Assembly: GCA_021786295.1 (NCBI GenBank)
Contig: JAJYNO010000033.1
Span: 1,775-65,774, forward strand
Direction: 5' to 3'
From: a bacterium
Lineage (GTDB): Bacteria > Elusimicrobiota > Elusimicrobia > Elusimicrobiales > UBA9959
DNA: 64,000 bases
Part shown: piece by piece, positions 1 through 64,000 of the stretch
Layout: every line of letters starts with the position of its first letter
Numbering within the stretch: the first letter of the stretch is position 1
The notes under the pieces: generated by a model
The model's input: only the letters and a program-made list of their open reading frames with translations
Databases searched by the model: none
Told to the model about the DNA's origin: nothing
Position numbers and translations under genes: made by a program

Positions 1-101
1 AATAATGAGAAAAATCGGCTCGAACTTCTTTTTGGGCGGGCAAAAAATAAAATTAAAATTTAATTTTCCGTCGGAGCAGGTGCGGGAGTTGCGGCAGGCG
101 G

Positions 102-124
102 CGGGCTTCGGAAAGCCCGGTTTT
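102..124 (+). terminator. Rho-independent terminator-like hairpin, presumably for a gene upstream of the window
   Basis: 7-bp stem CGGGCTT/AAGCCCG (102-108 / 113-119), loop CGGA, then G plus TTTT (120-124). Confidence 0.35.
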
Positions 125-139
125 GAGACTTCAGAAATT

Positions 140-216
140 TGGCGCCCCCTACGGGATTCGAACCCGTGATCTCTGCCTTGAAAGGGCAATGTCCTAGGCC
201 GCTAGACGAAGGGGGC
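140..216 (-). tRNA. tRNA-Glu (anticodon UUC), CCA encoded
   Basis: Reverse complement reads GCCCCCTTCGTCTAGCGGCCTAGGACATTGCCCTTTCAAGGCAGAGATCACGGGTTCGAATCCCGTAGGGGGCGCCA. It has a 7-bp acceptor stem, anticodon loop CTTTCAA and a GTTCGAATC T-loop, and closely resembles E. coli tRNA-Glu. Confidence 0.92.
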
Positions 217-339
217 GCGAAAACTTGTCTGTCAAAAAGCCGGTCAGAAACCGCTCTTATATTGTAAAATGTGATTTTATCAGTTTCCCGTCGTTAGTGT
301 CAAACTTGGCGATTTGCGGGGAGGCGTCTGGCCCCGGGG

Positions 340-1302
340 GTGAATATGAGCGAAACGGATCAGAAGCCTGCGCAGAGTCCCGCCGGAGGAGCGGGCGGAC
401 AACCGCCTCAAGCTCCTCAGGCACCGCAAAAGAACGGTCAGCCGGCACCGGAGCCTCAGGAGGCCCTTAACCGGGAGCTGGCGCGGCTTCGCGCCGGCAA
501 CAGGAGGCTCAAGGTCGTCTCGGGAGTGCTGGGGACCATCTTCGTCCTCGCGGCGGCTGCCGGCTACATGGTCTACCGCAAGATCGTTTCCGTGGCCGAG
601 CCGATGGCCGGCGCTTTCCAGGCCTTCCAGGAGCAGCCGGCTCCCCTCTCCGGGAGCGCCCAGGGGTCTCTTCCGGGCATGCCCGGAATGCCCGGCGGGC
701 AGATGGCGCAGCCGCCCGGCTCTTCCTCCCCCGGCACCTCCTCGCTGGGCTTGTTTTCCGGCGGGCTGCCCGCCTCGGGGACTGACGCGTCCGGGGTGGA
801 CCCGGCTGTCGCCAAGGCCAACGCGCAGAGGGCGATGCTCGCCCTCGGCAAATACATGAAGCGTCCAGTGGTAAAGCGGTTCCTGGCCGACCTGAGGCGC
901 GATCCGTCCGTGGCGGCGGCCCTGGGGAATCAAAAGAACGTCAACCCTATGGCTTTGATCTCGGCCGTGCGCGGTTCCCGCTATCTGAATTCTCTCATCA
1001 TGAAGTACTCGACCGACCCGGCTTTTATCAAGACCATGACCGATATCGCCTCAGATCCGGACATAAGGGCGATCGCCGGCTCACTGCCTCCGGGCGTAGT
1101 GCCGCAGTTCCCCGGCGCCCCCGGGGCCGCGCCCCAGGCCGTGGCGCGCCCGATGGACGCGCAGCCGGACTCCTCCCCGCAGGACGGGGGCGGCCCGGAG
1201 TACGACGGGGGGATGACGGTGGACCAGTCCGAGCTGGGCGGCACCTCGTCCGAGCCCTCCCAGGAAAGCAAGGGCGTTCCTTCCCCGGTTGACAGCCAAT
1301 AG
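340..1302 (+). CDS. Hypothetical Pro/Gly/Ala-rich protein with one N-proximal transmembrane helix
   Basis: 320-aa ORF. It has a low-complexity N-terminus (QPPQAPQAPQ), a TM segment VVSGVLGTIFVLAAAAGYMVY, PGMPGMPGG repeats and a more globular middle part. I recognise no family. Confidence 0.55.
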   Translation: MNMSETDQKPAQSPAGGAGGQPPQAPQAPQKNGQPAPEPQEALNRELARLRAGNRRLKVVSGVLGTIFVLAAAAGYMVYRKIVSVAEPMAGAFQAFQEQPAPLSGSAQGSLPGMPGMPGGQMAQPPGSSSPGTSSLGLFSGGLPASGTDASGVDPAVAKANAQRAMLALGKYMKRPVVKRFLADLRRDPSVAAALGNQKNVNPMALISAVRGSRYLNSLIMKYSTDPAFIKTMTDIASDPDIRAIAGSLPPGVVPQFPGAPGAAPQAVARPMDAQPDSSPQDGGGPEYDGGMTVDQSELGGTSSEPSQESKGVPSPVDSQ

Positions 1303-1324
1303 AATTATTAGTTTTAATGATATA

Positions 1325-2305
1325 ATGCTTCGCAGATTCACGGCGCGGCTGTTCAAAAGCGCCGCCAGGCCGGTAAGTATCTTCGTCATTCCCCATAACG
1401 GAATGCCTTCGGTGCGGTTCAACCTGCCAGTAGCGCTGCTGTTCGTCATGGGCGCGGCCTGGACCGGCGTCACGGTCTGGGCCGGCTATATAGCAGGCAG
1501 GCACTTCGATTACTACGTTACCAAGGCCGACAACAAGATACTGCGGACCAAGATGGCCTACATCTCGACCGAGGTGGAGCAGGGCCTGGCCTACCTGGAC
1601 CAGACCAAGCGCACGGACAGCCAGCTGCGCAAGGTGCTGGGCATGGACCCCACCGTCTACGACGGCGACGACGGCATAGGCGGCCCGCAGAAGTCCGACA
1701 TAGCGGATTTCCGCCGCATGCTGGCCGCCAAAGCCTCCGAGATAAAAGAGGAGTCGCTCAACAATTCCATAGAACGGATGCAGGAGGAATCCCGCCGCCG
1801 CCTTTCCAGCTACAACGAGATAGCCCTCTACCTGGCCGACCGCCATAACGGCGCCCGCGCCACGCCCTCCATCTGGCCCGCGCAGGGGCGCATCACCTCG
1901 CCGTTCGGTTACCGCATACATCCGCTCACGCACGCAGTGGAGTACCACAGCGGCGTGGACATCGCCAACGCGGCCGGCACGCCGATACACGCCACCGCCG
2001 ACGGCATGGTCCGCCACGCCGGCTGGGTGCACGGCTACGGCATGTGCGTGGTGCTGGACCACGGCTTCGGCTATTCCACCCTTTACGGGCACATGAGCGA
2101 GATCCTGGTGAAGGAGGGGCAGCGCGTCCGCCGCGGGGACGTGATCGGGCGCATGGGCTCCACAGGCACCTCCACCGGCAACCACGTCCATTACGAGGTC
2201 TGGACCAGCGGCGTGCCGCGCAACCCGGTCCCCTATCTCGACGGGGAGAAAGACGCGGCCGGCGGGATGGCCGGTCTTTTCAACGGGATATTCAGCGGCC
2301 TGTGA
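1325..2305 (+). CDS. M23 family (LytM-type) metallopeptidase, membrane anchored
   Basis: HSGVD (HxxxD) and HVHYEV (HxH) zinc motifs and the GSTGTSTGNHVHYE signature. N-terminal IPHNG...TM segment typical of this family. The start was chosen at the in-frame ATG at 1325, after the stop of the upstream gene; the ORF itself opens at 1289. Confidence 0.85.
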   Translation: MLRRFTARLFKSAARPVSIFVIPHNGMPSVRFNLPVALLFVMGAAWTGVTVWAGYIAGRHFDYYVTKADNKILRTKMAYISTEVEQGLAYLDQTKRTDSQLRKVLGMDPTVYDGDDGIGGPQKSDIADFRRMLAAKASEIKEESLNNSIERMQEESRRRLSSYNEIALYLADRHNGARATPSIWPAQGRITSPFGYRIHPLTHAVEYHSGVDIANAAGTPIHATADGMVRHAGWVHGYGMCVVLDHGFGYSTLYGHMSEILVKEGQRVRRGDVIGRMGSTGTSTGNHVHYEVWTSGVPRNPVPYLDGEKDAAGGMAGLFNGIFSGL

Positions 2306-2321
2306 GGGAGGGGTACAGATT

Positions 2322-2747
2322 ATGGCTATGTTCAAGGGCAACAACATAAGTTTTGAGAGCAAGAACGGCGACACGCTCATCGGCGCCGAGGCCTATTTCC
2401 AGGGCACGCTCACGGCGAAGGGGTCGCTGCGCGTGGACGGCCGCATAGACGGTTCCATCGTCGACGCCAAGATCGTCACGGTAGGCAAGACCGGCAAGAT
2501 CAAGGGCGACATCTCCTGCGAGATCTGCTATCTCAGCGGGGAGGTCAAGGGCAACGTAATAGCGCTGGAGCACATCGAAGTGCTTTCCGGCGCGCGCCTG
2601 GACGGCGATATCCGCTCTCCGCGCATCATGCTGGAGGACGGGGCTATTTTCAACGGCAACTGCGTCATGGGCAAGCCGGAAAAGAAACAGGCGGAGCAGC
2701 CGCAGGGGCGGCCCGCCAACGACAAGACAGAGGCTAAACAGCAATGA
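2322..2747 (+). CDS. Bactofilin (polymer-forming cytoskeletal protein, DUF583)
   Basis: 141 aa with the repetitive beta-helix pattern (G.L.V.G...G.I, e.g. GSLRVDGRIDGSIV, GKIKGDISCEICYLSGEVKGNV, GARLDGDIRSPRIMLEDGAIFNGNC) and a charged C-terminal tail. Confidence 0.85.
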   Translation: MAMFKGNNISFESKNGDTLIGAEAYFQGTLTAKGSLRVDGRIDGSIVDAKIVTVGKTGKIKGDISCEICYLSGEVKGNVIALEHIEVLSGARLDGDIRSPRIMLEDGAIFNGNCVMGKPEKKQAEQPQGRPANDKTEAKQQ

Positions 2748-3445
2748 TATCATTCTTCTCAAAGCATCGCCGCGTAGTTTTCATCGCCACGGTGGCCGTT
2801 TTCCTGGTCGGCGTCTTCGTGGGCCTGGGCGCCTACGTCTTCACCGGGGCCTCCTCGTCCGGGGCCGTGGCCGACGTCGGAGGCACGAAGATCCCGTACC
2901 AGCGCTTCCTGAGCCAGGTGAACCGCGTGACCGACAGTATGCGCGCCTCGGGCACCGAGGTCAACGAGATCATAACCAAGAGCATCAAGCAGGAAGTCTT
3001 CCGCGAGATGGTCATAGAGGAGCTGCTGGCCCAGCAGGCCAGGAAGATGGGAATGGACGTGACCGACTTCGAGGTCGCCATGGAGGTGCAGAACACGCCG
3101 CAGTTCCAGGAGGGCGGCGTCTTCAGCCCCCGCGCCTACTACCAGACCGTTTACGACAAGTTCCAGATGACGCCGCAGCAGTACGAGGCGTGGCGGAAGA
3201 AGGCCAGGCTTGCCTCCAAGTTCAAGCAGTTCCTCTTCAACACCGTCAAGGTGACGCCGCAGGAGGTCAAGGCCGCCTACCTCGCCAAGAACAAGAGCCT
3301 GAAGAATTTCGACAAGGACAAGGCCTCCTTCGAGCAGCAGCTGGCGCAGGCCAAGTTCTCCGACGTCGCCAACTACCTGCTCAGGCAGCTCACCACGCAG
3401 GAGGAGATCAAGAGTTACCTGGCGCTGCGGGAACAGGGGCGCTAA
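2744..3445 (+). CDS. Membrane-anchored SurA-N/PpiD-like chaperone-domain protein (no PPIase domain seen)
   Basis: 233 aa with an N-terminal TM (VVFIATVAVFLVGVFVGLGAYVF) followed by a helical region resembling the SurA N-terminal domain. It overlaps the bactofilin stop by 4 nt. Confidence 0.4.
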   Translation: MISFFSKHRRVVFIATVAVFLVGVFVGLGAYVFTGASSSGAVADVGGTKIPYQRFLSQVNRVTDSMRASGTEVNEIITKSIKQEVFREMVIEELLAQQARKMGMDVTDFEVAMEVQNTPQFQEGGVFSPRAYYQTVYDKFQMTPQQYEAWRKKARLASKFKQFLFNTVKVTPQEVKAAYLAKNKSLKNFDKDKASFEQQLAQAKFSDVANYLLRQLTTQEEIKSYLALREQGR

Positions 3446-3465
3446 CGCCTCCCGGCGGGACGATC

Positions 3466-3502
3466 GCACAGACCGGCCCCCGGGCGGTCTGTGCAGTTTT
3501 TT
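3466..3502 (+). terminator. Rho-independent terminator
   Basis: 10-bp perfect stem GCACAGACCG/CGGTCTGTGC (3466-3475 / 3485-3494) followed by AG TTTTTT (3495-3502), 20 nt after the stop at 3445. Confidence 0.75.
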
Positions 3503-3512
3503 GTAGAGACGC

Positions 3513-4241
<729 letters not shown>

Positions 4242-4253
4242 CGGCCGCCTCCC

Positions 4254-5921
4254 ATGCTCCCCGTCCTGCTCAAACGCAAAGCTTCCACCTTCCGGAACGC
4301 GCTGCTGTCCCTGCGCGGCTGGAAACTGATAAAGAACCTGATGTTCGCCGGCGTCGGGCTGTCCATGCTGGCCCTGCTCTACGCCGGGTTCTGGCGGCTG
4401 CTCGACTACCTGGAGGGGGTGGAGCTGATAGGCCCGATGCTGTCCTGGAAACTGACCTCCATGGTGCTGCTGATGACCTTCACCATGGTCATCGTGTCGT
4501 CGATCATCATCTCGATGACGACGCTGTACTACTCCTTCGACCTGAAGTTCCTTTTTTCCTGCCCGCTGGACCTGCGCTCCATCTTCATGGACAAGGCGCT
4601 GGAGACCGTTTTCTACTCGTCGTGGACGCTGCTGCTGGCCGTGCTCCCCTATATCGTGGCGCTGGGGCGCGTGAAGGGCCTGGACGCCGGGTTCTACGCG
4701 GTCTACCTCTTCCTGATGGGCCCCTTCGTGCTGCTGGCCGGGGCCTTCGGCATCCTGTTCAGCATGCTGGTGATGTACTGCTTCCCGTCGTCGCGCACGC
4801 GCGACGTCACGTGGCTCCTGGGCAGCCTGTCCGTCGCCTTCGTCTACGTCGTGTTCCGCTTCTCCAGGCCGGAAAAGCTGCTGCGGCCCGACTCGCTGCA
4901 GATAGTGGCGCAGTACATCCAGTACCTGCAGTCCCCGACCGCGCCGTACATGCCGTCGTGGTGGGTCACCAAGGCCATGGTGGCCTATTCCGCCGGGCAC
5001 TGGGCGGCCTTCGCCTCCGCCTCCGGAGTGCTGTTCGGGGCCGCGGCGGTCCTTTATTTCCTGATCTACGCCCTTTCGGGGCGCCTCTACATGCGCGGCT
5101 TCAGCGGCGCGCAGTCCTCCCCGCGTTTCCGCGGCTCCCGCCGCCTGCTGCCGGAGCAGCGGCTGGCGCTTCGCTTCCCGGCCCTGCGCCGCACGCTGAC
5201 GCTCTACTGGAAGGACCGCCTCACGCTGGCGCGCGACGCCCGCTACTGGTCGCAGGTCATCCTGATAGCGGCCCTGATGGCCGTCTACCTTTTCAGCATC
5301 CGCCAGCTGCCGCTGGACACGCCCGACCTCAAGAGCCTGATCTCGTTCCTTAACGTAGGGGTGGCCGGTTTCGTCATGGCCGCCATCGGCCTGCGCTTCA
5401 CCTTTCCCGCGGTCAGCCTGGAGGGTAACAGCTACTGGCTGCTCAGGTCCGCCCCGCTCGGCACCGCCGCAGTCATGCGCGAGAAGCTGTACGTCTCGCT
5501 CTTCCCTTCCGTGCTGATAGGCGTCGTGCTGATAACGGTCTCGAACTATCTTCTGCGCGCCGACCTCTTCGTCTCGCTGCTCTCCACCTTCACGATCGCG
5601 GTGGTGGCCGTGGGCGTGACCGTGATGGGGATAGGCTTCGGCGCCATCTTCCCGGATTTTAACGTCGAGAACATTCACCAGCTGGAGTCCTCCTACGGCG
5701 GCTTCCTGTACATGGCCTGCGCCATGGGCTACCTTTCGCTGGTGGTGGCCACGGAGGCCTGGCCCGTGCAGATGCATTTCGCCGAGAGGCTGGGCCGGCG
5801 CGACCCGTGGGACGCGCGTGCGCTGCTCCTGTGCGCGGCGACTTTCGCGGCCGTCAACGCGGCCGCCTTCTACATCCCGTGGAAGGCCGGCCTGAGGAAT
5901 CTCGAAAGGCATGATATCTAG
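4254..5921 (+). CDS. Polytopic membrane protein, putative permease partner of the ABC ATPase (putative ABC-exporter type)
   Basis: 555 aa with many hydrophobic helices, located directly downstream of the ATPase gene. Confidence 0.55.
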   Translation: MLPVLLKRKASTFRNALLSLRGWKLIKNLMFAGVGLSMLALLYAGFWRLLDYLEGVELIGPMLSWKLTSMVLLMTFTMVIVSSIIISMTTLYYSFDLKFLFSCPLDLRSIFMDKALETVFYSSWTLLLAVLPYIVALGRVKGLDAGFYAVYLFLMGPFVLLAGAFGILFSMLVMYCFPSSRTRDVTWLLGSLSVAFVYVVFRFSRPEKLLRPDSLQIVAQYIQYLQSPTAPYMPSWWVTKAMVAYSAGHWAAFASASGVLFGAAAVLYFLIYALSGRLYMRGFSGAQSSPRFRGSRRLLPEQRLALRFPALRRTLTLYWKDRLTLARDARYWSQVILIAALMAVYLFSIRQLPLDTPDLKSLISFLNVGVAGFVMAAIGLRFTFPAVSLEGNSYWLLRSAPLGTAAVMREKLYVSLFPSVLIGVVLITVSNYLLRADLFVSLLSTFTIAVVAVGVTVMGIGFGAIFPDFNVENIHQLESSYGGFLYMACAMGYLSLVVATEAWPVQMHFAERLGRRDPWDARALLLCAATFAAVNAAAFYIPWKAGLRNLERHDI

Positions 5922-5933
5922 AGAGGTGTACCT

Positions 5934-6677
5934 ATGAAAAGAACGTTATTCTCCGCGCTCGCCCTCGTGCTGCTGGCCGCCGGGCCGGCCCCGGCCGCTC
6001 AGCGCCCCGCGCCGCAGCGGCACGCCCCGCGCGATTTCTACGCCGACGGCAGCCCCAGAAAGCCGGAGTTCGCGCTGACCTTCGACGACGGTCCCGGCTA
6101 CATCACCGAGGACCTGCTGAAGCTGCTGGCCAAGCGCGGCGTAAAGGCCACGTTCTTCATGATCGGCTACTCCGTCCGTGCGTACCCGCAGCGCGCCCGG
6201 GACGTGGCCGCCGCCGGCAACCTGGTCGGCAGCCACACGGACACGCACGAGAACTGGTACGCGCTGGAGAAGAAGGGGAAAAGTCAGGCGTGGCTCAAAC
6301 AGGAATTCCGCAAGGAACTGGACCGCGCCGCCGCCTCCATAGAGAAGGCCGCCGGCGTGCGTCCGAGGTTCCTGCGCATGCCCAACGGCTACTGCCGCGG
6401 CTGGGCCCGCAAGGAAGCCGCCTCGATGGGCTACACGATGGTCAACTGGAGCTACGGCAGCGACTGGACCCGCAAGCCGGAGGCCCAGATGACTGCGGAG
6501 TACCTGAAGGCCCTGCGTCCCGGCGCCATCCTGCTGATGCACGACGGCGGGGGGAAGAACCGTGAGAAGACCCTGCGCATAGTCGCCGCGGTCCTCGACG
6601 AAGCTCAAAAGAAGGGCCTAAAGCCTGTCCGCCTGGACGAGCTGCTAGGTCTGCAAGAGCCGTCAGCCAAGCGCTAA
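5934..6677 (+). CDS. Secreted polysaccharide deacetylase (NodB homology domain, CE4)
   Basis: Signal peptide MKRTLFSALALVLLAAGPAPAA plus the NodB motifs TFDDGP, SHTDTH, LRMPNGY and LLMHDG. Confidence 0.85.
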   Translation: MKRTLFSALALVLLAAGPAPAAQRPAPQRHAPRDFYADGSPRKPEFALTFDDGPGYITEDLLKLLAKRGVKATFFMIGYSVRAYPQRARDVAAAGNLVGSHTDTHENWYALEKKGKSQAWLKQEFRKELDRAAASIEKAAGVRPRFLRMPNGYCRGWARKEAASMGYTMVNWSYGSDWTRKPEAQMTAEYLKALRPGAILLMHDGGGKNREKTLRIVAAVLDEAQKKGLKPVRLDELLGLQEPSAKR

Positions 6678-6712
6678 TTTAGTAAAATAGTCAGGCCGGG
6701 ACCTCCGGCTAA

Positions 6713-6797
6713 GGGCGAGTGGCGGAACTGGCAGACGCGCAGGTCTCAAAAACCTGTGGTCCTCTGGATCATGAGGGTTCGAGCCCCTCCTCGCCCA
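6713..6797 (+). tRNA. tRNA-Leu (anticodon CAA), type II with long variable arm, CCA not encoded
   Basis: GGGCGAG acceptor paired with CTCGCCC, anticodon stem CAGGT/ACCTG with loop CTCAAAA, long variable arm, T-arm AGGGTTCGAGCCCCT. Confidence 0.9.
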
Positions 6798-6814
6798 TGA
6801 AAACGTAAAAAGGT

Positions 6815-6864
6815 AAAAAGGGGACAGGCTACTTTTTCGCTAAAAAGTAGCCTGTCCCCTTTTT
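6815..6864. repeat. REPIN-like inverted doublet of the GGGGACAGGCTACTTTT unit; bidirectional terminator shape
   Basis: AAAAAGGGGACAGGCTACTTTTT-CGCT-AAAAAGTAGCCTGTCCCCTTTTT. It forms a perfect stem of about 23 bp between convergent tRNA-Leu (+) and the AI-2E permease gene (-). Confidence 0.9.
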
Positions 6865-7936
6865 ATGTATAGGGGATGCTGATGCGGGTGGGCTGGGGGG
6901 GGGGCTTCCAGCGGAATTCGGTCTCCTGCAGCTCCACGGCTATCTGCAGGATCTCCTTGACGATGCAGGTCACCGGGATGGAGAAGACGACTCCCCAGAT
7001 CCCGCCTATCTCGCCGCCGGCCATCAGGGCCAGCAGGATGATCGCGGGGTTGAGCTTCACGGCCTTCTTCATGATATAGGGCTGCAGGAACCAGTCGTCG
7101 AAGAAGCGCACTCCGGTGAAGAAGGCCAGCACCTTCAGTATAGGCATCAGCGCGCCGAACTGCAGATACGCGACTATGGAGGCCAGTATCCCGCCCACTA
7201 TCGCCCCCATGTAGGGCACCAGGCTCGAGACGCCGATGACTATGGCTATCACCGCCGAGTAGTTCAGGTCCATCAGCAGCAGCCCGGCGAAAGAGATCAG
7301 GAAGATGACGAAGGCCTCGGTGACCACGCCGCGCAGGTAGTTGCCCAGCGAACCGTCTATGCGCGAGGCTATGTGCAGCACCAGCTCCGAATGGCGCGCC
7401 GGGATATGGTCCAGCAGGTAATCGATGATGCCGGCCCCGCCCAGCAGCATGAAGAAGGTGATGAACGGGACTATGAACAGCAGCGTCAGCGCCGGGATCA
7501 GCGAGACCAGGAACGACGGGACCAGTTCAAGCAGGTGCCCTAGCTTCTCCTCAAGGCGCAGCGAAGCCAGGAACGGGTAGCTGTGCACAAGCCGCGCGTT
7601 CAGCCCGGTGACGTAAAGCTGCAGCCGGTCGGCGTAGGCGGGCCAGGACTGCTGCATGGACTCTATCTCGAACGGCAGAAAGTGCAGCAGCAGATAGACT
7701 ACAACGAAGATCATCGTGCCCGCGCCCATGTAGAGCCCGGCCACCGCGTAGGAGCGCCGGATGCCGCGCACCTCGAAATAGCGTATCACCGGGCTGGTTA
7801 TGTAGGCCAGCGCCGCGCTCAGGACGAACGGGAAGATGGCGCCCTTGGCCAGGACTATGAAATAGATCAGCGCCACCGCCATGAAGGCCGGCAGCAGGAA
7901 CTGCGTATAATTGGTCTTCTGCGCGGGCTCCGGCAT
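6863..7936 (-). CDS. AI-2E family transporter (PerM/UPF0118-type permease)
   Basis: 357 aa with about 8 TM helices. The N-terminal pattern FPFVLSAALAYITSPVIRYFE and overall architecture are typical of the family. Confidence 0.75.
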   Translation of the reverse strand: MPEPAQKTNYTQFLLPAFMAVALIYFIVLAKGAIFPFVLSAALAYITSPVIRYFEVRGIRRSYAVAGLYMGAGTMIFVVVYLLLHFLPFEIESMQQSWPAYADRLQLYVTGLNARLVHSYPFLASLRLEEKLGHLLELVPSFLVSLIPALTLLFIVPFITFFMLLGGAGIIDYLLDHIPARHSELVLHIASRIDGSLGNYLRGVVTEAFVIFLISFAGLLLMDLNYSAVIAIVIGVSSLVPYMGAIVGGILASIVAYLQFGALMPILKVLAFFTGVRFFDDWFLQPYIMKKAVKLNPAIILLALMAGGEIGGIWGVVFSIPVTCIVKEILQIAVELQETEFRWKPPPQPTRISIPYT

Positions 7937-8425
7937 CTATTTCTCCGGCTTCTCCATGAACGCCCGCAGGCGGGCTGAAAGGACCTTTGCCAGCTGCGAG
8001 GCTATCTTCACTCCGATCTTCGGCCGCGCGAACAGCAGCGAATCCAGCTTTATCTTGAAGAGCATGAAGACCCTGGTCTCCTCCACGGCGTGGGCCGAGG
8101 CTGTCCTCGGCATCTCTTCCAGCAGCGCCATCTCGCCGAAGAACTCGCCCGGGTGGACCTCGGCGATCACCTCGTCCTTCTGCGTCACCGGGTCGAAGCG
8201 CGCCAGCGCTATCTTGCCGGAGAGGACTATGAACAGCGCCCGGCCGATGTCGCCCTGAGCGAAGATGGTCTCTCCTTTCAGATAGGTCCGCTCCTGCAGG
8301 CTCTCCAGAACGTGGATCAGGTTGCGCCGGCCTATCCCCTCAAAAAGGCTTATCCCCTTGAGAAAGTTCAGTTTACGCAGGATCTCCTCGTCGTAGATCT
8401 GGTTGAGTATGCTGAGAAACCCCAT
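7937..8425 (-). CDS. Stand-alone cyclic-nucleotide-binding domain protein
   Basis: 162 aa with the cNMP-binding signature GEFFGEMALLEEMPRTASAHAVEETRVF. There is no HTH or other output domain. Confidence 0.8.
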   Translation of the reverse strand: MGFLSILNQIYDEEILRKLNFLKGISLFEGIGRRNLIHVLESLQERTYLKGETIFAQGDIGRALFIVLSGKIALARFDPVTQKDEVIAEVHPGEFFGEMALLEEMPRTASAHAVEETRVFMLFKIKLDSLLFARPKIGVKIASQLAKVLSARLRAFMEKPEK

Positions 8426-8677
8426 TTATTCCTTTGAGAAAAGCCCGTAGACGGCCTTCGCCACCCTGAACCAGCCGTTGCTCACGGCGCTGGACACTCC
8501 TTTCACCGCGCCGATCACCGGGTCCAGGGCGGTGAGCTTCCCGTCGGCGTTCAGCGCCAGGTACTCCACGGCGCGCGCCGTGTGGCGCACCTGCTGCAGC
8601 GTCAGTACGGCCTGCACAACCAGCGCCACGAACGCCAGCGTCACTATTATCGCGCAAACTGTGAGTATGGTTTCCAT
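8426..8677 (-). CDS. Small membrane-anchored protein, DUF948-like
   Basis: 83 aa with an N-terminal TM (ILTVCAIIVTLAFVALVVQAV) then a helical region. GGAGGA Shine-Dalgarno 8-13 nt upstream on the minus strand. The stop abuts the start of the cNMP gene. Confidence 0.45.
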   Translation of the reverse strand: METILTVCAIIVTLAFVALVVQAVLTLQQVRHTARAVEYLALNADGKLTALDPVIGAVKGVSSAVSNGWFRVAKAVYGLFSKE

Positions 8678-8727
8678 ATAGGTCCCTTATCCTCCAGACT
8701 CCCCGTTCAGTGCAAGTATATAAAATT

Positions 8728-9318
8728 TTATAGGGAGATGCCGGGCGGGCCGGCGTGCGGGGAATGGGCCGACGTGAAAACGCGGTCGCCCAGTACCGCG
8801 TCGCGGTTCTTGGCGAACGGGCGCCAGAACTTGCCCGGCACCGGTTCGGCCATCAGGGCCCGGTATTTCTCCAGCGCCGCGGCCGGGTCCTTGTCAAGGA
8901 ACCCCAGCACCATGTCCCTGTCGGCGGGCCCCCCTGCCTTGCCGGCGTACTGCGCCGCGCTGGACCAGGGGTAGTCCTCGGGCGCGGCCGCCAGACCGGC
9001 CTTCACGGGCTCGAGGTGGATGAAGCGCGCCAGGTGCGCGGCGTAGCGCTCCGGCTGCAGCAGCTTGTACTTGCACCGGCCGGCAAGGTAGCCCGGCAGG
9101 CCGCCGGCCCGGAACTCCGCCATCACGCTCCTCAGGTCCGCCCCCGGCGTGACGAAGTAGAGCAGGGCGCGGCCGGGCAGCAGCGCGTAGGCCGGCAGCT
9201 TCAGGCCGTGCCTGGCGGCGGCCTCGCGAGCCAGGCGCAGGTAGCCGTCGCGCTCCTGGCCGCCGGCCAGAGCCGCGCCTCCGTCGGTCACAAGGCAGTG
9301 GGCGCCGGGGAAGAACAT
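8728..9318 (-). CDS. Degenerate RAYT / IS200-like (COG1943) transposase homologue lacking the HUH motif
   Basis: Aligns with the intact paralogue at 21533-22234 and with the family consensus (FIHLEPVKAGLAAAPEDYPWSS versus the typical YIHLNPVRAGLV..PEDY.WSS). However, YCLMPNHFHLL is replaced by YALLPGRALLYF and GHIWQGRYK by GYLAGRCKYK. Confidence 0.6.
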   Translation of the reverse strand: MFFPGAHCLVTDGGAALAGGQERDGYLRLAREAAARHGLKLPAYALLPGRALLYFVTPGADLRSVMAEFRAGGLPGYLAGRCKYKLLQPERYAAHLARFIHLEPVKAGLAAAPEDYPWSSAAQYAGKAGGPADRDMVLGFLDKDPAAALEKYRALMAEPVPGKFWRPFAKNRDAVLGDRVFTSAHSPHAGPPGISL

Positions 9319-9369
9319 CCCCTTATTCTAGCACATGGCGGGCCGCCGGGCGGGGGGCGCCCGGGTTTT

Positions 9370-9378
9370 TGATATAAT
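9370..9378 (+). promoter_or_regulatory. Extended -10 promoter element for ileS
   Basis: TGATATAAT (TGnTATAAT) 29 nt upstream of the ileS ATG, in an otherwise GC-rich spacer. Confidence 0.5.
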
Positions 9379-9406
9379 TATCTATTATTTCAGGCGAGGA
9401 ACAGCG

Positions 9407-12226
9407 ATGACTACACAAGAGACGGACTATTCCAAGACGGTCTTCCTGCCCAAGACCTCGTTCTCCATGAGGGGCGACCTGGCGAAGAAGGAGCCGGGCA
9501 TGCTGGCCGACTGGGAGAAGATGGGCCTCTACGGCAGGATGCTCGAGAAGCGCAAGGGCGCCAAGCCGTTCGTGCTGCACGACGGCCCGCCGTACGCCAA
9601 CGGCCCCATCCACCTGGGCACCGCGCTCAACAAGGTCCTCAAGGACATGGTGGTCAAGTCGCACGCCCTCTTCGGCTACCACACTCCGTACGTGCCCGGC
9701 TGGGACTGCCACGGCCTGCCCATCGAGCAGGCGCTGCTGAAGGAAATGAAGATGGGCAAGCGCCACATCGACGACATCCCCGCCTTCCGCCAGAAGGCCC
9801 GCGATTTCGCCTCGCGCTTCCTCGACGTCCAGCGCCAGGGCTTCAAGCGCCTCGGCGTCCTCGGCGCCTGGGAGAACCCCTACATCACGATGACCAAGGA
9901 GTACGAGGGCACCGTGATCAAGGCCTTCCGCGAACTGCTCGAGAAAGGCCATATCCACCGCGACAAGAAGACCATCTACTGGTGCGTCACCTGCGAGACG
10001 GCCCTCGCCGACGCCGAGGTGGAGTACCACGACCATACCTCGCCGTCCATCTATGTCCGCTTTCCGCTGCTCAAGCTGCCGGCAGGCCTGCCGGCCGGCG
10101 CCAAGGGGCGCGCCTCCATAGTGATCTGGACTACCACGCCGTGGACGCTGCCGTCCAACATGGCCGCCGCCGTGGCGAAGGACGAGGACTACCGCGTGCT
10201 CGAGGCCGGCGGGCAGCTGCTGATAGTGGCGGACAAGCTGGCCGACGCCTTCCTGCAGGCCGCGGGCCTCGAGGCCTCGAAGGGCGCCGTGATCCCGGGC
10301 GCCTCCCTCGTCGGGCTGGAATACGAGCACTGCCTCGCTCCGCACCTGCCCGAGAGCCGCCGCTTCCCGCGCCGCGTGATAGACACCGACTTCGTGGACA
10401 TGAGCACCGGCACCGGCGTGGTGCACATCGCCCCCGGACACGGCGAGGAGGACTTCCACGCCGGCAAGAAGCACGGTATAGACATCTTCTGCCCGGTCAA
10501 GGCCGACGGCACGTTCAACGCCGACGCCGGCGTCTTCGAGGGCATGAAGGTCTTCGAGTCCAACGAGAAGGTCATAGAGACGCTCAAGGCCGACGGCCTG
10601 CTGATGGCGCAGAAGAAGATAGAGCACAGCTACCCGCACTGCTGGCGCTGCAAGCAGCCGGTCATCTTCCGCGCCACCGAGCAGTGGTTCCTGAAGGTGG
10701 ACCTCGACGGCCTGCGCGAGAAGCTGATACAGAAGGCCGACGCCGTGCGCTGGCTGCCCGCGAGCGGCCACGAGCGCATGGTCGGCATGCTCAAGACCCG
10801 CCCCGACTGGTGCCTGTCGCGCCAGCGCTACTGGGGCACCCCGATCATAGCCGTCTACTGCAAGGACTGCGGCAAGGTGCACGAGGACCCCGCTTTCCTC
10901 AAGCGCATGGAGGACCGCGTCTTCAAGGAAGGCAGCGACTTCTGGTTCTCCGAGCCCGTCGAGAAGCTGCTGTCCCCGGGCGCCAAGTGCTCCTGCGGCT
11001 CCTCGGCCTTCGTCAAAGAGAAGGACATCATGGACGTCTGGCTGGATTCCGGCGTGAGCTGGTACGCCGTGCTCGAGGGGGGGATGCTCGGCCCGGGCAA
11101 GTTCTTCCCGGCCGACGTCTACCTGGAGGGCTCCGACCAGCACCGCGGCTGGTTCCAGACCTCGCTGATCCCGTCCGTGGCGCTGCGCGGCGAGCCGCCG
11201 TTCAGGGCGGTGCTGACGCACGGCATGATCCTCGACGAGAAGGGCCACGCGATGCACAAATCCGCCGGCAACGCGATAGACCCGGAGGAGATCATTTCCA
11301 AGTACGGCGCCGAGATCCTGCGCCTGTGGGTGGCCATGTGCGACTACTCCGAGGACGTGCGCATCTCGGAGAAGATCCTCGGCGGCCCCATCGACACCTA
11401 CCGCAAGGTCCGCAACACGCTGCGCTACCTGCTTGGCAACCTGGCCGACTTCAGGCCGGAGAAGCACCGCCTGCCCGACGACAAACTGACCGAAACGGAC
11501 CGTTACATGCGCGCGCGCCTCGCCCTCACGGCGGCGGCGGTGGAGAAGCACTACGGCGGCTTCCAGTTCAGGCCGGCCATCAGGGCCATCGCCGACTTCT
11601 GCATCCTGGACCTGTCGGCCTTCTATCTGGACTCTCTCAAGGACAGGCTCTACACCTTCGCTCCGGACGCGCCCGAACGCCGCAGCGCGCAGACGGTGCT
11701 CCACGACATCCTGCTGGCCGTCATGAAGATGATGGCCCCGGTGCTGTCGTTCACCGCCGAGGAGGCGTGGCGGACCGCCAGGGCGGAGATAGACCCGTCC
11801 CTCGAGGAGAGCGTTTTCCTGTCGGACTACCCGCGCTATCCCGCGGCGTGGGCCGACGAGGCGCTGCTCGCGCGCTGGGAGAAGCTGATGGCCGTGCGCG
11901 AGGCCGTCACCAAGGCCATCGAGGAGAAACGTCAGGCCGGCGAGGTCGGCTCGTCGCTGGAGGCCGGCATAACGCTGCGCACCTCCGATCCCGGGACGCG
12001 CGCGCTGCTGGAGTCCGCGCTGCCGCTGCTGCCGCAGATCGCCATAGTCTCGGAGGCCTCCGTGGAGTTCGACCCGGCCGCGCCGGGGCTCGAGGTCAGG
12101 GTCTCGAAGGCCGGGGGCGAGAAATGCCCGCGCTGCTGGCAGTGGCGCCGCGACATAGGCTCAGACCCGGCCCACCCGGGGGTCTGCGGCCGCTGCGCCG
12201 CGGCCATGGAGGCCTCGCGCGCCTGA
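9407..12226 (+). CDS. ileS: Isoleucine--tRNA ligase
   Basis: 939 aa with a HIGH-type motif PYANGPIHLGTAL, the class Ia editing insertion, and a C-terminal zinc finger CPRCWQW...CGRC. The start ATG at 9407 gives MTTQETDYSKTVFLPKTSF, typical of IleS. Confidence 0.95.
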   Translation: MTTQETDYSKTVFLPKTSFSMRGDLAKKEPGMLADWEKMGLYGRMLEKRKGAKPFVLHDGPPYANGPIHLGTALNKVLKDMVVKSHALFGYHTPYVPGWDCHGLPIEQALLKEMKMGKRHIDDIPAFRQKARDFASRFLDVQRQGFKRLGVLGAWENPYITMTKEYEGTVIKAFRELLEKGHIHRDKKTIYWCVTCETALADAEVEYHDHTSPSIYVRFPLLKLPAGLPAGAKGRASIVIWTTTPWTLPSNMAAAVAKDEDYRVLEAGGQLLIVADKLADAFLQAAGLEASKGAVIPGASLVGLEYEHCLAPHLPESRRFPRRVIDTDFVDMSTGTGVVHIAPGHGEEDFHAGKKHGIDIFCPVKADGTFNADAGVFEGMKVFESNEKVIETLKADGLLMAQKKIEHSYPHCWRCKQPVIFRATEQWFLKVDLDGLREKLIQKADAVRWLPASGHERMVGMLKTRPDWCLSRQRYWGTPIIAVYCKDCGKVHEDPAFLKRMEDRVFKEGSDFWFSEPVEKLLSPGAKCSCGSSAFVKEKDIMDVWLDSGVSWYAVLEGGMLGPGKFFPADVYLEGSDQHRGWFQTSLIPSVALRGEPPFRAVLTHGMILDEKGHAMHKSAGNAIDPEEIISKYGAEILRLWVAMCDYSEDVRISEKILGGPIDTYRKVRNTLRYLLGNLADFRPEKHRLPDDKLTETDRYMRARLALTAAAVEKHYGGFQFRPAIRAIADFCILDLSAFYLDSLKDRLYTFAPDAPERRSAQTVLHDILLAVMKMMAPVLSFTAEEAWRTARAEIDPSLEESVFLSDYPRYPAAWADEALLARWEKLMAVREAVTKAIEEKRQAGEVGSSLEAGITLRTSDPGTRALLESALPLLPQIAIVSEASVEFDPAAPGLEVRVSKAGGEKCPRCWQWRRDIGSDPAHPGVCGRCAAAMEASRA

Positions 12227-12693
12227 TGAAGAAGCTGGCTACGCCGCTCATCGTGCTCGCGGTCTTCCTGCTGGACCGGGCCGCCAAGGCCTGGGCGCTG
12301 CGGTCGCTGTACGGGCGCTCCGTGGCCGTGCTGCCTTACTTCCACCTGACCTACGCCGAGAACACCGGAGTTGCGTTCGGCATGTTCAGCAACAGCAACA
12401 TGTTCTTCCTGTTCTTCAGCACGGCGCTGGTCGTCGTGCTGCTGCTGCTGCGCCGGCGCATAGACGGCCACGGCACGCTGGCCGCCGTGGGCCTGGCGCT
12501 CGTGATAGGCGGGGCGCTGGGCAACCTCTACGACCGCATCGCCTACGGCTTCGTGGTGGACTTCTTCGACTTCTCTTTCTTCCCGGCGGTGTTCAACGTG
12601 GCCGACAGCGCCATCACCGTCGGGGCGGCGCTGATGGCGCTGGGTATGAACGGGCGCGAGGACCGGCGCGGCGGCGCGCCGGCGGGAAAATGA
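12226..12693 (+). CDS. lspA: Lipoprotein signal peptidase II
   Basis: 155 aa with 4 TM and motifs YAENTGVAFG and FNVADSAITVGA. ATGA overlap with the ileS stop, and the ileS-lspA synteny is conserved. Confidence 0.9.
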   Translation: MKKLATPLIVLAVFLLDRAAKAWALRSLYGRSVAVLPYFHLTYAENTGVAFGMFSNSNMFFLFFSTALVVVLLLLRRRIDGHGTLAAVGLALVIGGALGNLYDRIAYGFVVDFFDFSFFPAVFNVADSAITVGAALMALGMNGREDRRGGAPAGK

Positions 12694-12715
12694 GCCGTTC
12701 CGGCAGGGGGCCGAT

Positions 12716-13666
12716 ATGACGAAGAAACTGATCCTGATCGCGGCCGCTGCGGCGTCGCTGGCCGCCTGCAACCGCTCGCCGGACTACTACTTCAGGAAGG
12801 GCAACTACCTTCAGTCCATAGGGGAGCAGGGCAAGGCCCTGGAGAACTACAACAAGTCGCTGCTGCTCGACGTCCGCAACCCGGCCGCCCACACGTCGCG
12901 GGGCCTGCTCTACGAGAGCATGGGCGACCGCGAGAAGGCCGGTCTGGACTACCGCCGGGCGATAGACATAGATCCCACCTACCTGCCCGCCTACAACAAC
13001 TACGGCGCCATGCTGATGGACGGAGGGGACTACCAGCAGGCGGTCAGGCTGTTCTCCGAAGCGCTTGCCGTCAAACCGGGCTACGCCTACGCCCTGCTCA
13101 ACCGCGGCCTGTCCTACTACAAGATGGGGGATTGCCCTTCCGCCGTGTCGGACCTGACCGCAGCTCTCAAGCTCGATCCCAAGTTCGAACTGGCCTATTA
13201 CCACCGCGCCCTTTGCGAGATCAAGTCCGGGGACCTCGTCTCAGCCGTGTCCGACCTGGACGCGCTGCTGGCGCTCAACCCGGCCGCCGCGCTGGCGCGC
13301 TTCGAGCACGGCAGGACCCTCTACGCCATGGGCGACTACGCCGGCGCCTCGCAGGACCTCTCCAAGGCCGCCTCGCTGCAGCCCAAGGACTTCAGCTATC
13401 AGTACTGGCTGGCGCTCGCGCTCTACAGGAGCCGCTACTACGAGGGCGCGCTCGACGCCGCCAGGACCGCCGTCCAGCTCGACCCGAAGTCCGCCCAGGC
13501 AGAAGGCCTGCTGGGCGACATCTACTCCGCCTCTGGCGACGCGCGTTCCGCCGCGGCCTGCTACGCGCAGGCGGCCTCCCTGGCCCCGCGCTACGCCCGT
13601 TTCTACCGCGCCCGCATAGAGGCCCTGAGCCGCCGGGGGCGCCGCGCGCGGCCGCTCGGGCGCTGA
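12716..13666 (+). CDS. TPR-repeat lipoprotein
   Basis: Lipobox SLAAC at residues 14-18, followed by about 8 tandem 34-aa TPR-like repeats (A..Y...L...P....A...RG..Y). Confidence 0.8.
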   Translation: MTKKLILIAAAAASLAACNRSPDYYFRKGNYLQSIGEQGKALENYNKSLLLDVRNPAAHTSRGLLYESMGDREKAGLDYRRAIDIDPTYLPAYNNYGAMLMDGGDYQQAVRLFSEALAVKPGYAYALLNRGLSYYKMGDCPSAVSDLTAALKLDPKFELAYYHRALCEIKSGDLVSAVSDLDALLALNPAAALARFEHGRTLYAMGDYAGASQDLSKAASLQPKDFSYQYWLALALYRSRYYEGALDAARTAVQLDPKSAQAEGLLGDIYSASGDARSAAACYAQAASLAPRYARFYRARIEALSRRGRRARPLGR

Positions 13667-13680
13667 CCCGGATTAAGAAG

Positions 13681-15813
13681 ATGCCGGACGATATCGAGAA
13701 CCTCCCTTCCTGGCGCAAGAAGTTCCTGGCCACGCGCATGGCCATGGAGAGCATCCTCTTCGAGCGGGAGCTGCTGCAGCCGCACAAGGAGAAGCTCTCC
13801 ACCGGCCTGCTGGTGCTGGGCGGCATCTGGCTGTTCTTCACGGCGCTGCTGGCGCAGTGGGCGCTGCGGCGCGGCTATTTCTTCGCCCAGGCCGACGCCG
13901 ACTCGCTCAAGGCCGTGCTGAACTTCGCCGCCTACGTGAAGGCGCAGGGTTTCTGGGCGCTGGTCAAGCCCGATTTTTCCGCCCTGTCGCTCAACCCGCC
14001 GCTCTACTACCTGGCCTACGTGCCGGTCCTCGACTTCCTCACCCGCGACCTCAACCTGGCCGTCGTCGTGGTCAACTCCTTTTTCATGCTGGTGCTCGCG
14101 CTGGCCGTGTACCTGGCCGTCACCGAGAGCCGCCCTCAGCCGGCAGGCTGGCTGGGCGCGGCGTTCGCGCTGGCGCTGCCGTTCGTCCTGGAGACGGCCC
14201 GCCGGCCGGACCCGGACATGGCGCTGATGGCGCTGACCGCGGCGCTCTACGCCTGCTATATCCGCTCGTCGGAGTTCGCCGTCCCTAAGTGGACGCTGGC
14301 CTTCTCGGTCTGCCTGGCGCTGGGGTTCTACGCCCACGGCGCCTTCTGGCTCTACGCGCTGCCGACCGTGCCGTTCATCGGCGCGGGGCTGGCCAACCCC
14401 AACAGCCGCGACGACCTCTTCAAAGGTCTGTTCGTCGGACTGGTGCTCAATCTGCCGTGGTATCTCTTCGCCGCCGCGGCCGCCGCCGCGGGGCTGGTAC
14501 CGCTGTGGGGAAAATACCACGGCTTCTGGCATTACTTCGGGCTGGGCGCCTCGGCCGCCGGGCTGCCGCTGTTCTCCCTCGGCGCCGCCGCTATGGCCTG
14601 GCTCTACTTTTCGGTCTTCATGGCCTACCCGCACAAGAAGACCGTCGCCGCCTGGTTCTGGTTCCCTTACCTGGCTCTGACGTGGGGCCTGCGCGGCAGC
14701 CATACCGCGCTGTTCTATCCCGCCATCCTCTCCTTCTCGGTGGCCGTCGCCGTGATGACGCCCCACCAGGCGCGCAAGTTCCTGCTGGCCTTCGTGCTGG
14801 CCCTGGGCGCCGTCAACCAGAGCGGCCTGCTGGGGCCGGTGACGTCGGGCCGCTACGCGCTGGCGGGGCTGCCGGTGCCGCCCGCCTCGGTCTACCGCGC
14901 CTCCGACCTGGTGCGCCTGATCTCCGCCGCCGCCCCGTCCGGCGGCCTGGCCGGGGTCTACGGGGACCCCGCCCTCAACGCCGACAGCCTTCGCTTCGTT
15001 TGCTCCAAGGCCGCCCCGCTCGTCAAGTTCGACGACAGCCCGGCCTGTCCGGCCTGCGCCTCGCTCCTGATACGCAGGACGCCGCGCTACGGAGAGCAGC
15101 CCGGCGCCCCGGGGAAGGCGTTCGCCGCGCTGGCCGCCTCCGACTGGTTCCCGCGCCTCTTCGCGAAAAAGGCCTCGCTGTCCCTGTCCGACGGCTCCGG
15201 CGTGGAGGTCTATGCCAGGCTGCCGGCCGGGCCGCAGCCGCTCTCCGAGGGCGCGCACGAGCTCACGGGCCTGTCACTCGGCCCGCTCGCTATCCCCGAC
15301 GCCTCGCTGACGCTCTCCGGTTACGACGCCGGCGCCGGGACCTACGCAAAAGGGGTCCTTTTCGCGCCGGTGGCCGAGCTCTATGGCGGGGACATCTACG
15401 GCCTCACCCTGGACGCCGACGGCCTCGCGCTGGCGGGCCCGGAGCTCTCGCGCCCGGTCCCGGCCGGCGTCGCCTCCATAAAGGTGCGCTCCGCCAAGAT
15501 GAGCGCGTACGCCCTGGAGAACTTCATCTCCTCACGCTATCCGTTCCTCAAGAACCCTCAGGTCAAGCTGGACGACGGCGCGGTTGAAATTTCCGCCATG
15601 GCCCGCGGCCGCAGCCTGGACGTCTCGTTCGCCCTGTCGCTCAGGAACGGCTCCGTGCTCGAGGCCAGACCGCTCTATTTCAGCTTCGACGATTTCCAGG
15701 TGCCCCCGTTCCTGCTTAAGCTGTTCACCTTCAGCAAGGACTTTTCCGGCAATCCGTACGGGATAACGGCCTCCGGCCTGCGCGTCAGGAACCAGATGCT
15801 GGAGGTCTATTAG
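13681..15813 (+). CDS. Large polytopic membrane protein, possibly an ArnT/PMT-like (GT-C fold) glycosyltransferase with a soluble C-terminal domain
   Basis: 710 aa counted from the ATG at 13681 inside a longer ORF. It has about 11 TM helices, a PPLYYL motif in an early loop as in GT39/GT83 enzymes, and about 250 C-terminal non-membrane residues. Confidence 0.4.
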   Translation: MPDDIENLPSWRKKFLATRMAMESILFERELLQPHKEKLSTGLLVLGGIWLFFTALLAQWALRRGYFFAQADADSLKAVLNFAAYVKAQGFWALVKPDFSALSLNPPLYYLAYVPVLDFLTRDLNLAVVVVNSFFMLVLALAVYLAVTESRPQPAGWLGAAFALALPFVLETARRPDPDMALMALTAALYACYIRSSEFAVPKWTLAFSVCLALGFYAHGAFWLYALPTVPFIGAGLANPNSRDDLFKGLFVGLVLNLPWYLFAAAAAAAGLVPLWGKYHGFWHYFGLGASAAGLPLFSLGAAAMAWLYFSVFMAYPHKKTVAAWFWFPYLALTWGLRGSHTALFYPAILSFSVAVAVMTPHQARKFLLAFVLALGAVNQSGLLGPVTSGRYALAGLPVPPASVYRASDLVRLISAAAPSGGLAGVYGDPALNADSLRFVCSKAAPLVKFDDSPACPACASLLIRRTPRYGEQPGAPGKAFAALAASDWFPRLFAKKASLSLSDGSGVEVYARLPAGPQPLSEGAHELTGLSLGPLAIPDASLTLSGYDAGAGTYAKGVLFAPVAELYGGDIYGLTLDADGLALAGPELSRPVPAGVASIKVRSAKMSAYALENFISSRYPFLKNPQVKLDDGAVEISAMARGRSLDVSFALSLRNGSVLEARPLYFSFDDFQVPPFLLKLFTFSKDFSGNPYGITASGLRVRNQMLEVY

Positions 15814-15839
15814 CTCCCCGGCCGGACCACGCCCACGAT

Positions 15840-16664
15840 ATGCAAAAGAACCTGATACTTCCGCTGCTGCTCTGCTCCCTCTGCGCCTGCGTCGACCTGC
15901 CGCCGGGCACGGTCCCCGGCGCCGGCAACGCCGTCGCGCCGGTGCAGTCGCCCTTCAAGGGCCTGGACCCCGGCTACAAGACCGAGGAGACGGCCCATTT
16001 CAAGGTGGACGCCTACACGTCGGAGGACGCCTCGCTCTACGCGCAGGAGTGCGAGCAGGACTACACCCGCATCATGCAGGACCTCGGGCTCTACTCCTTC
16101 GTGCCCGCCGAACCCTACAACGTGGTCATGTACAGGGACGCGGCCGAATACCACTCCAAGACCGGCCAGCCAGACTGGTCCGGCGGGGCCACCTACGGCA
16201 ACGCGCTGCTGCTTTACGAGAGCCCTACGCTCACGCCCATCATGGCCCACGAGATGACGCACCTGATCTTCAACGATTTCATGGGCCTCTCGCAGGCGTC
16301 GCAGCTGCGCTGGCTCAACGAGGGCGCGGCTGTCTACGAGGAGACCCGGGCCGACCCGTCGGACGCCGCGCAGTACCAGGCCCGCGTCAACACCACGGTG
16401 GCGCCCAACCCGATCCCGTTCAGCCAGATGGTGAACCTGGCCCCTCAGGACGAGAGCCAGCAGAACGTGGACCGCTGGTACGCGCAGGTGGGCTCCGTCG
16501 TAGGCTTCATGATCCGCCAGGGCGGCTCGTTCAACTTCTCCGTCTTCCTCACCAAGCTGCGCTCGGGGGAGAGCGTGGACACGGCTATCTCGGAGACCTA
16601 CGGCACCATGTGGCACAAGCTCTCCGACGTGGAGAACGCCTGGAAGCTGGAGATACAGAGCTGA
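15840..16664 (+). CDS. Lipoprotein zinc metallopeptidase (MA clan, HEXXH)
   Basis: Lipobox LCAC. HEMTH at the motif IMAHEMTHLIF plus a downstream NEGAAVYEE that could supply the third zinc ligand. Confidence 0.7.
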   Translation: MQKNLILPLLLCSLCACVDLPPGTVPGAGNAVAPVQSPFKGLDPGYKTEETAHFKVDAYTSEDASLYAQECEQDYTRIMQDLGLYSFVPAEPYNVVMYRDAAEYHSKTGQPDWSGGATYGNALLLYESPTLTPIMAHEMTHLIFNDFMGLSQASQLRWLNEGAAVYEETRADPSDAAQYQARVNTTVAPNPIPFSQMVNLAPQDESQQNVDRWYAQVGSVVGFMIRQGGSFNFSVFLTKLRSGESVDTAISETYGTMWHKLSDVENAWKLEIQS

Positions 16665-16680
16665 GGGGCGGGGGGGCGTT

Positions 16681-18888
16681 ATGACGGGAACTGGCGGGAA
16701 TACGGCGGCCGGGCCGGGCCTTAGGAAAGCGGTGATCCCGCTGGAGGGCGTGCATTGCGCCTCGTGCGTGGCCCGTCTGGAGACCGGCCTCGCCGCGCTG
16801 CCCGGCCTCGCCCGGGTCTCGGTCAACCTGCCGTCCAAGACCGCCTTCCTCTCCTACGACCCCGCCCTCGCCGGCGCCGAGGCCATAACGGGCCGCATCG
16901 AGGAGCTGGGCTACAAGGCGCTGGCCTTCTCGGAGTCGGCCCTCTTGGCGGAGAACACCGCCCTGCTGGAGCTGGAGCGCGAAAGGAGGATGTTCTTCAG
17001 GCGCTTCCTGCTGGCGCTGGTCCTCACCGCGCTCATCATGGCCGGCGACGCGCTGTCCTTCTCGCAGTACACGCTGATGGCCGTGGCCGGCCTCACGTGG
17101 TGGTTCGCCGGCAAGCATTTTCACCAGGGTTTCGCGCGCGCGCTGAGGGCGCATACGGCGGACATGAACTCCCTGGTCTCGCTCTCCACCAGCGTCACGT
17201 TCTTCTACGGCGTGCTGGTGACCGCCTTCACGCTGGAGGGCCCCCACTACCACGCCCAGTGGCAGGACGTGGGCATGCTGATCACCTTCATAAACCTGGG
17301 CCGCTGGCTGGAGGCGCGCTCCAAGAGCAAGGCCGGCGAGGCCGTGGCCGGGCTCTTCAAGATAGCGCCCAAGTTCGCGCGCCGCCTGCGCGGCGGCAGG
17401 GAGGAGATGGTCCCCGTCGGCGAGATCCTGCCGGGCGACGCGCTGCTGCTGCGCCCCGGCGAGCAGGCGCCGGTGGACGGCCGGGTCACGTCGGGCGCCT
17501 CGGACATGGACGAGAGCCTGCTCACCGGCGAGGCCGAGCCGGTGCAGAAGGAGCCGGGCTCGCGCGTCTACGCCGGCACCATCAACAAGACCGGCGCGCT
17601 CGAGTTCTCCGCCGAGGGCGTGGGCGAAGAGACCATGCTGATGAAGATCGTGAAGGCCGTCGAGGAGAGCCAGGCCGAGAAGAGCGCCGTGCAGCATCTG
17701 GTGGACCGCGTCTCCGCCTGGTTCGTGCCGTTCGTCCTCCTGTCCGCTTCTGGCGCGGCCGGCGCCTGGCTCTACTACGGCGCGGGGCTGTCGCGCTCGG
17801 TCAGCATCTTCGCCGCCGTGCTCGCCGTGGCCTGTCCGTGCGCTATGGGCCTGGCCGTGCCGATGGCCGTGGCCGTCGGTTTCGGCAAGGCCGCCGGCGC
17901 CGGCATCCTGATCCGCAACGCCGACGTGCTCGAGCGCGCCTCGGGAGTTGACGTCGTGATCTTCGACAAGACCGGCACCATCACCGAGGGCCGGATGCAC
18001 CTCGAGGGCCTCTACCCCGAGAAGAACGGCAAGGACTTCCTGCGCCTGCTGGCCTCGGCCGAGGCCCGCTCCGAGCATCCCTTCGCCGAGGCCGTGCGCC
18101 AGAAGGCCGCCGAGGCCGGCGTCGCGCCCGAGCCGCTGACCGCGTTCGAGGCGGTGCCCGGCAGAGGAGTGCGCGCCCGCACGGCTGAGGGGGAGATAAT
18201 CGCCGGCAGCCTGAACTGGTTCGACGAGCTCGGCGTCGCGGTCTCCGCCGGCGCCCGCGAGGAGATATCGGCCTCGCCGGAGTCCATGCTGCTCGTCGCT
18301 CTCAACGGCGCCTTCGTCGGCTACGCCGCCCTCGCCGACCGCCTGCGCCCCGAAGCCCCGGGGATCATAAAAGAGCTCCGCGCCATGGGCATCGAGCCGG
18401 TGCTGGCCTCCGGCGACAGGCAGAAAGTGGTGGAGGACACGGCCGCCGCCGCCGGCATAAAGACCTTCCACGCCGAGGTCTTCCCCGAGGAGAAGCGCCA
18501 GCTCGTCATGCGCTATAAGGCGCTGGGCCGCCGCACCGCCATGGTCGGCGACGGCTTCAACGACGCGCCCGCGCTCAGCGAGGCCGACATCGGCATGGCC
18601 ATGCGCTCCGGCACCGACGTGGCCGCGCAGGCCAGCGACGTCACGCTGATGCACAACGACCTCGGGTCGGTCATTACGGCCGTGAGGATCTCCAAGGCCA
18701 TCAGGCGCGTGATAAAACAGAACCTCGCCTGGGCTTTCGGCTACAACGTCGTGCTGATCCCGATGGCCGCCGGCGCCTTCTTCCCCAAATGGGGGCTCAT
18801 CATCCACCCGTCGGCCGCCGGCGCGGCCATGGCCCTCAGCTCGGTTTCGGTTGTAATGAACTCGCTGCGCCTCAAGCGCAAGATCTAG
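16681..18888 (+). CDS. copA: Heavy-metal (copper-type) translocating P1B-type ATPase
   Basis: N-terminal HMA domain with a CASC metal site, CPC in the TM6 motif VACPCAMG, DKTGT phosphorylation site and GDGFNDAPAL hinge. Confidence 0.88.
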   Translation: MTGTGGNTAAGPGLRKAVIPLEGVHCASCVARLETGLAALPGLARVSVNLPSKTAFLSYDPALAGAEAITGRIEELGYKALAFSESALLAENTALLELERERRMFFRRFLLALVLTALIMAGDALSFSQYTLMAVAGLTWWFAGKHFHQGFARALRAHTADMNSLVSLSTSVTFFYGVLVTAFTLEGPHYHAQWQDVGMLITFINLGRWLEARSKSKAGEAVAGLFKIAPKFARRLRGGREEMVPVGEILPGDALLLRPGEQAPVDGRVTSGASDMDESLLTGEAEPVQKEPGSRVYAGTINKTGALEFSAEGVGEETMLMKIVKAVEESQAEKSAVQHLVDRVSAWFVPFVLLSASGAAGAWLYYGAGLSRSVSIFAAVLAVACPCAMGLAVPMAVAVGFGKAAGAGILIRNADVLERASGVDVVIFDKTGTITEGRMHLEGLYPEKNGKDFLRLLASAEARSEHPFAEAVRQKAAEAGVAPEPLTAFEAVPGRGVRARTAEGEIIAGSLNWFDELGVAVSAGAREEISASPESMLLVALNGAFVGYAALADRLRPEAPGIIKELRAMGIEPVLASGDRQKVVEDTAAAAGIKTFHAEVFPEEKRQLVMRYKALGRRTAMVGDGFNDAPALSEADIGMAMRSGTDVAAQASDVTLMHNDLGSVITAVRISKAIRRVIKQNLAWAFGYNVVLIPMAAGAFFPKWGLIIHPSAAGAAMALSSVSVVMNSLRLKRKI

Positions 18889-18897
18889 GAGAACGAC

Positions 18898-19302
18898 ATG
18901 AAGACAAGCACCAGCATGGGTTACACCTCGGAGCACGCAGCCACGCCGCACAAGATCAAGCTGCCCGCCATCGAGGCCTGGCCCAATCAGTATCGCCGCG
19001 GCTACTCCATAAAAATCGAGCACCCGGAGTTCACCTCCGTCTGCCCCAAGACCGGCCTGCCGGACTTCGGCACGATAACCATCGAGTACGTGCCGGACAA
19101 ACTGTGCCTGGAGCTGAAGTCGCTCAAGTACTACTTCCTGCAGTACCGCAACTGCGGCATCTTCATGGAGAACATCGCCAACCGCGTGCTGGACGACGTC
19201 GTAAAGGCCTGCAAGCCCAAGTCCTGCACCGTCACCGGCACCTTCACCCCCCGCGGCGGCCTGAACTCGGTAATCACAGCCAGCTACAAAGCCCATAAAT
19301 AA
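18898..19302 (+). CDS. queF: NADPH-dependent 7-cyano-7-deazaguanine (preQ0) reductase, unimodular type
   Basis: 134 aa with the catalytic Cys context SVCPKTGLPDFG and the QueF motif ELKSLKYYF. Confidence 0.9.
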   Translation: MKTSTSMGYTSEHAATPHKIKLPAIEAWPNQYRRGYSIKIEHPEFTSVCPKTGLPDFGTITIEYVPDKLCLELKSLKYYFLQYRNCGIFMENIANRVLDDVVKACKPKSCTVTGTFTPRGGLNSVITASYKAHK

Positions 19303-19306
19303 TAAT

Positions 19307-19448
19307 AAAAAGGGGACAGGCTACTTTTCCAGGCCTTAAACCTCGACGGAGAAAAACAGGGACAGGCTACTTTTTCCACAAAAAGTAGCCTGTCCCTGTT
19401 TTTTTAGCTATGGAACTCTGGCCTGGAAAAGTAGCCTGTCCCCTTTTT
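19307..19448. repeat. Nested REPIN-like element (an inverted doublet inside an inverted doublet)
   Basis: Outer 28-bp perfect arms AAAAGGGGACAGGCTACTTTTCCAGGCC (19308-19335) and GGCCTGGAAAAGTAGCCTGTCCCCTTTT (19420-19447). The inner hairpin is AAAAACAGGGACAGGCTACTTTTT-CCAC-AAAAAGTAGCCTGTCCCTGTTTTT (19352-19402). Confidence 0.9.
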
Positions 19449-19454
19449 CTTTTT

Positions 19455-19462
19455 TGTATAAT
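19455..19462 (+). promoter_or_regulatory. -10 promoter element for tRNA-Val
   Basis: TGTATAAT ending 10 nt before the mature tRNA 5' end. Confidence 0.5.
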
Positions 19463-19472
19463 AGAAAAGAAG

Positions 19473-19547
19473 GCCCAGTTGGCGCAGTGGTAGCGCGTTC
19501 CCTTGACATGGGAAAGGTCATAGGTTCAAATCCTATACTGGGCACCA
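19473..19547 (+). tRNA. tRNA-Val (anticodon GAC), CCA encoded
   Basis: GCCCAGT/ACTGGGC acceptor stem, anticodon stem TTCCC/GGGAA with loop TTGACAT, T-arm ATAGGTTCAAATCCTAT, 3' ACCA. Confidence 0.9.
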
Positions 19548-19618
19548 GATTTAAAGCAGACAGGGCCCGTTAGAACCCGCTCCGGGTGCTGGCGGGCCTT
19601 GGACTTATAAAGGAAACC

Positions 19619-21373
19619 ATGGCTGACGAGAACAAGGAAGAGACACTGCACAAGATGCGCCACTCGCTGGCGCACGTGATGGCCCAGGCCGTAGCCGAGC
19701 TCTGGCCCGGCGTGAAGTTCGGCATAGGCCCCGCCATCGACAACGGCTTCTACTACGATTTCGACCTCGAGCACCACTTCACCCCCGAGGACCTGCCCCT
19801 CATCGAGAAGAAGATGAAGCACATCCTGGGCGCCGCGCAGAAGTTCGAGCGCGTGGAGCTGCCGCGCGCCGAGGCCCTTAAGCACTTCGAGGCCAAGGGC
19901 GAGAAGTACAAGGTGGAGCTCATCAACGACCTGCCCGAGGGCTCCGTGATCTCCGTCTACCGCAACGGCCCGTTCGAGGACCTCTGCAAGGGCCCGCACG
20001 TGGAGCACACCGGCAAGCTGAAGGCTTTCAAACTGACGCACGTGGCCGGCGCGTACTGGCGCGGCAGCGAGAAGAACGCCATGCTGCAGCGCATCTACGG
20101 CGTGGCTTTCGAGACGCCCGCCGAGCTCGACGCGTACCTCAAGCAGCAGGAAGAGGCCGCCCGCCGCGACCACCGCAAGCTCGGCCGCCAGCTGGACCTC
20201 TACAGCATCAACGAGACCGTCGGGCCGGGCCTCGTGCTCTGGCACCCCAACGGCGCCCGCATCCGCCACGAGATCGAGACCTTCTGGAAGGCGGAGCACT
20301 TCAAGGGCGGCTACGAGCTGGTGAACACGCCTCACATCGGCCGCGCCAACCTGTGGGAGACCTCCGGCCACCTCGGCTTCTACCGCGAGTCCATGTACGC
20401 GCCGATGAAGATCGACGACATCGAGTACTACGCCAAGCCGATGAACTGCCCTTTCCACATAGAGATCTACAAGGCCAACTCGCACAGCTACCGCGACCTG
20501 CCGCTGCGCTGGGCCGAGCTCGGCACGGTGTACCGCTTCGAGAAGGCCGGCGTGCTGCACGGCCTCATGCGCGTGCGCGGCTTCACGCAGGACGACGCCC
20601 ACCTGATCTGCACCCAGGAGCAGATGGAGTCCGAGGTCATAGAGGTGCTGCGCTTCAGCATGAACATCCTGCGCACTTTCGGCCTCAAGGACATCAAGGC
20701 CTACCTCGCCACCCGCCCCGAGGGCGCCGTCGGCGAGCAGGCCCTCTGGGAGGCCGCCCAGAAGAGCCTGAAGGCGGCCGCCGAGAAGGAAGGCGTGCCC
20801 GTGGAGCTCGACGAGGGCGGCGGCGCCTTCTACGGCCCCAAGATCGACCTCAAGGTCAAGGATTCCATCGGCCGCGAGTGGCAGATGAGCACCATCCAGT
20901 TCGACTTCAACGAGCCGGAGCGCTTCGGCATAGAGTACACCGGCGCCGACGGCGCCAAGCACCGCCCGTACATGATCCACCGCGCGCTGCTGGGCTCGCT
21001 CGAGCGCTTCTTCGGCATCATCATCGAGCACTACGCGGGCAACTTCCCGCTGTGGCTCGCCCCGGTGCAGATGAAGGTGCTCAATATCACGTCGGAGGAG
21101 GAAGGCTACGCCAGGGAAGTGGAGGCCAAACTGAAGGCCGCCGGCTTCCGCGTGAAGACCGACCTGCGCCCCGACACCATCAACGCCAAGGTGCGCGACG
21201 CCACCGTCCACAAGGTGCCGTACCTCGTGGTGGTCGGCAAGAAGGAGAAGGACGCCGGCACCGTCACCCTGCGCCTGCGCGGCAACAAGAGCGTCTTCAA
21301 CGTGAACCTGGAAGAGTTCATCGCGAAGACTAAGGAAGAGGCCGTCTCCCGCTCCCTCTCCGGAGCCTACTAA
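19619..21373 (+). CDS. thrS: Threonine--tRNA ligase (lacks the N-terminal TGS domain)
   Basis: 584 aa. It is collinear with E. coli ThrS from about residue 64 (RHSLAHVMAQAV..GPAIDNGFYYDFDL, HRKLGRQLDLY, KPMNCPFH, GFTQDDAHLIC, GAFYGPKID, MIHRALLGSLERF). Confidence 0.95.
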   Translation: MADENKEETLHKMRHSLAHVMAQAVAELWPGVKFGIGPAIDNGFYYDFDLEHHFTPEDLPLIEKKMKHILGAAQKFERVELPRAEALKHFEAKGEKYKVELINDLPEGSVISVYRNGPFEDLCKGPHVEHTGKLKAFKLTHVAGAYWRGSEKNAMLQRIYGVAFETPAELDAYLKQQEEAARRDHRKLGRQLDLYSINETVGPGLVLWHPNGARIRHEIETFWKAEHFKGGYELVNTPHIGRANLWETSGHLGFYRESMYAPMKIDDIEYYAKPMNCPFHIEIYKANSHSYRDLPLRWAELGTVYRFEKAGVLHGLMRVRGFTQDDAHLICTQEQMESEVIEVLRFSMNILRTFGLKDIKAYLATRPEGAVGEQALWEAAQKSLKAAAEKEGVPVELDEGGGAFYGPKIDLKVKDSIGREWQMSTIQFDFNEPERFGIEYTGADGAKHRPYMIHRALLGSLERFFGIIIEHYAGNFPLWLAPVQMKVLNITSEEEGYAREVEAKLKAAGFRVKTDLRPDTINAKVRDATVHKVPYLVVVGKKEKDAGTVTLRLRGNKSVFNVNLEEFIAKTKEEAVSRSLSGAY

Positions 21374-21421
21374 AAAGGGGACAGGCTACTTTTTTCTCAA
21401 AAAAGTAGCCTGTCTTTTTTT
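21372..21421. repeat. REPIN-like inverted doublet acting as the thrS terminator (3' arm truncated)
   Basis: AAAAAGGGGACAGGCTACTTTTTT-CTC-AAAAAAGTAGCCTGTC-TTTTTTT starts at the thrS stop codon. Confidence 0.85.
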
Positions 21422-21464
21422 GTCTCCACGACAGGCCCTTGTCGGGTTCGCCTGCTAGAATAAG

Positions 21465-21481
21465 GGGGACAGGCTACTTTT
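21465..21481 (+). repeat. Single REP-like unit (GGGGACAGGCTACTTTT), left flank of the RAYT gene
   Basis: Exact core match 52 nt upstream of the RAYT start. Confidence 0.85.
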
Positions 21482-21532
21482 CGCCACGCTTTTCTCCGGC
21501 CTGCTATCCTGCGCCGTAAACAAGGGGGGCGT

Positions 21533-22234
21533 ATGCCGAGAATACGCAGAGGTCTGGGGGACGACCAACTCTACCACGTTATCAACCGCGGCAACGGCCG
21601 CGCGCGCGTTTTCCACAAGGAGGAGGACTATTCCGCCTTCGCCGGCCTGCTCGGCGAGGCCGCAACGCGCTATCCCGTGCGCCTCTTCGCCTACTGCCTG
21701 ATGCCGAACCACTTCCACCTCCTCGTAAGTCCCCACCAGGCCCACCAGCTCAGTCAGTGGATGCAGTGGCTCATGACGGCCCATGTCCGCCGGTACCGCG
21801 CCCATTACGGCGGCTCCGGGCATATCTGGCAGGGGCGCTACAAGGGCTTCCTAATCCAGGGGGACGCGCATCTGCTGGCCGTGGCCCGCTATGTGGAGGG
21901 CAATTCGGTGCGGGGCGGCCTTGCGCCGTCGGCGGCTGCCTGGCCATGGTCGTCGCACAACGAGACCATCGGCGCCGGCCCGCGCGCTCTCACGGAGCCC
22001 CTGCCTACGGAACTCCCGCCTAACTGGACGGCGTACGTGGACACCCCTATCAGCGAGGCCGAACTCCGCAAGATGCGGGAGAGCGTCCGGCGGCAGACGC
22101 CTTACGGTGACGACTCATGGCAAAAGAGCGTCTCCATTGCCTATCATCTTGAGTCCACGCTCCATCCTCAGGGCCGGCCCAGGAAGGAGCTGCCGGTCGA
22201 GTCGCGCGAGCCTTTAAGCCTGCCTCTGGCATGA
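21533..22234 (+). CDS. REP-associated tyrosine transposase (RAYT; IS200/IS605-like Y1 HUH transposase, COG1943)
   Basis: 233 aa with YHVINRGN, an intact HUH motif in YCLMPNHFHLLV, the catalytic Tyr context GHIWQGRYKGF, and ARYVEGNSVRGGL...WPWSS. Confidence 0.8.
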   Translation: MPRIRRGLGDDQLYHVINRGNGRARVFHKEEDYSAFAGLLGEAATRYPVRLFAYCLMPNHFHLLVSPHQAHQLSQWMQWLMTAHVRRYRAHYGGSGHIWQGRYKGFLIQGDAHLLAVARYVEGNSVRGGLAPSAAAWPWSSHNETIGAGPRALTEPLPTELPPNWTAYVDTPISEAELRKMRESVRRQTPYGDDSWQKSVSIAYHLESTLHPQGRPRKELPVESREPLSLPLA

Positions 22235-22344
22235 CTCTAAGCGGGTACTGACCGAATCCGGCCGGTGCTCAGCCGGGGGCGCAGGCTGATTTTATACGGC
22301 CTTTATGCGAGCATTGCCAGGCCTTTATCCGGCCTTTAGCCTTG

Positions 22345-22407
22345 AAAAGTAGCCTGTCCCCGTTTTTCCCCCTACTAGAGCTGGTGCTAAAAAAGTAGCC
22401 TGTCCCC
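22345..22407 (-). repeat. Direct doublet of REP-like units in minus orientation (right flank of the RAYT gene)
   Basis: AAAAGTAGCCTGTCCCC at 22345-22361 and AAAAAAGTAGCCTGTCCCC at 22389-22407. Confidence 0.85.
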
Positions 22408-22418
22408 TTTTTTCTTAC

Positions 22419-22424
22419 TATAAT
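22419..22424 (+). promoter_or_regulatory. -10 hexamer upstream of the polysaccharide export gene
   Basis: Perfect TATAAT 12 nt after the REP unit and 45 nt upstream of the ATG at 22469. Confidence 0.4.
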
Positions 22425-22468
22425 GATGTCTATATGGGGGGCGGCAATAGATATGGATATGGAGATTT

Positions 22469-24628
22469 ATGGCTAGGATAATATTTTCGATCCTACTTTT
22501 GGCGCAGGCGGCGGCGCCGGCTATGGCCATGCCCGCGCTCAGTCAGGACCAGCAGAACCTGCTGCAGCAGGCCCAGCAGTCCGGCCTCATGGGCGACCAG
22601 TTCCAGACCCCGTCGCTCGACCAGCAGCCGGCCGCCGGCGGCCAGTTCCAGTCCCAGCTCCAGTCCCGCTTCAGCGGCCAGTCCCGGCTCCAGGGCCAGC
22701 CCCAGCCCGTCCCGCAGCGCCAGCCCCTTCCGCCCGAGGTCTCCCAGTACGAGCTCTTCGTCTCCTCCAACGGCGGCCCGCAGATAAGCCAGTTCGGCTA
22801 CGACTTCTTCAACAGCCCGCCGTCCACCTTCGCCCCGGCCGACAACGTCCCCGTCACGCCGGACTACGTCGTCGCCCCGGGCGACGGCCTCGAGCTCACC
22901 CTCACCGGCCGCGTGCAGGGCAACTGGGACCTCACCGTCAACCGCGACGGCTCGGTCGACATCCCCCGCGTTGGCCCCGTCCCCGTGGCCGGCACCCAGT
23001 TCAAGGACCTCAAGGACGTGCTCACCCGCGCGGTGGGCCGCTACTACACCGGCTTCAGCCTGGACGTCAGCATGGGCCGCCTGCGCTCCATCCGCGTCTA
23101 CGTGGTGGGAGAGGCCCGCGTGCCCGGCGCCTACACCGTCAGCTCGCTGGCCACCATGGTCAACGCCCTGTTCGCGGCCGGCGGCCCCAGCAAGACCGGC
23201 ACCATGCGCGACATCCAGCTCAAGCGCAACGGCAAGTTAATCTCCACCCTCGACCTCTACGACCTGCTGCTCGACGGCGACAAGAGCAAGGACGCCCGCC
23301 TGGTCAACGAGGACGTCATTTTCATCCCGCCCGTGGGCCCGCTGGCCGGCATCTCCGGGGACGTCAAGCGCCCCGGCATCTACGAGCTCTCCGGCGAGAC
23401 CCGCCTCACCGACCTCATCGCCATGGCCGGCGGCTTCACCACCACCGCCTTCCGCGGCCGCGTGGGCATGCAGCGCATAGTGGACCACCGCTTCCGCGAC
23501 TATTTCAACGGCGACCTGGCCGACATCAAGACCGACCCGCAGAAGAACATCCCCCTGCGCGACGGCGACCTGGTCAGCGTGCAGCCCATCTTCGACAAGG
23601 ACACCGCCGTCAGCGTGGACGGCGCCGTGGCCTACCCCGGCAAGTACGGCGTGCAGGCCGGCGTCACCACGCTGGCCGACATCATAAAGCTCTCCGGCGG
23701 CCTGCTGGACTACGCCTCGGACGACGCCGAGATCACCCGCGTGCGCCTCTCCACCTCCGGCGTGGTCACCACCCGCTTCGACGCGGACCTCGCCCCCATA
23801 AAGAGCGGCGCCGAGCCCGTCCCCTTCTACATGCAGCCCAACGACCACGTAATGGTGAAGCCCATCCCGGACCACACGCTCTACACCATGGTCAAGGTCT
23901 CCGGCGAGGTGCTCTACCCCGGCACCTACCCCGTGCAGCAGGGCGAGCGGCTCTCCTCCGTGCTCGCGCGCGCGGGCGGCTTCTCGCCGCGGGCCTACCC
24001 GCAGGGGGTGGTCTTCATCCGCAAGAGCGCGCAGGCCCAGCAGCAGAAGAACCTGGACGAAATCGCCCAGCGCCTGCAGAAGGAGCTGCTGGTGGAGGGC
24101 TCGTCCGGCGCGCAGACCGCCCTCTCCCCGGACGAAGTGGCCGCCAACAAGGCCGCCACCGAGGCCAAGCAGAAGTTCGTGGACACCCTCAAGAACCTCA
24201 AGGCGCAGGGCCGCGTGTACATAAAGCTCACCACCCTCAGGGCGCTCAAAGGTTCCCCTTACGACATCCAGCTGGAGGAGGGCGACGCCATCACCATCCC
24301 GCAGCGCTCCAACGTGGTCAACGTCACCGGCGCGGTAATGGCGCAGGGCAGCTACGTCTACGACAAGCACAGCTACCGCAGCTACGTAAAGATGGCCGGC
24401 GGCTACGCGGACTACGCCCAGCCCGGCAAGACCTTCATCCTGCGGGCCGACGGCAGCGCGTCCCCCACGCACAACAACCTCTTCTGGAGCACCCGCGTGG
24501 GCCCCGGCGACACCGTGGTGGTGCCGGAGCAGTTCGACCGCGTGGCCTGGCTGCGCGAGGTGCGCGACATAAGCCAGATCCTGGTCAACGTGGCCCTTAT
24601 GGCCGGCGTGGTCATAAAGGTGTTCTAA
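22469..24628 (+). CDS. Polysaccharide export protein (Wza-like Poly_export domain plus multiple SLBB domains)
   Basis: Signal peptide, a Gln-rich linker, the Poly_export motif YVVAPGDGLELTLTGRV...NRDGSVDIPRVGPVPVAGT, repeated SLBB-like modules (V.V.G.V..PG.Y) and a C-terminal hydrophobic helix. Confidence 0.85.
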   Translation: MARIIFSILLLAQAAAPAMAMPALSQDQQNLLQQAQQSGLMGDQFQTPSLDQQPAAGGQFQSQLQSRFSGQSRLQGQPQPVPQRQPLPPEVSQYELFVSSNGGPQISQFGYDFFNSPPSTFAPADNVPVTPDYVVAPGDGLELTLTGRVQGNWDLTVNRDGSVDIPRVGPVPVAGTQFKDLKDVLTRAVGRYYTGFSLDVSMGRLRSIRVYVVGEARVPGAYTVSSLATMVNALFAAGGPSKTGTMRDIQLKRNGKLISTLDLYDLLLDGDKSKDARLVNEDVIFIPPVGPLAGISGDVKRPGIYELSGETRLTDLIAMAGGFTTTAFRGRVGMQRIVDHRFRDYFNGDLADIKTDPQKNIPLRDGDLVSVQPIFDKDTAVSVDGAVAYPGKYGVQAGVTTLADIIKLSGGLLDYASDDAEITRVRLSTSGVVTTRFDADLAPIKSGAEPVPFYMQPNDHVMVKPIPDHTLYTMVKVSGEVLYPGTYPVQQGERLSSVLARAGGFSPRAYPQGVVFIRKSAQAQQQKNLDEIAQRLQKELLVEGSSGAQTALSPDEVAANKAATEAKQKFVDTLKNLKAQGRVYIKLTTLRALKGSPYDIQLEEGDAITIPQRSNVVNVTGAVMAQGSYVYDKHSYRSYVKMAGGYADYAQPGKTFILRADGSASPTHNNLFWSTRVGPGDTVVVPEQFDRVAWLREVRDISQILVNVALMAGVVIKVF

Positions 24629-24643
24629 AAACGTCATAACGCT

Positions 24644-24952
24644 ATGCACTTGAAGCATTATCCGGTGGAAAAGCTCAGGGCGGACCTGCTCAAGATAGTC
24701 GGCCGCCGCCTGGACCTGGCTGAATACCGCCTTTTTTTCTTCGGCTCGCGCGTAACAGGGAAGGGGGACGACCGTTCCGACATAGACGTGGGCGTTGAGG
24801 GGCCGGCGCCGGTCCCGCCGGAACCGCTGCAGGCCATAAAGGACGACTTGCAGAACCTGCCGACGGTCTACAAAATAGACCTCGTGGACTTTTCCTCGGT
24901 CCCGGAAGATTTTAAAAAAGTGGCCCTTGCTAAAATAGAGGTAATAAAATGA
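24644..24952 (+). CDS. Minimal nucleotidyltransferase (MNT) of a HEPN/MNT toxin-antitoxin pair
   Basis: 102 aa with the pol-beta NTase motif GSRVTGKGDDRSDIDVGV. Confidence 0.8.
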   Translation: MHLKHYPVEKLRADLLKIVGRRLDLAEYRLFFFGSRVTGKGDDRSDIDVGVEGPAPVPPEPLQAIKDDLQNLPTVYKIDLVDFSSVPEDFKKVALAKIEVIK

Positions 24953-25335
24953 CCAAGCAGGACGCCCAGCAGGCGCAATTAAAGCGCGCCCTGTCCCGCC
25001 TTAACGAGGTCCTTGCCGCGCCGGAAAGCGATATCGTGCGCGACTCGGCCATACAGCGTTTTGAGTTCTCCATGGACATGGCCTGGAAACTGCTGAAGAC
25101 CTGCCTTGAAGAGCGCTACGGGGTGGTTTGCCAGTCGCCCAAGGAATGTTTCAGGGAAGCTTACCGCCAAAAAATGCTGTCCTACGACGAATTCTGGCTG
25201 GAGCTCGTGGACATGCGCAACCAGACCTCGCATACTTACAAGGAGGACCTGGCCAAAAGCGTCTTCGCGCGCCTTCCCAGGGCCGCAGAGTATCTCCAGG
25301 ACCTTTTAAAGATAATAGAGGCGCAGCCTAAATAA
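24949..25335 (+). CDS. HEPN-domain protein (HI0074-type nucleotidyltransferase substrate-binding subunit)
   Basis: 128 aa with the AIQRFEFSMDMAWKLLK pattern and the Rx4H motif RNQTSH. It overlaps the MNT gene by 4 nt. Confidence 0.8.
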   Translation: MTKQDAQQAQLKRALSRLNEVLAAPESDIVRDSAIQRFEFSMDMAWKLLKTCLEERYGVVCQSPKECFREAYRQKMLSYDEFWLELVDMRNQTSHTYKEDLAKSVFARLPRAAEYLQDLLKIIEAQPK

Positions 25336-25360
25336 ACCAGCCTTCTCAGCCGGCAAAACC

Positions 25361-26635
25361 ATGACCGACCAACACCCCGCCCCCCAGGAAGACGAAATAA
25401 ACCTGCTGGACTACGTCATCGTCGTCCTGAAGCACAAGGAATTCATCATCAAGACCACGCTGGCCGCCATGGCGCTGGCCGCTGTAGTCTCCCTGGTCAT
25501 CCCTCCCACCTACCAGGCCGAAACCAAGATCCTGCCGCCCTCCGGCGGCGGCTCCAGCATGGCCTCCCTGATGATGGCTCAGATGGGGGGATTGGGCTTT
25601 CCGCAGGGCGCTTTTTTTGGAAAAACCAATGACGACTTGTACGTTTCTCTTCTTGTAACACGTCCAGTTGAAGATTACGTAATAGACAAGTTCGGTCTGA
25701 TGAATGAATATGGAGCCACGCGCCGGGACCTTGTCCGTCAGAAACTTGCAGATAATCTTACTACTTCGATTGACAGGAAAAGCGGGATAGTAACTTTAGG
25801 TTTTACGTCCAGAAGTCCGCAGCAGGCGGCAGACATCGACAATGCCTTTGTGGAAGGTTTACAAAATCTCAATAATAATTTGGCGTTGACCGATGCGGCT
25901 CAACGGCGGTTGTTCTTTGAAGAACAGCTCAAAATAGCCCGGGATAAGCTCGTTGCCTCAGAGAACGCGCTTAAGTCCTTCCAGCAGCGCACCGGCACCA
26001 TAAAACTTGACGATGAGGCTAAGGCCGCCGTGGAGAACATCGCGCAGTTGCGCGCCCAGGTCACAGCCAAAGAAGTGCAGATAAGCGCCATGCGCGCCTA
26101 TGCTACTACCGACAACCCGGATCTCCAGCGCCTGCAGGATGAAGCTGCCGCATTAAGGGGCGAGCTTGCCAAGATGGAATCTCGCGGCCAAGCCGGCGAC
26201 GGCCCCGTGTCTAGCGTGGGTAACATCAGTTCCCTGAGCACTGAATACCTGAGCCGCATGCGCGACTACAAATACAAGGAATCTCTTTACGAGATACTGC
26301 TTAAGCAGCTTGAAGCCGCCAAACTGGACGAGTCGCGTGATGCCGCGCTTATCCAGATTGTGGAAAAAGCAGAGGTTCCCCAGATTAAGGCGGCACCTTC
26401 CAGGCGAAAAATGGTGATAAACGCCGGCATAGTCGTATTCTTCGTTTCAATACTTTTTGTTCTCTTCCGAGATTCATGGCGCAATATTGATAGGAACAGC
26501 GAACTCTGGCATAAGATAGACAATCTTTCCTTGTATCTTGATTTTGACAACCTGCTTAGAGATCTGCATCTGAGTTTTGTGGTGGAGCAATGCGCTAGAG
26601 CCGTGGCCTGGTTAAAAGGAAAATTCAGTGTGTAG
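25361..26635 (+). CDS. Wzz-type polysaccharide co-polymerase / chain-length determinant (no kinase domain)
   Basis: 424 aa with the N-terminal Wzz motif EINLLDYVIVVLKHKEFIIKTTL plus TM, a long coiled-coil periplasmic region, and a second TM after the motif PSRRKMVINAGIVVFFV. Confidence 0.8.
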   Translation: MTDQHPAPQEDEINLLDYVIVVLKHKEFIIKTTLAAMALAAVVSLVIPPTYQAETKILPPSGGGSSMASLMMAQMGGLGFPQGAFFGKTNDDLYVSLLVTRPVEDYVIDKFGLMNEYGATRRDLVRQKLADNLTTSIDRKSGIVTLGFTSRSPQQAADIDNAFVEGLQNLNNNLALTDAAQRRLFFEEQLKIARDKLVASENALKSFQQRTGTIKLDDEAKAAVENIAQLRAQVTAKEVQISAMRAYATTDNPDLQRLQDEAAALRGELAKMESRGQAGDGPVSSVGNISSLSTEYLSRMRDYKYKESLYEILLKQLEAAKLDESRDAALIQIVEKAEVPQIKAAPSRRKMVINAGIVVFFVSILFVLFRDSWRNIDRNSELWHKIDNLSLYLDFDNLLRDLHLSFVVEQCARAVAWLKGKFSV

Positions 26636-28379
26636 AATATGCGGGTTGATAGACTTCTCCGGCAAATTGCCGGTAGAGACTTCTGTTATCACGATGCGGG
26701 ACTCCATGTCCCGCGGCGGACCTGACGATGCCGGCATTTTCGTGGACGGCAGGGTCGGTCTCGGCCATCGCCGGCTGTCCATAATAGACCTTTCTCCAGG
26801 CGGCCATCAGCCGATGAAAGCTACTTCACGCGCTGTCTGGCTGACGTTTAACGGTGAGATTTACAACTTCCGGGAATTAAAAAAAGAACTTTCCAGCCTT
26901 GGTCACGTCTTTAATTCCACTTCGGACACAGAGGTGCTGCTAAATTCATATCTGCAGTGGGGCGAGGCGGCTTTCGGCAAGTTCATCGGGATGTTCTCGT
27001 TCGCCATTTATGATAGAGATAAGTCGCTTTTTTATCTTGTCCGCGACCACGCTGGCATAAAGCCGCTCTATTATTCCATAGATGAGGAAAAACTTGTTTT
27101 TGCTTCTGAAGTAAGGGCTATAAAGAAACTAAATCCTGACTGGCCAGAAAATTCAGCTTGGCGGGTCTTGTTCTTGGCTTTCGGTCATCTCCCAGCACCA
27201 TATACTACCCTTAAGAATGTTTTAACGCTTCCTAAACAGAGTTTTTTTAGGCTTGACCTGTCTTCTCGCAAGTCGGAAATAAAAGGATATCAAGCTCCAT
27301 TATTCTCTCCGATAAACTCTTTGGATGCAGCGGTTAATTCTATCCGTGAAGAATTCCCCGCCGCTATTACGCGCCACCTGATATCCGATGCTCCAATAGG
27401 CGTTTTCCTGAGCGGAGGGGTAGACTCAAGTCTTATCGCGTCCCTCGCTCATAGAGTTCACGGTGATAATCTCCGGACTCTTTCCATTGTTTTTAATGAG
27501 CAGGCGTATTCGGAAGAAAAATATCAGAAGATAGTGACGGACAAGTTAAAGTGCCATCACGAGTCGTTTCTTGTAACAGAGAAAGATTTCCTGGAGTCCT
27601 TGCCTGATATCTTTTCAGCCATGGATCAACCAAGCTCGGATGGGGTAAATACATATTTCATCTCTAAGTTCGCCCGCAATGCTGGGCTTAAGGCTGTACT
27701 GTCCGGGTTGGGCGCAGATGAAATGTTTGGCGGTTACGCTTCGTTTACGCGCATTGGGAAGCTGTCTGCCGTAAAGCGCTTTCCTCGTCTTGCTGGTTTT
27801 GCCGGAAGCCTCGCCGGAGGTAAGTTCAACCGGCTCTCTTATATGTCCACGGAGGGAAATTCAGGTGTATATTTGACCCTTAGGGGAATTTTTACGGGGC
27901 AAGAGATATCCAGATTATTGGATATGGACGTTTCTGAAATCCACAAACTTGTAGGTAAGATAGACTTTCAGGAGCCTGAAACCATTGGCGCACAATATGC
28001 CAGTCGTATGGAAACCGATCTCTACATGCACAACCAGCTTCTGAAAGATACGGATTGTATGAGCATGTGGCATTCCCTGGAGATACGCGTCCCATTTTTA
28101 GATACTCGATTTGCCGGTATAGTATCTTCTGTCAATCCTGCAATAAAGTTTCATGCATCTACCCCTAAAAGTTTGCTGTTAAAGTCGTTTTCGCAACAAT
28201 TGCCTAAAGAATTGTATACGCGTCCAAAAATGGGGTTCACTTTCCCTTTTAATGATTGGATCGCGAATAACCCAACTGTTTTTGGCGGTATTGACAATGC
28301 CTCCTCCGGACATTGGTCTAAGGTATGGACGGCATATGTTTTGAAGGTGTTTCCTGCCGGAAACAAGCCAATTGCTTAA
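26628..28379 (+). CDS. Asparagine synthase (glutamine-hydrolysing) family amidotransferase
   Basis: 583 aa with an N-terminal nucleophile Cys (MC...), TSDTEVLLNSY, and the PP-loop FLSGGVDSSLIA. Confidence 0.85.
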   Translation: MCRICGLIDFSGKLPVETSVITMRDSMSRGGPDDAGIFVDGRVGLGHRRLSIIDLSPGGHQPMKATSRAVWLTFNGEIYNFRELKKELSSLGHVFNSTSDTEVLLNSYLQWGEAAFGKFIGMFSFAIYDRDKSLFYLVRDHAGIKPLYYSIDEEKLVFASEVRAIKKLNPDWPENSAWRVLFLAFGHLPAPYTTLKNVLTLPKQSFFRLDLSSRKSEIKGYQAPLFSPINSLDAAVNSIREEFPAAITRHLISDAPIGVFLSGGVDSSLIASLAHRVHGDNLRTLSIVFNEQAYSEEKYQKIVTDKLKCHHESFLVTEKDFLESLPDIFSAMDQPSSDGVNTYFISKFARNAGLKAVLSGLGADEMFGGYASFTRIGKLSAVKRFPRLAGFAGSLAGGKFNRLSYMSTEGNSGVYLTLRGIFTGQEISRLLDMDVSEIHKLVGKIDFQEPETIGAQYASRMETDLYMHNQLLKDTDCMSMWHSLEIRVPFLDTRFAGIVSSVNPAIKFHASTPKSLLLKSFSQQLPKELYTRPKMGFTFPFNDWIANNPTVFGGIDNASSGHWSKVWTAYVLKVFPAGNKPIA

Positions 28380-28408
28380 GCCTGTGAACTTGCTCCTGTC
28401 CTGGAATA

Positions 28409-29470
28409 ATGGAAAGTGTTTATATTTTTAGAATAGGCAATCTTGGCGATAGCATAGTCGCTATCCCGGCCATTAAAAAAATTTCCCGGATTAACGATAA
28501 GGCTAGATTTACCCTGATCACAAACTGGGAAAGCCTTCATGTTAATTCTTGGGAAGTTCTGCGACATACCGGAGTTTTTGATGGGGTGCTTTTTTATAAT
28601 ATAAACACCTCGCGATCTCTATATCATTTAGCAGCAGAAATAAGAAAGGATAAACACAGTAAAATCCTTTATTACTTGCACCCTGCCCGCACATTTTCTC
28701 AGGGTGTGCGCGATTATCTGTTTTTTAAATTTGCCTGCGGATTTAACAATATTTACGGGATTAAAAATTCAATTTGGGATAATGGAGGTTTTTATAAGGA
28801 TAAAAGAAAAGTGCATGAGGAAAAAGAGTCTTCTAGATTATATAGGTTGATTTCCCCTGAAATAAATTCTGGAGATAAAACAGAATTTGAGCCGCCATGG
28901 CTATACCCTTCGCATATCGTAAAACAAAAAATAAATGGCTTGCTACATGGCTTTAAACAACAGGCAAAGTCCTATATCTCCATAGGATATGGCTCAAAAA
29001 TGCCAGCTAAAAAATGGCCTATAGATAGGTTCGCAGAACTTGTGAAATATCTGTTGAAAAATTTCCCAGAATTGAATATTTTGTTGCTTGGGAGCAAGGA
29101 TGAAATCGAAGATGGGAAAATGCTTCATGCGATTAATCCTGAGCGCGTAATGAATCTTTCCGGACAACTGGATATAATCGAAACAGCTGAAGTTTTATCG
29201 CGCTCTAAACTTTTGGTTAGTAATGATACCGGGACAATGCATTTGGGGGCCGCGATGTCGGTTCCTGTGGTCGCCTTATTCTCCGCCAGGGATAATCCGG
29301 GGAAATGGGAACCTTGGGGGGGCAAAAACATAGTGCTGCGCAAAGAAGTTTGTTGTAGCGGGTGTTTTCTGTCGCAATGCAATAACGATAATATGTGCAT
29401 TAATCTGATTACGGTCGAAGATGTCATTAAGGCTATCAATAAGATGTTGATGAAGGGTGGAAAAATATGA
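28409..29470 (+). CDS. Glycosyltransferase family 9 (heptosyltransferase-like)
   Basis: N-terminal GNLGDSIVAIPAIKKI and C-terminal LLVSNDTGTMHLGAAMSVPVVALF, both characteristic of GT9. Confidence 0.75.
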   Translation: MESVYIFRIGNLGDSIVAIPAIKKISRINDKARFTLITNWESLHVNSWEVLRHTGVFDGVLFYNINTSRSLYHLAAEIRKDKHSKILYYLHPARTFSQGVRDYLFFKFACGFNNIYGIKNSIWDNGGFYKDKRKVHEEKESSRLYRLISPEINSGDKTEFEPPWLYPSHIVKQKINGLLHGFKQQAKSYISIGYGSKMPAKKWPIDRFAELVKYLLKNFPELNILLLGSKDEIEDGKMLHAINPERVMNLSGQLDIIETAEVLSRSKLLVSNDTGTMHLGAAMSVPVVALFSARDNPGKWEPWGGKNIVLRKEVCCSGCFLSQCNNDNMCINLITVEDVIKAINKMLMKGGKI

Positions 29471-30153
29471 ATCCACAATGCTTTGTAACCTATGGATTCG
29501 GACTTCAGACTTTGGCAAGAAAAACTATCCAGATTATAAATCCTCCAAATTGGATTGATTTGGGATCTGGCAACGGTGATGTCTTGCAACGTATCGGTTT
29601 TGTCCCCAAAAACGGATATTCCGTGGATGTCGATTTGTTGCCTAACGAGATAACTGGCTTCATGAGAGTGCAAGGGACAAATGAGGGATTTCTTGAGAAA
29701 GTTGGCGGCATGAATCCCCGAATTGCGCCGGAGGAAACCCTGGTGTCATTATTTGATGTTATTGAACACTATCCAAAATCTGATGGTTTAGCGTTATTGG
29801 ATAAAATTGAGCGGATATCTAGCGTACAAATTATATTTACTCCTGAAGGATTCCTTGGGCAGGATGGGGAAACTCATCCGCAACTAGCAAAAAAACCGTA
29901 TATGTGGCACAAGTCCGGATTTACACCGGAGGATTTTTTTAAAACCGGTTATTCTGTCATTGTTCTTAAGAACTATCATGTTAAACCTCCGGGCTATGAA
30001 ACAAATTGGAACGCGTTATTCGCATTCAAGAGTCGGTTGACGGAGTGGCCTAATGACCGAATATTGGGGCTGCTAAAGAAATATTACGCTATGTGGCTTC
30101 TTAACCCTGCTAATTTTTATCTGGGGTTAAGGAGTTATATGCGGAACTTTTAA
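29467..30153 (+). CDS. Class I SAM-dependent methyltransferase (putative)
   Basis: Motif I-like IDLGSGNGDVL and a downstream LFDVIEHYP pattern typical of Methyltransf_11/23 proteins. Confidence 0.5.
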   Translation: MNPQCFVTYGFGLQTLARKTIQIINPPNWIDLGSGNGDVLQRIGFVPKNGYSVDVDLLPNEITGFMRVQGTNEGFLEKVGGMNPRIAPEETLVSLFDVIEHYPKSDGLALLDKIERISSVQIIFTPEGFLGQDGETHPQLAKKPYMWHKSGFTPEDFFKTGYSVIVLKNYHVKPPGYETNWNALFAFKSRLTEWPNDRILGLLKKYYAMWLLNPANFYLGLRSYMRNF

Positions 30154-31694
30154 TGGAATTAAAGCGCCAAATTGTACGGAATGTTTATGCTGGGGGGATC
30201 CAGTTTGTTTTTAATTTTGCATACGGTTTGGTTCTGCCTCCATATATCCTTCATAAAATTGGGGTAAATAATTATAGCTTATGGGTTCTCTTGACTGCTG
30301 TGTCCGGATATGTTCAGTTTATTGAATTTGGAAGTTCCTCATCCCTTGTTAAGCATATTGCTGATTCAAAAAGTGCCGATAGGTATGACCTTGTTTCCGG
30401 TTATTTGAGTAGCGTATTTGTGCTTTTTGTCGTCGGCAGCATCTTCGCGGAAATGCTCGCGTATTACGGCATTAATATTATTGGCCCGTATTTTTTCTCG
30501 AACTTCGGCGTTTTGGCGAATTTGCGCAATCTGGTTTCCGGATTTGTGCTAATCTCTATCCTCATGCTGTTTAATGGTCTGTTTTCCTGTGTTTTAAAGG
30601 CATGGCAGCGCGTGGATATAATTAATGCCATTGCCATAATCGTTTCCTCGCTTAACATAACATTGATTTTCTTTTTTTTAAATGAGGGATTGGAGATTAA
30701 GGGTATTTTGTATTCATACCTTTCATCGTCATCCTTGGGCCTGGTTTTAACTGTGCTCTTTTCCCGAAAAATAGTTAAGGGGAAATTGGTTTTAAACATT
30801 TTTGAGTTTGATTATAGGCTTGTTCGGGATATTCTTAGACTTGGAAGTTCGGACCAGTTAATACGCGTTTTAGGGATATTGTGGGGGCCAGTAAATAAAA
30901 CAATTATTCAGAATTTCGCTGGTCCGCAGTATCTTGTTGCATACGATTTGACTATGCGTGTTATCAGCCAGGTTAGTAGCATGCCTTCAATGATATTCAA
31001 TCCTTTGCTCCCAGCGATGGCTGAACTTAACGCAAAGAATGATCGATCTAGACTTTGGACTCTCTTTAAACGATCGCTTAATTACATCATGTTGGCTGGC
31101 GCCCCTTTAGTTGTCTTGTTTTTTTTCTTCGCTAATCCAATAATTGCAATATGGCTTCGTGGGCCCAATGATCTGGTCGCGGATACTATTAGAGTTTTAA
31201 TTCTTTCGACGTTTATTAATATCTTGACAGGCCCGTTGTATATGGGAACCCTCGCGTTCGGTAAACCAGCTTTAGGTATCATTAAGACAATTGTGACGTT
31301 TTTAACCAACGTGGGGCTGCTGGTAATAGCTCTTTCATTGCATTTAGGATATTACGGGGTTGTCGCTGCAGAATTTATTGGGGTCCTAACAGGCGCGATT
31401 TATTTCTTGGTTAAATTTGACAAGAGTTATGGCGAGTCTGTTGTTTATCATATCCTCAAGGGTGGCTTAAGAATCTTTGGCTTGGCGCTTGCCTCCGGTT
31501 TCTGTGTGTTTTTGATTCCCCATGTTTGGACTGGATTTTTGCCTGTATATAAATTCCCATCTTTGTCGGCTCTTTGTTTTTTATATTTCGGATGTGTTGG
31601 CGGCGGATATTATCTCTTGGGCTATGTTGGCAAATATGAGTACGACCTGGTAAAGGGGGCAATATTCCGCTCAAGAGCTCAGGCGGCACTATGA
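30153..31694 (+). CDS. Oligosaccharide flippase (Wzx-like, MOP superfamily)
   Basis: 513 aa with about 14 TM helices, positioned among glycosyltransferase genes. The start is adjacent to the upstream stop. Confidence 0.65.
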   Translation: MELKRQIVRNVYAGGIQFVFNFAYGLVLPPYILHKIGVNNYSLWVLLTAVSGYVQFIEFGSSSSLVKHIADSKSADRYDLVSGYLSSVFVLFVVGSIFAEMLAYYGINIIGPYFFSNFGVLANLRNLVSGFVLISILMLFNGLFSCVLKAWQRVDIINAIAIIVSSLNITLIFFFLNEGLEIKGILYSYLSSSSLGLVLTVLFSRKIVKGKLVLNIFEFDYRLVRDILRLGSSDQLIRVLGILWGPVNKTIIQNFAGPQYLVAYDLTMRVISQVSSMPSMIFNPLLPAMAELNAKNDRSRLWTLFKRSLNYIMLAGAPLVVLFFFFANPIIAIWLRGPNDLVADTIRVLILSTFINILTGPLYMGTLAFGKPALGIIKTIVTFLTNVGLLVIALSLHLGYYGVVAAEFIGVLTGAIYFLVKFDKSYGESVVYHILKGGLRIFGLALASGFCVFLIPHVWTGFLPVYKFPSLSALCFLYFGCVGGGYYLLGYVGKYEYDLVKGAIFRSRAQAAL

Positions 31695-32626
31695 CGCAAA
31701 ATGATTCACAGCGCCCGATAATTTCGGTTATCTGCCCAAGTTGGAACACAAAAGTTGATATTGTCGAACTTTTGGATTCGTTGAGCGCTCTGGATTATCC
31801 GAAGTCGAGGATTGAAGTTATTATTGTGGATAATGCCTCCATAGACGGTTCTGTGGATGTGATAAGAAATAAATTCGCTGAAATGAGAGCGGCCGGTTGG
31901 CGGAAGTTGAGAATCATTGAACTGCCGGAAAATATTGGAATCCCCGGCGCGTATAACGAAGCTTATAGAATAACCGATAAAGATGCTTTTGCGATACTGC
32001 GTGTTGAAAGCGATGTAATTCTTGCTCCCGACTCTTTGCTCCACATGGTGGAACTTATGCTGGCAAAAGAAAAAGCCGGCGTAATTGGAGGGACAATTAA
32101 GAGCTATAAAACCGGAGAAAACCAATATGGCGCTATTATATTCTCGCGCTATTCCGGGTCTTACAGAGTTCTATTCCCTGATGAGCCCCAGGTCTGTGGT
32201 GGGGTTCTGGGGTGTTGTATGCTGATCCGGAATATAAATCTGGGTGAGGAAAAGGACCTATTCGACTCAAGATTGTTTATTGGTTGTGATGAGACAGACC
32301 TTTCTTTCACTTTTGCCTCTAAAGGATATGACACCTGGTATACCCCTCTTGCTGTTATCTCCCATAAAGGCGGACAGTCCACCGGACAAGTCCCAGACCT
32401 TACTCGTTACTACTCCATTCGCAATAACATCATACTATTGCGAAAGCATGCGTCTTGGGTTAAATATATAAATGGCATTAGTTACGCTTTTATATGGGTA
32501 ACATGGAAAGCTATTCAAGCAGATTATATCCCCGTAAAAGCTTTCAAAGATGCAATATTTTTAAATATAAAGAAAAAAATCTTACCTAAAAGTCATAATT
32601 CAAGGCCTTTTTATAATGAAGATTAG
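31691..32626 (+). CDS. Glycosyltransferase family 2
   Basis: ISVICPSWN...EVIIVDNASIDGS and a later GCDETDLSF (DxD-like region), consistent with a GT-A fold. Confidence 0.8.
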   Translation: MTQNDSQRPIISVICPSWNTKVDIVELLDSLSALDYPKSRIEVIIVDNASIDGSVDVIRNKFAEMRAAGWRKLRIIELPENIGIPGAYNEAYRITDKDAFAILRVESDVILAPDSLLHMVELMLAKEKAGVIGGTIKSYKTGENQYGAIIFSRYSGSYRVLFPDEPQVCGGVLGCCMLIRNINLGEEKDLFDSRLFIGCDETDLSFTFASKGYDTWYTPLAVISHKGGQSTGQVPDLTRYYSIRNNIILLRKHASWVKYINGISYAFIWVTWKAIQADYIPVKAFKDAIFLNIKKKILPKSHNSRPFYNED

Positions 32627-32665
32627 TTCACCTCCTTTAGAGCATTTGCAATATTTAAGGAACGA

Positions 32666-34015
32666 ATGTTCTCGGCCATAAGTTTGTTAAACAAAGTGGT
32701 TTTATGGGAGCTGGTGCTTTCCAATATTTTAATTTTTATCTGGTATTTGCTTTTTGTTAGGCGGAAGGCTTTTTGGCTTCTTCCATTTTCGGCATTTAAT
32801 CTGCTTTATCTGTTAAATTATCCATTTAAGGCACTGTTTTTTGTTTATCCGGTTGTAGATCCTGCGTATATAAAAACTGTTTTAAAATTCTCGTTTAATG
32901 ACCTTATTTCCGGGCTTATATATAGTACTGTTTTTTATTTGGCTTTTAATGTCTCAGCTATTTGGCTTTTAAAAAAGTATGACAAAGGTCCCAGTAGAGC
33001 TAAGGGAATTGTCGCCCAATATCTGCCCAAATTAAAAAATTTTTCCTTGTTTGTATTTTGTCTCGTCTGTGCAATTTTTTTCCGAAGGCTTTCATCTCTG
33101 AAATATTATGGGTTTGGTGTGGGCGCATCATATAACCTTTTGGATGTTGCTGTCGCGAATCTGACTTCTATCACATATTTATTGTTTTTTGTGTTATTGG
33201 TCCTATGGCACAAAACACGTTTCAGGCGATATCTGGCTGGATTAGGGATTCTATTTGGATTTGTTTTGACAGATTCTGTTTTTAGTACTTCAAAGGCTCC
33301 CCTGGTGATTCTTCTTTTTATTTATTTTGTTTATAAAAGTTATGTTAACGAGGCTCTTAGCCGCAAACTTCTGTTTGGCGGGTTGATACTTATTTTTTTT
33401 CAGGTGTATTATTCTTATTCGGCAAGGTATTTTGGAAATGTTTGGGATAAGATTACAATTGCTCAAGTCCAAGATAATATGAGCATAATCCTTCCCAATT
33501 TTGACGCCATTAATGGAAAAGTCCTTTCGGGATTTATTAATAGGTTTGAGTTAATGGATAACTTGGTCTATATAATGAAGCGAGCTGGCCTAACAGATAA
33601 GGGCTACTTCGAATACGGTTCTTTCATCGAGCTACTGAATGTTATCCCAAGGTATTTTTGGCCTTCTAAGCCAAATCTGGATATCGATTATTTCCTTGTG
33701 GATAAGGTGGAGGGGACCGGGATGGGAGGAGTTTCGGCAGGAATGGGCGTTATCGGGGAATCTTTTTTTGTTATGGGTTATGCGGGAATCCTAATGGGAG
33801 CGGTTTATGCGTTACTCCTGTTTTTATTCTATTTTTTTCTTTTCCATAGATCAGCCAATCTGTTCTCTGTTTTGTTTTATTTCCACTTATATTTTACTTA
33901 TTTTTTGTTTTCAGATTATTTGTTCTCGGGAGTATTCAGCCTCTTGATTGTGGCAGTATTCCTGTCGCTTACGTTAAAAATAATGCCGACCAAGAAGATA
34001 GCAGTTGTGCTATGA
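32666..34015 (+). CDS. Polytopic membrane protein, putative O-antigen/EPS polymerase (Wzy-like)
   Basis: 449 aa with at least 10 TM helices and one larger loop. This is the most AT-rich gene of the locus. I recognise no conserved motif, so the call rests on context. Confidence 0.5.
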   Translation: MFSAISLLNKVVLWELVLSNILIFIWYLLFVRRKAFWLLPFSAFNLLYLLNYPFKALFFVYPVVDPAYIKTVLKFSFNDLISGLIYSTVFYLAFNVSAIWLLKKYDKGPSRAKGIVAQYLPKLKNFSLFVFCLVCAIFFRRLSSLKYYGFGVGASYNLLDVAVANLTSITYLLFFVLLVLWHKTRFRRYLAGLGILFGFVLTDSVFSTSKAPLVILLFIYFVYKSYVNEALSRKLLFGGLILIFFQVYYSYSARYFGNVWDKITIAQVQDNMSIILPNFDAINGKVLSGFINRFELMDNLVYIMKRAGLTDKGYFEYGSFIELLNVIPRYFWPSKPNLDIDYFLVDKVEGTGMGGVSAGMGVIGESFFVMGYAGILMGAVYALLLFLFYFFLFHRSANLFSVLFYFHLYFTYFLFSDYLFSGVFSLLIVAVFLSLTLKIMPTKKIAVVL

Positions 34016-34045
34016 GCCTATGAGTTCAATTGTGGCGGTTGATAA

Positions 34046-35107
34046 ATGAAAGTTCTTTATATCGGGCCTCTTAATTATTCAACTACGACTTTTCATCGTA
34101 TGCTGGCAATTAAGAGCCTCGGCCATGAATTACTGCCGATTAATACACGCCCTTTAAGTGTTGATCGGCGAGAAGCTACTCTGCCTCAAAGAATCCTACG
34201 AAAGATAAGGGGCCCTAGGGACCTGGCTGGGGTAAACTTAAAAATACTTCAACTTTTGTCTAAAACTGTTTTTGATATATTGTGGATAGATAAAGGTCTT
34301 ACTGTTTATCCTGAGACTCTTAAGTTGGTAAAAAGTATTAACCCTAAAATGCTTTTAGTCGGATATTCTCCGGACGATATGCTTAATCCCCGCAATCAAA
34401 CCAGAGCATTCCTGAAAGGGCTGCCACTATACGATTATTTCTTTACTACTAAAAGTTATGGGGTTCGGGAGTTGGAGGAGATTGGGGCAAAAAAAGTGAT
34501 TTTTGTGGGGAATGCCTTTGAACCCAGCGTTCATCATCCTTATGTGGTAACCGCTGAGGATCGTCGCAAATATGGCGGGCAAGTCGGCTTCATCGGAGAT
34601 TATGAGGCAGATAGGGCGGAGAGTATGTTCTACCTAGCAAAAAATGGGATTCCCGTCAGAATCTGGGGCACTAACTGGCGAAAAAATAAATTTACGCATA
34701 AGAACTTTTTGATAGAAATGCGGCCACTCTTGGGTAGCGATTATGCAAAAGCTATATCGTGTTTTGACATTAATCTGGCATTTTTGCGCAAAATAAACAG
34801 GGATTTGCAGACTACCCGTACAATGGAGATACCTGCATGCAAAGGATTTATGCTCGCCGAACGCACAGGGGAGCATTTGCAGCTATTTACGGAGGGGGTG
34901 GAGGCTGAATATTTTTCTGATAATGAAGAGCTTTTGGCAAAAGTTAAGTTTTACCTAAAAAACAAAAAACAGCGTCAAAAAATTGCGCTGAATGGTTTCA
35001 ACCGTGCTCAGTCAAGCGGCTACTCCAATCTGGCACGTATGTCTGAAATCTTTGAAATTATTGAGCGGCACATTGCGCTGGTCGGAAAAAACCGGACCGA
35101 TTTTTAG
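34046..35107 (+). CDS. CgeB-like glycosyltransferase-family protein (Glyco_trans_1_2-type C-terminus)
   Basis: 353 aa with a C-terminal pattern FMLAERTGEHLQLFTEGVEAEYFSDNEELLAKVKFYLKN...R.KIA..G typical of the family. Confidence 0.55.
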   Translation: MKVLYIGPLNYSTTTFHRMLAIKSLGHELLPINTRPLSVDRREATLPQRILRKIRGPRDLAGVNLKILQLLSKTVFDILWIDKGLTVYPETLKLVKSINPKMLLVGYSPDDMLNPRNQTRAFLKGLPLYDYFFTTKSYGVRELEEIGAKKVIFVGNAFEPSVHHPYVVTAEDRRKYGGQVGFIGDYEADRAESMFYLAKNGIPVRIWGTNWRKNKFTHKNFLIEMRPLLGSDYAKAISCFDINLAFLRKINRDLQTTRTMEIPACKGFMLAERTGEHLQLFTEGVEAEYFSDNEELLAKVKFYLKNKKQRQKIALNGFNRAQSSGYSNLARMSEIFEIIERHIALVGKNRTDF

Positions 35108-35152
35108 CCTAACTTAAGGTGTATTTTGGGTAAAATACCTTAAGGAGGCAGT

Positions 35153-35356
35153 ATGCGGAAAAAGATACTCTTCACGGAAGGGGTTGAGGCGGCATATTTT
35201 GGGGGTAGCGCTGAGCTATTGCGGAAGGTTAGATACTATCTTAAGAATACTCCCCAGCGTATAAAAGTTGCTGCAAGTGGTTTTCTTCGGGCTAATTCAA
35301 GCGGGTATTCTAACGCCGCCCGCCTAACTCAAATTTTTGCAATCATTCGGAATTGA
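35153..35356 (+). pseudogene. Remnant: stand-alone copy of the C-terminal ~60 aa of a CgeB-like gene
   Basis: The 67-aa ORF LFTEGVEAAYFGGSAELLRKVRYYLKNTPQRIKVAASGFLRANSSGYSNAARLTQIFAIIRN aligns at about 60% identity with the last 63 aa of the gene at 34046-35107. The catalytic N-terminal part is missing. Confidence 0.7.
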
Positions 35357-35416
35357 TATGACTAAACTGTTTTTGTCTCTTTTACGCTGTAATTTGAGGT
35401 CTTTGGAATAATTTGT

Positions 35417-36550
35417 ATGCGAGTTATTCACACTGTGCCTGGAGTCATAAAAGAAGCTGGTGGTCCATCATACTCGGTTCTGAGACTTTGTGATTCTCTG
35501 GTTGAAATTGGAGCGGATGTGTCTCTTGCTACTTTGGCTTGGCCTCAAACCATTAGCCAGCGCCCATACATTAAACAGTTTAGGTTCGGGATTGGGCCTC
35601 GGAGGCTTGGCATATCTCCTGATATGAAGTCATGGCTAAAGTCCCAAGTTAAAACTGGGATGGAGATTGTTCACAACCACAGCTTGTTTATGATGCCGAA
35701 TGTATATTCGGGGCAGGTTTGCCGAAATAGCCATGCAAAGCTTATTGTTTCCCCAAGAGGGACTTTTTCTGGATGGGCGTTGCAGCGCAATGCTCTCATT
35801 AAGCAAATCTTCTGGCGTTTTCTGCAGGGGCCTGCTGTGCGTGAAGCTGCATGTTTTCATGTTACATCGTATAGTGAGTATTTGGATGTAAGACGGATGG
35901 GGTTTACTCAACCGGTATGTGTAATCCCTAATGGCATAGATATCCCGCCGTTAGAGTTCAAGCCTAAAATGCCTAGGCGAAAAGTCCTTTTTTTGGGCAG
36001 GATTCATCCGGTAAAGGGCATTGATATATTGTTGAATGCGTGGAGTGTTTTGGAAGGTAGATTCCCGGAGTGGGACCTTGAGATTCTCGGCCCCAGTAGT
36101 GATGGATACCAGCAGAAGATGATGGGATTGGCTAGAGATTTGAACTTAACTCGGGTCTCTTTTGGCGGGGCAGTTTATGGGGTGGATAAGGTAAAGGCAT
36201 ATCAATCTGCTGAATTGTTCGTGCTTCCGACCCATACTGAGAATTTTGGTGTCGCTGTCGCGGAGGCACTGGCGTCGGCAATTCCCGTAGTAGTTACAAA
36301 AGGAGCTCCTTGGAGGGGGCTTGAAAAACATGGTGCTGGATGGTGGATTGATAATGGGGCTGCCTCACTGGTTCATAATATGGATTTGGCAATGCGTACT
36401 GACCCCACAGTTTTAGCAAAAATGGGCCGCGCTGGCAGAGAATGGATGATTCGGGAGTATTCCTGGGGAGACATAGGGCAGAGTATGTTTTCCGTTTATG
36501 GGTGGATTATGCATGGCGGACAGCGGCCTGAATCCATCCTGCTTGATTAA
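35417..36550 (+). CDS. Glycosyltransferase family 4 (GT-B, group 1)
   Basis: 377 aa with the motif LPTHTENFGVAVAEALASAIPVVVT (E..G....EA.A.G.PVV). Confidence 0.8.
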   Translation: MRVIHTVPGVIKEAGGPSYSVLRLCDSLVEIGADVSLATLAWPQTISQRPYIKQFRFGIGPRRLGISPDMKSWLKSQVKTGMEIVHNHSLFMMPNVYSGQVCRNSHAKLIVSPRGTFSGWALQRNALIKQIFWRFLQGPAVREAACFHVTSYSEYLDVRRMGFTQPVCVIPNGIDIPPLEFKPKMPRRKVLFLGRIHPVKGIDILLNAWSVLEGRFPEWDLEILGPSSDGYQQKMMGLARDLNLTRVSFGGAVYGVDKVKAYQSAELFVLPTHTENFGVAVAEALASAIPVVVTKGAPWRGLEKHGAGWWIDNGAASLVHNMDLAMRTDPTVLAKMGRAGREWMIREYSWGDIGQSMFSVYGWIMHGGQRPESILLD

Positions 36551-36583
36551 TGCGCATGTCGGATGCTTTTGTTGAGGTGTTAT

Positions 36584-37162
36584 ATGTCTAGAACTGAGGT
36601 CTGGCTGAAGCCAAGCAAATCTCCATACACACTTTTGCAGAAAATTCGTATGGCGACATGGTGGTTTGTCGAGGCACTGCTTTTTCGTCCATCGTTGCAT
36701 AAGATGGTCGCTTGGCGAAATATGCTGCTAAGGATATTTGGTGCCAAGATTGGTAAAGGAAGCAGTGTCCACCAGAAGGCGAAGATTTGGTTCCCATGGA
36801 ATCTTGAAATGGGCGAGAACTCCAGCATAGCTTTTGATTCGTTAATTTATTCTCTGGATAAAGTTGTTATTGGAGACTTTGTAAGTGTATCGCATAGAGT
36901 CCATGTCAATACTGGGTCCCACGATTATTCCGACCCATGCTTTGCGCTAAAAACCTCTCCAGTAACTATTGGATCCGGTTCGTTTATCGGCACAGACGTC
37001 TTTATCAATATGGGGGTTACTGTTGGAGATATGGTCGTTGTGGGCGCGCGCTCTGTCGTTGTAAAAGACTTGCCCGCAAACATGATCTGTTTTGGACACC
37101 CATGCCGCCCGGTTAAGCTTAGGGTGCGGACGCCTGAGAGGGGCGCAAATAGTGAGCGTTGA
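36584..37162 (+). CDS. Hexapeptide-repeat O-acetyltransferase (WcaF-like)
   Basis: N-terminal WRNMLLRIFGAKIGKGSSV pattern as in WcaF, and left-handed beta-helix repeats (IGDFVSVSHRVHVNTGSHD, IGSGSFIGTDVFI). The ATG at 36584 is preceded by GAGGTG. Confidence 0.75.
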   Translation: MSRTEVWLKPSKSPYTLLQKIRMATWWFVEALLFRPSLHKMVAWRNMLLRIFGAKIGKGSSVHQKAKIWFPWNLEMGENSSIAFDSLIYSLDKVVIGDFVSVSHRVHVNTGSHDYSDPCFALKTSPVTIGSGSFIGTDVFINMGVTVGDMVVVGARSVVVKDLPANMICFGHPCRPVKLRVRTPERGANSER

Positions 37163-37175
37163 GTATGTTCGGATT

Positions 37176-37979
37176 ATGATAAAAACCATTGTCAAAGTTT
37201 TCTCTGATTTTTGGGGTCTTCATATTGTTTGCGGTTGGACAATTGCGCTTAAGTGGGGCGCCGAGGTCATATTGAAGTTTAACGCCGTCCTTCGCTCTAA
37301 GAATTTGCAACCTGTAGATTTGTCCTTGGGGACTGGGCCTTTTTTAGTCACGCTGCGACAATATAAAAATGCCCAGTTCAGAATTTGTGGCCCCAATGCG
37401 ATAAGTGGAATCAGAGAAATGTATGTCCGCGATGTGTATCTGCGTGGTGGCTGGCTGAAAATCCCCACTAATGGAGTTGTCTTGGATCTTGGCGCAAACA
37501 TGGGGAATTTTACGAACATGGCTTTGGCGGCATCTCCGGATATTAGGGTGGTGGCTGTTGAGCCAAGCAAGGCACTGAATAAGGTCTTTGTCAATTCTGT
37601 CGGATTAAATCCCGGATTTTTATCTAGGACAAATCTTATACGCGCATTTTTGGGGAAGAGCAATCCTAAAATAGACGGCGCGATTGCTGCGGACGATAAT
37701 TATAAAGGGGTTCCTTGGATTAGCGAAAAGGAATTATTAAAAAATATCCCTATCCAATCTGTTGAGTTCTTGAAGTGTGACATAGAGGGGGGGGAGTTCT
37801 CCCTGCTTTCATCTAACAGCCTATTGCTTAAAATCACACGACAGATTGCGTGCGAAGTCCATGCAATGGCCGGAAGTGTCGAGAATTTCTTATCAAATAT
37901 TGCCGCGAGTGGGTTCATGCTTGGCCCTGTACAGAGAGACCCTGATGGAACTGTGACTTTTCTGGCAAAACGTCTGTAA
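37176..37979 (+). CDS. FkbM family methyltransferase
   Basis: VVLDLGANMGNFT and FLKCDIEGGEFSLL motifs. The start was placed at the in-frame ATG at 37176; the ORF opens at 37092 and overlaps the upstream gene. Confidence 0.75.
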   Translation: MIKTIVKVFSDFWGLHIVCGWTIALKWGAEVILKFNAVLRSKNLQPVDLSLGTGPFLVTLRQYKNAQFRICGPNAISGIREMYVRDVYLRGGWLKIPTNGVVLDLGANMGNFTNMALAASPDIRVVAVEPSKALNKVFVNSVGLNPGFLSRTNLIRAFLGKSNPKIDGAIAADDNYKGVPWISEKELLKNIPIQSVEFLKCDIEGGEFSLLSSNSLLLKITRQIACEVHAMAGSVENFLSNIAASGFMLGPVQRDPDGTVTFLAKRL

Positions 37980-37994
37980 GATAAAATTGTCAAA

Positions 37995-38894
37995 ATGGAT
38001 ATCTCTGCAATTATATTAACACTCGACGAGGAGGCTAATCTTGACGCCTCCATGAGCGTCTTATCCGGAGTCGTAAAGGATATCTTTGTGGTTGACTCTT
38101 TCTCCAGCGACAAAACGCTGCAGATTGCGGCCTCGTATGGCGCCAAAGTTTATCAGAATAAATTCATCAATCAGGCGCAACAACTTAAATGGGCTTTTGA
38201 GAACCTGCCGATACGCACTAAATGGATAATGCGTGTGGACGCGGACGAACGGTGGACTCCTGAGGCATTGGCTGAACTGGGGGTAGTCCTGGAGAAAGAT
38301 TCTGCTGATTCTGTATACGTGAAGATGCGCATTTTCTTTATGGACCGTTGGATGCGCCACGGGGGACATTACCCCAATCATTACTTGCGAGTTTTTAGGA
38401 CTGATAATGCCAAGATAGAAAACCGGATGATGGACGAGCATGTCATCCCTTATGGGCGGACCATGGTGTTGAAAAAAGACATCATTGAATACAACCTTAA
38501 GGATCGGAATTTTTCCATCTCCAATTTCATCACCAAGCATAATCAGTTCTCGACCAGGGAAGCGGTTGAGGCCATTGCGATACGGCATGGCTATGTGAAA
38601 ATTGATTCGGTCGCGGATATAGGCGGCGGGCGTACTGAGCGCAAAAGATACATCAAGGAGAACGTTTATTACAGGCTGCCGCTTTTCCTGCGAGCTTTCC
38701 TGTATTTCTTTTACCGCTACTTTTTCCAGCTTGGCTTCCTGGATGGACGGGAGGGTTTTGTTTTTCATTTTCTTCAGGGGCTCTGGTACCGTTTCCTCAT
38801 TGATGTGAAGATTTTTGAGATAATGCGGAAGGCGGAGAAGGAGCGCAAGGATATTCGCTTGGTTGTAAAAGAGCTGCATGGGATAGAAATCTAG
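37995..38894 (+). CDS. Glycosyltransferase family 2
   Basis: ISAIILTLDEEANL...FVVDSFSSDKT and the RVDADERW (DxD) motif. Confidence 0.75.
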   Translation: MDISAIILTLDEEANLDASMSVLSGVVKDIFVVDSFSSDKTLQIAASYGAKVYQNKFINQAQQLKWAFENLPIRTKWIMRVDADERWTPEALAELGVVLEKDSADSVYVKMRIFFMDRWMRHGGHYPNHYLRVFRTDNAKIENRMMDEHVIPYGRTMVLKKDIIEYNLKDRNFSISNFITKHNQFSTREAVEAIAIRHGYVKIDSVADIGGGRTERKRYIKENVYYRLPLFLRAFLYFFYRYFFQLGFLDGREGFVFHFLQGLWYRFLIDVKIFEIMRKAEKERKDIRLVVKELHGIEI

Positions 38895-38917
38895 GCGCTT
38901 TAAGGGGAAATTGACAG

Positions 38918-40171
38918 GTGCGGCTACTAATAGTCTCCCAATACTTCTGGCCCGAGAATTTCAGGGTGAACGACCTCGCCTTGGCTCTTAAACAGCGCGG
39001 CCACGATGTTACGGTGCTTACCGGTATCCCCAATTATCCGGAGGGGGCCTACTTCCCGGGGTATGGGCTGTTCCAGAAGAGAGCAGAAGATTATAACGGC
39101 GTGCGTGTTGTGCGCGTTCCCTTGGTCTCGAGGGGAAAATCTAAGAGGCTGCGGCTGGTAATAAACTATTTCTCTTTTGTGCTGTTTGCTTCCCTCCTTG
39201 GCCCATTCTATTGCCGCGGGGATTATGACGCTATCTTCGTCTTTGAAACCTCTCCCGTCACAGTTGGATTGCCGGCTATCGTGCTGAAATGGATTAAAAA
39301 AGCGCCTATCTTCTTCTGGATACTGGATCTCTGGCCGGAGAATCTCTCGGCTACTGGGGCGGTCAAGTCTCCTGCTGTACTTTCCGCCGTGGGCCGGCTG
39401 GTGCGATTTATATATTCGCAGTGCGACCGCATTCTTATTTCCTCCAAGGGCTTCGCAAAGCAGGTCACTTCGTTGGGCTTTACTGCGGAGAATATACATT
39501 ACTTCCCTAACTGGGTGGAGGATGCTTACTGGGCGCAGCCCAAAGATTCCCTTCCTCCTGATTTGGCTAGGCTGCCTGAAGGTTTTCGCATAGTTTTTGC
39601 CGGCAATATCGGGGCGGCGCAGAGTTTCGAGGCCATTCTGGCCGCAGCCGAGATCTTGCGCGGACACAAGGATATTCACTGGCTTATAATTGGTGACGGG
39701 CGCATGGCTGATTGGGTAAATGTGCAGATAAAAGAGCGCAAGCTCGAAGATACTTTCCACATGCTTGGGCGTCATTCGCCTGAAACCGTTGTGGATATCT
39801 GCGCAAAAGCTGATGCGCTGCTTGTTTCGCTGCGGCCCGACCCTGCCTTTGCGCTTACCGTTCCCGGTAAGATACAGTCCTATCTCGCCTGCGCTAAGCC
39901 GGTCATAGCTTCACTGGATGGAGAAGGGGCCGCGCTTATTGCTGAGTCTGGTGCCGGCCTGGCCTGTCCGGCCGGCGACGCCCGGGCGCTGGCCGATGCG
40001 GTTTCTTCGCTGAAGGCCATGCCGAGAGAGGAGCGCGAGAAGATGGGGGGGCGGGGGCTGGAGTACTGCCGCCGCAACTTCACGCGAGACGGGCTTATTG
40101 CCAGCCTGGAGGGTTGGCTTACGGAAGTTGCTAAAAAGTATAATAAACCGACGGATTTAGGGGATCTATGA
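38918..40171 (+). CDS. WcaI-like glycosyltransferase (GT4)
   Basis: GTG start. MRLLIVSQYFWPENFRVNDLALALKQRGHDVTVLTGIPNYPEG is the characteristic WcaI-type N-terminus, followed by a C-terminal GT-B domain. Confidence 0.8.
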   Translation: MRLLIVSQYFWPENFRVNDLALALKQRGHDVTVLTGIPNYPEGAYFPGYGLFQKRAEDYNGVRVVRVPLVSRGKSKRLRLVINYFSFVLFASLLGPFYCRGDYDAIFVFETSPVTVGLPAIVLKWIKKAPIFFWILDLWPENLSATGAVKSPAVLSAVGRLVRFIYSQCDRILISSKGFAKQVTSLGFTAENIHYFPNWVEDAYWAQPKDSLPPDLARLPEGFRIVFAGNIGAAQSFEAILAAAEILRGHKDIHWLIIGDGRMADWVNVQIKERKLEDTFHMLGRHSPETVVDICAKADALLVSLRPDPAFALTVPGKIQSYLACAKPVIASLDGEGAALIAESGAGLACPAGDARALADAVSSLKAMPREEREKMGGRGLEYCRRNFTRDGLIASLEGWLTEVAKKYNKPTDLGDL

Positions 40172-41181
40172 CCAATCTTAAAGGCAAGACCATACTTATC
40201 ACTGGCGGCACGGGTTCTTTCGGGAACGAGCTGCTCAGTACTATTATAGACCGGGACTATAAAGAGGTCCGCATCTTCAGCCGCGACGAACTTAAGCAGG
40301 ACCAGATGCGCACCCGCCTTAACAACCCCAAGGTCAAGTTCCATATAGGCGACGTGCGTGACCGCAACAGCGTGGACCGCGTCATGAAGGGCGTGGATAT
40401 GGTCTTTCACGCGGCTGCCCTGAAGCAGGTGCCGTCCTGCGAATTCTTCCCCATGCAGGCGGTACTGACCAACATAATAGGCAGCCATAACGTTATAGAG
40501 TCAGCCGTGGCGCATAATGTGTCCAGCGTGGTCTGTCTCGGCACCGATAAGGCGGTCTATCCCATAAATGCCATGGGCATGTCCAAGGCGCTTATGGAGA
40601 AGGTGGCGCAGTCCGCCGCGCGCGCGCAGGAGGGCAAGGATACTGTTGTGAGCTGCGTGCGCTACGGGAACGTCATGTGTTCGCGTGGCTCGGTTATCCC
40701 TCTGTTCATCAAACAAATAAAGGCCGGCCAACCTATCACGGTTACCGAGCCAGGAATGACACGTTTCCTGTTGCCCCTGCCTGAAGCCATAAAGCTTGTG
40801 CTGTTCGCTTTCTCCAACGCCCGGCAGGGGGATATCTTCATCAAAAAGTCCCCGGCCTGCACGGTGGCGGACCTGGCCACAGCGTTGAAAGAGGTGTTCA
40901 ATTCCGAAGTTCCGGTGAAATCAATAGGCATAAGACACGGCGAAAAAATATACGAGACGCTGGCCACCATTGAGGAATTGCGCCGCGCGGAGGACATGGG
41001 AGACTACTTCCGGGTGAGGATGGACGGGCGCGACCTGAACTACAGTAAGTACTTTACGGAAGGCGATAAGAAAGAAGCCGCCGTAACTGACTATACTTCA
41101 CATAATACCGAACGTCTGAACATAAAGCAGGTAAAGGAACTTCTACTTAAGCTCCCGGAAGTCAGGGACGAACTTAACTAG
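40168..41181 (+). CDS. fnlA: UDP-N-acetylglucosamine 4,6-dehydratase/5-epimerase (FnlA/CapE/WbjB type)
   Basis: KTILITGGTGSFGNE...EVRIFSRDELKQDQMR...NPKVKFHIGDVRD closely matches the FnlA/CapE N-terminus. MSKALMEK is the active-site region. Confidence 0.85.
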   Translation: MTNLKGKTILITGGTGSFGNELLSTIIDRDYKEVRIFSRDELKQDQMRTRLNNPKVKFHIGDVRDRNSVDRVMKGVDMVFHAAALKQVPSCEFFPMQAVLTNIIGSHNVIESAVAHNVSSVVCLGTDKAVYPINAMGMSKALMEKVAQSAARAQEGKDTVVSCVRYGNVMCSRGSVIPLFIKQIKAGQPITVTEPGMTRFLLPLPEAIKLVLFAFSNARQGDIFIKKSPACTVADLATALKEVFNSEVPVKSIGIRHGEKIYETLATIEELRRAEDMGDYFRVRMDGRDLNYSKYFTEGDKKEAAVTDYTSHNTERLNIKQVKELLLKLPEVRDELN

Positions 41182-41185
41182 CACA

Positions 41186-42286
41186 ATGGTCAACGTCGGA
41201 ATAACCGGTATAGACGGCCTGATAGGCTGGCACCTGCGGTCTTTCCTGCATGGACAGAAAGACGTGGCAGTGCACGGCGCCGACAAGCCGGAGTTCGCTT
41301 CGCAGGAAGCTTTAAGGAAGTTTGCCGCCTCCTGCGACGCCATAGTCCACCTCGCCGGGATGAACCGGGGAGAAGACGCCGAGGTGGCTGCCATTAACGC
41401 TGCCCTTACCGAGAAATTGCTCTCGGCCTGCGATTCCGCCCGTGTAAAACCGCATATAATCTTCTCTTCTTCCACGCATATCCACCGGGGCACCCCTTAC
41501 GGCGAGTCCAAGAAGAAATGCTCCGCGCTGCTGCGGGCCTGGGCTGATAAGAACAAAGTTCCTTTTACCAACCTCGTTCTCCCCAATATTTACGGGGAAT
41601 CCGGGCGGCCTTTCTATAATTCAGCGGTTTCCACGTTTTGCTACCAGCTGGCTAACGCCCAGAAGCCGGAGATAATAAAAGACGCTGAAGTGGAGCTCCT
41701 GCATGCTCGCCACGTGGCGCAGGAGATATACATGCTGATCAAGGAACCGATCGACGGCGAGCTTACCTTTAAAGGACATAAAATGCTGGTAAGCCAGCTT
41801 CTGGCTAAGTTAAAAAGTATCGCTGACCTGTATTCCAGGCATATAGTTCCGGACCTCAGACAGGAGCATGACCTGGACCTTTTTAATACCTACAGGTCCT
41901 ACCTGTTCCCCGCCCGGGTTCCGGTGCCGCTGGAGTTAAAGACTGACGCCCGTGGGTATCTCTTTGAGGCGGTAAAGAGCGGCAACGGCGGGCAGACTTT
42001 CATCTCGTCAACTGAGCCCGGCGTTACGCGGGGAAACCACTATCATATCCGCAAGTTCGAACGTTTCCTTGTGATAGAAGGGAAGGCCAGCATACGCGTG
42101 CGCAAGCTTTTCTCCGGGGAAGTGCATGAATTCCACGTTGAAAGCTCCAAACCCCAATACGTGGACATGCCGGCGCTGCATACCCACAATATCACCAACA
42201 CCGGCGACGCCCCGCTTTTAACCCTGTTCTGGAGTAATGAGATATTCGACCCGGCCGATCCGGACACCTATCAGGAAACGGTATGA
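41186..42286 (+). CDS. fnlB: CapF/FnlB/WbjC-type bifunctional reductase (SDR N-domain plus cupin C-domain)
   Basis: 366 aa with a short-chain reductase N-half and the cupin-like C-half FISSTEPGVTRGNHYHIRKFERFLVIEG. It lies between the fnlA-like and fnlC-like genes. Confidence 0.78.
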   Translation: MVNVGITGIDGLIGWHLRSFLHGQKDVAVHGADKPEFASQEALRKFAASCDAIVHLAGMNRGEDAEVAAINAALTEKLLSACDSARVKPHIIFSSSTHIHRGTPYGESKKKCSALLRAWADKNKVPFTNLVLPNIYGESGRPFYNSAVSTFCYQLANAQKPEIIKDAEVELLHARHVAQEIYMLIKEPIDGELTFKGHKMLVSQLLAKLKSIADLYSRHIVPDLRQEHDLDLFNTYRSYLFPARVPVPLELKTDARGYLFEAVKSGNGGQTFISSTEPGVTRGNHYHIRKFERFLVIEGKASIRVRKLFSGEVHEFHVESSKPQYVDMPALHTHNITNTGDAPLLTLFWSNEIFDPADPDTYQETV

Positions 42287-43428
42287 CCATGAAAAAACTT
42301 AAAGTGATGACCGTTGTCGGCACCCGTCCGGAGATCATCCGCCTGTCCCGGGTGCTGGCCGAATTGGACGCCGTTACCGACCACGTGCTGGTACATACGG
42401 GCCAGAACTACGATTATGAGCTTAACGAGGTGTTCTTTAAGGATCTTGAGATAAAGAAGCCCGTTCATTTCCTGTCCGCAGCCGGCAAGAATGCCGCTGA
42501 GACTATAGCAGCGGTTATCGCCAGGGTGGACGCTGTACTTGAAAAGGAACGCCCCGAGGCGGTGCTTATCCTCGGAGATACAAACAGCTGTCTGGCGGCA
42601 ATACCGGCCAAGAGGCGCAAGATTCCTGTCTTTCACATGGAGGCGGGCAACCGCTGCTTCGACCAGCGCGTGCCGGAGGAAATCAATCGTAAGATAGTCG
42701 ATCACATCAGCGACATAAACATGCCGTACAGTTCCATAGCGCGGGAGTACTTGCTTAACGAGGGAATCCCGGCGGACAGGGTGATAAAGACCGGCAGCCC
42801 CATGTTCGAGGTTCTGTCACACTACGCCGGCAAGATAGACTCGTCCAAGGCGCTTTCCCGTTTCAAGCTGAAGCGGAAGGATTTCTTTGTCGTGAGCGCC
42901 CACCGGGAGGAGAACATAGATTCCGACGTAAACCTTGAGAAGCTAGGCCGCGTATTGAACATGCTCGCCGCGGATTACGGCAAGCGCGTTATTGTTTCTA
43001 CACATCCGCGCACGCGCAAGCGCGTCGAAAGCCGCAATTTGCGCTTTCATAAAAATATCGAACTGCTCAAACCCTTGAGCTTCTCCGATTATGTCTGCCT
43101 GCAGAAGAATGCCTATGTGGTGCTCTCGGACAGCGGCACGATCTCTGAGGAGGCGGCTATTCTGAAGTTCCCGGCTATTAATATCCGAGAGGCCCACGAA
43201 CGTCCTGAAGGTATGGAGGAAGCTGCCGTAGTGATGAGCGGCCTGGAAACTGAACGAGTGAGGCAAGCCATAGCCATGTACTCCGGAAAGGCAAGGGCTA
43301 CGGAGGTAATGCTGAGGTCTGTCGCCGACTATAGCGTGCCTAATGTTTCTTGGAAGGTCGCGCGGATAATACTTTCCTACACCGATTATGTAAACCGCAA
43401 TGTTTGGCGAAAGCAGAGCGGATATTAA
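42283..43428 (+). CDS. fnlC: UDP-N-acetylglucosamine 2-epimerase, non-hydrolysing (FnlC/CapG/WbjD type)
   Basis: KVMTVVGTRPEIIRLSRV, HTGQNYD, ILGDTNS and HMEAGNRCFD motifs of the Epimerase_2 family. Confidence 0.85.
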   Translation: MTMKKLKVMTVVGTRPEIIRLSRVLAELDAVTDHVLVHTGQNYDYELNEVFFKDLEIKKPVHFLSAAGKNAAETIAAVIARVDAVLEKERPEAVLILGDTNSCLAAIPAKRRKIPVFHMEAGNRCFDQRVPEEINRKIVDHISDINMPYSSIAREYLLNEGIPADRVIKTGSPMFEVLSHYAGKIDSSKALSRFKLKRKDFFVVSAHREENIDSDVNLEKLGRVLNMLAADYGKRVIVSTHPRTRKRVESRNLRFHKNIELLKPLSFSDYVCLQKNAYVVLSDSGTISEEAAILKFPAINIREAHERPEGMEEAAVVMSGLETERVRQAIAMYSGKARATEVMLRSVADYSVPNVSWKVARIILSYTDYVNRNVWRKQSGY

Positions 43429-43510
43429 AAATAGCGCAACCTTTCTCTTTATCCGGCGTAACCTTTGTTACTCCGCCGCTTCAGTTCTAAAGTGCTAAAA
43501 TGGGGGTGAT

Positions 43511-44575
43511 ATGCACTTTGGTCACAAGCTGATAGTGGTGTTCCTGGTCTCGCTCGTCTCCACTTATCTGGTGATCTGGCTGGCGCGGCTGCTGTCCTTC
43601 GGGATAGACGCGGTGAAGGGCAAGAAGCACTGCACGCACAAGCGCGCCGTGCCCCGGCTGGGCGGGCTGGGGATATTCGCGGGCTTCGCCGCTGGTTATT
43701 ACCTTTTCGGGCTGGATTTCATAGCTTCCACGCTGATGATCTGCGTGGCGCTGCCCTTCCTGCTGGGGCTGGTGGAGGACGTCACCCAGCGCCTCAGCGC
43801 CAATTTCCGCTTCCTGATGATGGCGCTGTTCTCGCTGACGGCGCTGTTCCTGGTGGGGGACCTGATCGTCTACGATATAGGCGTGGACCTGCCGGTGTAC
43901 GCGGCGGTGCCGCTCACCATCCTGGCCTTTACCGGGCTGGCCAACGCCATTAACCTTATAGACGGCTTCAACGGGCTGGCGGCGGGCATAAGCGCTATGG
44001 CCTTCGCCGGGCTGGCGATGGTGTCGTATCTGCATTTCAGGCAGGGGGTGTTCGCCACCTCGCTTACCATGCTGTTCTCCATAGCGGGGTTCGTCGTCTT
44101 CAACTTCCCCGGCGGGAGGATCTTCCTGGGCGACGGCGGGGCGTATTTCATGGGGTTCATGCTGGCGCTGCTCTCCGCGTTGCTGATAAACCGCGGCATA
44201 GGGATAATCTCGCCGTGGTTCCCGGTGGCGCTGCTGCTCTACCCCATAACGGACACGCTGTTCGCCATCTACCGGCGCCGGGTGCTGAAGGGGCGCAAGG
44301 CGTTCGCGGCGGACCTGCTGCACATGCACAGCCTGGTGTACAAGCGGGTGGCGCGCAAGAACCACCTGACCTCTATCTACGTGCTGCTCTTCAACCTGCC
44401 GTTCACTGTTTTTGCGGTGCTGCTGTACCGCAATACGGTGGGGCTCATTGTGCTCTGCGGGTTTTACGTTATGGGTTACGTGACGTTGTACATGGCCATT
44501 GTGAATTTCCGGATAAAGAAGGTGGTCGGCAACCCCATGCTCCCCGCCGACGGCGAAGGCATCAAGCTACTGTAA
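43511..44575 (+). CDS. Polyprenyl-phosphate HexNAc-1-phosphate transferase (MraY/WecA/WbpL family, initiating enzyme)
   Basis: 354 aa with about 10 TM and the motifs NAINLIDGFNGLAAG and FLGDGGAYFMGF. Confidence 0.85.
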   Translation: MHFGHKLIVVFLVSLVSTYLVIWLARLLSFGIDAVKGKKHCTHKRAVPRLGGLGIFAGFAAGYYLFGLDFIASTLMICVALPFLLGLVEDVTQRLSANFRFLMMALFSLTALFLVGDLIVYDIGVDLPVYAAVPLTILAFTGLANAINLIDGFNGLAAGISAMAFAGLAMVSYLHFRQGVFATSLTMLFSIAGFVVFNFPGGRIFLGDGGAYFMGFMLALLSALLINRGIGIISPWFPVALLLYPITDTLFAIYRRRVLKGRKAFAADLLHMHSLVYKRVARKNHLTSIYVLLFNLPFTVFAVLLYRNTVGLIVLCGFYVMGYVTLYMAIVNFRIKKVVGNPMLPADGEGIKLL

Positions 44576-44592
44576 AAGTGTAAAAGGGGTGT

Positions 44593-44757
44593 AAAAGGGG
44601 ACAGGCTACTTTTTCCGGGGGGCGAATGGCGGGTTTCCCGACGCGGGGCCTTGATGGAAAAACGGGGACAGGCTGCTTTTCTTGCGAAAAGTAGCCTGTC
44701 CCCGTTTTTTTACCTCGGGAAGGCGCCCCAGAAAAAGTAGCCTGTCCCCTTTTTACC
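44593..44757. repeat. Composite nested REPIN-like element A (X-H1-Y)
   Basis: REP cores at 44597(+), 44664(+), 44687(-) and 44732(-). See the mobile_element entry for sub-structure. Confidence 0.9.
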
Positions 44758-44760
44758 TTT

Positions 44761-45888
44761 TTATGCTGAGAGCTGAGCTAGCCAGGAGGCGGCTGGGGAG
44801 ATGACGATGTCGCCTTCCCTGTGTTCCTTGCGCGCATTGTGTACAAGTTGTACGGCGCGCACGGCCGAATGGCGGGCCTTAAAATAGGCCAGATTGCGGC
44901 TCGGCGCTTCGTCGGATAGTTTTACTTCAAGGAACTCCGTCAATTCCCCGTTCTGCGCCAAGGCGAAGTCCACTTCCCTGCCGTCCTTTGTGCGCAGGTA
45001 GTGCAGCGACACGTCCGAGCCCTTGGCGTCTTGCAGGTATTGCACGTGCTTGAGCAGTGATACCGCCACGGTGTTTTCCAGGCGGGCACCCTCGTCCCCG
45101 TCTACATAGCCGCTGTCGTAAAAATATATTTTCGGCTCTTTTAAAAGCGATCTGGCTATGTTCTTGTGGAACGGGCGGACCGGGAATATTATATGCAGGC
45201 TTTCCAGGATTTCCATGTATTTGCGGATGGTGTTGGGGGCCACTTGTAAGTCGCCGGCCAGGGAGGTGTAGGACAGCGGGGAGCCAGTGCGCCTGCGTAG
45301 CATTTCAAGCAGCAGTCGTATGGCCCGTACCTCGGTTATGCGGCTGAAGTCCAGGATGTCCTCGCGTACTAGGTCGGTGTAGTATTGGCGGCGCCAGCGG
45401 GCGGCATCGTCTTCGGAGCCGGAAAGGAACGGTTCGGGAAAGCCTCCCAGGCGGTTTAGTGCCGAAAGGGCCTCGTACGGCGACATAGTGGCGGCCAGCT
45501 CTTTTACCGACAGCGGGTTGAGGCGGTAGAGAAAATATCGTCCGGCGAGTGAATCTCCGGTCTGTCGGAAAGTGTCCAGCCTGGCGCTGCCGGTGATAAG
45601 GAAACCTTGGGCCTCGGGCCGGGTGTCGAATGTCCCTTTTAGGAAATTCTTCCAGCCTTTCATCTTATGAATTTCGTCCAGTATTACCAGATCGGAATCA
45701 AGCGGCCAGGTGCGGTTGCGTATTATCCTGATGTCCGAAACGTCGTCCTGGTTGAGGTAGATGGTTTTTTTAAAATGCTCCCCCACGCTTTTGGAAAAAA
45801 ACGTTTTCCCGACTTGGCGCGGGCCGGTTATGAAGATCATCTTTTTCTTTATGTCCGGTATCACATTGCTTTGGAGGTAGCGTTCCAT
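44761..45888 (-). CDS. AAA+ ATPase with DUF4143-type C-terminal domain (COG1373-like)
   Basis: 375 aa with Walker A ITGPRQVGKTF, Walker B LVILDEIH, and a C-terminal region as in AAA_14/DUF4143 proteins. Confidence 0.8.
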   Translation of the reverse strand: MERYLQSNVIPDIKKKMIFITGPRQVGKTFFSKSVGEHFKKTIYLNQDDVSDIRIIRNRTWPLDSDLVILDEIHKMKGWKNFLKGTFDTRPEAQGFLITGSARLDTFRQTGDSLAGRYFLYRLNPLSVKELAATMSPYEALSALNRLGGFPEPFLSGSEDDAARWRRQYYTDLVREDILDFSRITEVRAIRLLLEMLRRRTGSPLSYTSLAGDLQVAPNTIRKYMEILESLHIIFPVRPFHKNIARSLLKEPKIYFYDSGYVDGDEGARLENTVAVSLLKHVQYLQDAKGSDVSLHYLRTKDGREVDFALAQNGELTEFLEVKLSDEAPSRNLAYFKARHSAVRAVQLVHNARKEHREGDIVISPAASWLAQLSA

Positions 45889-45894
45889 TTTAGT

Positions 45895-45924
45895 ATTTTA
45901 TGCATAATATTGCCGTTTAGTCAA
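45895..45924 (-). promoter_or_regulatory. Near-consensus sigma70-type promoter of the ATPase gene; predicts a leaderless or near-leaderless mRNA
   Basis: The minus strand reads TTGACT (45924-45919), 18 nt, TAAAAT (45900-45895), 6 nt, then ATG (45888-45886). No Shine-Dalgarno sequence is present. Confidence 0.5.
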
Positions 45925-45943
45925 GACTAATATGCAAAGTAAA

Positions 45944-46109
45944 GGTAAAAGGGGACAGGCTACTTTTTCTGGGGCGCCTTCCCGAGGTAAAAAAACGGGG
46001 ACAGGCTGCTTTTCTTGCGAAAAGTAGCCTGTCCCCGTTTTTCCATCAAGGCCTCACGTCGGGAAACCTGCCCTGCGCCCTCCCAGAAAAAGTAGCCTGT
46101 CCCCTTTTT
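45944..46109. repeat. Composite nested REPIN-like element B (Y'-H2-X')
   Basis: REP cores at 45951(+), 45997(+), 46020(-) and 46087(-). The flanks are the reverse complement of element A, while the central 52 nt are in the same orientation as in A. Confidence 0.9.
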
Positions 46110-47424
46110 AGAACTTCAGGGTGGTGGAGAGGCCGGTGGTGAGGTAGAGGTGGTCGCCGGCGCCGGGGGCGGTGACGGTGGGGAGGGGGTTGGGGTCCTG
46201 GTTGACGGCGTAGTCCAGGCCGGCGTAAGGGGCCAGCGTGAAGCGGCCTGCCGGGCGGCTGGCGTAGACGGCCAGAGCCCAGCGCTCCATGCCGGCCTTG
46301 GGATAGGCCATCTGCTTAAGGTAGGTGGCGCGGTAGCCGAGCGTGCGCCCTCCGGAGAAGCGCATGTCGTGCGTGAACACCAGCGAGCGGTACTGGGTGC
46401 CGTACGGCGCGCCCATGCTCATGCCGCCGTAGGTGTAGCCCTCCACCGGGTACCAGTGGTGCACGTAGAACAGGCGCGGGGTCATGAGGAACTCCAGCCG
46501 GAAGGTCTGCCTGCCGGTGTCCATTACCACGCCGCCCAGGTAGGCGTTCAATGTCATCTCGAACGGCCAATAAAACTGCTTGCTCGGATTGATGTCGGTG
46601 CAGGCGCGCTCGTAGTAGACCTTCAGGCTCCTGGCGGCCGCGGGCCTCAGCCGTGCCGGCAGGTTTAGGGAGACGTCGTAGGCGAGGTAGCCGTCGGCGT
46701 CGTACTTGTTGCCGGGCTGGTTCTCGTGCTTGCCCAGCAGCAGCTCCGGGAACTCCCACGGCCAGTAGTCCGGGCGGCCGGCGCCGCCGTATTCCTCGCC
46801 CCGGGTGAGGCCCAGCGTGAGCAGGTCCGAAGGCGCCCAGCCCAGCCGGCCGACGAAGACGCGCGGGTCCTTGCGGTCCGGCGGGGGGCGGTGCGGGTCG
46901 TCCAGCCAGGCGTTGACCACGTCGATGTCCCACTTGCCGTGCCAGAGCAGCGGGCGTTCGGTTTTTACGCGCAGCATGGGCATGGGGGCGGCGTTGTTTG
47001 ACAGCAGCAGCGCCTGCGCGCCGGGACCTATGCTCTCGGAGTCCTTTCCGAGGGTGATGGAGAATATCCCCACATATTGTTTCAGGTAGAGCTTCTGCAG
47101 GCCGCCCTTGGCGTAGCGGCCGTTGGCGTCCTGGCGCAGGGTGTAGCGAAGCTCGGCGTTCTTCCACGGGGCGAAGCCGCCGTCGGCGAACATGATCAGG
47201 TTCAGGCCCTTGCGGAACTGCAAACCTTCCGCGTCCGGTATGAAGGAGAGGCCCTCGCCGGCGTAGAAGACGTCGGCCGTGATGGAATTGAGCGGTTTTA
47301 GTTCGGAGCCTGCCTCTCCGCCCGTCCACGGCGTTGAAGCTCCGGCCGCCGGGCCCGCCGCCAGCGCCGCCGCCAGCGCTATCAAGGCTATGCAGCCGGT
47401 CTTTCTCTTCATCCGTCTTTTCAT
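46108..47424 (-). CDS. Secreted protein, probable outer-membrane beta-barrel (possibly Wzi-like capsule-assembly protein)
   Basis: Signal peptide MKRRMKRKTGCIALIALAAALAAGPAAGA, alternating beta-strand-like pattern rich in Y/G/W, and the C-terminal motif LSTTLKF ending in Phe. The Wzi assignment is from context only. Confidence 0.45.
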   Translation of the reverse strand: MKRRMKRKTGCIALIALAAALAAGPAAGASTPWTGGEAGSELKPLNSITADVFYAGEGLSFIPDAEGLQFRKGLNLIMFADGGFAPWKNAELRYTLRQDANGRYAKGGLQKLYLKQYVGIFSITLGKDSESIGPGAQALLLSNNAAPMPMLRVKTERPLLWHGKWDIDVVNAWLDDPHRPPPDRKDPRVFVGRLGWAPSDLLTLGLTRGEEYGGAGRPDYWPWEFPELLLGKHENQPGNKYDADGYLAYDVSLNLPARLRPAAARSLKVYYERACTDINPSKQFYWPFEMTLNAYLGGVVMDTGRQTFRLEFLMTPRLFYVHHWYPVEGYTYGGMSMGAPYGTQYRSLVFTHDMRFSGGRTLGYRATYLKQMAYPKAGMERWALAVYASRPAGRFTLAPYAGLDYAVNQDPNPLPTVTAPGAGDHLYLTTGLSTTLKF

Positions 47425-47486
47425 CTGCTAAGTATATTAAAAACGGGGACAGACGTCATTTCCCGGGCGCGCGCGGGGGCGCAATT

Positions 47487-47494
47487 TGTATAAT
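47487..47494 (+). promoter_or_regulatory. -10 promoter element for the HEPN-MNT-rfbC operon
   Basis: TGTATAAT 50 nt upstream of the ATG at 47545. Confidence 0.45.
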
Positions 47495-47544
47495 TTTCCA
47501 CATGGGGGCGCCTTAGAGCCGCGAAAAACGCGCCCGGAGAACAA

Positions 47545-47952
47545 ATGCCCTTGGACCTCAGCAGTCTTAAGAAAGCCGTCGATTCCCTTGACCGCGCTCT
47601 CGAAGTGGCCGCCGGCCCGGCGACGCCCGGGCAACAGGAAGTGCTGCGGGCCGGCGTGATACAGAACTTCGAGTTCACCTACGAACTGTGCTGGAAGTTT
47701 ATGAAGCGCTGGCTGGAGCTCAACGCCGGAGCGGCGGTCGCGGACGGCGCCACCCGCAAGGAGCTTTTTCGCCTCGCTGCGGAAAGCCGTCTGATAACCG
47801 GCGTTGAGAACTGGTTCCGCTACCACGCCGCCCGCAACGAGACCGCCCATACCTACGACCCGGCCAAAGCCACGGAGATATCCCGGCTGGCCGCGCCCTT
47901 CGCCGGCGACGCCCGCAGGCTGCTGGAGGCCCTGGAAGAGCGCAATGATTAA
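47545..47952 (+). CDS. HEPN-domain protein (HI0074-type)
   Basis: 135 aa with the VIQNFEFTYELCWKFMKRWL pattern and the Rx4H motif RNETAH. Confidence 0.8.
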   Translation: MPLDLSSLKKAVDSLDRALEVAAGPATPGQQEVLRAGVIQNFEFTYELCWKFMKRWLELNAGAAVADGATRKELFRLAAESRLITGVENWFRYHAARNETAHTYDPAKATEISRLAAPFAGDARRLLEALEERND

Positions 47953-48235
47953 GGCCACGCCGGCGCAACTGGATTCGATACGCGGCATCCTGGCGCGTCA
48001 TGCGCCGGGGACTGAGGCGCGCGTGTTCGGGTCGCGCGTCGTCGGCGAGTCCAAGGAATACTCGGACCTGGACCTGGCGTTGGTGGGCCCGGCGAAGCTG
48101 GATCCGGTGGTGATGGAGGCTCTTCGCGAGTCTTTTGCCGAGTCCGACCTGCCCTTCCGGGTGGACGTGCTGGACTGGCACGCCATCTCCCCGGAGTTCC
48201 GGCAGGTGATAGAGCGGAAATACGAGGTGCTCTGA
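47949..48235 (+). CDS. Minimal nucleotidyltransferase (MNT) partner
   Basis: 95 aa with GSRVVGESKEYSDLDLALVG. It has a 4-nt overlap with the HEPN gene and its stop is 2 nt before the rfbC start. Confidence 0.8.
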
Positions 48236-48237
48236 CA

Positions 48238-48816
48238 ATGAAATTCGAATTCACCCGGACCGCGATACCGGGGCTTGTGGTGGTTGCGCCGCAGACCGGG
48301 CGCGACGAGCGGGGGACCTTTTCCGAGCAGTACAAGGCCTCCGAGTTCCGCAAAGGCGGGATCAAGGACGTATTTGTGCAGGAGAACCGTTCCGTCAGCC
48401 GCAAGGGCGTGCTGCGGGGGCTGCACTTCCAGCGGCCGCCGCGCGCGCAGGCCAAACTGGTGCGCTGCGGGCACGGCCGCGTGTGGGACGTGGCGGTGGA
48501 CCTGCGCCGCGGCTCGCGCACTTACGGCAAATGGTTCGGGCTGGAGCTTTCGCGCGAGAACAACCTCATGCTCTATATCCCGGAGGGCTTCGCCCACGGC
48601 TTCTGCGCGCTCACGGACCGCGCCGAGGTCATTTACATGTGTTCTAAGGAGTATGCTCCCGCTTCCGATTCCGGAGTGCGCTGGGACGATCCCAGGCTGG
48701 CCGTGAAGTGGCCGGTGAAGAAGCCGAAGATCTCTCCCAAGGACGCCGCGCTCCCTTTCCTTAAAAAGGGGACAGGCTGCTTTTTCCCCGGGGCGGGACA
48801 GGAATCCGCAGAATGA
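48238..48816 (+). CDS. rfbC: dTDP-4-dehydrorhamnose 3,5-epimerase
   Basis: RGTFSEQY, GVLRGLHFQ, KLVRCGHGRVWDVAVDLR and IPEGFAHGF motifs. The last ~17 codons run into a REP-like unit. Confidence 0.9.
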   Translation: MKFEFTRTAIPGLVVVAPQTGRDERGTFSEQYKASEFRKGGIKDVFVQENRSVSRKGVLRGLHFQRPPRAQAKLVRCGHGRVWDVAVDLRRGSRTYGKWFGLELSRENNLMLYIPEGFAHGFCALTDRAEVIYMCSKEYAPASDSGVRWDDPRLAVKWPVKKPKISPKDAALPFLKKGTGCFFPGAGQESAE

Positions 48817-48851
48817 GAATGGCTCCCGGAAAAAGGGGACAGGCTACTTTT
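48768..48851 (+). repeat. Direct doublet of REP-like units (plus orientation)
   Basis: GGGGACAGGCTGCTTTTT at 48768-48785 (variant with G) and GGGGACAGGCTACTTTT at 48835-48851. Confidence 0.85.
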
Positions 48852-48918
48852 CGGCTGGGGCCTGCTCCCAGGCGGGGACGGGGCTGACTTTGCGCCGGGA
48901 GTGTCGCTCCGGAAAAAC

Positions 48919-49911
48919 ATGAGAAAGAGGACGATTCTGGTGATAGGGGGGGCGGGCTATATCGGCTCACACGCCAACAAGGCGCTGGCCGCGGCAGGCT
49001 ACCGCACCGTTGTTTTTGACAACCTCTCCACCGGCCACCGTCGGCTGGCGCGCTGGGGGGAGTTCTTTAAAGGCTCTCTATCGCGGCCGACCGACCTGTC
49101 TCGCTGTTTCAAGAAATATCGCATAGACGCCGTGCTGCATTTCGCCGCGTCCGCTTATGTGGGCGAGTCGGTGACGGACCCTGCCAAGTATTACGCTAAT
49201 AACGTGGTGAACACGCTGAACCTGCTCAACGTTATGCGCGCGGCCGGCGTGAAGCGGTTGGTGTTCTCTTCTTCCTGCGCGGTCTACGGCGAACCTGCCT
49301 CACTGCCGATGAGGGAAAACTTGCCGAAGAACCCGGTGAATCCGTACGGCCGTACCAAGCTGATGATGGAGCAGGCTATGGCGGATTACTCCGCGGCCTA
49401 CGGGCTTAAGTATATAGCTTTGCGCTATTTCAATGCGGCCGGGGCGGATCCCGACGGCGAGGCCGGCGAGCTGCACGCCCCCGAGACGCACCTGATCCCG
49501 CTGGTGCTGGACGCGGCGTCCGGCCGGCGGCCGTGCATCAGCGTTTTTGGCGCGGATTATCCCACTCCGGACGGCACCTGCCTGCGCGACTACATCCACG
49601 TGACCGACCTGGCCCAAGCCCATCTGCTGGCGCTGCGCAGGCTGGAGGCCGGCGGCGAAAGCCGCGCGTTCAACCTGGGCAACGGCCGCGGCTTCAGCGT
49701 GCGACAGGTGATAAAGGCCGCCGAGAAGGTGACGGGGCTGAAGGTCCCTGTGAAGCTGGCGCCCAGGCGCGCGGGCGACCCGCCGGCGCTGGTGGCGTCC
49801 TCCGCGCTGATCCGGCGCGAACTGGGCTGGAAGCCGCTCTATCCCGGGCTGGAGACGATGCTCGCCCACGCCTGGCGCTGGTACCGGAAAGCGAACAAGG
49901 GAGTTCTATGA
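48919..49911 (+). CDS. galE: UDP-glucose 4-epimerase
   Basis: [13 protein letters not shown], the YGRTK catalytic motif and LRYFNAAGA. The ATG at 48919 lies within an ORF that opens at 48901. Confidence 0.85.
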
Positions 49912-50783
49912 AAGGCATAATCCTCGCCGGCGGCTCCGGCACGCGGCTTTATCCGCTAACGACGGTGGTGTGCAAGCAGTTGCTGCCTGTGTACGACAAG
50001 CCGATGATCTACTACCCGATGTCGGCGCTGATGCTGGCGGGAATACGGGACATACTGATCATCTCCACCCCGGCGGACCTGCCCCGCTTCAAGGATATCT
50101 TCGGCGACGGCTCGGCGTGGGGCCTCCGGTTGTCCTACAAGGCGCAGCCTAAGCCCGAGGGCATAGCCCAGGCCTTCCTGCTGGCCGAGGAGTTCCTGGG
50201 CAAGGACGACGCCTGCCTGGTGCTGGGTGACAATATTTTCTACGGCCATGGCCTGCCCGAAGCTTTCCGCCGCGCGGTGATCGGCGCCAGAAAGGGCAAG
50301 TCCACGGTGTTCGGGTACTACGTGAACGATCCTGAACGTTACGGCGTGGTGGCCTTCAATAAGAACGGCCGCGCCACTTCCATAGAGGAAAAGCCGAAAG
50401 AACCCAAATCCAATTACGCCGTGACCGGGCTGTACTTCTACCCCAACAGCGTTGTGAAAGTGGCCAAGGCCATAAAGCCCAGCGCCCGCGGCGAGCTGGA
50501 GATCACCGACGTGAATAAGGCTTATCTGAAGCGCGGCGCGCTCAACGTGGAGCTGCTCGGCCGCGGTTATGCCTGGTTGGACACCGGAACCTTTTCCAGC
50601 CTGCTTGAGGCCGGGGAGTTCATCGCCACGGTGGAGAAGCGGCAGGGGCTGAAGATAGCCTGCATAGAGGAAATAGCCTACGGCATGGGCTGGATAGACC
50701 GCGCCCGCCTGCTTAAGCTGGCCGCGGGCCTCAGCAAGAACAGCTACGGCGCCTACCTGCGCAAAGTGGCCGACGGGAACTGA
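49908..50783 (+). CDS. rfbA: Glucose-1-phosphate thymidylyltransferase
   Basis: [18 protein letters not shown]...[15 protein letters not shown], with an ATGA overlap with galE. Confidence 0.92.
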
Positions 50784-50790
50784 GGCGGAT

Positions 50791-51630
50791 ATGCGCGTAC
50801 TTATAACCGGGTCCAAAGGACAGCTTGGCGCGGCATTCGAGCGGCGCTTCAAGAAGAACGGGTGGGATTACGCGGCGGCGGATGCCGATACGCTGGACAT
50901 CACCGACGGGAACGCCGTGGTGGAAGCGGTGATGCCCTACAGGCCAGGCCTTATACTGAACTGCGCGGCCTACAACCAGGTGGACAAGGCCGAGGCCGAG
51001 CCGGAGAAGGCCTACGCGGTCAACGCCGAGGGCGTGCGCAACCTGGCCCATGTGGCCCGCCGGTTGGAGAGCACGCTGGTCCACTTCGGCACCGATTATG
51101 TCTTCGACGGGGTCAAGCGCGCGCCTTACGTAGAGGCCGACCCCGTCAACCCGCTGAACCGCTACGGCGCCTCCAAACTTAAGGGCGAGGAGTACGCGCT
51201 GGGCGTGCCCGGCGCGCTGGTGCTGCGGCTGAGCTGGGTGTACGGGCGCGGCGAGCAGAACTTTATTCGCAAGCTGCTGGGCTGGGCCGCCGGGCCGGGG
51301 CCGCTGCGCGTGGCTGACGACGAGGTCTCCGTGCCAACCAGCACGGAGGACGTCGTCGGCGCGACCATGGAGGCGCTTAAGGCCGGGCTCTTCGGCCGCT
51401 GGCACCTTACGGCGGGCGGCAGCTGTTCGCGCTATGAGTGGGCCGGAGAGATACTCAAAGGCTTCGGCGTGGGCAAGGAACTGCTGCCGGCCAAGATGGC
51501 CGACTTCAACCTGCCCGCGCGCAGGCCGGGCTATTCGGTAATGTCCAGCGCCGCCATTTCCGCCGAGCTGGGCCTGAAGCTGCCGCACTGGCGCGATTCC
51601 GTGGAGAAGTTCATAAGGGAGAACAGATGA
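50791..51630 (+). CDS. rfbD: dTDP-4-dehydrorhamnose reductase
   Basis: [34 protein letters not shown]. Confidence 0.9.
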
Positions 51631-52700
51631 AGACCATCCTCGTCACCGGCGGCGCTGGTTTCATAGGCTCCAATTTCATCCGCTACGTCTTCGAAAAATC
51701 GGGCTTCAAGGGCCGCATCGTCAACCTGGACAAGCTGACCTACGCCGGCAACCAGGAGAACCTCTCCGACGTGGCGCGCGAGTACGAAGGACGTTACGTC
51801 TTCGTCAAGGGCGACATCTGCGATTACGCGCTGCTGGGGCGGCTGTTCAAAAAGCACCGCTTCGACGCGGTGGCGCACTTCGCGGCCGAGTCCCACGTGG
51901 ACCGCTCCATCTTCGGGCCGAAGGACTTCGTGGAGACCAACATCCACGGCACGTTCGCCCTGCTGGAGGCCGCGCGCCGGGCCTGGCCCGGCCGCCGGGA
52001 CGTGCGCTTTCACCACGTCAGCACCGACGAGGTTTACGGCTCGCTCGGCCGCACCGGCAAGTTCAAAGAGACCACGCCCTACGCCCCCCGCAGCCCGTAC
52101 TCCGCCAGCAAGGCCTCGTCGGACCACCTGGCGATGGCCTACCACCATACCTACGGCCTGCCTGTCACCATCTCCAACTGCTCCAACAACTACGGGCCCT
52201 ACCATTTCCCCGAGAAGCTGATCCCGCTCGTCGTCCTGAACGCGCTGGAAGGCAAGCCGCTGCCGGTGTACGGCGACGGCAACCAGGTGCGGGACTGGCT
52301 CTACGTCGAGGACCACTGCGCGGCCATCTGGCTGGTGATGCGCCGCGGCCGCCCGGGCGGGACCTACAACGTGGGCGGCGGCAGCGAGAAGAGGAACATC
52401 GACGTGGTGAAGGGCGTCTGCGCCGCGCTGGAGGAGCTGCTCCCCTCGGCGGAGAACCCGGCGCTGAAGGGCCGCGGCTACGCGGACCTGATAACTTTCG
52501 TCAAGGACCGCCCCGGCCATGACCGCCGCTACGCTATCGATTTCGGCAAACTGCGCCGCGAGCTGGGCTGGAAGCCGTCGGTCAGCTTCGCCGAAGGCCT
52601 GCGCCGCACCGTGGCCTGGTACCTGGCCAACCCGGAATGGGTCAGGAGCGTAAAGACCGGGGAGTACCGCAAATGGCTGCAGAAAAATTACCGCAGGTAG
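51627..52700 (+). CDS. rfbB: dTDP-glucose 4,6-dehydratase
   Basis: [33 protein letters not shown] and [11 protein letters not shown] motifs, with an ATGA overlap with rfbD. Confidence 0.92.
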
Positions 52701-53437
52701 TCTTCCTGGGCACCAACGGCTGGTACGACACGGCGGCCACAGGCAACGCCGTGTGCGCGCTGGTCAGGACGCGCCGCTGGGACGTCGTGCTCGACGCGGG
52801 CAACGGCCTTTACAAACTGGACCGGTACGTCGACGGGAAGAAGCCGGTCTTCCTGTTCCTTAGCCATTTCCACATCGACCACATCGCCGGGCTGCACGTG
52901 CTTGCCAAGTTCAGGCTGGCTGCCGGCCTGACCATCTGCGGCGGCAAGGGCGCGCGCCGCCACCTGGGGCGCTTTGTGAACAGGCCGTTCAGCGTCCCGC
53001 TGGACAAGCTGCCCTACCCGGTGAAAGTCCTGGAACTGCCTGCTGACAGGGCCAGCCTGCCCTTCAGGGCCGAGAGCCTGCCGCTGGTGCACGCCGACCC
53101 GGTACTGGGCTACCGCCTCAAGCTGGACGGCAAGGTCCTCTCCTACATAACCGACACCGGCCCCTGCCCCAACGCGCTGGCGCTGGCGCGGGGGGCCGAC
53201 CTGCTGATAACCGAATGCGCCAATCTGCCGGGGGAGTTCAACCCAGGCTGGCCGCACTTCAACCCGGAGACCGCCGGCGGGCTGGCCGCCGAGGCCGGCG
53301 CGGGCCGCCTGGTCATGACCCATTTCTCGGCCGCGCGCTACACCTCCTGGTCCGCCCGGCTGAAGGCGCGCTCCGTGGCCCGCCGCGAGTTCCCTCGCGC
53401 CGAGGCCGCCAGGGACGGCCTGCGGATAGCCATTTAG
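52673..53437 (+). CDS. MBL-fold metallo-hydrolase (RNase Z-like)
   Basis: [12 protein letters not shown] (HxHxDH) motif. The start ATG at 52673 overlaps the rfbB end. Confidence 0.7.
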
Positions 53438-53456
53438 CCTGCCCGGCCGGCGTGTT

Positions 53457-53465
53457 TGCTATAAT
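53457..53465 (+). promoter_or_regulatory. Extended -10 promoter element upstream of gmd
   Basis: TGCTATAAT (perfect TGnTATAAT) 20 nt after the MBL gene stop and about 100 nt before gmd. Confidence 0.5.
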
Positions 53466-53487
53466 ATCTATATTATGGACAAGCTAC

Positions 53488-53551
53488 AAAAAGTAGCCTG
53501 TCCCCTTTTTCTATCGCTGGGGAGAACGGCTGAAAAAAGTAGCCTGTCCCC
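53488..53551 (-). repeat. Direct doublet of REP-like units (minus orientation) in the gmd leader
   Basis: AAAAAGTAGCCTGTCCCC at 53488-53505 and AAAAAAGTAGCCTGTCCCC at 53533-53551. Confidence 0.85.
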
Positions 53552-53563
53552 TTTTTAGGAGAT

Positions 53564-54670
53564 TTGATGAAGAGATGTTTGATTACTGGGGTGACGGGGC
53601 AGGACGGGGCTTATTTGTCGGAGTTCCTGCTGGGGAAGGGGTACGAGGTGCACGGGGTGCGCAGGAGGGCGGCGTCCTTCAATATGGCGCGCGTCTCCCA
53701 CCTGGCGGAGCACCCGCGGTTCAAGCTGCATTACGGGGACCTGACCGACAGCACCAACCTCACCCGTCTGATAGCCGATATCAGGCCGGACGAGATCTAC
53801 AACCTGGGCGCCCAGAGCCACGTGGCCGTCAGCTTCGAGGAGCCGGAGTACACGGCCGACTGCGACGGGCTGGGCACCATGCGCCTGTTGGAGGCCGTGC
53901 GCCTGCTGGGCCTCGGCAAAAAGGTGCGGATCTACCAGGCTTCCACTTCCGAGCTCTACGGCAAGGTGGTCGAGATACCCCAGAAGGAGACCACGCCGTT
54001 CTACCCGCGCAGCCCGTACGGCGTGGCCAAGATGTACGGCTTCTGGATAACCAAAAATTACCGCGAGTCCTACGGGATGTACGCCTGCAACGGCATCCTG
54101 TTCAACCACGAAAGCCCGCTGCGCGGCGACGAGTTCGTCACGCGCAAGATAACGCGCGCGCTGGGGCGCATAGTGCTGGGCGACCAGAAGTGCCTGCACA
54201 TGGGCAACATCAACTCCCTGCGCGACTGGGGCCACGCCCGCGACTACGTAAAGGCCATGTGGCTGATACTGCAGCAGAAGAAGGCCGACGATTTCGTTAT
54301 AGCCACCGGCCGCCAGCATTCGGTGCGCCGCTTCATAGAGCTGGCCGCCGGCGAACTGGGCATAAAGCTGGCCTGGAAGGGCAAGGGCCTTGCGGAGACC
54401 GGCGTGGTGACCGGCGTTAGGCCGCTGCCCGGCGTTGAGACCCGCGTTAAGAAGGGAGACGTCATAGTGCGCATTGACCCGAAGTTCTACCGCCCGGCCG
54501 AGGTGGACACCCTGCTGGGCGACCCTTCCAGGGCGCGCCGCCTGCTGGGCTGGAAGCCCGAGACCTCTTTCGAGCAGCTCGTGACGGAGATGGCCGACAG
54601 CGACCTCAGGCTGGCCATGAGCGAGCACCTGCTCAGGAAGTCCGGCTACGCCGGCCTGAAGAGCTGCTGA
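53564..54670 (+). CDS. gmd: GDP-mannose 4,6-dehydratase
   Basis: [44 protein letters not shown] and GILFNHESP motifs, with AGGAG 6 nt upstream. Confidence 0.93.
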
Positions 54671-54673
54671 CGC

Positions 54674-55255
54674 ATGGCCCACAATAAGAACGTCTACGTT
54701 GTAGCCGGGCCCAACGGCAGCGGCAAGACCACCTTCGCCCGCGAGTTCCTGCCCAACTACGCCAAGTGCCCCAACTTCGTCAACGCCGACCTGATAGCGC
54801 AGGGGCTCTCGCCTTTCGACCCGACGGCCGCGTCCATAAGGGCCGGGCGCCTGATGCTCAGCCGCATACACGAGTTCTCCCGCAGCGGGGCCGACTTCGG
54901 CTTCGAGACCACGCTCTCGGGCAAGATGCACAGGCGCCTGTTCCGCCGGCTGGAGGCCGAGGGCTACAAGGTGCACATCTATTTCCTGTGGGTGCCCGCG
55001 CCGGAGCTGTCCCTGCTGCGCATCAAGAACCGCGTGGCCGACGGCGGGCACGACGTGCCGGTCTCGGACGTGGGGCGCCGGTTCGACCGCTCCATCGTCA
55101 ATTTTTTCGGGGTCTACGTCAACGTGGCGGACAGCTGGATGCTGTTCGACAACTCCGGCCCGCGGCCGCTGCTGGCGGCCAAGGGGCACGGCGACAACGT
55201 GGTGGTGGAGAACCAGAAGGTCTATAACCAGATCGTTCCCAAGAATAAACTATGA
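54674..55255 (+). CDS. Zeta-toxin-like P-loop kinase/ATPase (COG4185 type)
   Basis: 193 aa. VYVVAGPNGSGKTTFAREFLPNY...FVNADLIAQGLSPF, FGFETTLSG, and GGHDVPVSDVGRRFDRS match the family pattern as I recall it. Confidence 0.7.
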   Translation: MAHNKNVYVVAGPNGSGKTTFAREFLPNYAKCPNFVNADLIAQGLSPFDPTAASIRAGRLMLSRIHEFSRSGADFGFETTLSGKMHRRLFRRLEAEGYKVHIYFLWVPAPELSLLRIKNRVADGGHDVPVSDVGRRFDRSIVNFFGVYVNVADSWMLFDNSGPRPLLAAKGHGDNVVVENQKVYNQIVPKNKL

Positions 55256-55401
55256 AAAAACGTCTGAGCATGCAGGACAAGGCCGAGATAGCCATGAAAG
55301 TCGCCGTGCGCAAGGCCATAGCCGATCACAAGAAGAAGGGCCGCCCCATAGCCATCTGGAAGGACGGCAAGGCGGTGAACGTGAGGCCGGACAAACTGTG
55401 A
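55252..55401 (+). CDS. 49-aa ORF, candidate partner (antitoxin-like) of the zeta-like ATPase
   Basis: Not in the supplied track because it is under 60 aa. ATGA overlap with the upstream stop. It translates to MKKRLSMQDKAEIAMKVAVRKAIADHKKKGRPIAIWKDGKAVNVRPDKL, and its stop is 10 nt before manC. Confidence 0.45.
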   Translation: MKKRLSMQDKAEIAMKVAVRKAIADHKKKGRPIAIWKDGKAVNVRPDKL

Positions 55402-55411
55402 GCTGGGGGGG

Positions 55412-56812
55412 ATGATGAAAGCTGTAATTCTCGCCGGAGGCTCTGGCACGCGGCTTTGGCCGGTTTCCCGCTACGGGTTCCCTAAACAGTTCGTTAAACT
55501 GGGCGGCGGCAAGTCGCTGCTGTGCCAGACCGTGGAGCGCCTCTCCGCCGTGGTGCCGCTGAAGGATATCTTCGTCATTACCAACGAGGCTTACCGCTTC
55601 CACGTGCAGGAGGACCTGCGCTCCGTTTCCCCGGACATCGGCGGGAATATGATCCTGGAGCCGGTGGGCCGCAATACCGCGCCTGCCATAGCTTTGGTTA
55701 TGAAGTATTGCCAGGAGAAACTGAAGTGCGGCAGGGACGAGGTGATCTTTATCTGCCCGTCCGACCATATCATCCAGCCGGTGGAGAAGTTCGCCGAATA
55801 CGCGCGCCAGGCCGAAGCCGCAGCCAGGGCGGGCAGCATCGTCACTTTCGGAGTGAAGCCCGGCCGGCCCGAGACCGGCTACGGCTATATCAAGAAGGGT
55901 TCAAAGACGAACGGTGTTTACAAGGTCGCCAAGTTCGCCGAGAAACCCGACCTGAAGACGGCGCAGAAGTACCTGAAAGCCGGCGACTATTACTGGAACT
56001 CCGGCATGTTCGCGTTCACCATCGAGACCATGCTGGCCGAGTTCAGGGCCTACGCGCCTGAGATCAGCCGCCGCATGCCGCAGACGCTGGCTAAAATGAC
56101 GTCGGATTTCAAGAACATGCCATCCATCTCCATAGACTACGCGGTCATGGAGAAATCCCGGAAGGCGGCCGTGCTGCCCATAGACCTGCTCTGGTCGGAC
56201 GTCGGGTCCTGGGATTCGCTGCCGGAGGTCATTAAGCCGGATCCCGACGGTAACGTTAAAGTGGGCGACGTGCTGGCGCTGGATACACAAAAGACCATCG
56301 TCATGGGCGAGGGCCGCCTGATCTCCACGGTGGGCCTGAAAGACCTGATAATCATAGACACGCCCGACGCGCTGCTGATAGCCAGGCGCGGCCAGGCCCA
56401 GCGCGTGAAAGAAGTGGTCGAGACCCTGCGCGCCAAGAACCGCAAGGAGGGAGTGGACCACCTGACCGTCTACCGCCCCTGGGGATACTTCGTTATTCTT
56501 GAAGAGGGCCCGCGCTACAAGATAAAGCGCATAGTGCTCAAGCCCGGCCAGAAGGTCAGCCACCAGATGCATTTCCACCGCAGCGAGCACTGGGTGGTGG
56601 TGAAGGGCGTGGCCAAGGTGACCGTGGGCAAGGGAAAAGCTGTGCTGGTGCGCGAGAACGAGAGCACCTACGTGCCGCAGGGCGCCAGCCATCGCCTGGA
56701 GAACCCCGGCAAAGTTCCTCTGGAACTGATAGAGGTGCAGAACGGCGAGTACGTGGGCGAGGACGACATCGTGCGCCTGGAGGATAAGTATGGCCGGGCA
56801 GACAAAAAATAA
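55412..56812 (+). CDS. manC: Mannose-1-phosphate guanylyltransferase / mannose-6-phosphate isomerase (bifunctional type)
   Basis: [17 protein letters not shown], an N-terminal NTP-transferase domain and a C-terminal cupin (HRSEHWVVVKG...HRLENPG). Confidence 0.9.
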   Translation: MMKAVILAGGSGTRLWPVSRYGFPKQFVKLGGGKSLLCQTVERLSAVVPLKDIFVITNEAYRFHVQEDLRSVSPDIGGNMILEPVGRNTAPAIALVMKYCQEKLKCGRDEVIFICPSDHIIQPVEKFAEYARQAEAAARAGSIVTFGVKPGRPETGYGYIKKGSKTNGVYKVAKFAEKPDLKTAQKYLKAGDYYWNSGMFAFTIETMLAEFRAYAPEISRRMPQTLAKMTSDFKNMPSISIDYAVMEKSRKAAVLPIDLLWSDVGSWDSLPEVIKPDPDGNVKVGDVLALDTQKTIVMGEGRLISTVGLKDLIIIDTPDALLIARRGQAQRVKEVVETLRAKNRKEGVDHLTVYRPWGYFVILEEGPRYKIKRIVLKPGQKVSHQMHFHRSEHWVVVKGVAKVTVGKGKAVLVRENESTYVPQGASHRLENPGKVPLELIEVQNGEYVGEDDIVRLEDKYGRADKK

Positions 56813-57890
56813 AGCTCTTACCTATGTGGCCGGCCACACCGGCCTGGTCGGGTCCGCGCTGTGCCGCAGGCTCGCTGCGGAGGATGGGCGCGAGCTCCTC
56901 ACCGTCCCTTCCTCCGAACTGGACCTGCGCCGCCAGGCCGACACCGAGAAGTTCTTCGCCGAGCGCCGCCCGGAACAGGTCTTCCTTGCGGCGGCCCGCG
57001 TCGGCGGCATCCTGGCCAACGACACCTACAAGGCCGAGTTCATCTACGACAACCTGGCCATAGCCATGAACGTCGTGCACGCCGCCTACAAGAGCGGCGT
57101 AAAGAAGCTGCTGAACCTGGGCTCGTCGTGCATCTACCCGAAACTCGCCCCGCAGCCTATGCGCGAGGAAGCCCTGCTCACCAGCGCGCTGGAGCCCACC
57201 AACGAGCCTTACGCCATAGCCAAGATAGCCGCGCTGAAGCTCTGCCGCTACTACAACGAGCAGTACGGCACCAACTACATCTCCGTCATGCCCACCAACC
57301 TCTACGGCCCCGGCGACAACTTCAACCTGGAGACCGCCCACGTGCTGCCGGCCATGATGCGCAAGTTCCACCTGGCGAAATTGCTGGCCGAGGGAGATAT
57401 GAAAGCAGTGGCGGCGGACCTGAAGCGCACGCCGGTTGGCTTCGGCCTGGACAAGGAGGCCGCCTCCGGCGAGGCCGCCGCGCGCGGCGTGCTGGCCCGG
57501 CTGGGCGTCACCGGCAAGTCCGTGAAACTGTGGGGCACCGGCTCCGCCTACCGGGAGTTCCTGCACTCCGACGACCTGGCCGATGCCTGCGCCTACCTGA
57601 TGGACCGCTGCGACTACAGGGACATCGGCGAGGTGGTGAACATCGGCACCGGGCGGGACATACAGCTCAAGGACCTGGCCGCGCTGATACGCGGCATTGT
57701 GGGCTTCTCCGGCGCCATAGACTACGACCGCACCAGGCCCGACGGTACGCCAAAGAAGCTGCTGGACGTCTCCCGCATGGCCTCGCTGGGCTGGAAAGCC
57801 CGGATAACGCTGGAGAGGGGGATCGGCCTGGAATACGGGCGCTATGCCATGAAAGCCGCTTCAGCCTCCGGGGCAAAGGGGAATATATGA
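56790..57890 (+). CDS. fcl: GDP-L-fucose synthase
   Basis: [48 protein letters not shown] and [11 protein letters not shown] motifs. It is a long form with an insertion of about 40 aa between the RKFH and WGTG segments. Confidence 0.88.
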
Positions 57891-58663
57891 AAGTGGTTAT
57901 ACTTGCCGGCGGGATGGGGACCCGGCTCAGCGAAGAGACCGACCTTAAGCCCAAGCCGATGGCCGAGATAGGGGACAAACCAATACTCTGGCACATCATG
58001 AAGATCTACTCCCACTACGGGTTCAACGACTTCGTGCTGTGCCTGGGCTACAAGGGCTACATGATCAAGGAGTACTTCGCCAACTACTTCCTGCACCAGG
58101 CCGACGTCACCATAGACATGAAGAACAACAAGATGCAGGTGCATCACAGGAAGGCGGAGCCGTGGAAGGTGACGCTGGTGGACACCGGGCTCAATACCAT
58201 GACCGGCGGGCGCATAAAGCGCGTGCAGGAATACGTCGGGAACAGGCCGTTCATGCTGACCTACGGCGACGGCGTGGCGGACATAGACATTAAAAAACTC
58301 GCCGTTTTTCATAAGTCCCGCGGCGGGCTGGCCACCATGACGGCGGTGCAGCCGCTCGGGCGCTTCGGCGCCGTGGAGATAGGCTCCAAGGACAGAGTGG
58401 ACGCTTTTAAGGAGAAGCCGCAGGGCGACGGCGCCTGGATAAACGGCGGCTTCTTCGTGCTGGAGCCCGGCGTCTTCGACTATATCAAGGACGGCGATCC
58501 CTCCATCTGGGAGCGCGCTCCGCTGGAAGGCATCGCCGAAGATAAACAGCTCTCCGCCTACCGCCACACCGGCTTCTGGAAGTGCATGGACACCCTGCGC
58601 GACAAGACCGAGCTGGAAGGCCTCTGGAAATCCGGCAAGGCCCCCTGGAAGGTGTGGGAATGA
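57887..58663 (+). CDS. rfbF: Glucose-1-phosphate cytidylyltransferase
   Basis: [40 protein letters not shown], with an ATGA overlap with fcl. Confidence 0.9.
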
Positions 58664-59724
58664 CCGGCTTCTGGCGGGACAAGCGCGTCTTCCTGACCGG
58701 CCACACCGGCTTTAAGGGCGCTTGGCTTGCCGTCTGGCTGGATTCGCTCGGCGCCAGGGTGACCGGCTACGCTTTAAAGCCGCCCACCAAACCCAGCATC
58801 TTCGAGCTCTGCCGCCTGGACCGCAGGATAAAATCCAATATAGGCGACGTGCGCGACGCCGCCAAGCTAAAGAAGGCCATGCTCGCGGCCAAGCCCGAGA
58901 TAGTTATACACATGGCCGCCCAGCCGCTGGTGCGCCTGTCCTACAAAGAACCGGCCGAAACCTACGAGACCAACGTCATGGGCGTGGTGAACCTGCTGGA
59001 GGCCGCGCGCGCCTGTAAGGGTATAAAGGCTATCGTAAACGTTACTACCGACAAGTGCTACGAGAACCGCGAGCACAACCGGGCCTTCCGCGAGGACGAG
59101 CCGATGGGCGGCTATGACCCGTATTCCAGCAGCAAGGGCTGCTCGGAGCTGGTCACCGCGGCCTACCGAAACTCTTTCTTCAACCCCAAGGACTATAAGA
59201 AGCACGGAGTCGCCCTGGCCAGCGCCAGGGCCGGCAACGTGATAGGCGGCGGCGACTGGGCCGCCGACAGGCTTATCCCGGACATCATCCGCGCCGGCCT
59301 GCGGGGGGAGAAGGTACGCATCCGCAATCCGCGCGCCATCCGCCCGTGGCAGCACGTGCTGGAGCCGCTCTCCGGCTACCTGCGCCTGGCGGAAAAACTT
59401 TATAAGCACGGCCCCAAGTACGCCGGGGCCTGGAACTTCGGCCCCGGCGCCGGCGACGCCAGGGACGTGGAGTGGATAGCGAAGCGCATGTTCGCCGCCT
59501 GGCCGGAGGCCCCCGGCTACGTAATAGACAAGGGCCCGCACCCGCACGAGGCGCATTACCTCAGGCTGGATTCCGCCAAAGCCCGCCGCGAGCTGGGCTG
59601 GCAGCCGCGCTGGCACATAGGCGCTGCCATAGACATGATAATACACTGGACCCGCGCCTACCAGGCAAAGAAGGATATGCGCGAGGTCTGCCTTGCGCAG
59701 ATCTCCGAATATGGAGCCCTATGA
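58660..59724 (+). CDS. rfbG: CDP-glucose 4,6-dehydratase
   Basis: [42 protein letters not shown]. Confidence 0.9.
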
Positions 59725-61055
59725 CGCAACAGGAACAGAAAGCCAGGAAAGAGATATTCAAGAAGGTCTCCGCGTACTACCGGAAGTTCCATAAAAAGCC
59801 GGCATTCAGGCCCGGCGAGACCTTCGTGAATTACGGCGGGCGCGTTTACGACGAGAAAGAGCTCATAAACCTTACCGATACCGCGCTGGACTTCTGGCTC
59901 ACCTCCGGCCGCTACTGCGCCGAGTTCGAGCGCCGGCTGGGGGCCTACCTCGGAGTGAAGCATGTTTCGCTGGTGAACTCCGGGTCATCGGCCAACCTCA
60001 TCGCATTCATGGCGCTCACCTCGCCGAAGCTGGGCAAGCGGCAGATAAAGCCCGGCGACGAGGTTATAACCGTGGCCGCCGGCTTCCCTACCACGGTGAC
60101 GCCCATCATCCAGTACGGCGCTGTGCCTGTCTTCGTGGACGTGGCGCTGCCTTCGTACAACATAGACTGTTCGCAGCTGGAGAAGGCCCGTTCCCGCAAG
60201 ACCAAGGCCGTGATGCTGGCCCATACGCTGGGCAATCCCTTCGACATAGCCAAGGTCAAGAAGTTCTGCGACAGGCACGGGCTGTGGCTGATAGAGGACA
60301 ATTGCGACGCGCTGGGCTCCAAGTACGGCGGCAAGTTCACCGGCACTTTCGGGGACATCGGCACGTCGAGCTTCTACCCGCCGCACCACATGACCATGGG
60401 CGAGGGCGGGGCCGTGTACACCAACGACCCGCTGCTCAAGCGCCTGATAGAGTCCTTCCGCGACTGGGGCCGCGACTGCTGGTGCCCGTCGGGGCACGAT
60501 AATACCTGCCACGCCCGCTTCACCCGCAAGTACGGCGAGCTGCCGCTTGGCTACGACCATAAATACGTGTATTCCCATTTCGGTTACAACCTGAAGGCCA
60601 CCGAAATGCAGGCCGCCGTGGGCCTGGCGCAGCTGAAGAAATTCCCGCGCTTCGTGGAGGCCCGCAGGAAGAACTGGGCTTACCTGCGAAAGGCGCTGGA
60701 GAAATATTCCGACAAACTTATCCTGCCCGAGCCCACGCCGAAGGCCGCCCCCAGCTGGTTCGGTTTCCTGCTAACCGTGCGTGAGGACGCCGGCTTCACC
60801 CGCGAGCAGCTGGTCGCCCACCTGGAGAAGAACAAGGTGCAGACCCGCATGCTGTTCGCCGGGAACCTGATAAAGCATCCCTGCTTCGACGAGCTGCGCC
60901 GCTCCGGCAAGGGCTACCGCGTGTCGGGGAGGCTGACCAATACCGATGCCATCCTGGACCGCACCTTCTGGATAGGCGTGTACCCCGGCATGACCCGCGG
61001 GATGCTGGTTTACATGGTCTCCGTGTTCGACGCTTTCTTCGGGGAGAGGGCATGA
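59721..61055 (+). CDS. rfbH: CDP-6-deoxy-L-threo-D-glycero-4-hexulose-3-dehydrase (E1; RfbH/DdhC type, PMP and Fe-S dependent)
   Basis: 444 aa with a DegT/DnrJ-fold N-terminus (YGGRVYDEKE...NSGSSANL) and a C-x-C-x7-C cluster, CWCPSGHDNTC, as in E1 enzymes. Confidence 0.85.
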   Translation: MTQQEQKARKEIFKKVSAYYRKFHKKPAFRPGETFVNYGGRVYDEKELINLTDTALDFWLTSGRYCAEFERRLGAYLGVKHVSLVNSGSSANLIAFMALTSPKLGKRQIKPGDEVITVAAGFPTTVTPIIQYGAVPVFVDVALPSYNIDCSQLEKARSRKTKAVMLAHTLGNPFDIAKVKKFCDRHGLWLIEDNCDALGSKYGGKFTGTFGDIGTSSFYPPHHMTMGEGGAVYTNDPLLKRLIESFRDWGRDCWCPSGHDNTCHARFTRKYGELPLGYDHKYVYSHFGYNLKATEMQAAVGLAQLKKFPRFVEARRKNWAYLRKALEKYSDKLILPEPTPKAAPSWFGFLLTVREDAGFTREQLVAHLEKNKVQTRMLFAGNLIKHPCFDELRRSGKGYRVSGRLTNTDAILDRTFWIGVYPGMTRGMLVYMVSVFDAFFGERA

Positions 61056-61609
61056 ACTTCGTAAAGAAGCCCACGCCCATCCCCGGCTGCTTCGAGCTGC
61101 AGCCCGCGGTGCGCAAGGACGCGCGCGGCGCCTTCGTGAAGGTGTTCCACTCACCCGAGTTCAGGAAGCTTGGCCTGGAGACGGATTTCCGGGAGGAGTA
61201 TTACTCCGTCTCTAAAAAAGGCGTGCTGCGCGGCCTGCATTTCCAGGAGCCGCCGGCCGATCATGAGAAAGTCGTCTGTTGCCCGGTAGGGGAGGTCCTG
61301 GACGCGGTGCTGGACCTGCGCGCGAGCTCGGGCTACGGGCGGTCTTTTACCCTGGAGCTTAGCGCGGAGAAGGGGAATATGCTTTACATACCGCGGGGGT
61401 GCGCGCACGGCTTCTTCGCCCTGTCGCGCTCGGTAATGCTCTACCGGACCGGCACCGTGCATTCCCCTGAGCATGACGCCGGAGTGCTTTGGAGCTCCGC
61501 GGGTATAAAGTGGCCGTCGCGTAAACCGCTTATTTCCGACCGCGACGCCGCCTTTGCGCCGCTGGCTGGCTTCAGGACGCCGTTCAAAGGGAGGGGGAGA
61601 CGAAAGTGA
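61052..61609 (+). CDS. RmlC-like cupin sugar-nucleotide epimerase (second copy; possibly a CDP-4-keto-3,6-dideoxyhexose 5-epimerase)
   Basis: RGAFVKVF, GVLRGLHFQ and IPRGCAHGF motifs. It lies directly after rfbH with a 4-nt overlap. Confidence 0.7.
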   Translation: MNFVKKPTPIPGCFELQPAVRKDARGAFVKVFHSPEFRKLGLETDFREEYYSVSKKGVLRGLHFQEPPADHEKVVCCPVGEVLDAVLDLRASSGYGRSFTLELSAEKGNMLYIPRGCAHGFFALSRSVMLYRTGTVHSPEHDAGVLWSSAGIKWPSRKPLISDRDAAFAPLAGFRTPFKGRGRRK

Positions 61610-62232
61610 AGATACTTGCTCACAGGGGATACTGGCTGAACGAGAAGGAGAAGAACACGCGGCTGGCTTTCGAGAGAGCCTTCGCGCTGGGCTTTGGGGT
61701 TGAGACGGATATACGTGACTACAAGGGGCGCTTGGTCATTTCGCACGACGTGCCGGGCGCGGGCTGCATGGCTTTGGACGCGTTCCTGGCCCTGTACGTG
61801 AAGCATGGCGGGAAAGGTACGCTGGCGCTGAACATAAAGGCGGACGGCCTGTGCTCGCGGCTGCTACCGCTTTTGAGGCGCTTCTCCGTTACCGATTATT
61901 TCGTTTTCGATATGTCTTTGCCGGAGCAGCTCTGCTATTCGGCGGAAGGCTTTTCCGTGTTCGCGAGGCAGAGCGAGTACGAGAAGGAGCCGCTGCTGTA
62001 CGGCGGCGCCAAGGGAGTGTGGATGGACGAGTTCGGCCGCCGCTGGATAACGGCGCGCGCCGTGGCGCGGCACAGGCGGGCGCGCAAGAAAGTCTGCCTG
62101 GTCTCACCGGAGCTGCACAAGCGCCCGTATGCGGGGGCTTGGGCGGAGTTCCGCAGGATGGATGTCAAGGCGAGAGGCGGCCTGCTGTTATGCACCGACT
62201 TGCCCGAAAAAGCGAGGGAATACTTCAAATGA
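61606..62232 (+). CDS. Glycerophosphodiester-phosphodiesterase-like (GDPD/PLC-like) protein
   Basis: 208 aa. The N-terminus AHRGYW...KNTRLAFERAFALGFGVETDIRDYKGRLVISHD matches the HRG...E.T..AF...G....E.D.....D....HD pattern. Confidence 0.55.
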   Translation: MKILAHRGYWLNEKEKNTRLAFERAFALGFGVETDIRDYKGRLVISHDVPGAGCMALDAFLALYVKHGGKGTLALNIKADGLCSRLLPLLRRFSVTDYFVFDMSLPEQLCYSAEGFSVFARQSEYEKEPLLYGGAKGVWMDEFGRRWITARAVARHRRARKKVCLVSPELHKRPYAGAWAEFRRMDVKARGGLLLCTDLPEKAREYFK

Positions 62233-62867
62233 AGAAGATCAAGGCGATAATCTTCGATATGGACGGCGTGCTGATAGACGCCAAGGACTGGCACTACGAG
62301 GCCCTGAACAAGGCTCTGGGCCTGTTCGGGATGGAGATAGACCGCTACGACCACCTGGTCACGTACGACGGTTACCCGACCCAGAAGAAGCTGGACCTGC
62401 TCAGCATGGAATGTGGCCTGCCCGTGGAGCTGCAGCAGTTCCTGAACGAGCTGAAGCAGCAGTATACCATGGAGATAGTGGAGATGAAGTGCAAGCCGAA
62501 GTTCCAGCACGAATACGCGCTCTCCAAACTCAAGCAGGAGGGCTACCGCCTGGCCGTCTGCTCCAATTCCATACGCAGCTCTATCGAGACTATGCTGCGG
62601 CGGGCCAGCATAGACGGCTATTTCGACTTCTGCCTCTCCAACCAGGACGTCAAGAAGCCCAAGCCCGACCCGGAAATGTACTCCAAGGCGATAAGGCGCC
62701 TTAACCTCTCTCCTGGCGAGTGCCTTGTGGTGGAGGACAACGAAAAGGGCGTCAAGGCGGCTCTCGCCAGCGGAGCGCACCTGCTCAAGGTGGTCACCGT
62801 CGAGGACGTAAACTACCAGAACATAAAGGCGCGCATAAGCGAGCTGGAGGGTGCCAAACATGCTTAA
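62229..62867 (+). CDS. HAD-superfamily hydrolase (phosphatase / phosphomutase-like)
   Basis: Motif I IIFDMDGVLID, motif II CSNS, and motif III/IV K...VVEDNEKGVKAA. Confidence 0.8.
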   Translation: MKKIKAIIFDMDGVLIDAKDWHYEALNKALGLFGMEIDRYDHLVTYDGYPTQKKLDLLSMECGLPVELQQFLNELKQQYTMEIVEMKCKPKFQHEYALSKLKQEGYRLAVCSNSIRSSIETMLRRASIDGYFDFCLSNQDVKKPKPDPEMYSKAIRRLNLSPGECLVVEDNEKGVKAALASGAHLLKVVTVEDVNYQNIKARISELEGAKHA

Positions 62868-63606
62868 CATCCTGATCCCTATGGGGGCGCGGTCCTCTTT
62901 TTTCGACGTCAAGGAATATCCCTTCCCGGTACCGCTGATAGAGGTGAACGGAAAGTCCATTATAGAGAGGGCCCTTGCGAGTTTTCGGAAGATAAAGGGT
63001 AGAAAACGCTTCATCTTTGTCGTGTCGCGGGCCGATTGCGATAAGTACCATATCGACAGCGTGCTGGAGCTGCTTACGGATGGTAACTGCGAAATAGTCC
63101 GCCTGCACGGGGAGACCAGCGGCGCGGCATGCAGCAGCCTTATGGCCATTAAGCATATAAATAACTCCGACCAACTGCTGATATCCAACGGGGACCAGAT
63201 ACTGGAGGACGATCTCGGGTCTGTGGTAGACGGTTTCCGGAAAAAGTTCGACGCAGGTGTGGTCTGCTTTGAAACAGTGCATCCACGCTGGTCCTACGTC
63301 AGGCTGGACGAGAAAGGCCTGGTTATAGAGGCGGCAGAGAAGCGGCCCCTCAGCAACAAGGCAATAGCCGGGTTGTACTACTTCCGGAAGGGCTCGGACT
63401 TTGTTTCCGCGGCCATGCGCTCGATAAAGAAGGACGCCAGCGTGAACGGCGTCTACTATATTGCTCCTACTCTCAACGAGCTCGTCCTGGACGGGAAGAG
63501 AATAGGAGTATACAAGATAGCCAACGAATGCTACCATACGCTCTACTCTCCTCAGAAGGTGAAGGAGTATGAGAGCATTCTGTCAGCATCCGGGAGGATA
63601 AAATGA
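62860..63606 (+). CDS. Nucleotide-diphospho-sugar transferase fold protein (sugar-phosphate nucleotidyltransferase-like)
   Basis: 248 aa starting MLNILIPMG...PLIEVNGKSIIERAL, with a GDQI motif and a GLYYFRKG region. It is a paralogue of the next gene but lacks the GxGSRF motif (PMGARSSFF instead). Confidence 0.55.
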   Translation: MLNILIPMGARSSFFDVKEYPFPVPLIEVNGKSIIERALASFRKIKGRKRFIFVVSRADCDKYHIDSVLELLTDGNCEIVRLHGETSGAACSSLMAIKHINNSDQLLISNGDQILEDDLGSVVDGFRKKFDAGVVCFETVHPRWSYVRLDEKGLVIEAAEKRPLSNKAIAGLYYFRKGSDFVSAAMRSIKKDASVNGVYYIAPTLNELVLDGKRIGVYKIANECYHTLYSPQKVKEYESILSASGRIK

Positions 63607-64000
63607 TCAATATCGTTATTCCCATGGCCGGGGAGGGTTCGCGTTTCGTGCAGGCCGGCTACAAGTCGCCCAAGCCGTTCATAGACGTGAAGGGCAAGCC
63701 GATGATAGCGCGCGTGATGGAGAACCTGGACTACAGGGGTGCACGCTTCATCCTGCTGGCGCGCACCAGCCACCTGATGCAGGAAAAACGGACGGTTAAG
63801 GACATCGAGAGACGCTTCAACGCCGTGTTCGTCCCCGTGGACAGGCTTACCGAGGGCACGGCCTGCACCGTGCTGCACGCCAGGAAATACATAAACGACG
63901 GCTCGCCGCTGCTCATCGCCAACTCCGACCAGATAGTGGATACCGGCGTGGCGGGGATGATAGACGCCGCCCTGCAGAAAGGGCTGGACGGCAGCATAAT
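63603..64000 (+). CDS. Sugar-phosphate nucleotidyltransferase-like protein (partial; runs off the window)
   Basis: The open frame from the ATG at 63603 reads MINIVIPMAGEGSRFVQAGYKSPKPFIDVKGKPMIARVMENL..., with a canonical G-x-G-S-R-F NTP-transferase loop. There is no stop before 64000. It is not in the supplied track because it is incomplete. Confidence 0.65.
   Translation, partial: MINIVIPMAGEGSRFVQAGYKSPKPFIDVKGKPMIARVMENLDYRGARFILLARTSHLMQEKRTVKDIERRFNAVFVPVDRLTEGTACTVLHARKYINDGSPLLIANSDQIVDTGVAGMIDAALQKGLDGSI

Follow-up and report, generated by a model that had tools for sequence, protein, structure and literature searches.

The pdif/XerCD modules of Acinetobacter plasmids are small units that lack a recombinase of their own and are bounded by imperfect palindromes, the insertion sequences IS1397 and ISKpn1 target REPs, and the hairpins at the two ends of IS200/IS605 elements both lie on the same strand. 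Integron gene cassettes pair an ORF with an attC hairpin and form circles. Among prokaryotic 'defence candidates', PDC-S01 is reported to rank fourth in frequency. In REP/REPIN-RAYT systems, a short, multi-copy extragenic palindrome (Nunvar 2010; Bertels & Rainey 2011; PMC3390384) carries a GTAG head, forms inverted-pair hairpins and higher-order clusters, and brackets a gene for a Y1 (HUH) transposase (PMC3390384); the REPINs that have been described are non-coding and free of cargo (PMC3390384). The description of PDC-S01 as a candidate for defence rests on 'guilt by embedding', and validation of phage protection is pending (PMC12988326).

The stretch of 64,000 nucleotides that we analysed (the window) contains repeats with all of these REP/REPIN-RAYT features, and it includes a locus (Table 1) that departs from the described REPINs in two respects: two nested REPINs, A (X-H1-Y) and B (Y'-H2-X'), enclose a protein-coding gene, and the inner cores are direct while the arms are inverted. 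Unlike usual REPs, this REP core occurs in many phyla. With integron cassettes the locus shares a single ORF beside an imperfect palindromic site, a predicted circle of 1,333 nt (gene plus Y'-H-Y), and a recombination at palindromic sites that would give hybrid sites on both sides; it differs in having no nearby integrase and no GTTRRRY core (the terminus of H is CCCCGTTTTT), in carrying a promoter within the unit, and in using REPs of the host genome as its sites. Like a pdif/XerCD module, the unit is small, has no recombinase of its own and ends in imperfect palindromes, but it has no 28-nt dif-like site; a REP would be its target, as for IS1397 and ISKpn1, but there is no transposase and the duplication is 52 nt instead of 3-4 bp. 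Identical imperfect hairpins at the ends, on the same strand, recall a non-autonomous IS200/IS605-type element in geometry only, whereas multiple copies were not found for this locus; nor is it a typical cargo transposon, having no transposase and no instance found of the same ends at other sites. The gene matches the PADLOC models for PDC-S01, an ATPase fused to a PD-(D/E)XK nuclease, and like PDC-S01 lies in a variable region (PMC12988326). In the literature we found no description of PDC-S01 as a mobile module that has sharp boundaries and direct repeats at its flanks.

Table 1. Features of the locus and of the associated REP system (window coordinates)
Feature	Position	Strand	Remarks
Intact nested REPIN, comparison element	19307..19448	.	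between gene end and tRNA-Val
RAYT (IS200-like Y1 transposase)	21533..22234	+	PF01797, 3.8e-17; HUH motif NHFHLL
Glycos_transf_4 (WbpL/WecA-type) gene, left neighbour	43511..44575	+	Pfam PF00953, 2.8e-28
X, outer left arm of nested REPIN A	44593..44657		REP core 44597-44609 + 43-nt spacer
H1, 52-nt inner REPIN hairpin, direct copy 1	44658..44709		24-bp stem, one G.T/C.A position, loop TTGC
Y, outer right arm of A	44710..44757		22-nt spacer + REP core 44737-44749; inverted repeat of Y'
AAA_14 - wHTH - DUF4143 (PD-(D/E)XK) ATPase-nuclease gene	44761..45888	-	Pfam, PADLOC
Promoter region of the module with operator-like palindrome	45889..45943	-	TTGACT-18-TAAAAT at 45924-45895
Y', outer left arm of nested REPIN B	45944..45990		inverted copy of Y, one T fewer
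H2, 52-nt inner hairpin, direct copy 2	45991..46042
X', outer right arm of B	46043..46109		inverted copy of X; overlaps wzi stop codon
Wzi-family outer-membrane capsule-assembly gene, right neighbour	46108..47412	-	Pfam PF14052, 1.5e-28

Structure of the repeats

An earlier note on this DNA had read H1 and H2 as identical and direct, Y and Y' as inverted repeats differing by one base in an A/T run, and X and X' as inverted repeats with about 8 mismatches in 65, and re-alignment within the window bears out all three statements. H1 and H2 agree at 52/52 positions in direct orientation, Y and the reverse complement of Y' differ only by a single-T indel in a T-run, and X and the reverse complement of X' differ by 7 mismatches and 1 indel. 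Divergence is uneven, being 8/65 (~12%) for X/X', 0/52 for H and 1/48 for Y/Y'; aligned as wholes, A (44593-44757) and B (45944-46109) show 87% complementarity in an ungapped alignment of 157 nt. H differs from its own reverse complement at 6 positions, which comprise the loop CTTGCG and a G/A stem mismatch, and is asymmetric, with GTAG in one arm, GCAG in the other and a G.T pair on the + strand only. Its folding energy is -41.7 kcal/mol (z = -12) and H1 is a predicted terminator on the + strand; Rfam returned only sub-threshold matches to generic hairpins. Y directly adjoins the stop codon of the ATPase gene.

X with two deletions gives Y', which would place X-H-X' and Y'-H-Y in a single subfamily of nested REPINs. 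Both are predicted to fold as near-perfect hairpins, of 184 nt and 147 nt respectively. We considered this folding as support for an insertion model and set it aside as non-discriminating, because B is close to the reverse complement of A and the folds cannot separate the models.

The core GGGGACAGGCTRC occurs 22 times in the 64-kb window against 0.30 copies expected, always within intergenic spacers or at their borders, and is a genuine REP; the earlier assignment of these repeats to the REP/REPIN type is upheld. Inverted pairs that fold as hairpins are found at 6820/6847, H1, H2 and 19358/19385. The RAYT gene is bracketed by four REP motifs (21377+, 21465+ / 22349-, 22395-), homologues with 45-59% identity have this core at their flanks too (L038, L046, L068, L080, L072, L117), and its product is the candidate trans-acting enzyme of the family. 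An A/G polymorphism of the core was considered as a strand signal and dropped, the sample being biased by the search pattern. The intact element near tRNA-Val had been taken as exactly the architecture of an empty site. It is indeed nested, but its geometry (46/27/46) and largely non-complementary spacers are unlike those of X-H-X', and in size it resembles Y'-H-Y instead.

The ATPase-nuclease gene

The WbpL-like gene closes a long polysaccharide operon and the Wzi-family product is on record with 434 aa; the ATPase gene lies in a variable region, with a toxin-antitoxin pair and surface-polysaccharide genes alongside. As had been noted, it is the only ORF in the unit and no transposase or integrase accompanies it: none is present inside or adjoining the unit, and the Pfam families within +/-10 kb belong to sugar metabolism or toxin-antitoxin systems. 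No dedicated invertase or recombinase was found among the neighbouring genes. The gene has its own promoter, as proposed earlier, within the segment and not outside it as in a phase switch; the promoter region is conserved in homologues, and at this locus its distal third is absent and Y' starts there instead.

The protein matches the PDC-S01 models (PDLC04790, 7.3e-56) and contains the Pfam domains AAA_14 (PF13173) and DUF4143 (PF13635). Across 41 sequences the Walker A motif (G22-T29), D71/E72 and D307...E321-V-K323 are invariant. An AF2 model (pLDDT 81) used in a whole-chain fold search retrieved AAA+ proteins only (RuvB, ORC, clamp loader, Apaf-1), and a sequence search of the PDB gave no match. 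Since the fold search matched AAA+ proteins alone, the nuclease assignment that the earlier note wished to see checked relies on Pfam, on the listing of DUF4143 among PD-(D/E)XK families (PMC3424549) and on the invariant D...ExK motif, and on this sequence evidence the C-terminal domain belongs to the PD-(D/E)XK nuclease family. By its sequence matches the gene is a copy of the widespread candidate defence gene PDC-S01, with a putative function. No relatives were found in viral contigs.

The gene as a module at homologous loci

At more than 80 homologous loci the gene behaves as a sharply bounded module, reaching from about -75 to the stop codon, in unrelated contexts. Similarity between copies in such contexts begins at -65 to -90 and stops at the stop codon +0 to +67, and the copies may be close relatives, with nucleotide identities of 96.7% (L183/L192) and 94.4% (L207/L208). 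Direct repeats of local sequence, 25-130 nt long, are present on both sides of the gene at 11 of 51 distinct loci, and at none of the 132 position pairs used as controls (Fisher p = 3e-7). Among the closest relatives (85% identity), the empty sites (L217, L219, L220) contain one terminator hairpin, and the occupied sites (L139, L151) have the same hairpin on each side of an insert of ~1.36 kb. These comparisons suggest that the gene family moves as a discrete cassette.

The flanking direct repeats are heterogeneous. Strong hairpins form in only 4 of 14, and the idea that insertion is always into hairpins was rejected for this reason. Simple target duplication at a staggered cut, as a rule for the whole family, is weakened by two observations: the most recent movers, L183 and L192, lack long repeats as well as a short target duplication, and the repeat at L173 is an internal fragment of dut that is separated from the insertion point. 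The REP of the window is absent around ATPase homologues (50-86% identity) at the 80+ other loci, apart from one downstream hairpin in L141, and the ATPase gene is found in 0 of 118 REP-bearing stretches from other genomes.

Origin of the arrangement

The reading that we favour, with about even chances of being right, is that a mobile PDC-S01 module was inserted into a REPIN terminator, which served as the landing site, and that the direct copies of H are the scar. The module, self-contained and horizontally mobile, would consist of the ATPase gene (1.13 kb) and the promoter belonging to it, and its target would have been the bidirectional terminator, of REPIN type, that separated the convergent wbpL-like and wzi genes. 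Either of two routes could have produced the pair of identical 52-nt copies. In the first, the hairpin core would be duplicated upon insertion. In the second, a single reciprocal exchange at H would join the chromosomal X-H-X' to a Y'-H-Y adjoining the module on a donor that is itself hypothetical and would be circular or ectopic. Both would yield X-H-Y-module-Y'-H-X' in one step, after which the 160-nt inverted repeats A and B would let the module flip via a 60-nt identical stretch of Y.

A duplication or crossover scar of insertion is the most economical account of H1 and H2, with backing from the surplus of direct repeats across the family and from the empty and occupied sites of the closest relatives. 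The earlier proposal that a cassette had entered a pre-existing element is in this respect supported by comparison with the homologous loci, where the gene behaves as an inserted unit; that H1 and H2 arose together with the insertion is what the arrangement looks like, and the recombination route is our conjecture. The part of that proposal which foresaw an empty X-H-X' between the wbpL-like and wzi genes did not find its counterpart. Look-ups with exact and homologous Wzi and WbpL sequences returned the same arrangement, or short contigs ending at the repeats, and no empty site; a 90% Wzi relative (L135) has another downstream gene and no REP. Against the insertion account it must be said that, for this genome, the 64 kb read contain neither an empty site nor a second cassette.

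A doubtful alternative is that two copies of an X-H-Y nested REPIN settled in opposite orientations on either side of a resident ATPase gene, and that one centre of ~18 nt (loop and mismatch) was then flipped by template switching, or converted, to leave direct and identical cores. REP copies do occupy the intergenic spacers of ordinary genes in many genomes (e.g. L021, L049), A and B are each a self-contained nested hairpin with outer stems of 27-31 bp, the asymmetric 67/46 geometry is seen again at 48768...53551, and homologues elsewhere (L129) likewise have local REP-like hairpins at their flanks. However, the X and Y spacers are absent beyond A and B from the window and 221 loci, which indicates that A and B are not copies of a dispersed composite, and this alternative requires the double insertion of just such a composite. 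It further needs a third event to bring back, by chance, the 52/52 identity, leaves the near-identity of Y/Y' and H beside the 12% divergence of X/X' unexplained, and ignores both the direct-repeat excess and the empty-site evidence.

A more ambitious extension, which we consider unlikely, is that PDC-S01 modules are selfish single-gene cassettes that enter and leave chromosomes as circles of ~1.3 kb, recombining at hairpins or at dispersed repeats. In genomes rich in REPINs, the REPIN cores would be their attachment sites, much as attC is for integron cassettes. Layered direct repeats would be left behind, and the catalyst could be the host RAYT or the module's own ATPase-nuclease.

Quite unlikely is the class of element that the earlier note had envisaged, a REPIN-borne cargo cassette mobilised by the RAYT in trans. 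H1 and H2 would serve as the hairpins at the left and right ends of an element of IS200/IS605 type, cut as single-stranded DNA at the hairpin feet, circularised and reinserted at another REPIN core. A RAYT gene bracketed by the same REP does lie 22 kb away, H is asymmetric in the manner set out above, and the two copies expose the same strand, as is the case for the ends of IS200/IS605 elements. Yet no second cassette, Y or exact H was found in the window, the 221 loci, the JGI metagenome or the viral collections (a search with the exact 40-nt H had no match in JGI metagenome or viral contigs), and none of the 80+ homologous loci has the ATPase with the same ends, contrary to what the earlier note had looked for. 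Moreover, the ATPase is missing from the REP-bearing stretches of other genomes, its homologues have unrelated flanks, and RAYTs are not known as cargo movers. As judged from these comparisons, mobilisation by the RAYT is not supported, and the favoured module is probably independent of the REP/RAYT system, with the REPIN as its landing site and not its vehicle.

Orientation and assembly

The earlier note had also suggested an excisable or invertible unit, and for the second of these the one direct piece of evidence is a metagenome contig of a near-identical strain (L126), in which the cassette is inverted with a crossover within Y and wbpL-X-H-Y is joined to the 5' side of the ATPase gene. 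In L127, from the same strain, the orientation is that of the window. The two are 100% identical over 1237 nt, but they are single contigs from two assemblies and L126 is possibly a chimera; the inversion may be real, as this one contig suggests. The arrangement of the window is present in a public MAG contig (GCA_027372175.1). Repeat-induced mis-joining is scarcely credible as the source of the arrangement: the DNA does come from a MAG, assemblies of short reads are interrupted at these repeats (L002, L003, L005, L007) and one strain's two assemblies conflict in orientation, but each junction, including the polarity of H, recurs in the independent short contigs L127, L005 and L007, two further long contigs with the same neighbours are known by look-up report only, and the SNPs that tell A from B are consistently linked.

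Implications

For REPIN biology, this would be a concrete locus where REPIN cores may act as recombination sites for foreign genes, and, if the inversion in L126 is real, it is a naturally invertible segment adjoining surface-polysaccharide genes. PDC-S01 is reported among the most abundant candidate immune genes of bacteria and archaea. If it is a discrete, promoter-carrying unit that lands repeatedly in hairpins or terminators and leaves long direct repeats there, its mobility may account for part of its presence in 'defence islands', and the ATPase-nuclease may act on DNA structures instead of, or besides, phage.

Anatomy of the locus

Between the convergent genes for a family-4 glycosyltransferase and a Wzi-family protein, the window carries a single ORF, an ATPase gene with its own predicted promoter, set between two repeat elements, A (X-H1-Y) and B (Y'-H2-X'). 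The locus is best read as a module of PDC-S01, a PADLOC candidate defence family, inserted at a REPIN (inverted REP pair) terminator by a route that duplicated the hairpin core or involved exchange at it, and as probably invertible in its present state. Domains, promoter and neighbours bear out the one-gene content claimed in an earlier note, and alignment upholds its account of the repeats: H1 and H2 are identical at 52 of 52 positions and in direct orientation; Y and Y' are inverted repeats whose sole difference is one T in a T-run; X and X' are inverted, with seven mismatches and one indel. H is a hairpin with a 24-bp stem, and six positions, those of the loop and one G/A position of the stem, distinguish it from its own reverse complement; apart from the H centre, B matches A read as reverse complement (87% complementary over 157 nt, ungapped). 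Since the same arrangement occurs in MAG GCA_027372175.1 (contig DAHXJO010000002.1) and every junction is seen again in independent short contigs, an assembly accident is unlikely; a look-up also lists two further similar long contigs.

Features of the window discussed in the text
Feature	Position	Strand	Description
REP setting	6820/6847		simple hairpin after tRNA-Leu
REP setting	19312-19443		nested hairpin before tRNA-Val
RAYT region	21372-22412		REP cores around the RAYT gene
RAYT ORF	21533-22234	+	IS200-like Y1 transposase (PF01797, 3.8e-17; HUH motif NHFHLL), bracketed by REP
Left neighbour			family-4 glycosyltransferase gene (wbpL-like), convergent with right neighbour
X	44593-44657		element A (REP setting)
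H1	44658-44709		element A
Y	44710-44757		element A
ATPase ORF	44761-45888	-	AAA_14 and DUF4143 domains
ATPase promoter	45924-45895	-	sigma-70-type, predicted from sequence
Y'	45944-45990		element B (REP setting)
H2	45991-46042		element B
X'	46043-46109		element B
Right neighbour			Wzi-family gene (wzi), convergent with left neighbour
Segment beside wzi	47437-48816		HEPN/MNT-like pair (NTase_sub_bind, NTP_transf_2) and rmlC
Sugar-nucleotide gene block	48768...53551		4.8 kb, bracketed by REP; epimerases, NTP-transferase, RmlD-like, Lactamase_B

The REP family and its transposase

The window has 22 copies of the REP core GGGGACAGGCTRC, where 0.3 would be expected. Two forward and two reverse cores surround the transposase gene (RAYT), the outermost left copy being itself a degenerate hairpin; a REP family and its RAYT are defined by just this layout, a Y1 transposase gene bracketed by the repeat. 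When one genome per species was scanned, an identical 17-mer core, GGGGACAGGCTACTTTT, was found in at least 118 stretches (L008-L125) from many phyla and groups, including Aminicenantes, Myxococcaceae, Nitrospirota, Clostridia, Elusimicrobia, Campylobacterales and Bipolaricaulota, and six of these stretches hold motif-flanked RAYT homologues of 45-59% identity. The copy excess, the REP-bracketed RAYT and its motif-flanked homologues in other genomes justify the REPIN label that the earlier note had applied. REP sequences are normally lineage-specific, and so one core shared across phyla is unusual and suggests that RAYT and REP have moved horizontally as a pair.

Spacing between cores takes few values across the clusters of the window (6820-6859, 19312-19443, 21377-22407, 44597-46104 and 48768-53551), being 27 for inner pairs and 46 or 67-68 for outer pairs, with spacer sequences unrelated between clusters. 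The element at 19307-19448, previously taken for an intact X-H-X', is indeed nested but does not have that geometry, its spacing being 46/27/46 and its spacers mostly non-complementary. The sugar-nucleotide block is bracketed as R+ 67 nt R+ ... R- 46 nt R- (R, REP core), an asymmetric layout like that of element A, except that genes stand where the inner loop would be. In a contig with a 90% wzi relative (L135, 1100-1300), an R pair directly adjoins wzi, so that the ~1.3-kb segment between wzi and the R cluster of the window would be another insertion or deletion beside a REP cluster.

Probable inversion of the module

The earlier note had offered an excisable or invertible unit as an alternative, and inversion is supported by a single contig, L126 (ENA ERZ27237177), in which the 3' end of the wbpL-like gene, X, H and Y stand as in the window and are followed by the promoter side of the ATPase gene, not its 3' end. 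The orientation switches within the 60-nt stretch of identity between A and the reverse complement of B, from the H mismatch to the T-run. A contig from a second assembly of the same strain, L127 (JGI 3300039716), has the window orientation; the two contigs share 1237 nt at 100% identity, and the same three SNPs set both apart from the window. We consider the inversion probably real; a chimera assembled through the repeat is possible but unlikely, given k=141 against a 60-nt repeat. The promoter is part of the segment that would flip, and a switch is therefore less likely than a side effect of the inverted repeats. Both contigs end exactly at window position 44435, inside the wbpL-like gene, which suggests a strain-level breakpoint or repeat.

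The ATPase and its module in other genomes

The protein matches the PADLOC PDC-S01 models (7e-56), and its closest homologues bear Elusimicrobia names, which points to a probable origin of the window in that phylum. PDC-S01 is reported to rank fourth among the commonest defence candidates of prokaryotes and awaits validation (PMC12988326). A nuclease-like C-terminal fold, raised earlier, is favoured by family and motif: DUF4143 (COG1373) has been placed in the PD-(D/E)XK nuclease superfamily (PMC3424549), and D307...E321-V-K323 is invariant among 41 aligned homologues, as are Walker A and D71/E72. The AlphaFold model (pLDDT 81) has an AAA+ domain, a winged helix and an alpha/beta C-terminal domain, but whole-chain fold matches are of AAA+ type only (RuvB, ORC, clamp loaders and Apaf-1).

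Homologues were compared at 80 loci with relatives from metagenomes, and at several more found by exact protein look-up. Pairwise DNA similarity between copies in unrelated contexts (L183/L192, 96.7%; L207/L208, 94.4%; L155/L156, 90.6%) is sharply limited, running from 65-90 nt before the ATG to the stop codon or at most 67 nt past it; PDC-S01 homologues are a sharply bounded module, from about -75 to the stop codon. The conserved upstream part (L137-L216, L128-L134) contains a promoter with TTGACT and a pair of imperfect palindromes resembling operators (GACTATTnnGCA-N5-TTGCAnAATAG); in the window copy it begins only at about -55, adjoining Y', and lacks the distal half of the operator.

When 350 nt on either side of the gene were compared, counting scores of 20 or more, direct repeats flanked 11 of 51 distinct ATPase loci (22%) as against 0 of 132 control position pairs from the same loci (Fisher p = 3e-7). 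These repeats, of 25-130 nt and 1290-1520 nt apart, consist of local sequence unrelated from locus to locus, a series that H1 and H2 (52 nt, 1333 nt apart) fit. The set is heterogeneous: only 4 of 14 repeats fold strongly, one (L173) comes from the interior of a dut gene, and comparison of the flanks of the most recently moved copies (L183/L192) found no repeat. At one further locus (L129), where the neighbours are NUDIX and dnaE genes, a 77% homologue has hairpin elements on both sides that belong to another repeat family (GGGGTATCAAAAC; 4745-4914 and 6166-6296); outside these lies a perfect 16-nt inverted repeat, CTTTAATTATATAAAT (4683-4698 and 6369-6384).

A WbpM-like gene adjoins the homologues of 85% identity (L137-L139, L128, L151, L221). 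Elusimicrobia HGW-Elusimicrobia-3, a related species (L217, L219, L220), has 159 nt between its WbpM-like gene and a CsgG-like gene, and a single hairpin of terminator type, AAAAAGGCCCCGTGAGGGGCC, lies there. The same hairpin, accompanied by another that is dispersed, stands in direct orientation on both sides of a ~1.36-kb insert in L139 and L151; the insert is made up of a 23-nt imperfect palindrome, promoter, ATPase gene, terminator and the palindrome again. This is an independent landing of the ATPase family next to a polysaccharide cluster, at a terminator hairpin that became duplicated, and by analogy the pair of empty and occupied sites offers the best support for H1 and H2 as a putative insertion scar. 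The interval from the WbpM-like gene to FecR in these relatives (L217, L219, L220, L139, L151, L137, L138, L221) is a hot spot where gene content varies, with three states observed: a CsgG-like gene only, the ATPase and a CsgG-like gene, or the ATPase and a CopG-like gene.

Origin of the structure

Folding of X-H-X' (184 nt) and Y'-H-Y (147 nt) gave near-perfect hairpins and, since Y' corresponds to X bearing two deletions, the two would be nested REPINs of one subfamily. A single event would then give the present order X-H-Y-module-Y'-H-X'. Either Y-module-Y' would have been inserted with duplication of H, or reciprocal exchange at H would have taken place between chromosomal X-H-X' and a Y'-H-Y adjoining the module on a circle, predicted at 1,333 nt. 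Perfect identity of the H copies fits either route. Insertion with duplication of the 52-nt core, as the earlier note proposed, is supported by analogy with the occupied and empty sites and the flanking repeats of the family; exchange is a slightly better fit, since Y and Y' lie inside out and the repeats in L139 are layered.

The main rival, two copies of one composite REPIN followed by a flip of the H centre, needs three events; the composite X-H-Y occurs nowhere else in our data, and the 12% difference between X and X', against near-identical H and Y, is left unexplained. A REPIN-borne or RAYT-mobilised cassette, as once suggested, is not supported: the link is proximity and common repeats, nothing more, as the Y ends, X and Y spacers and exact H did not recur in the data searched, the ATPase was not found in the REP-bearing loci of other genomes (at least 118 stretches), and its homologues elsewhere have other flanks. 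The locus combines known kinds of event, REPIN clusters, accessory-gene insertion and inverted-repeat flipping, with no new class demonstrated; across the family, the sharp boundaries and flanking direct repeats of PDC-S01 modules are worth follow-up.
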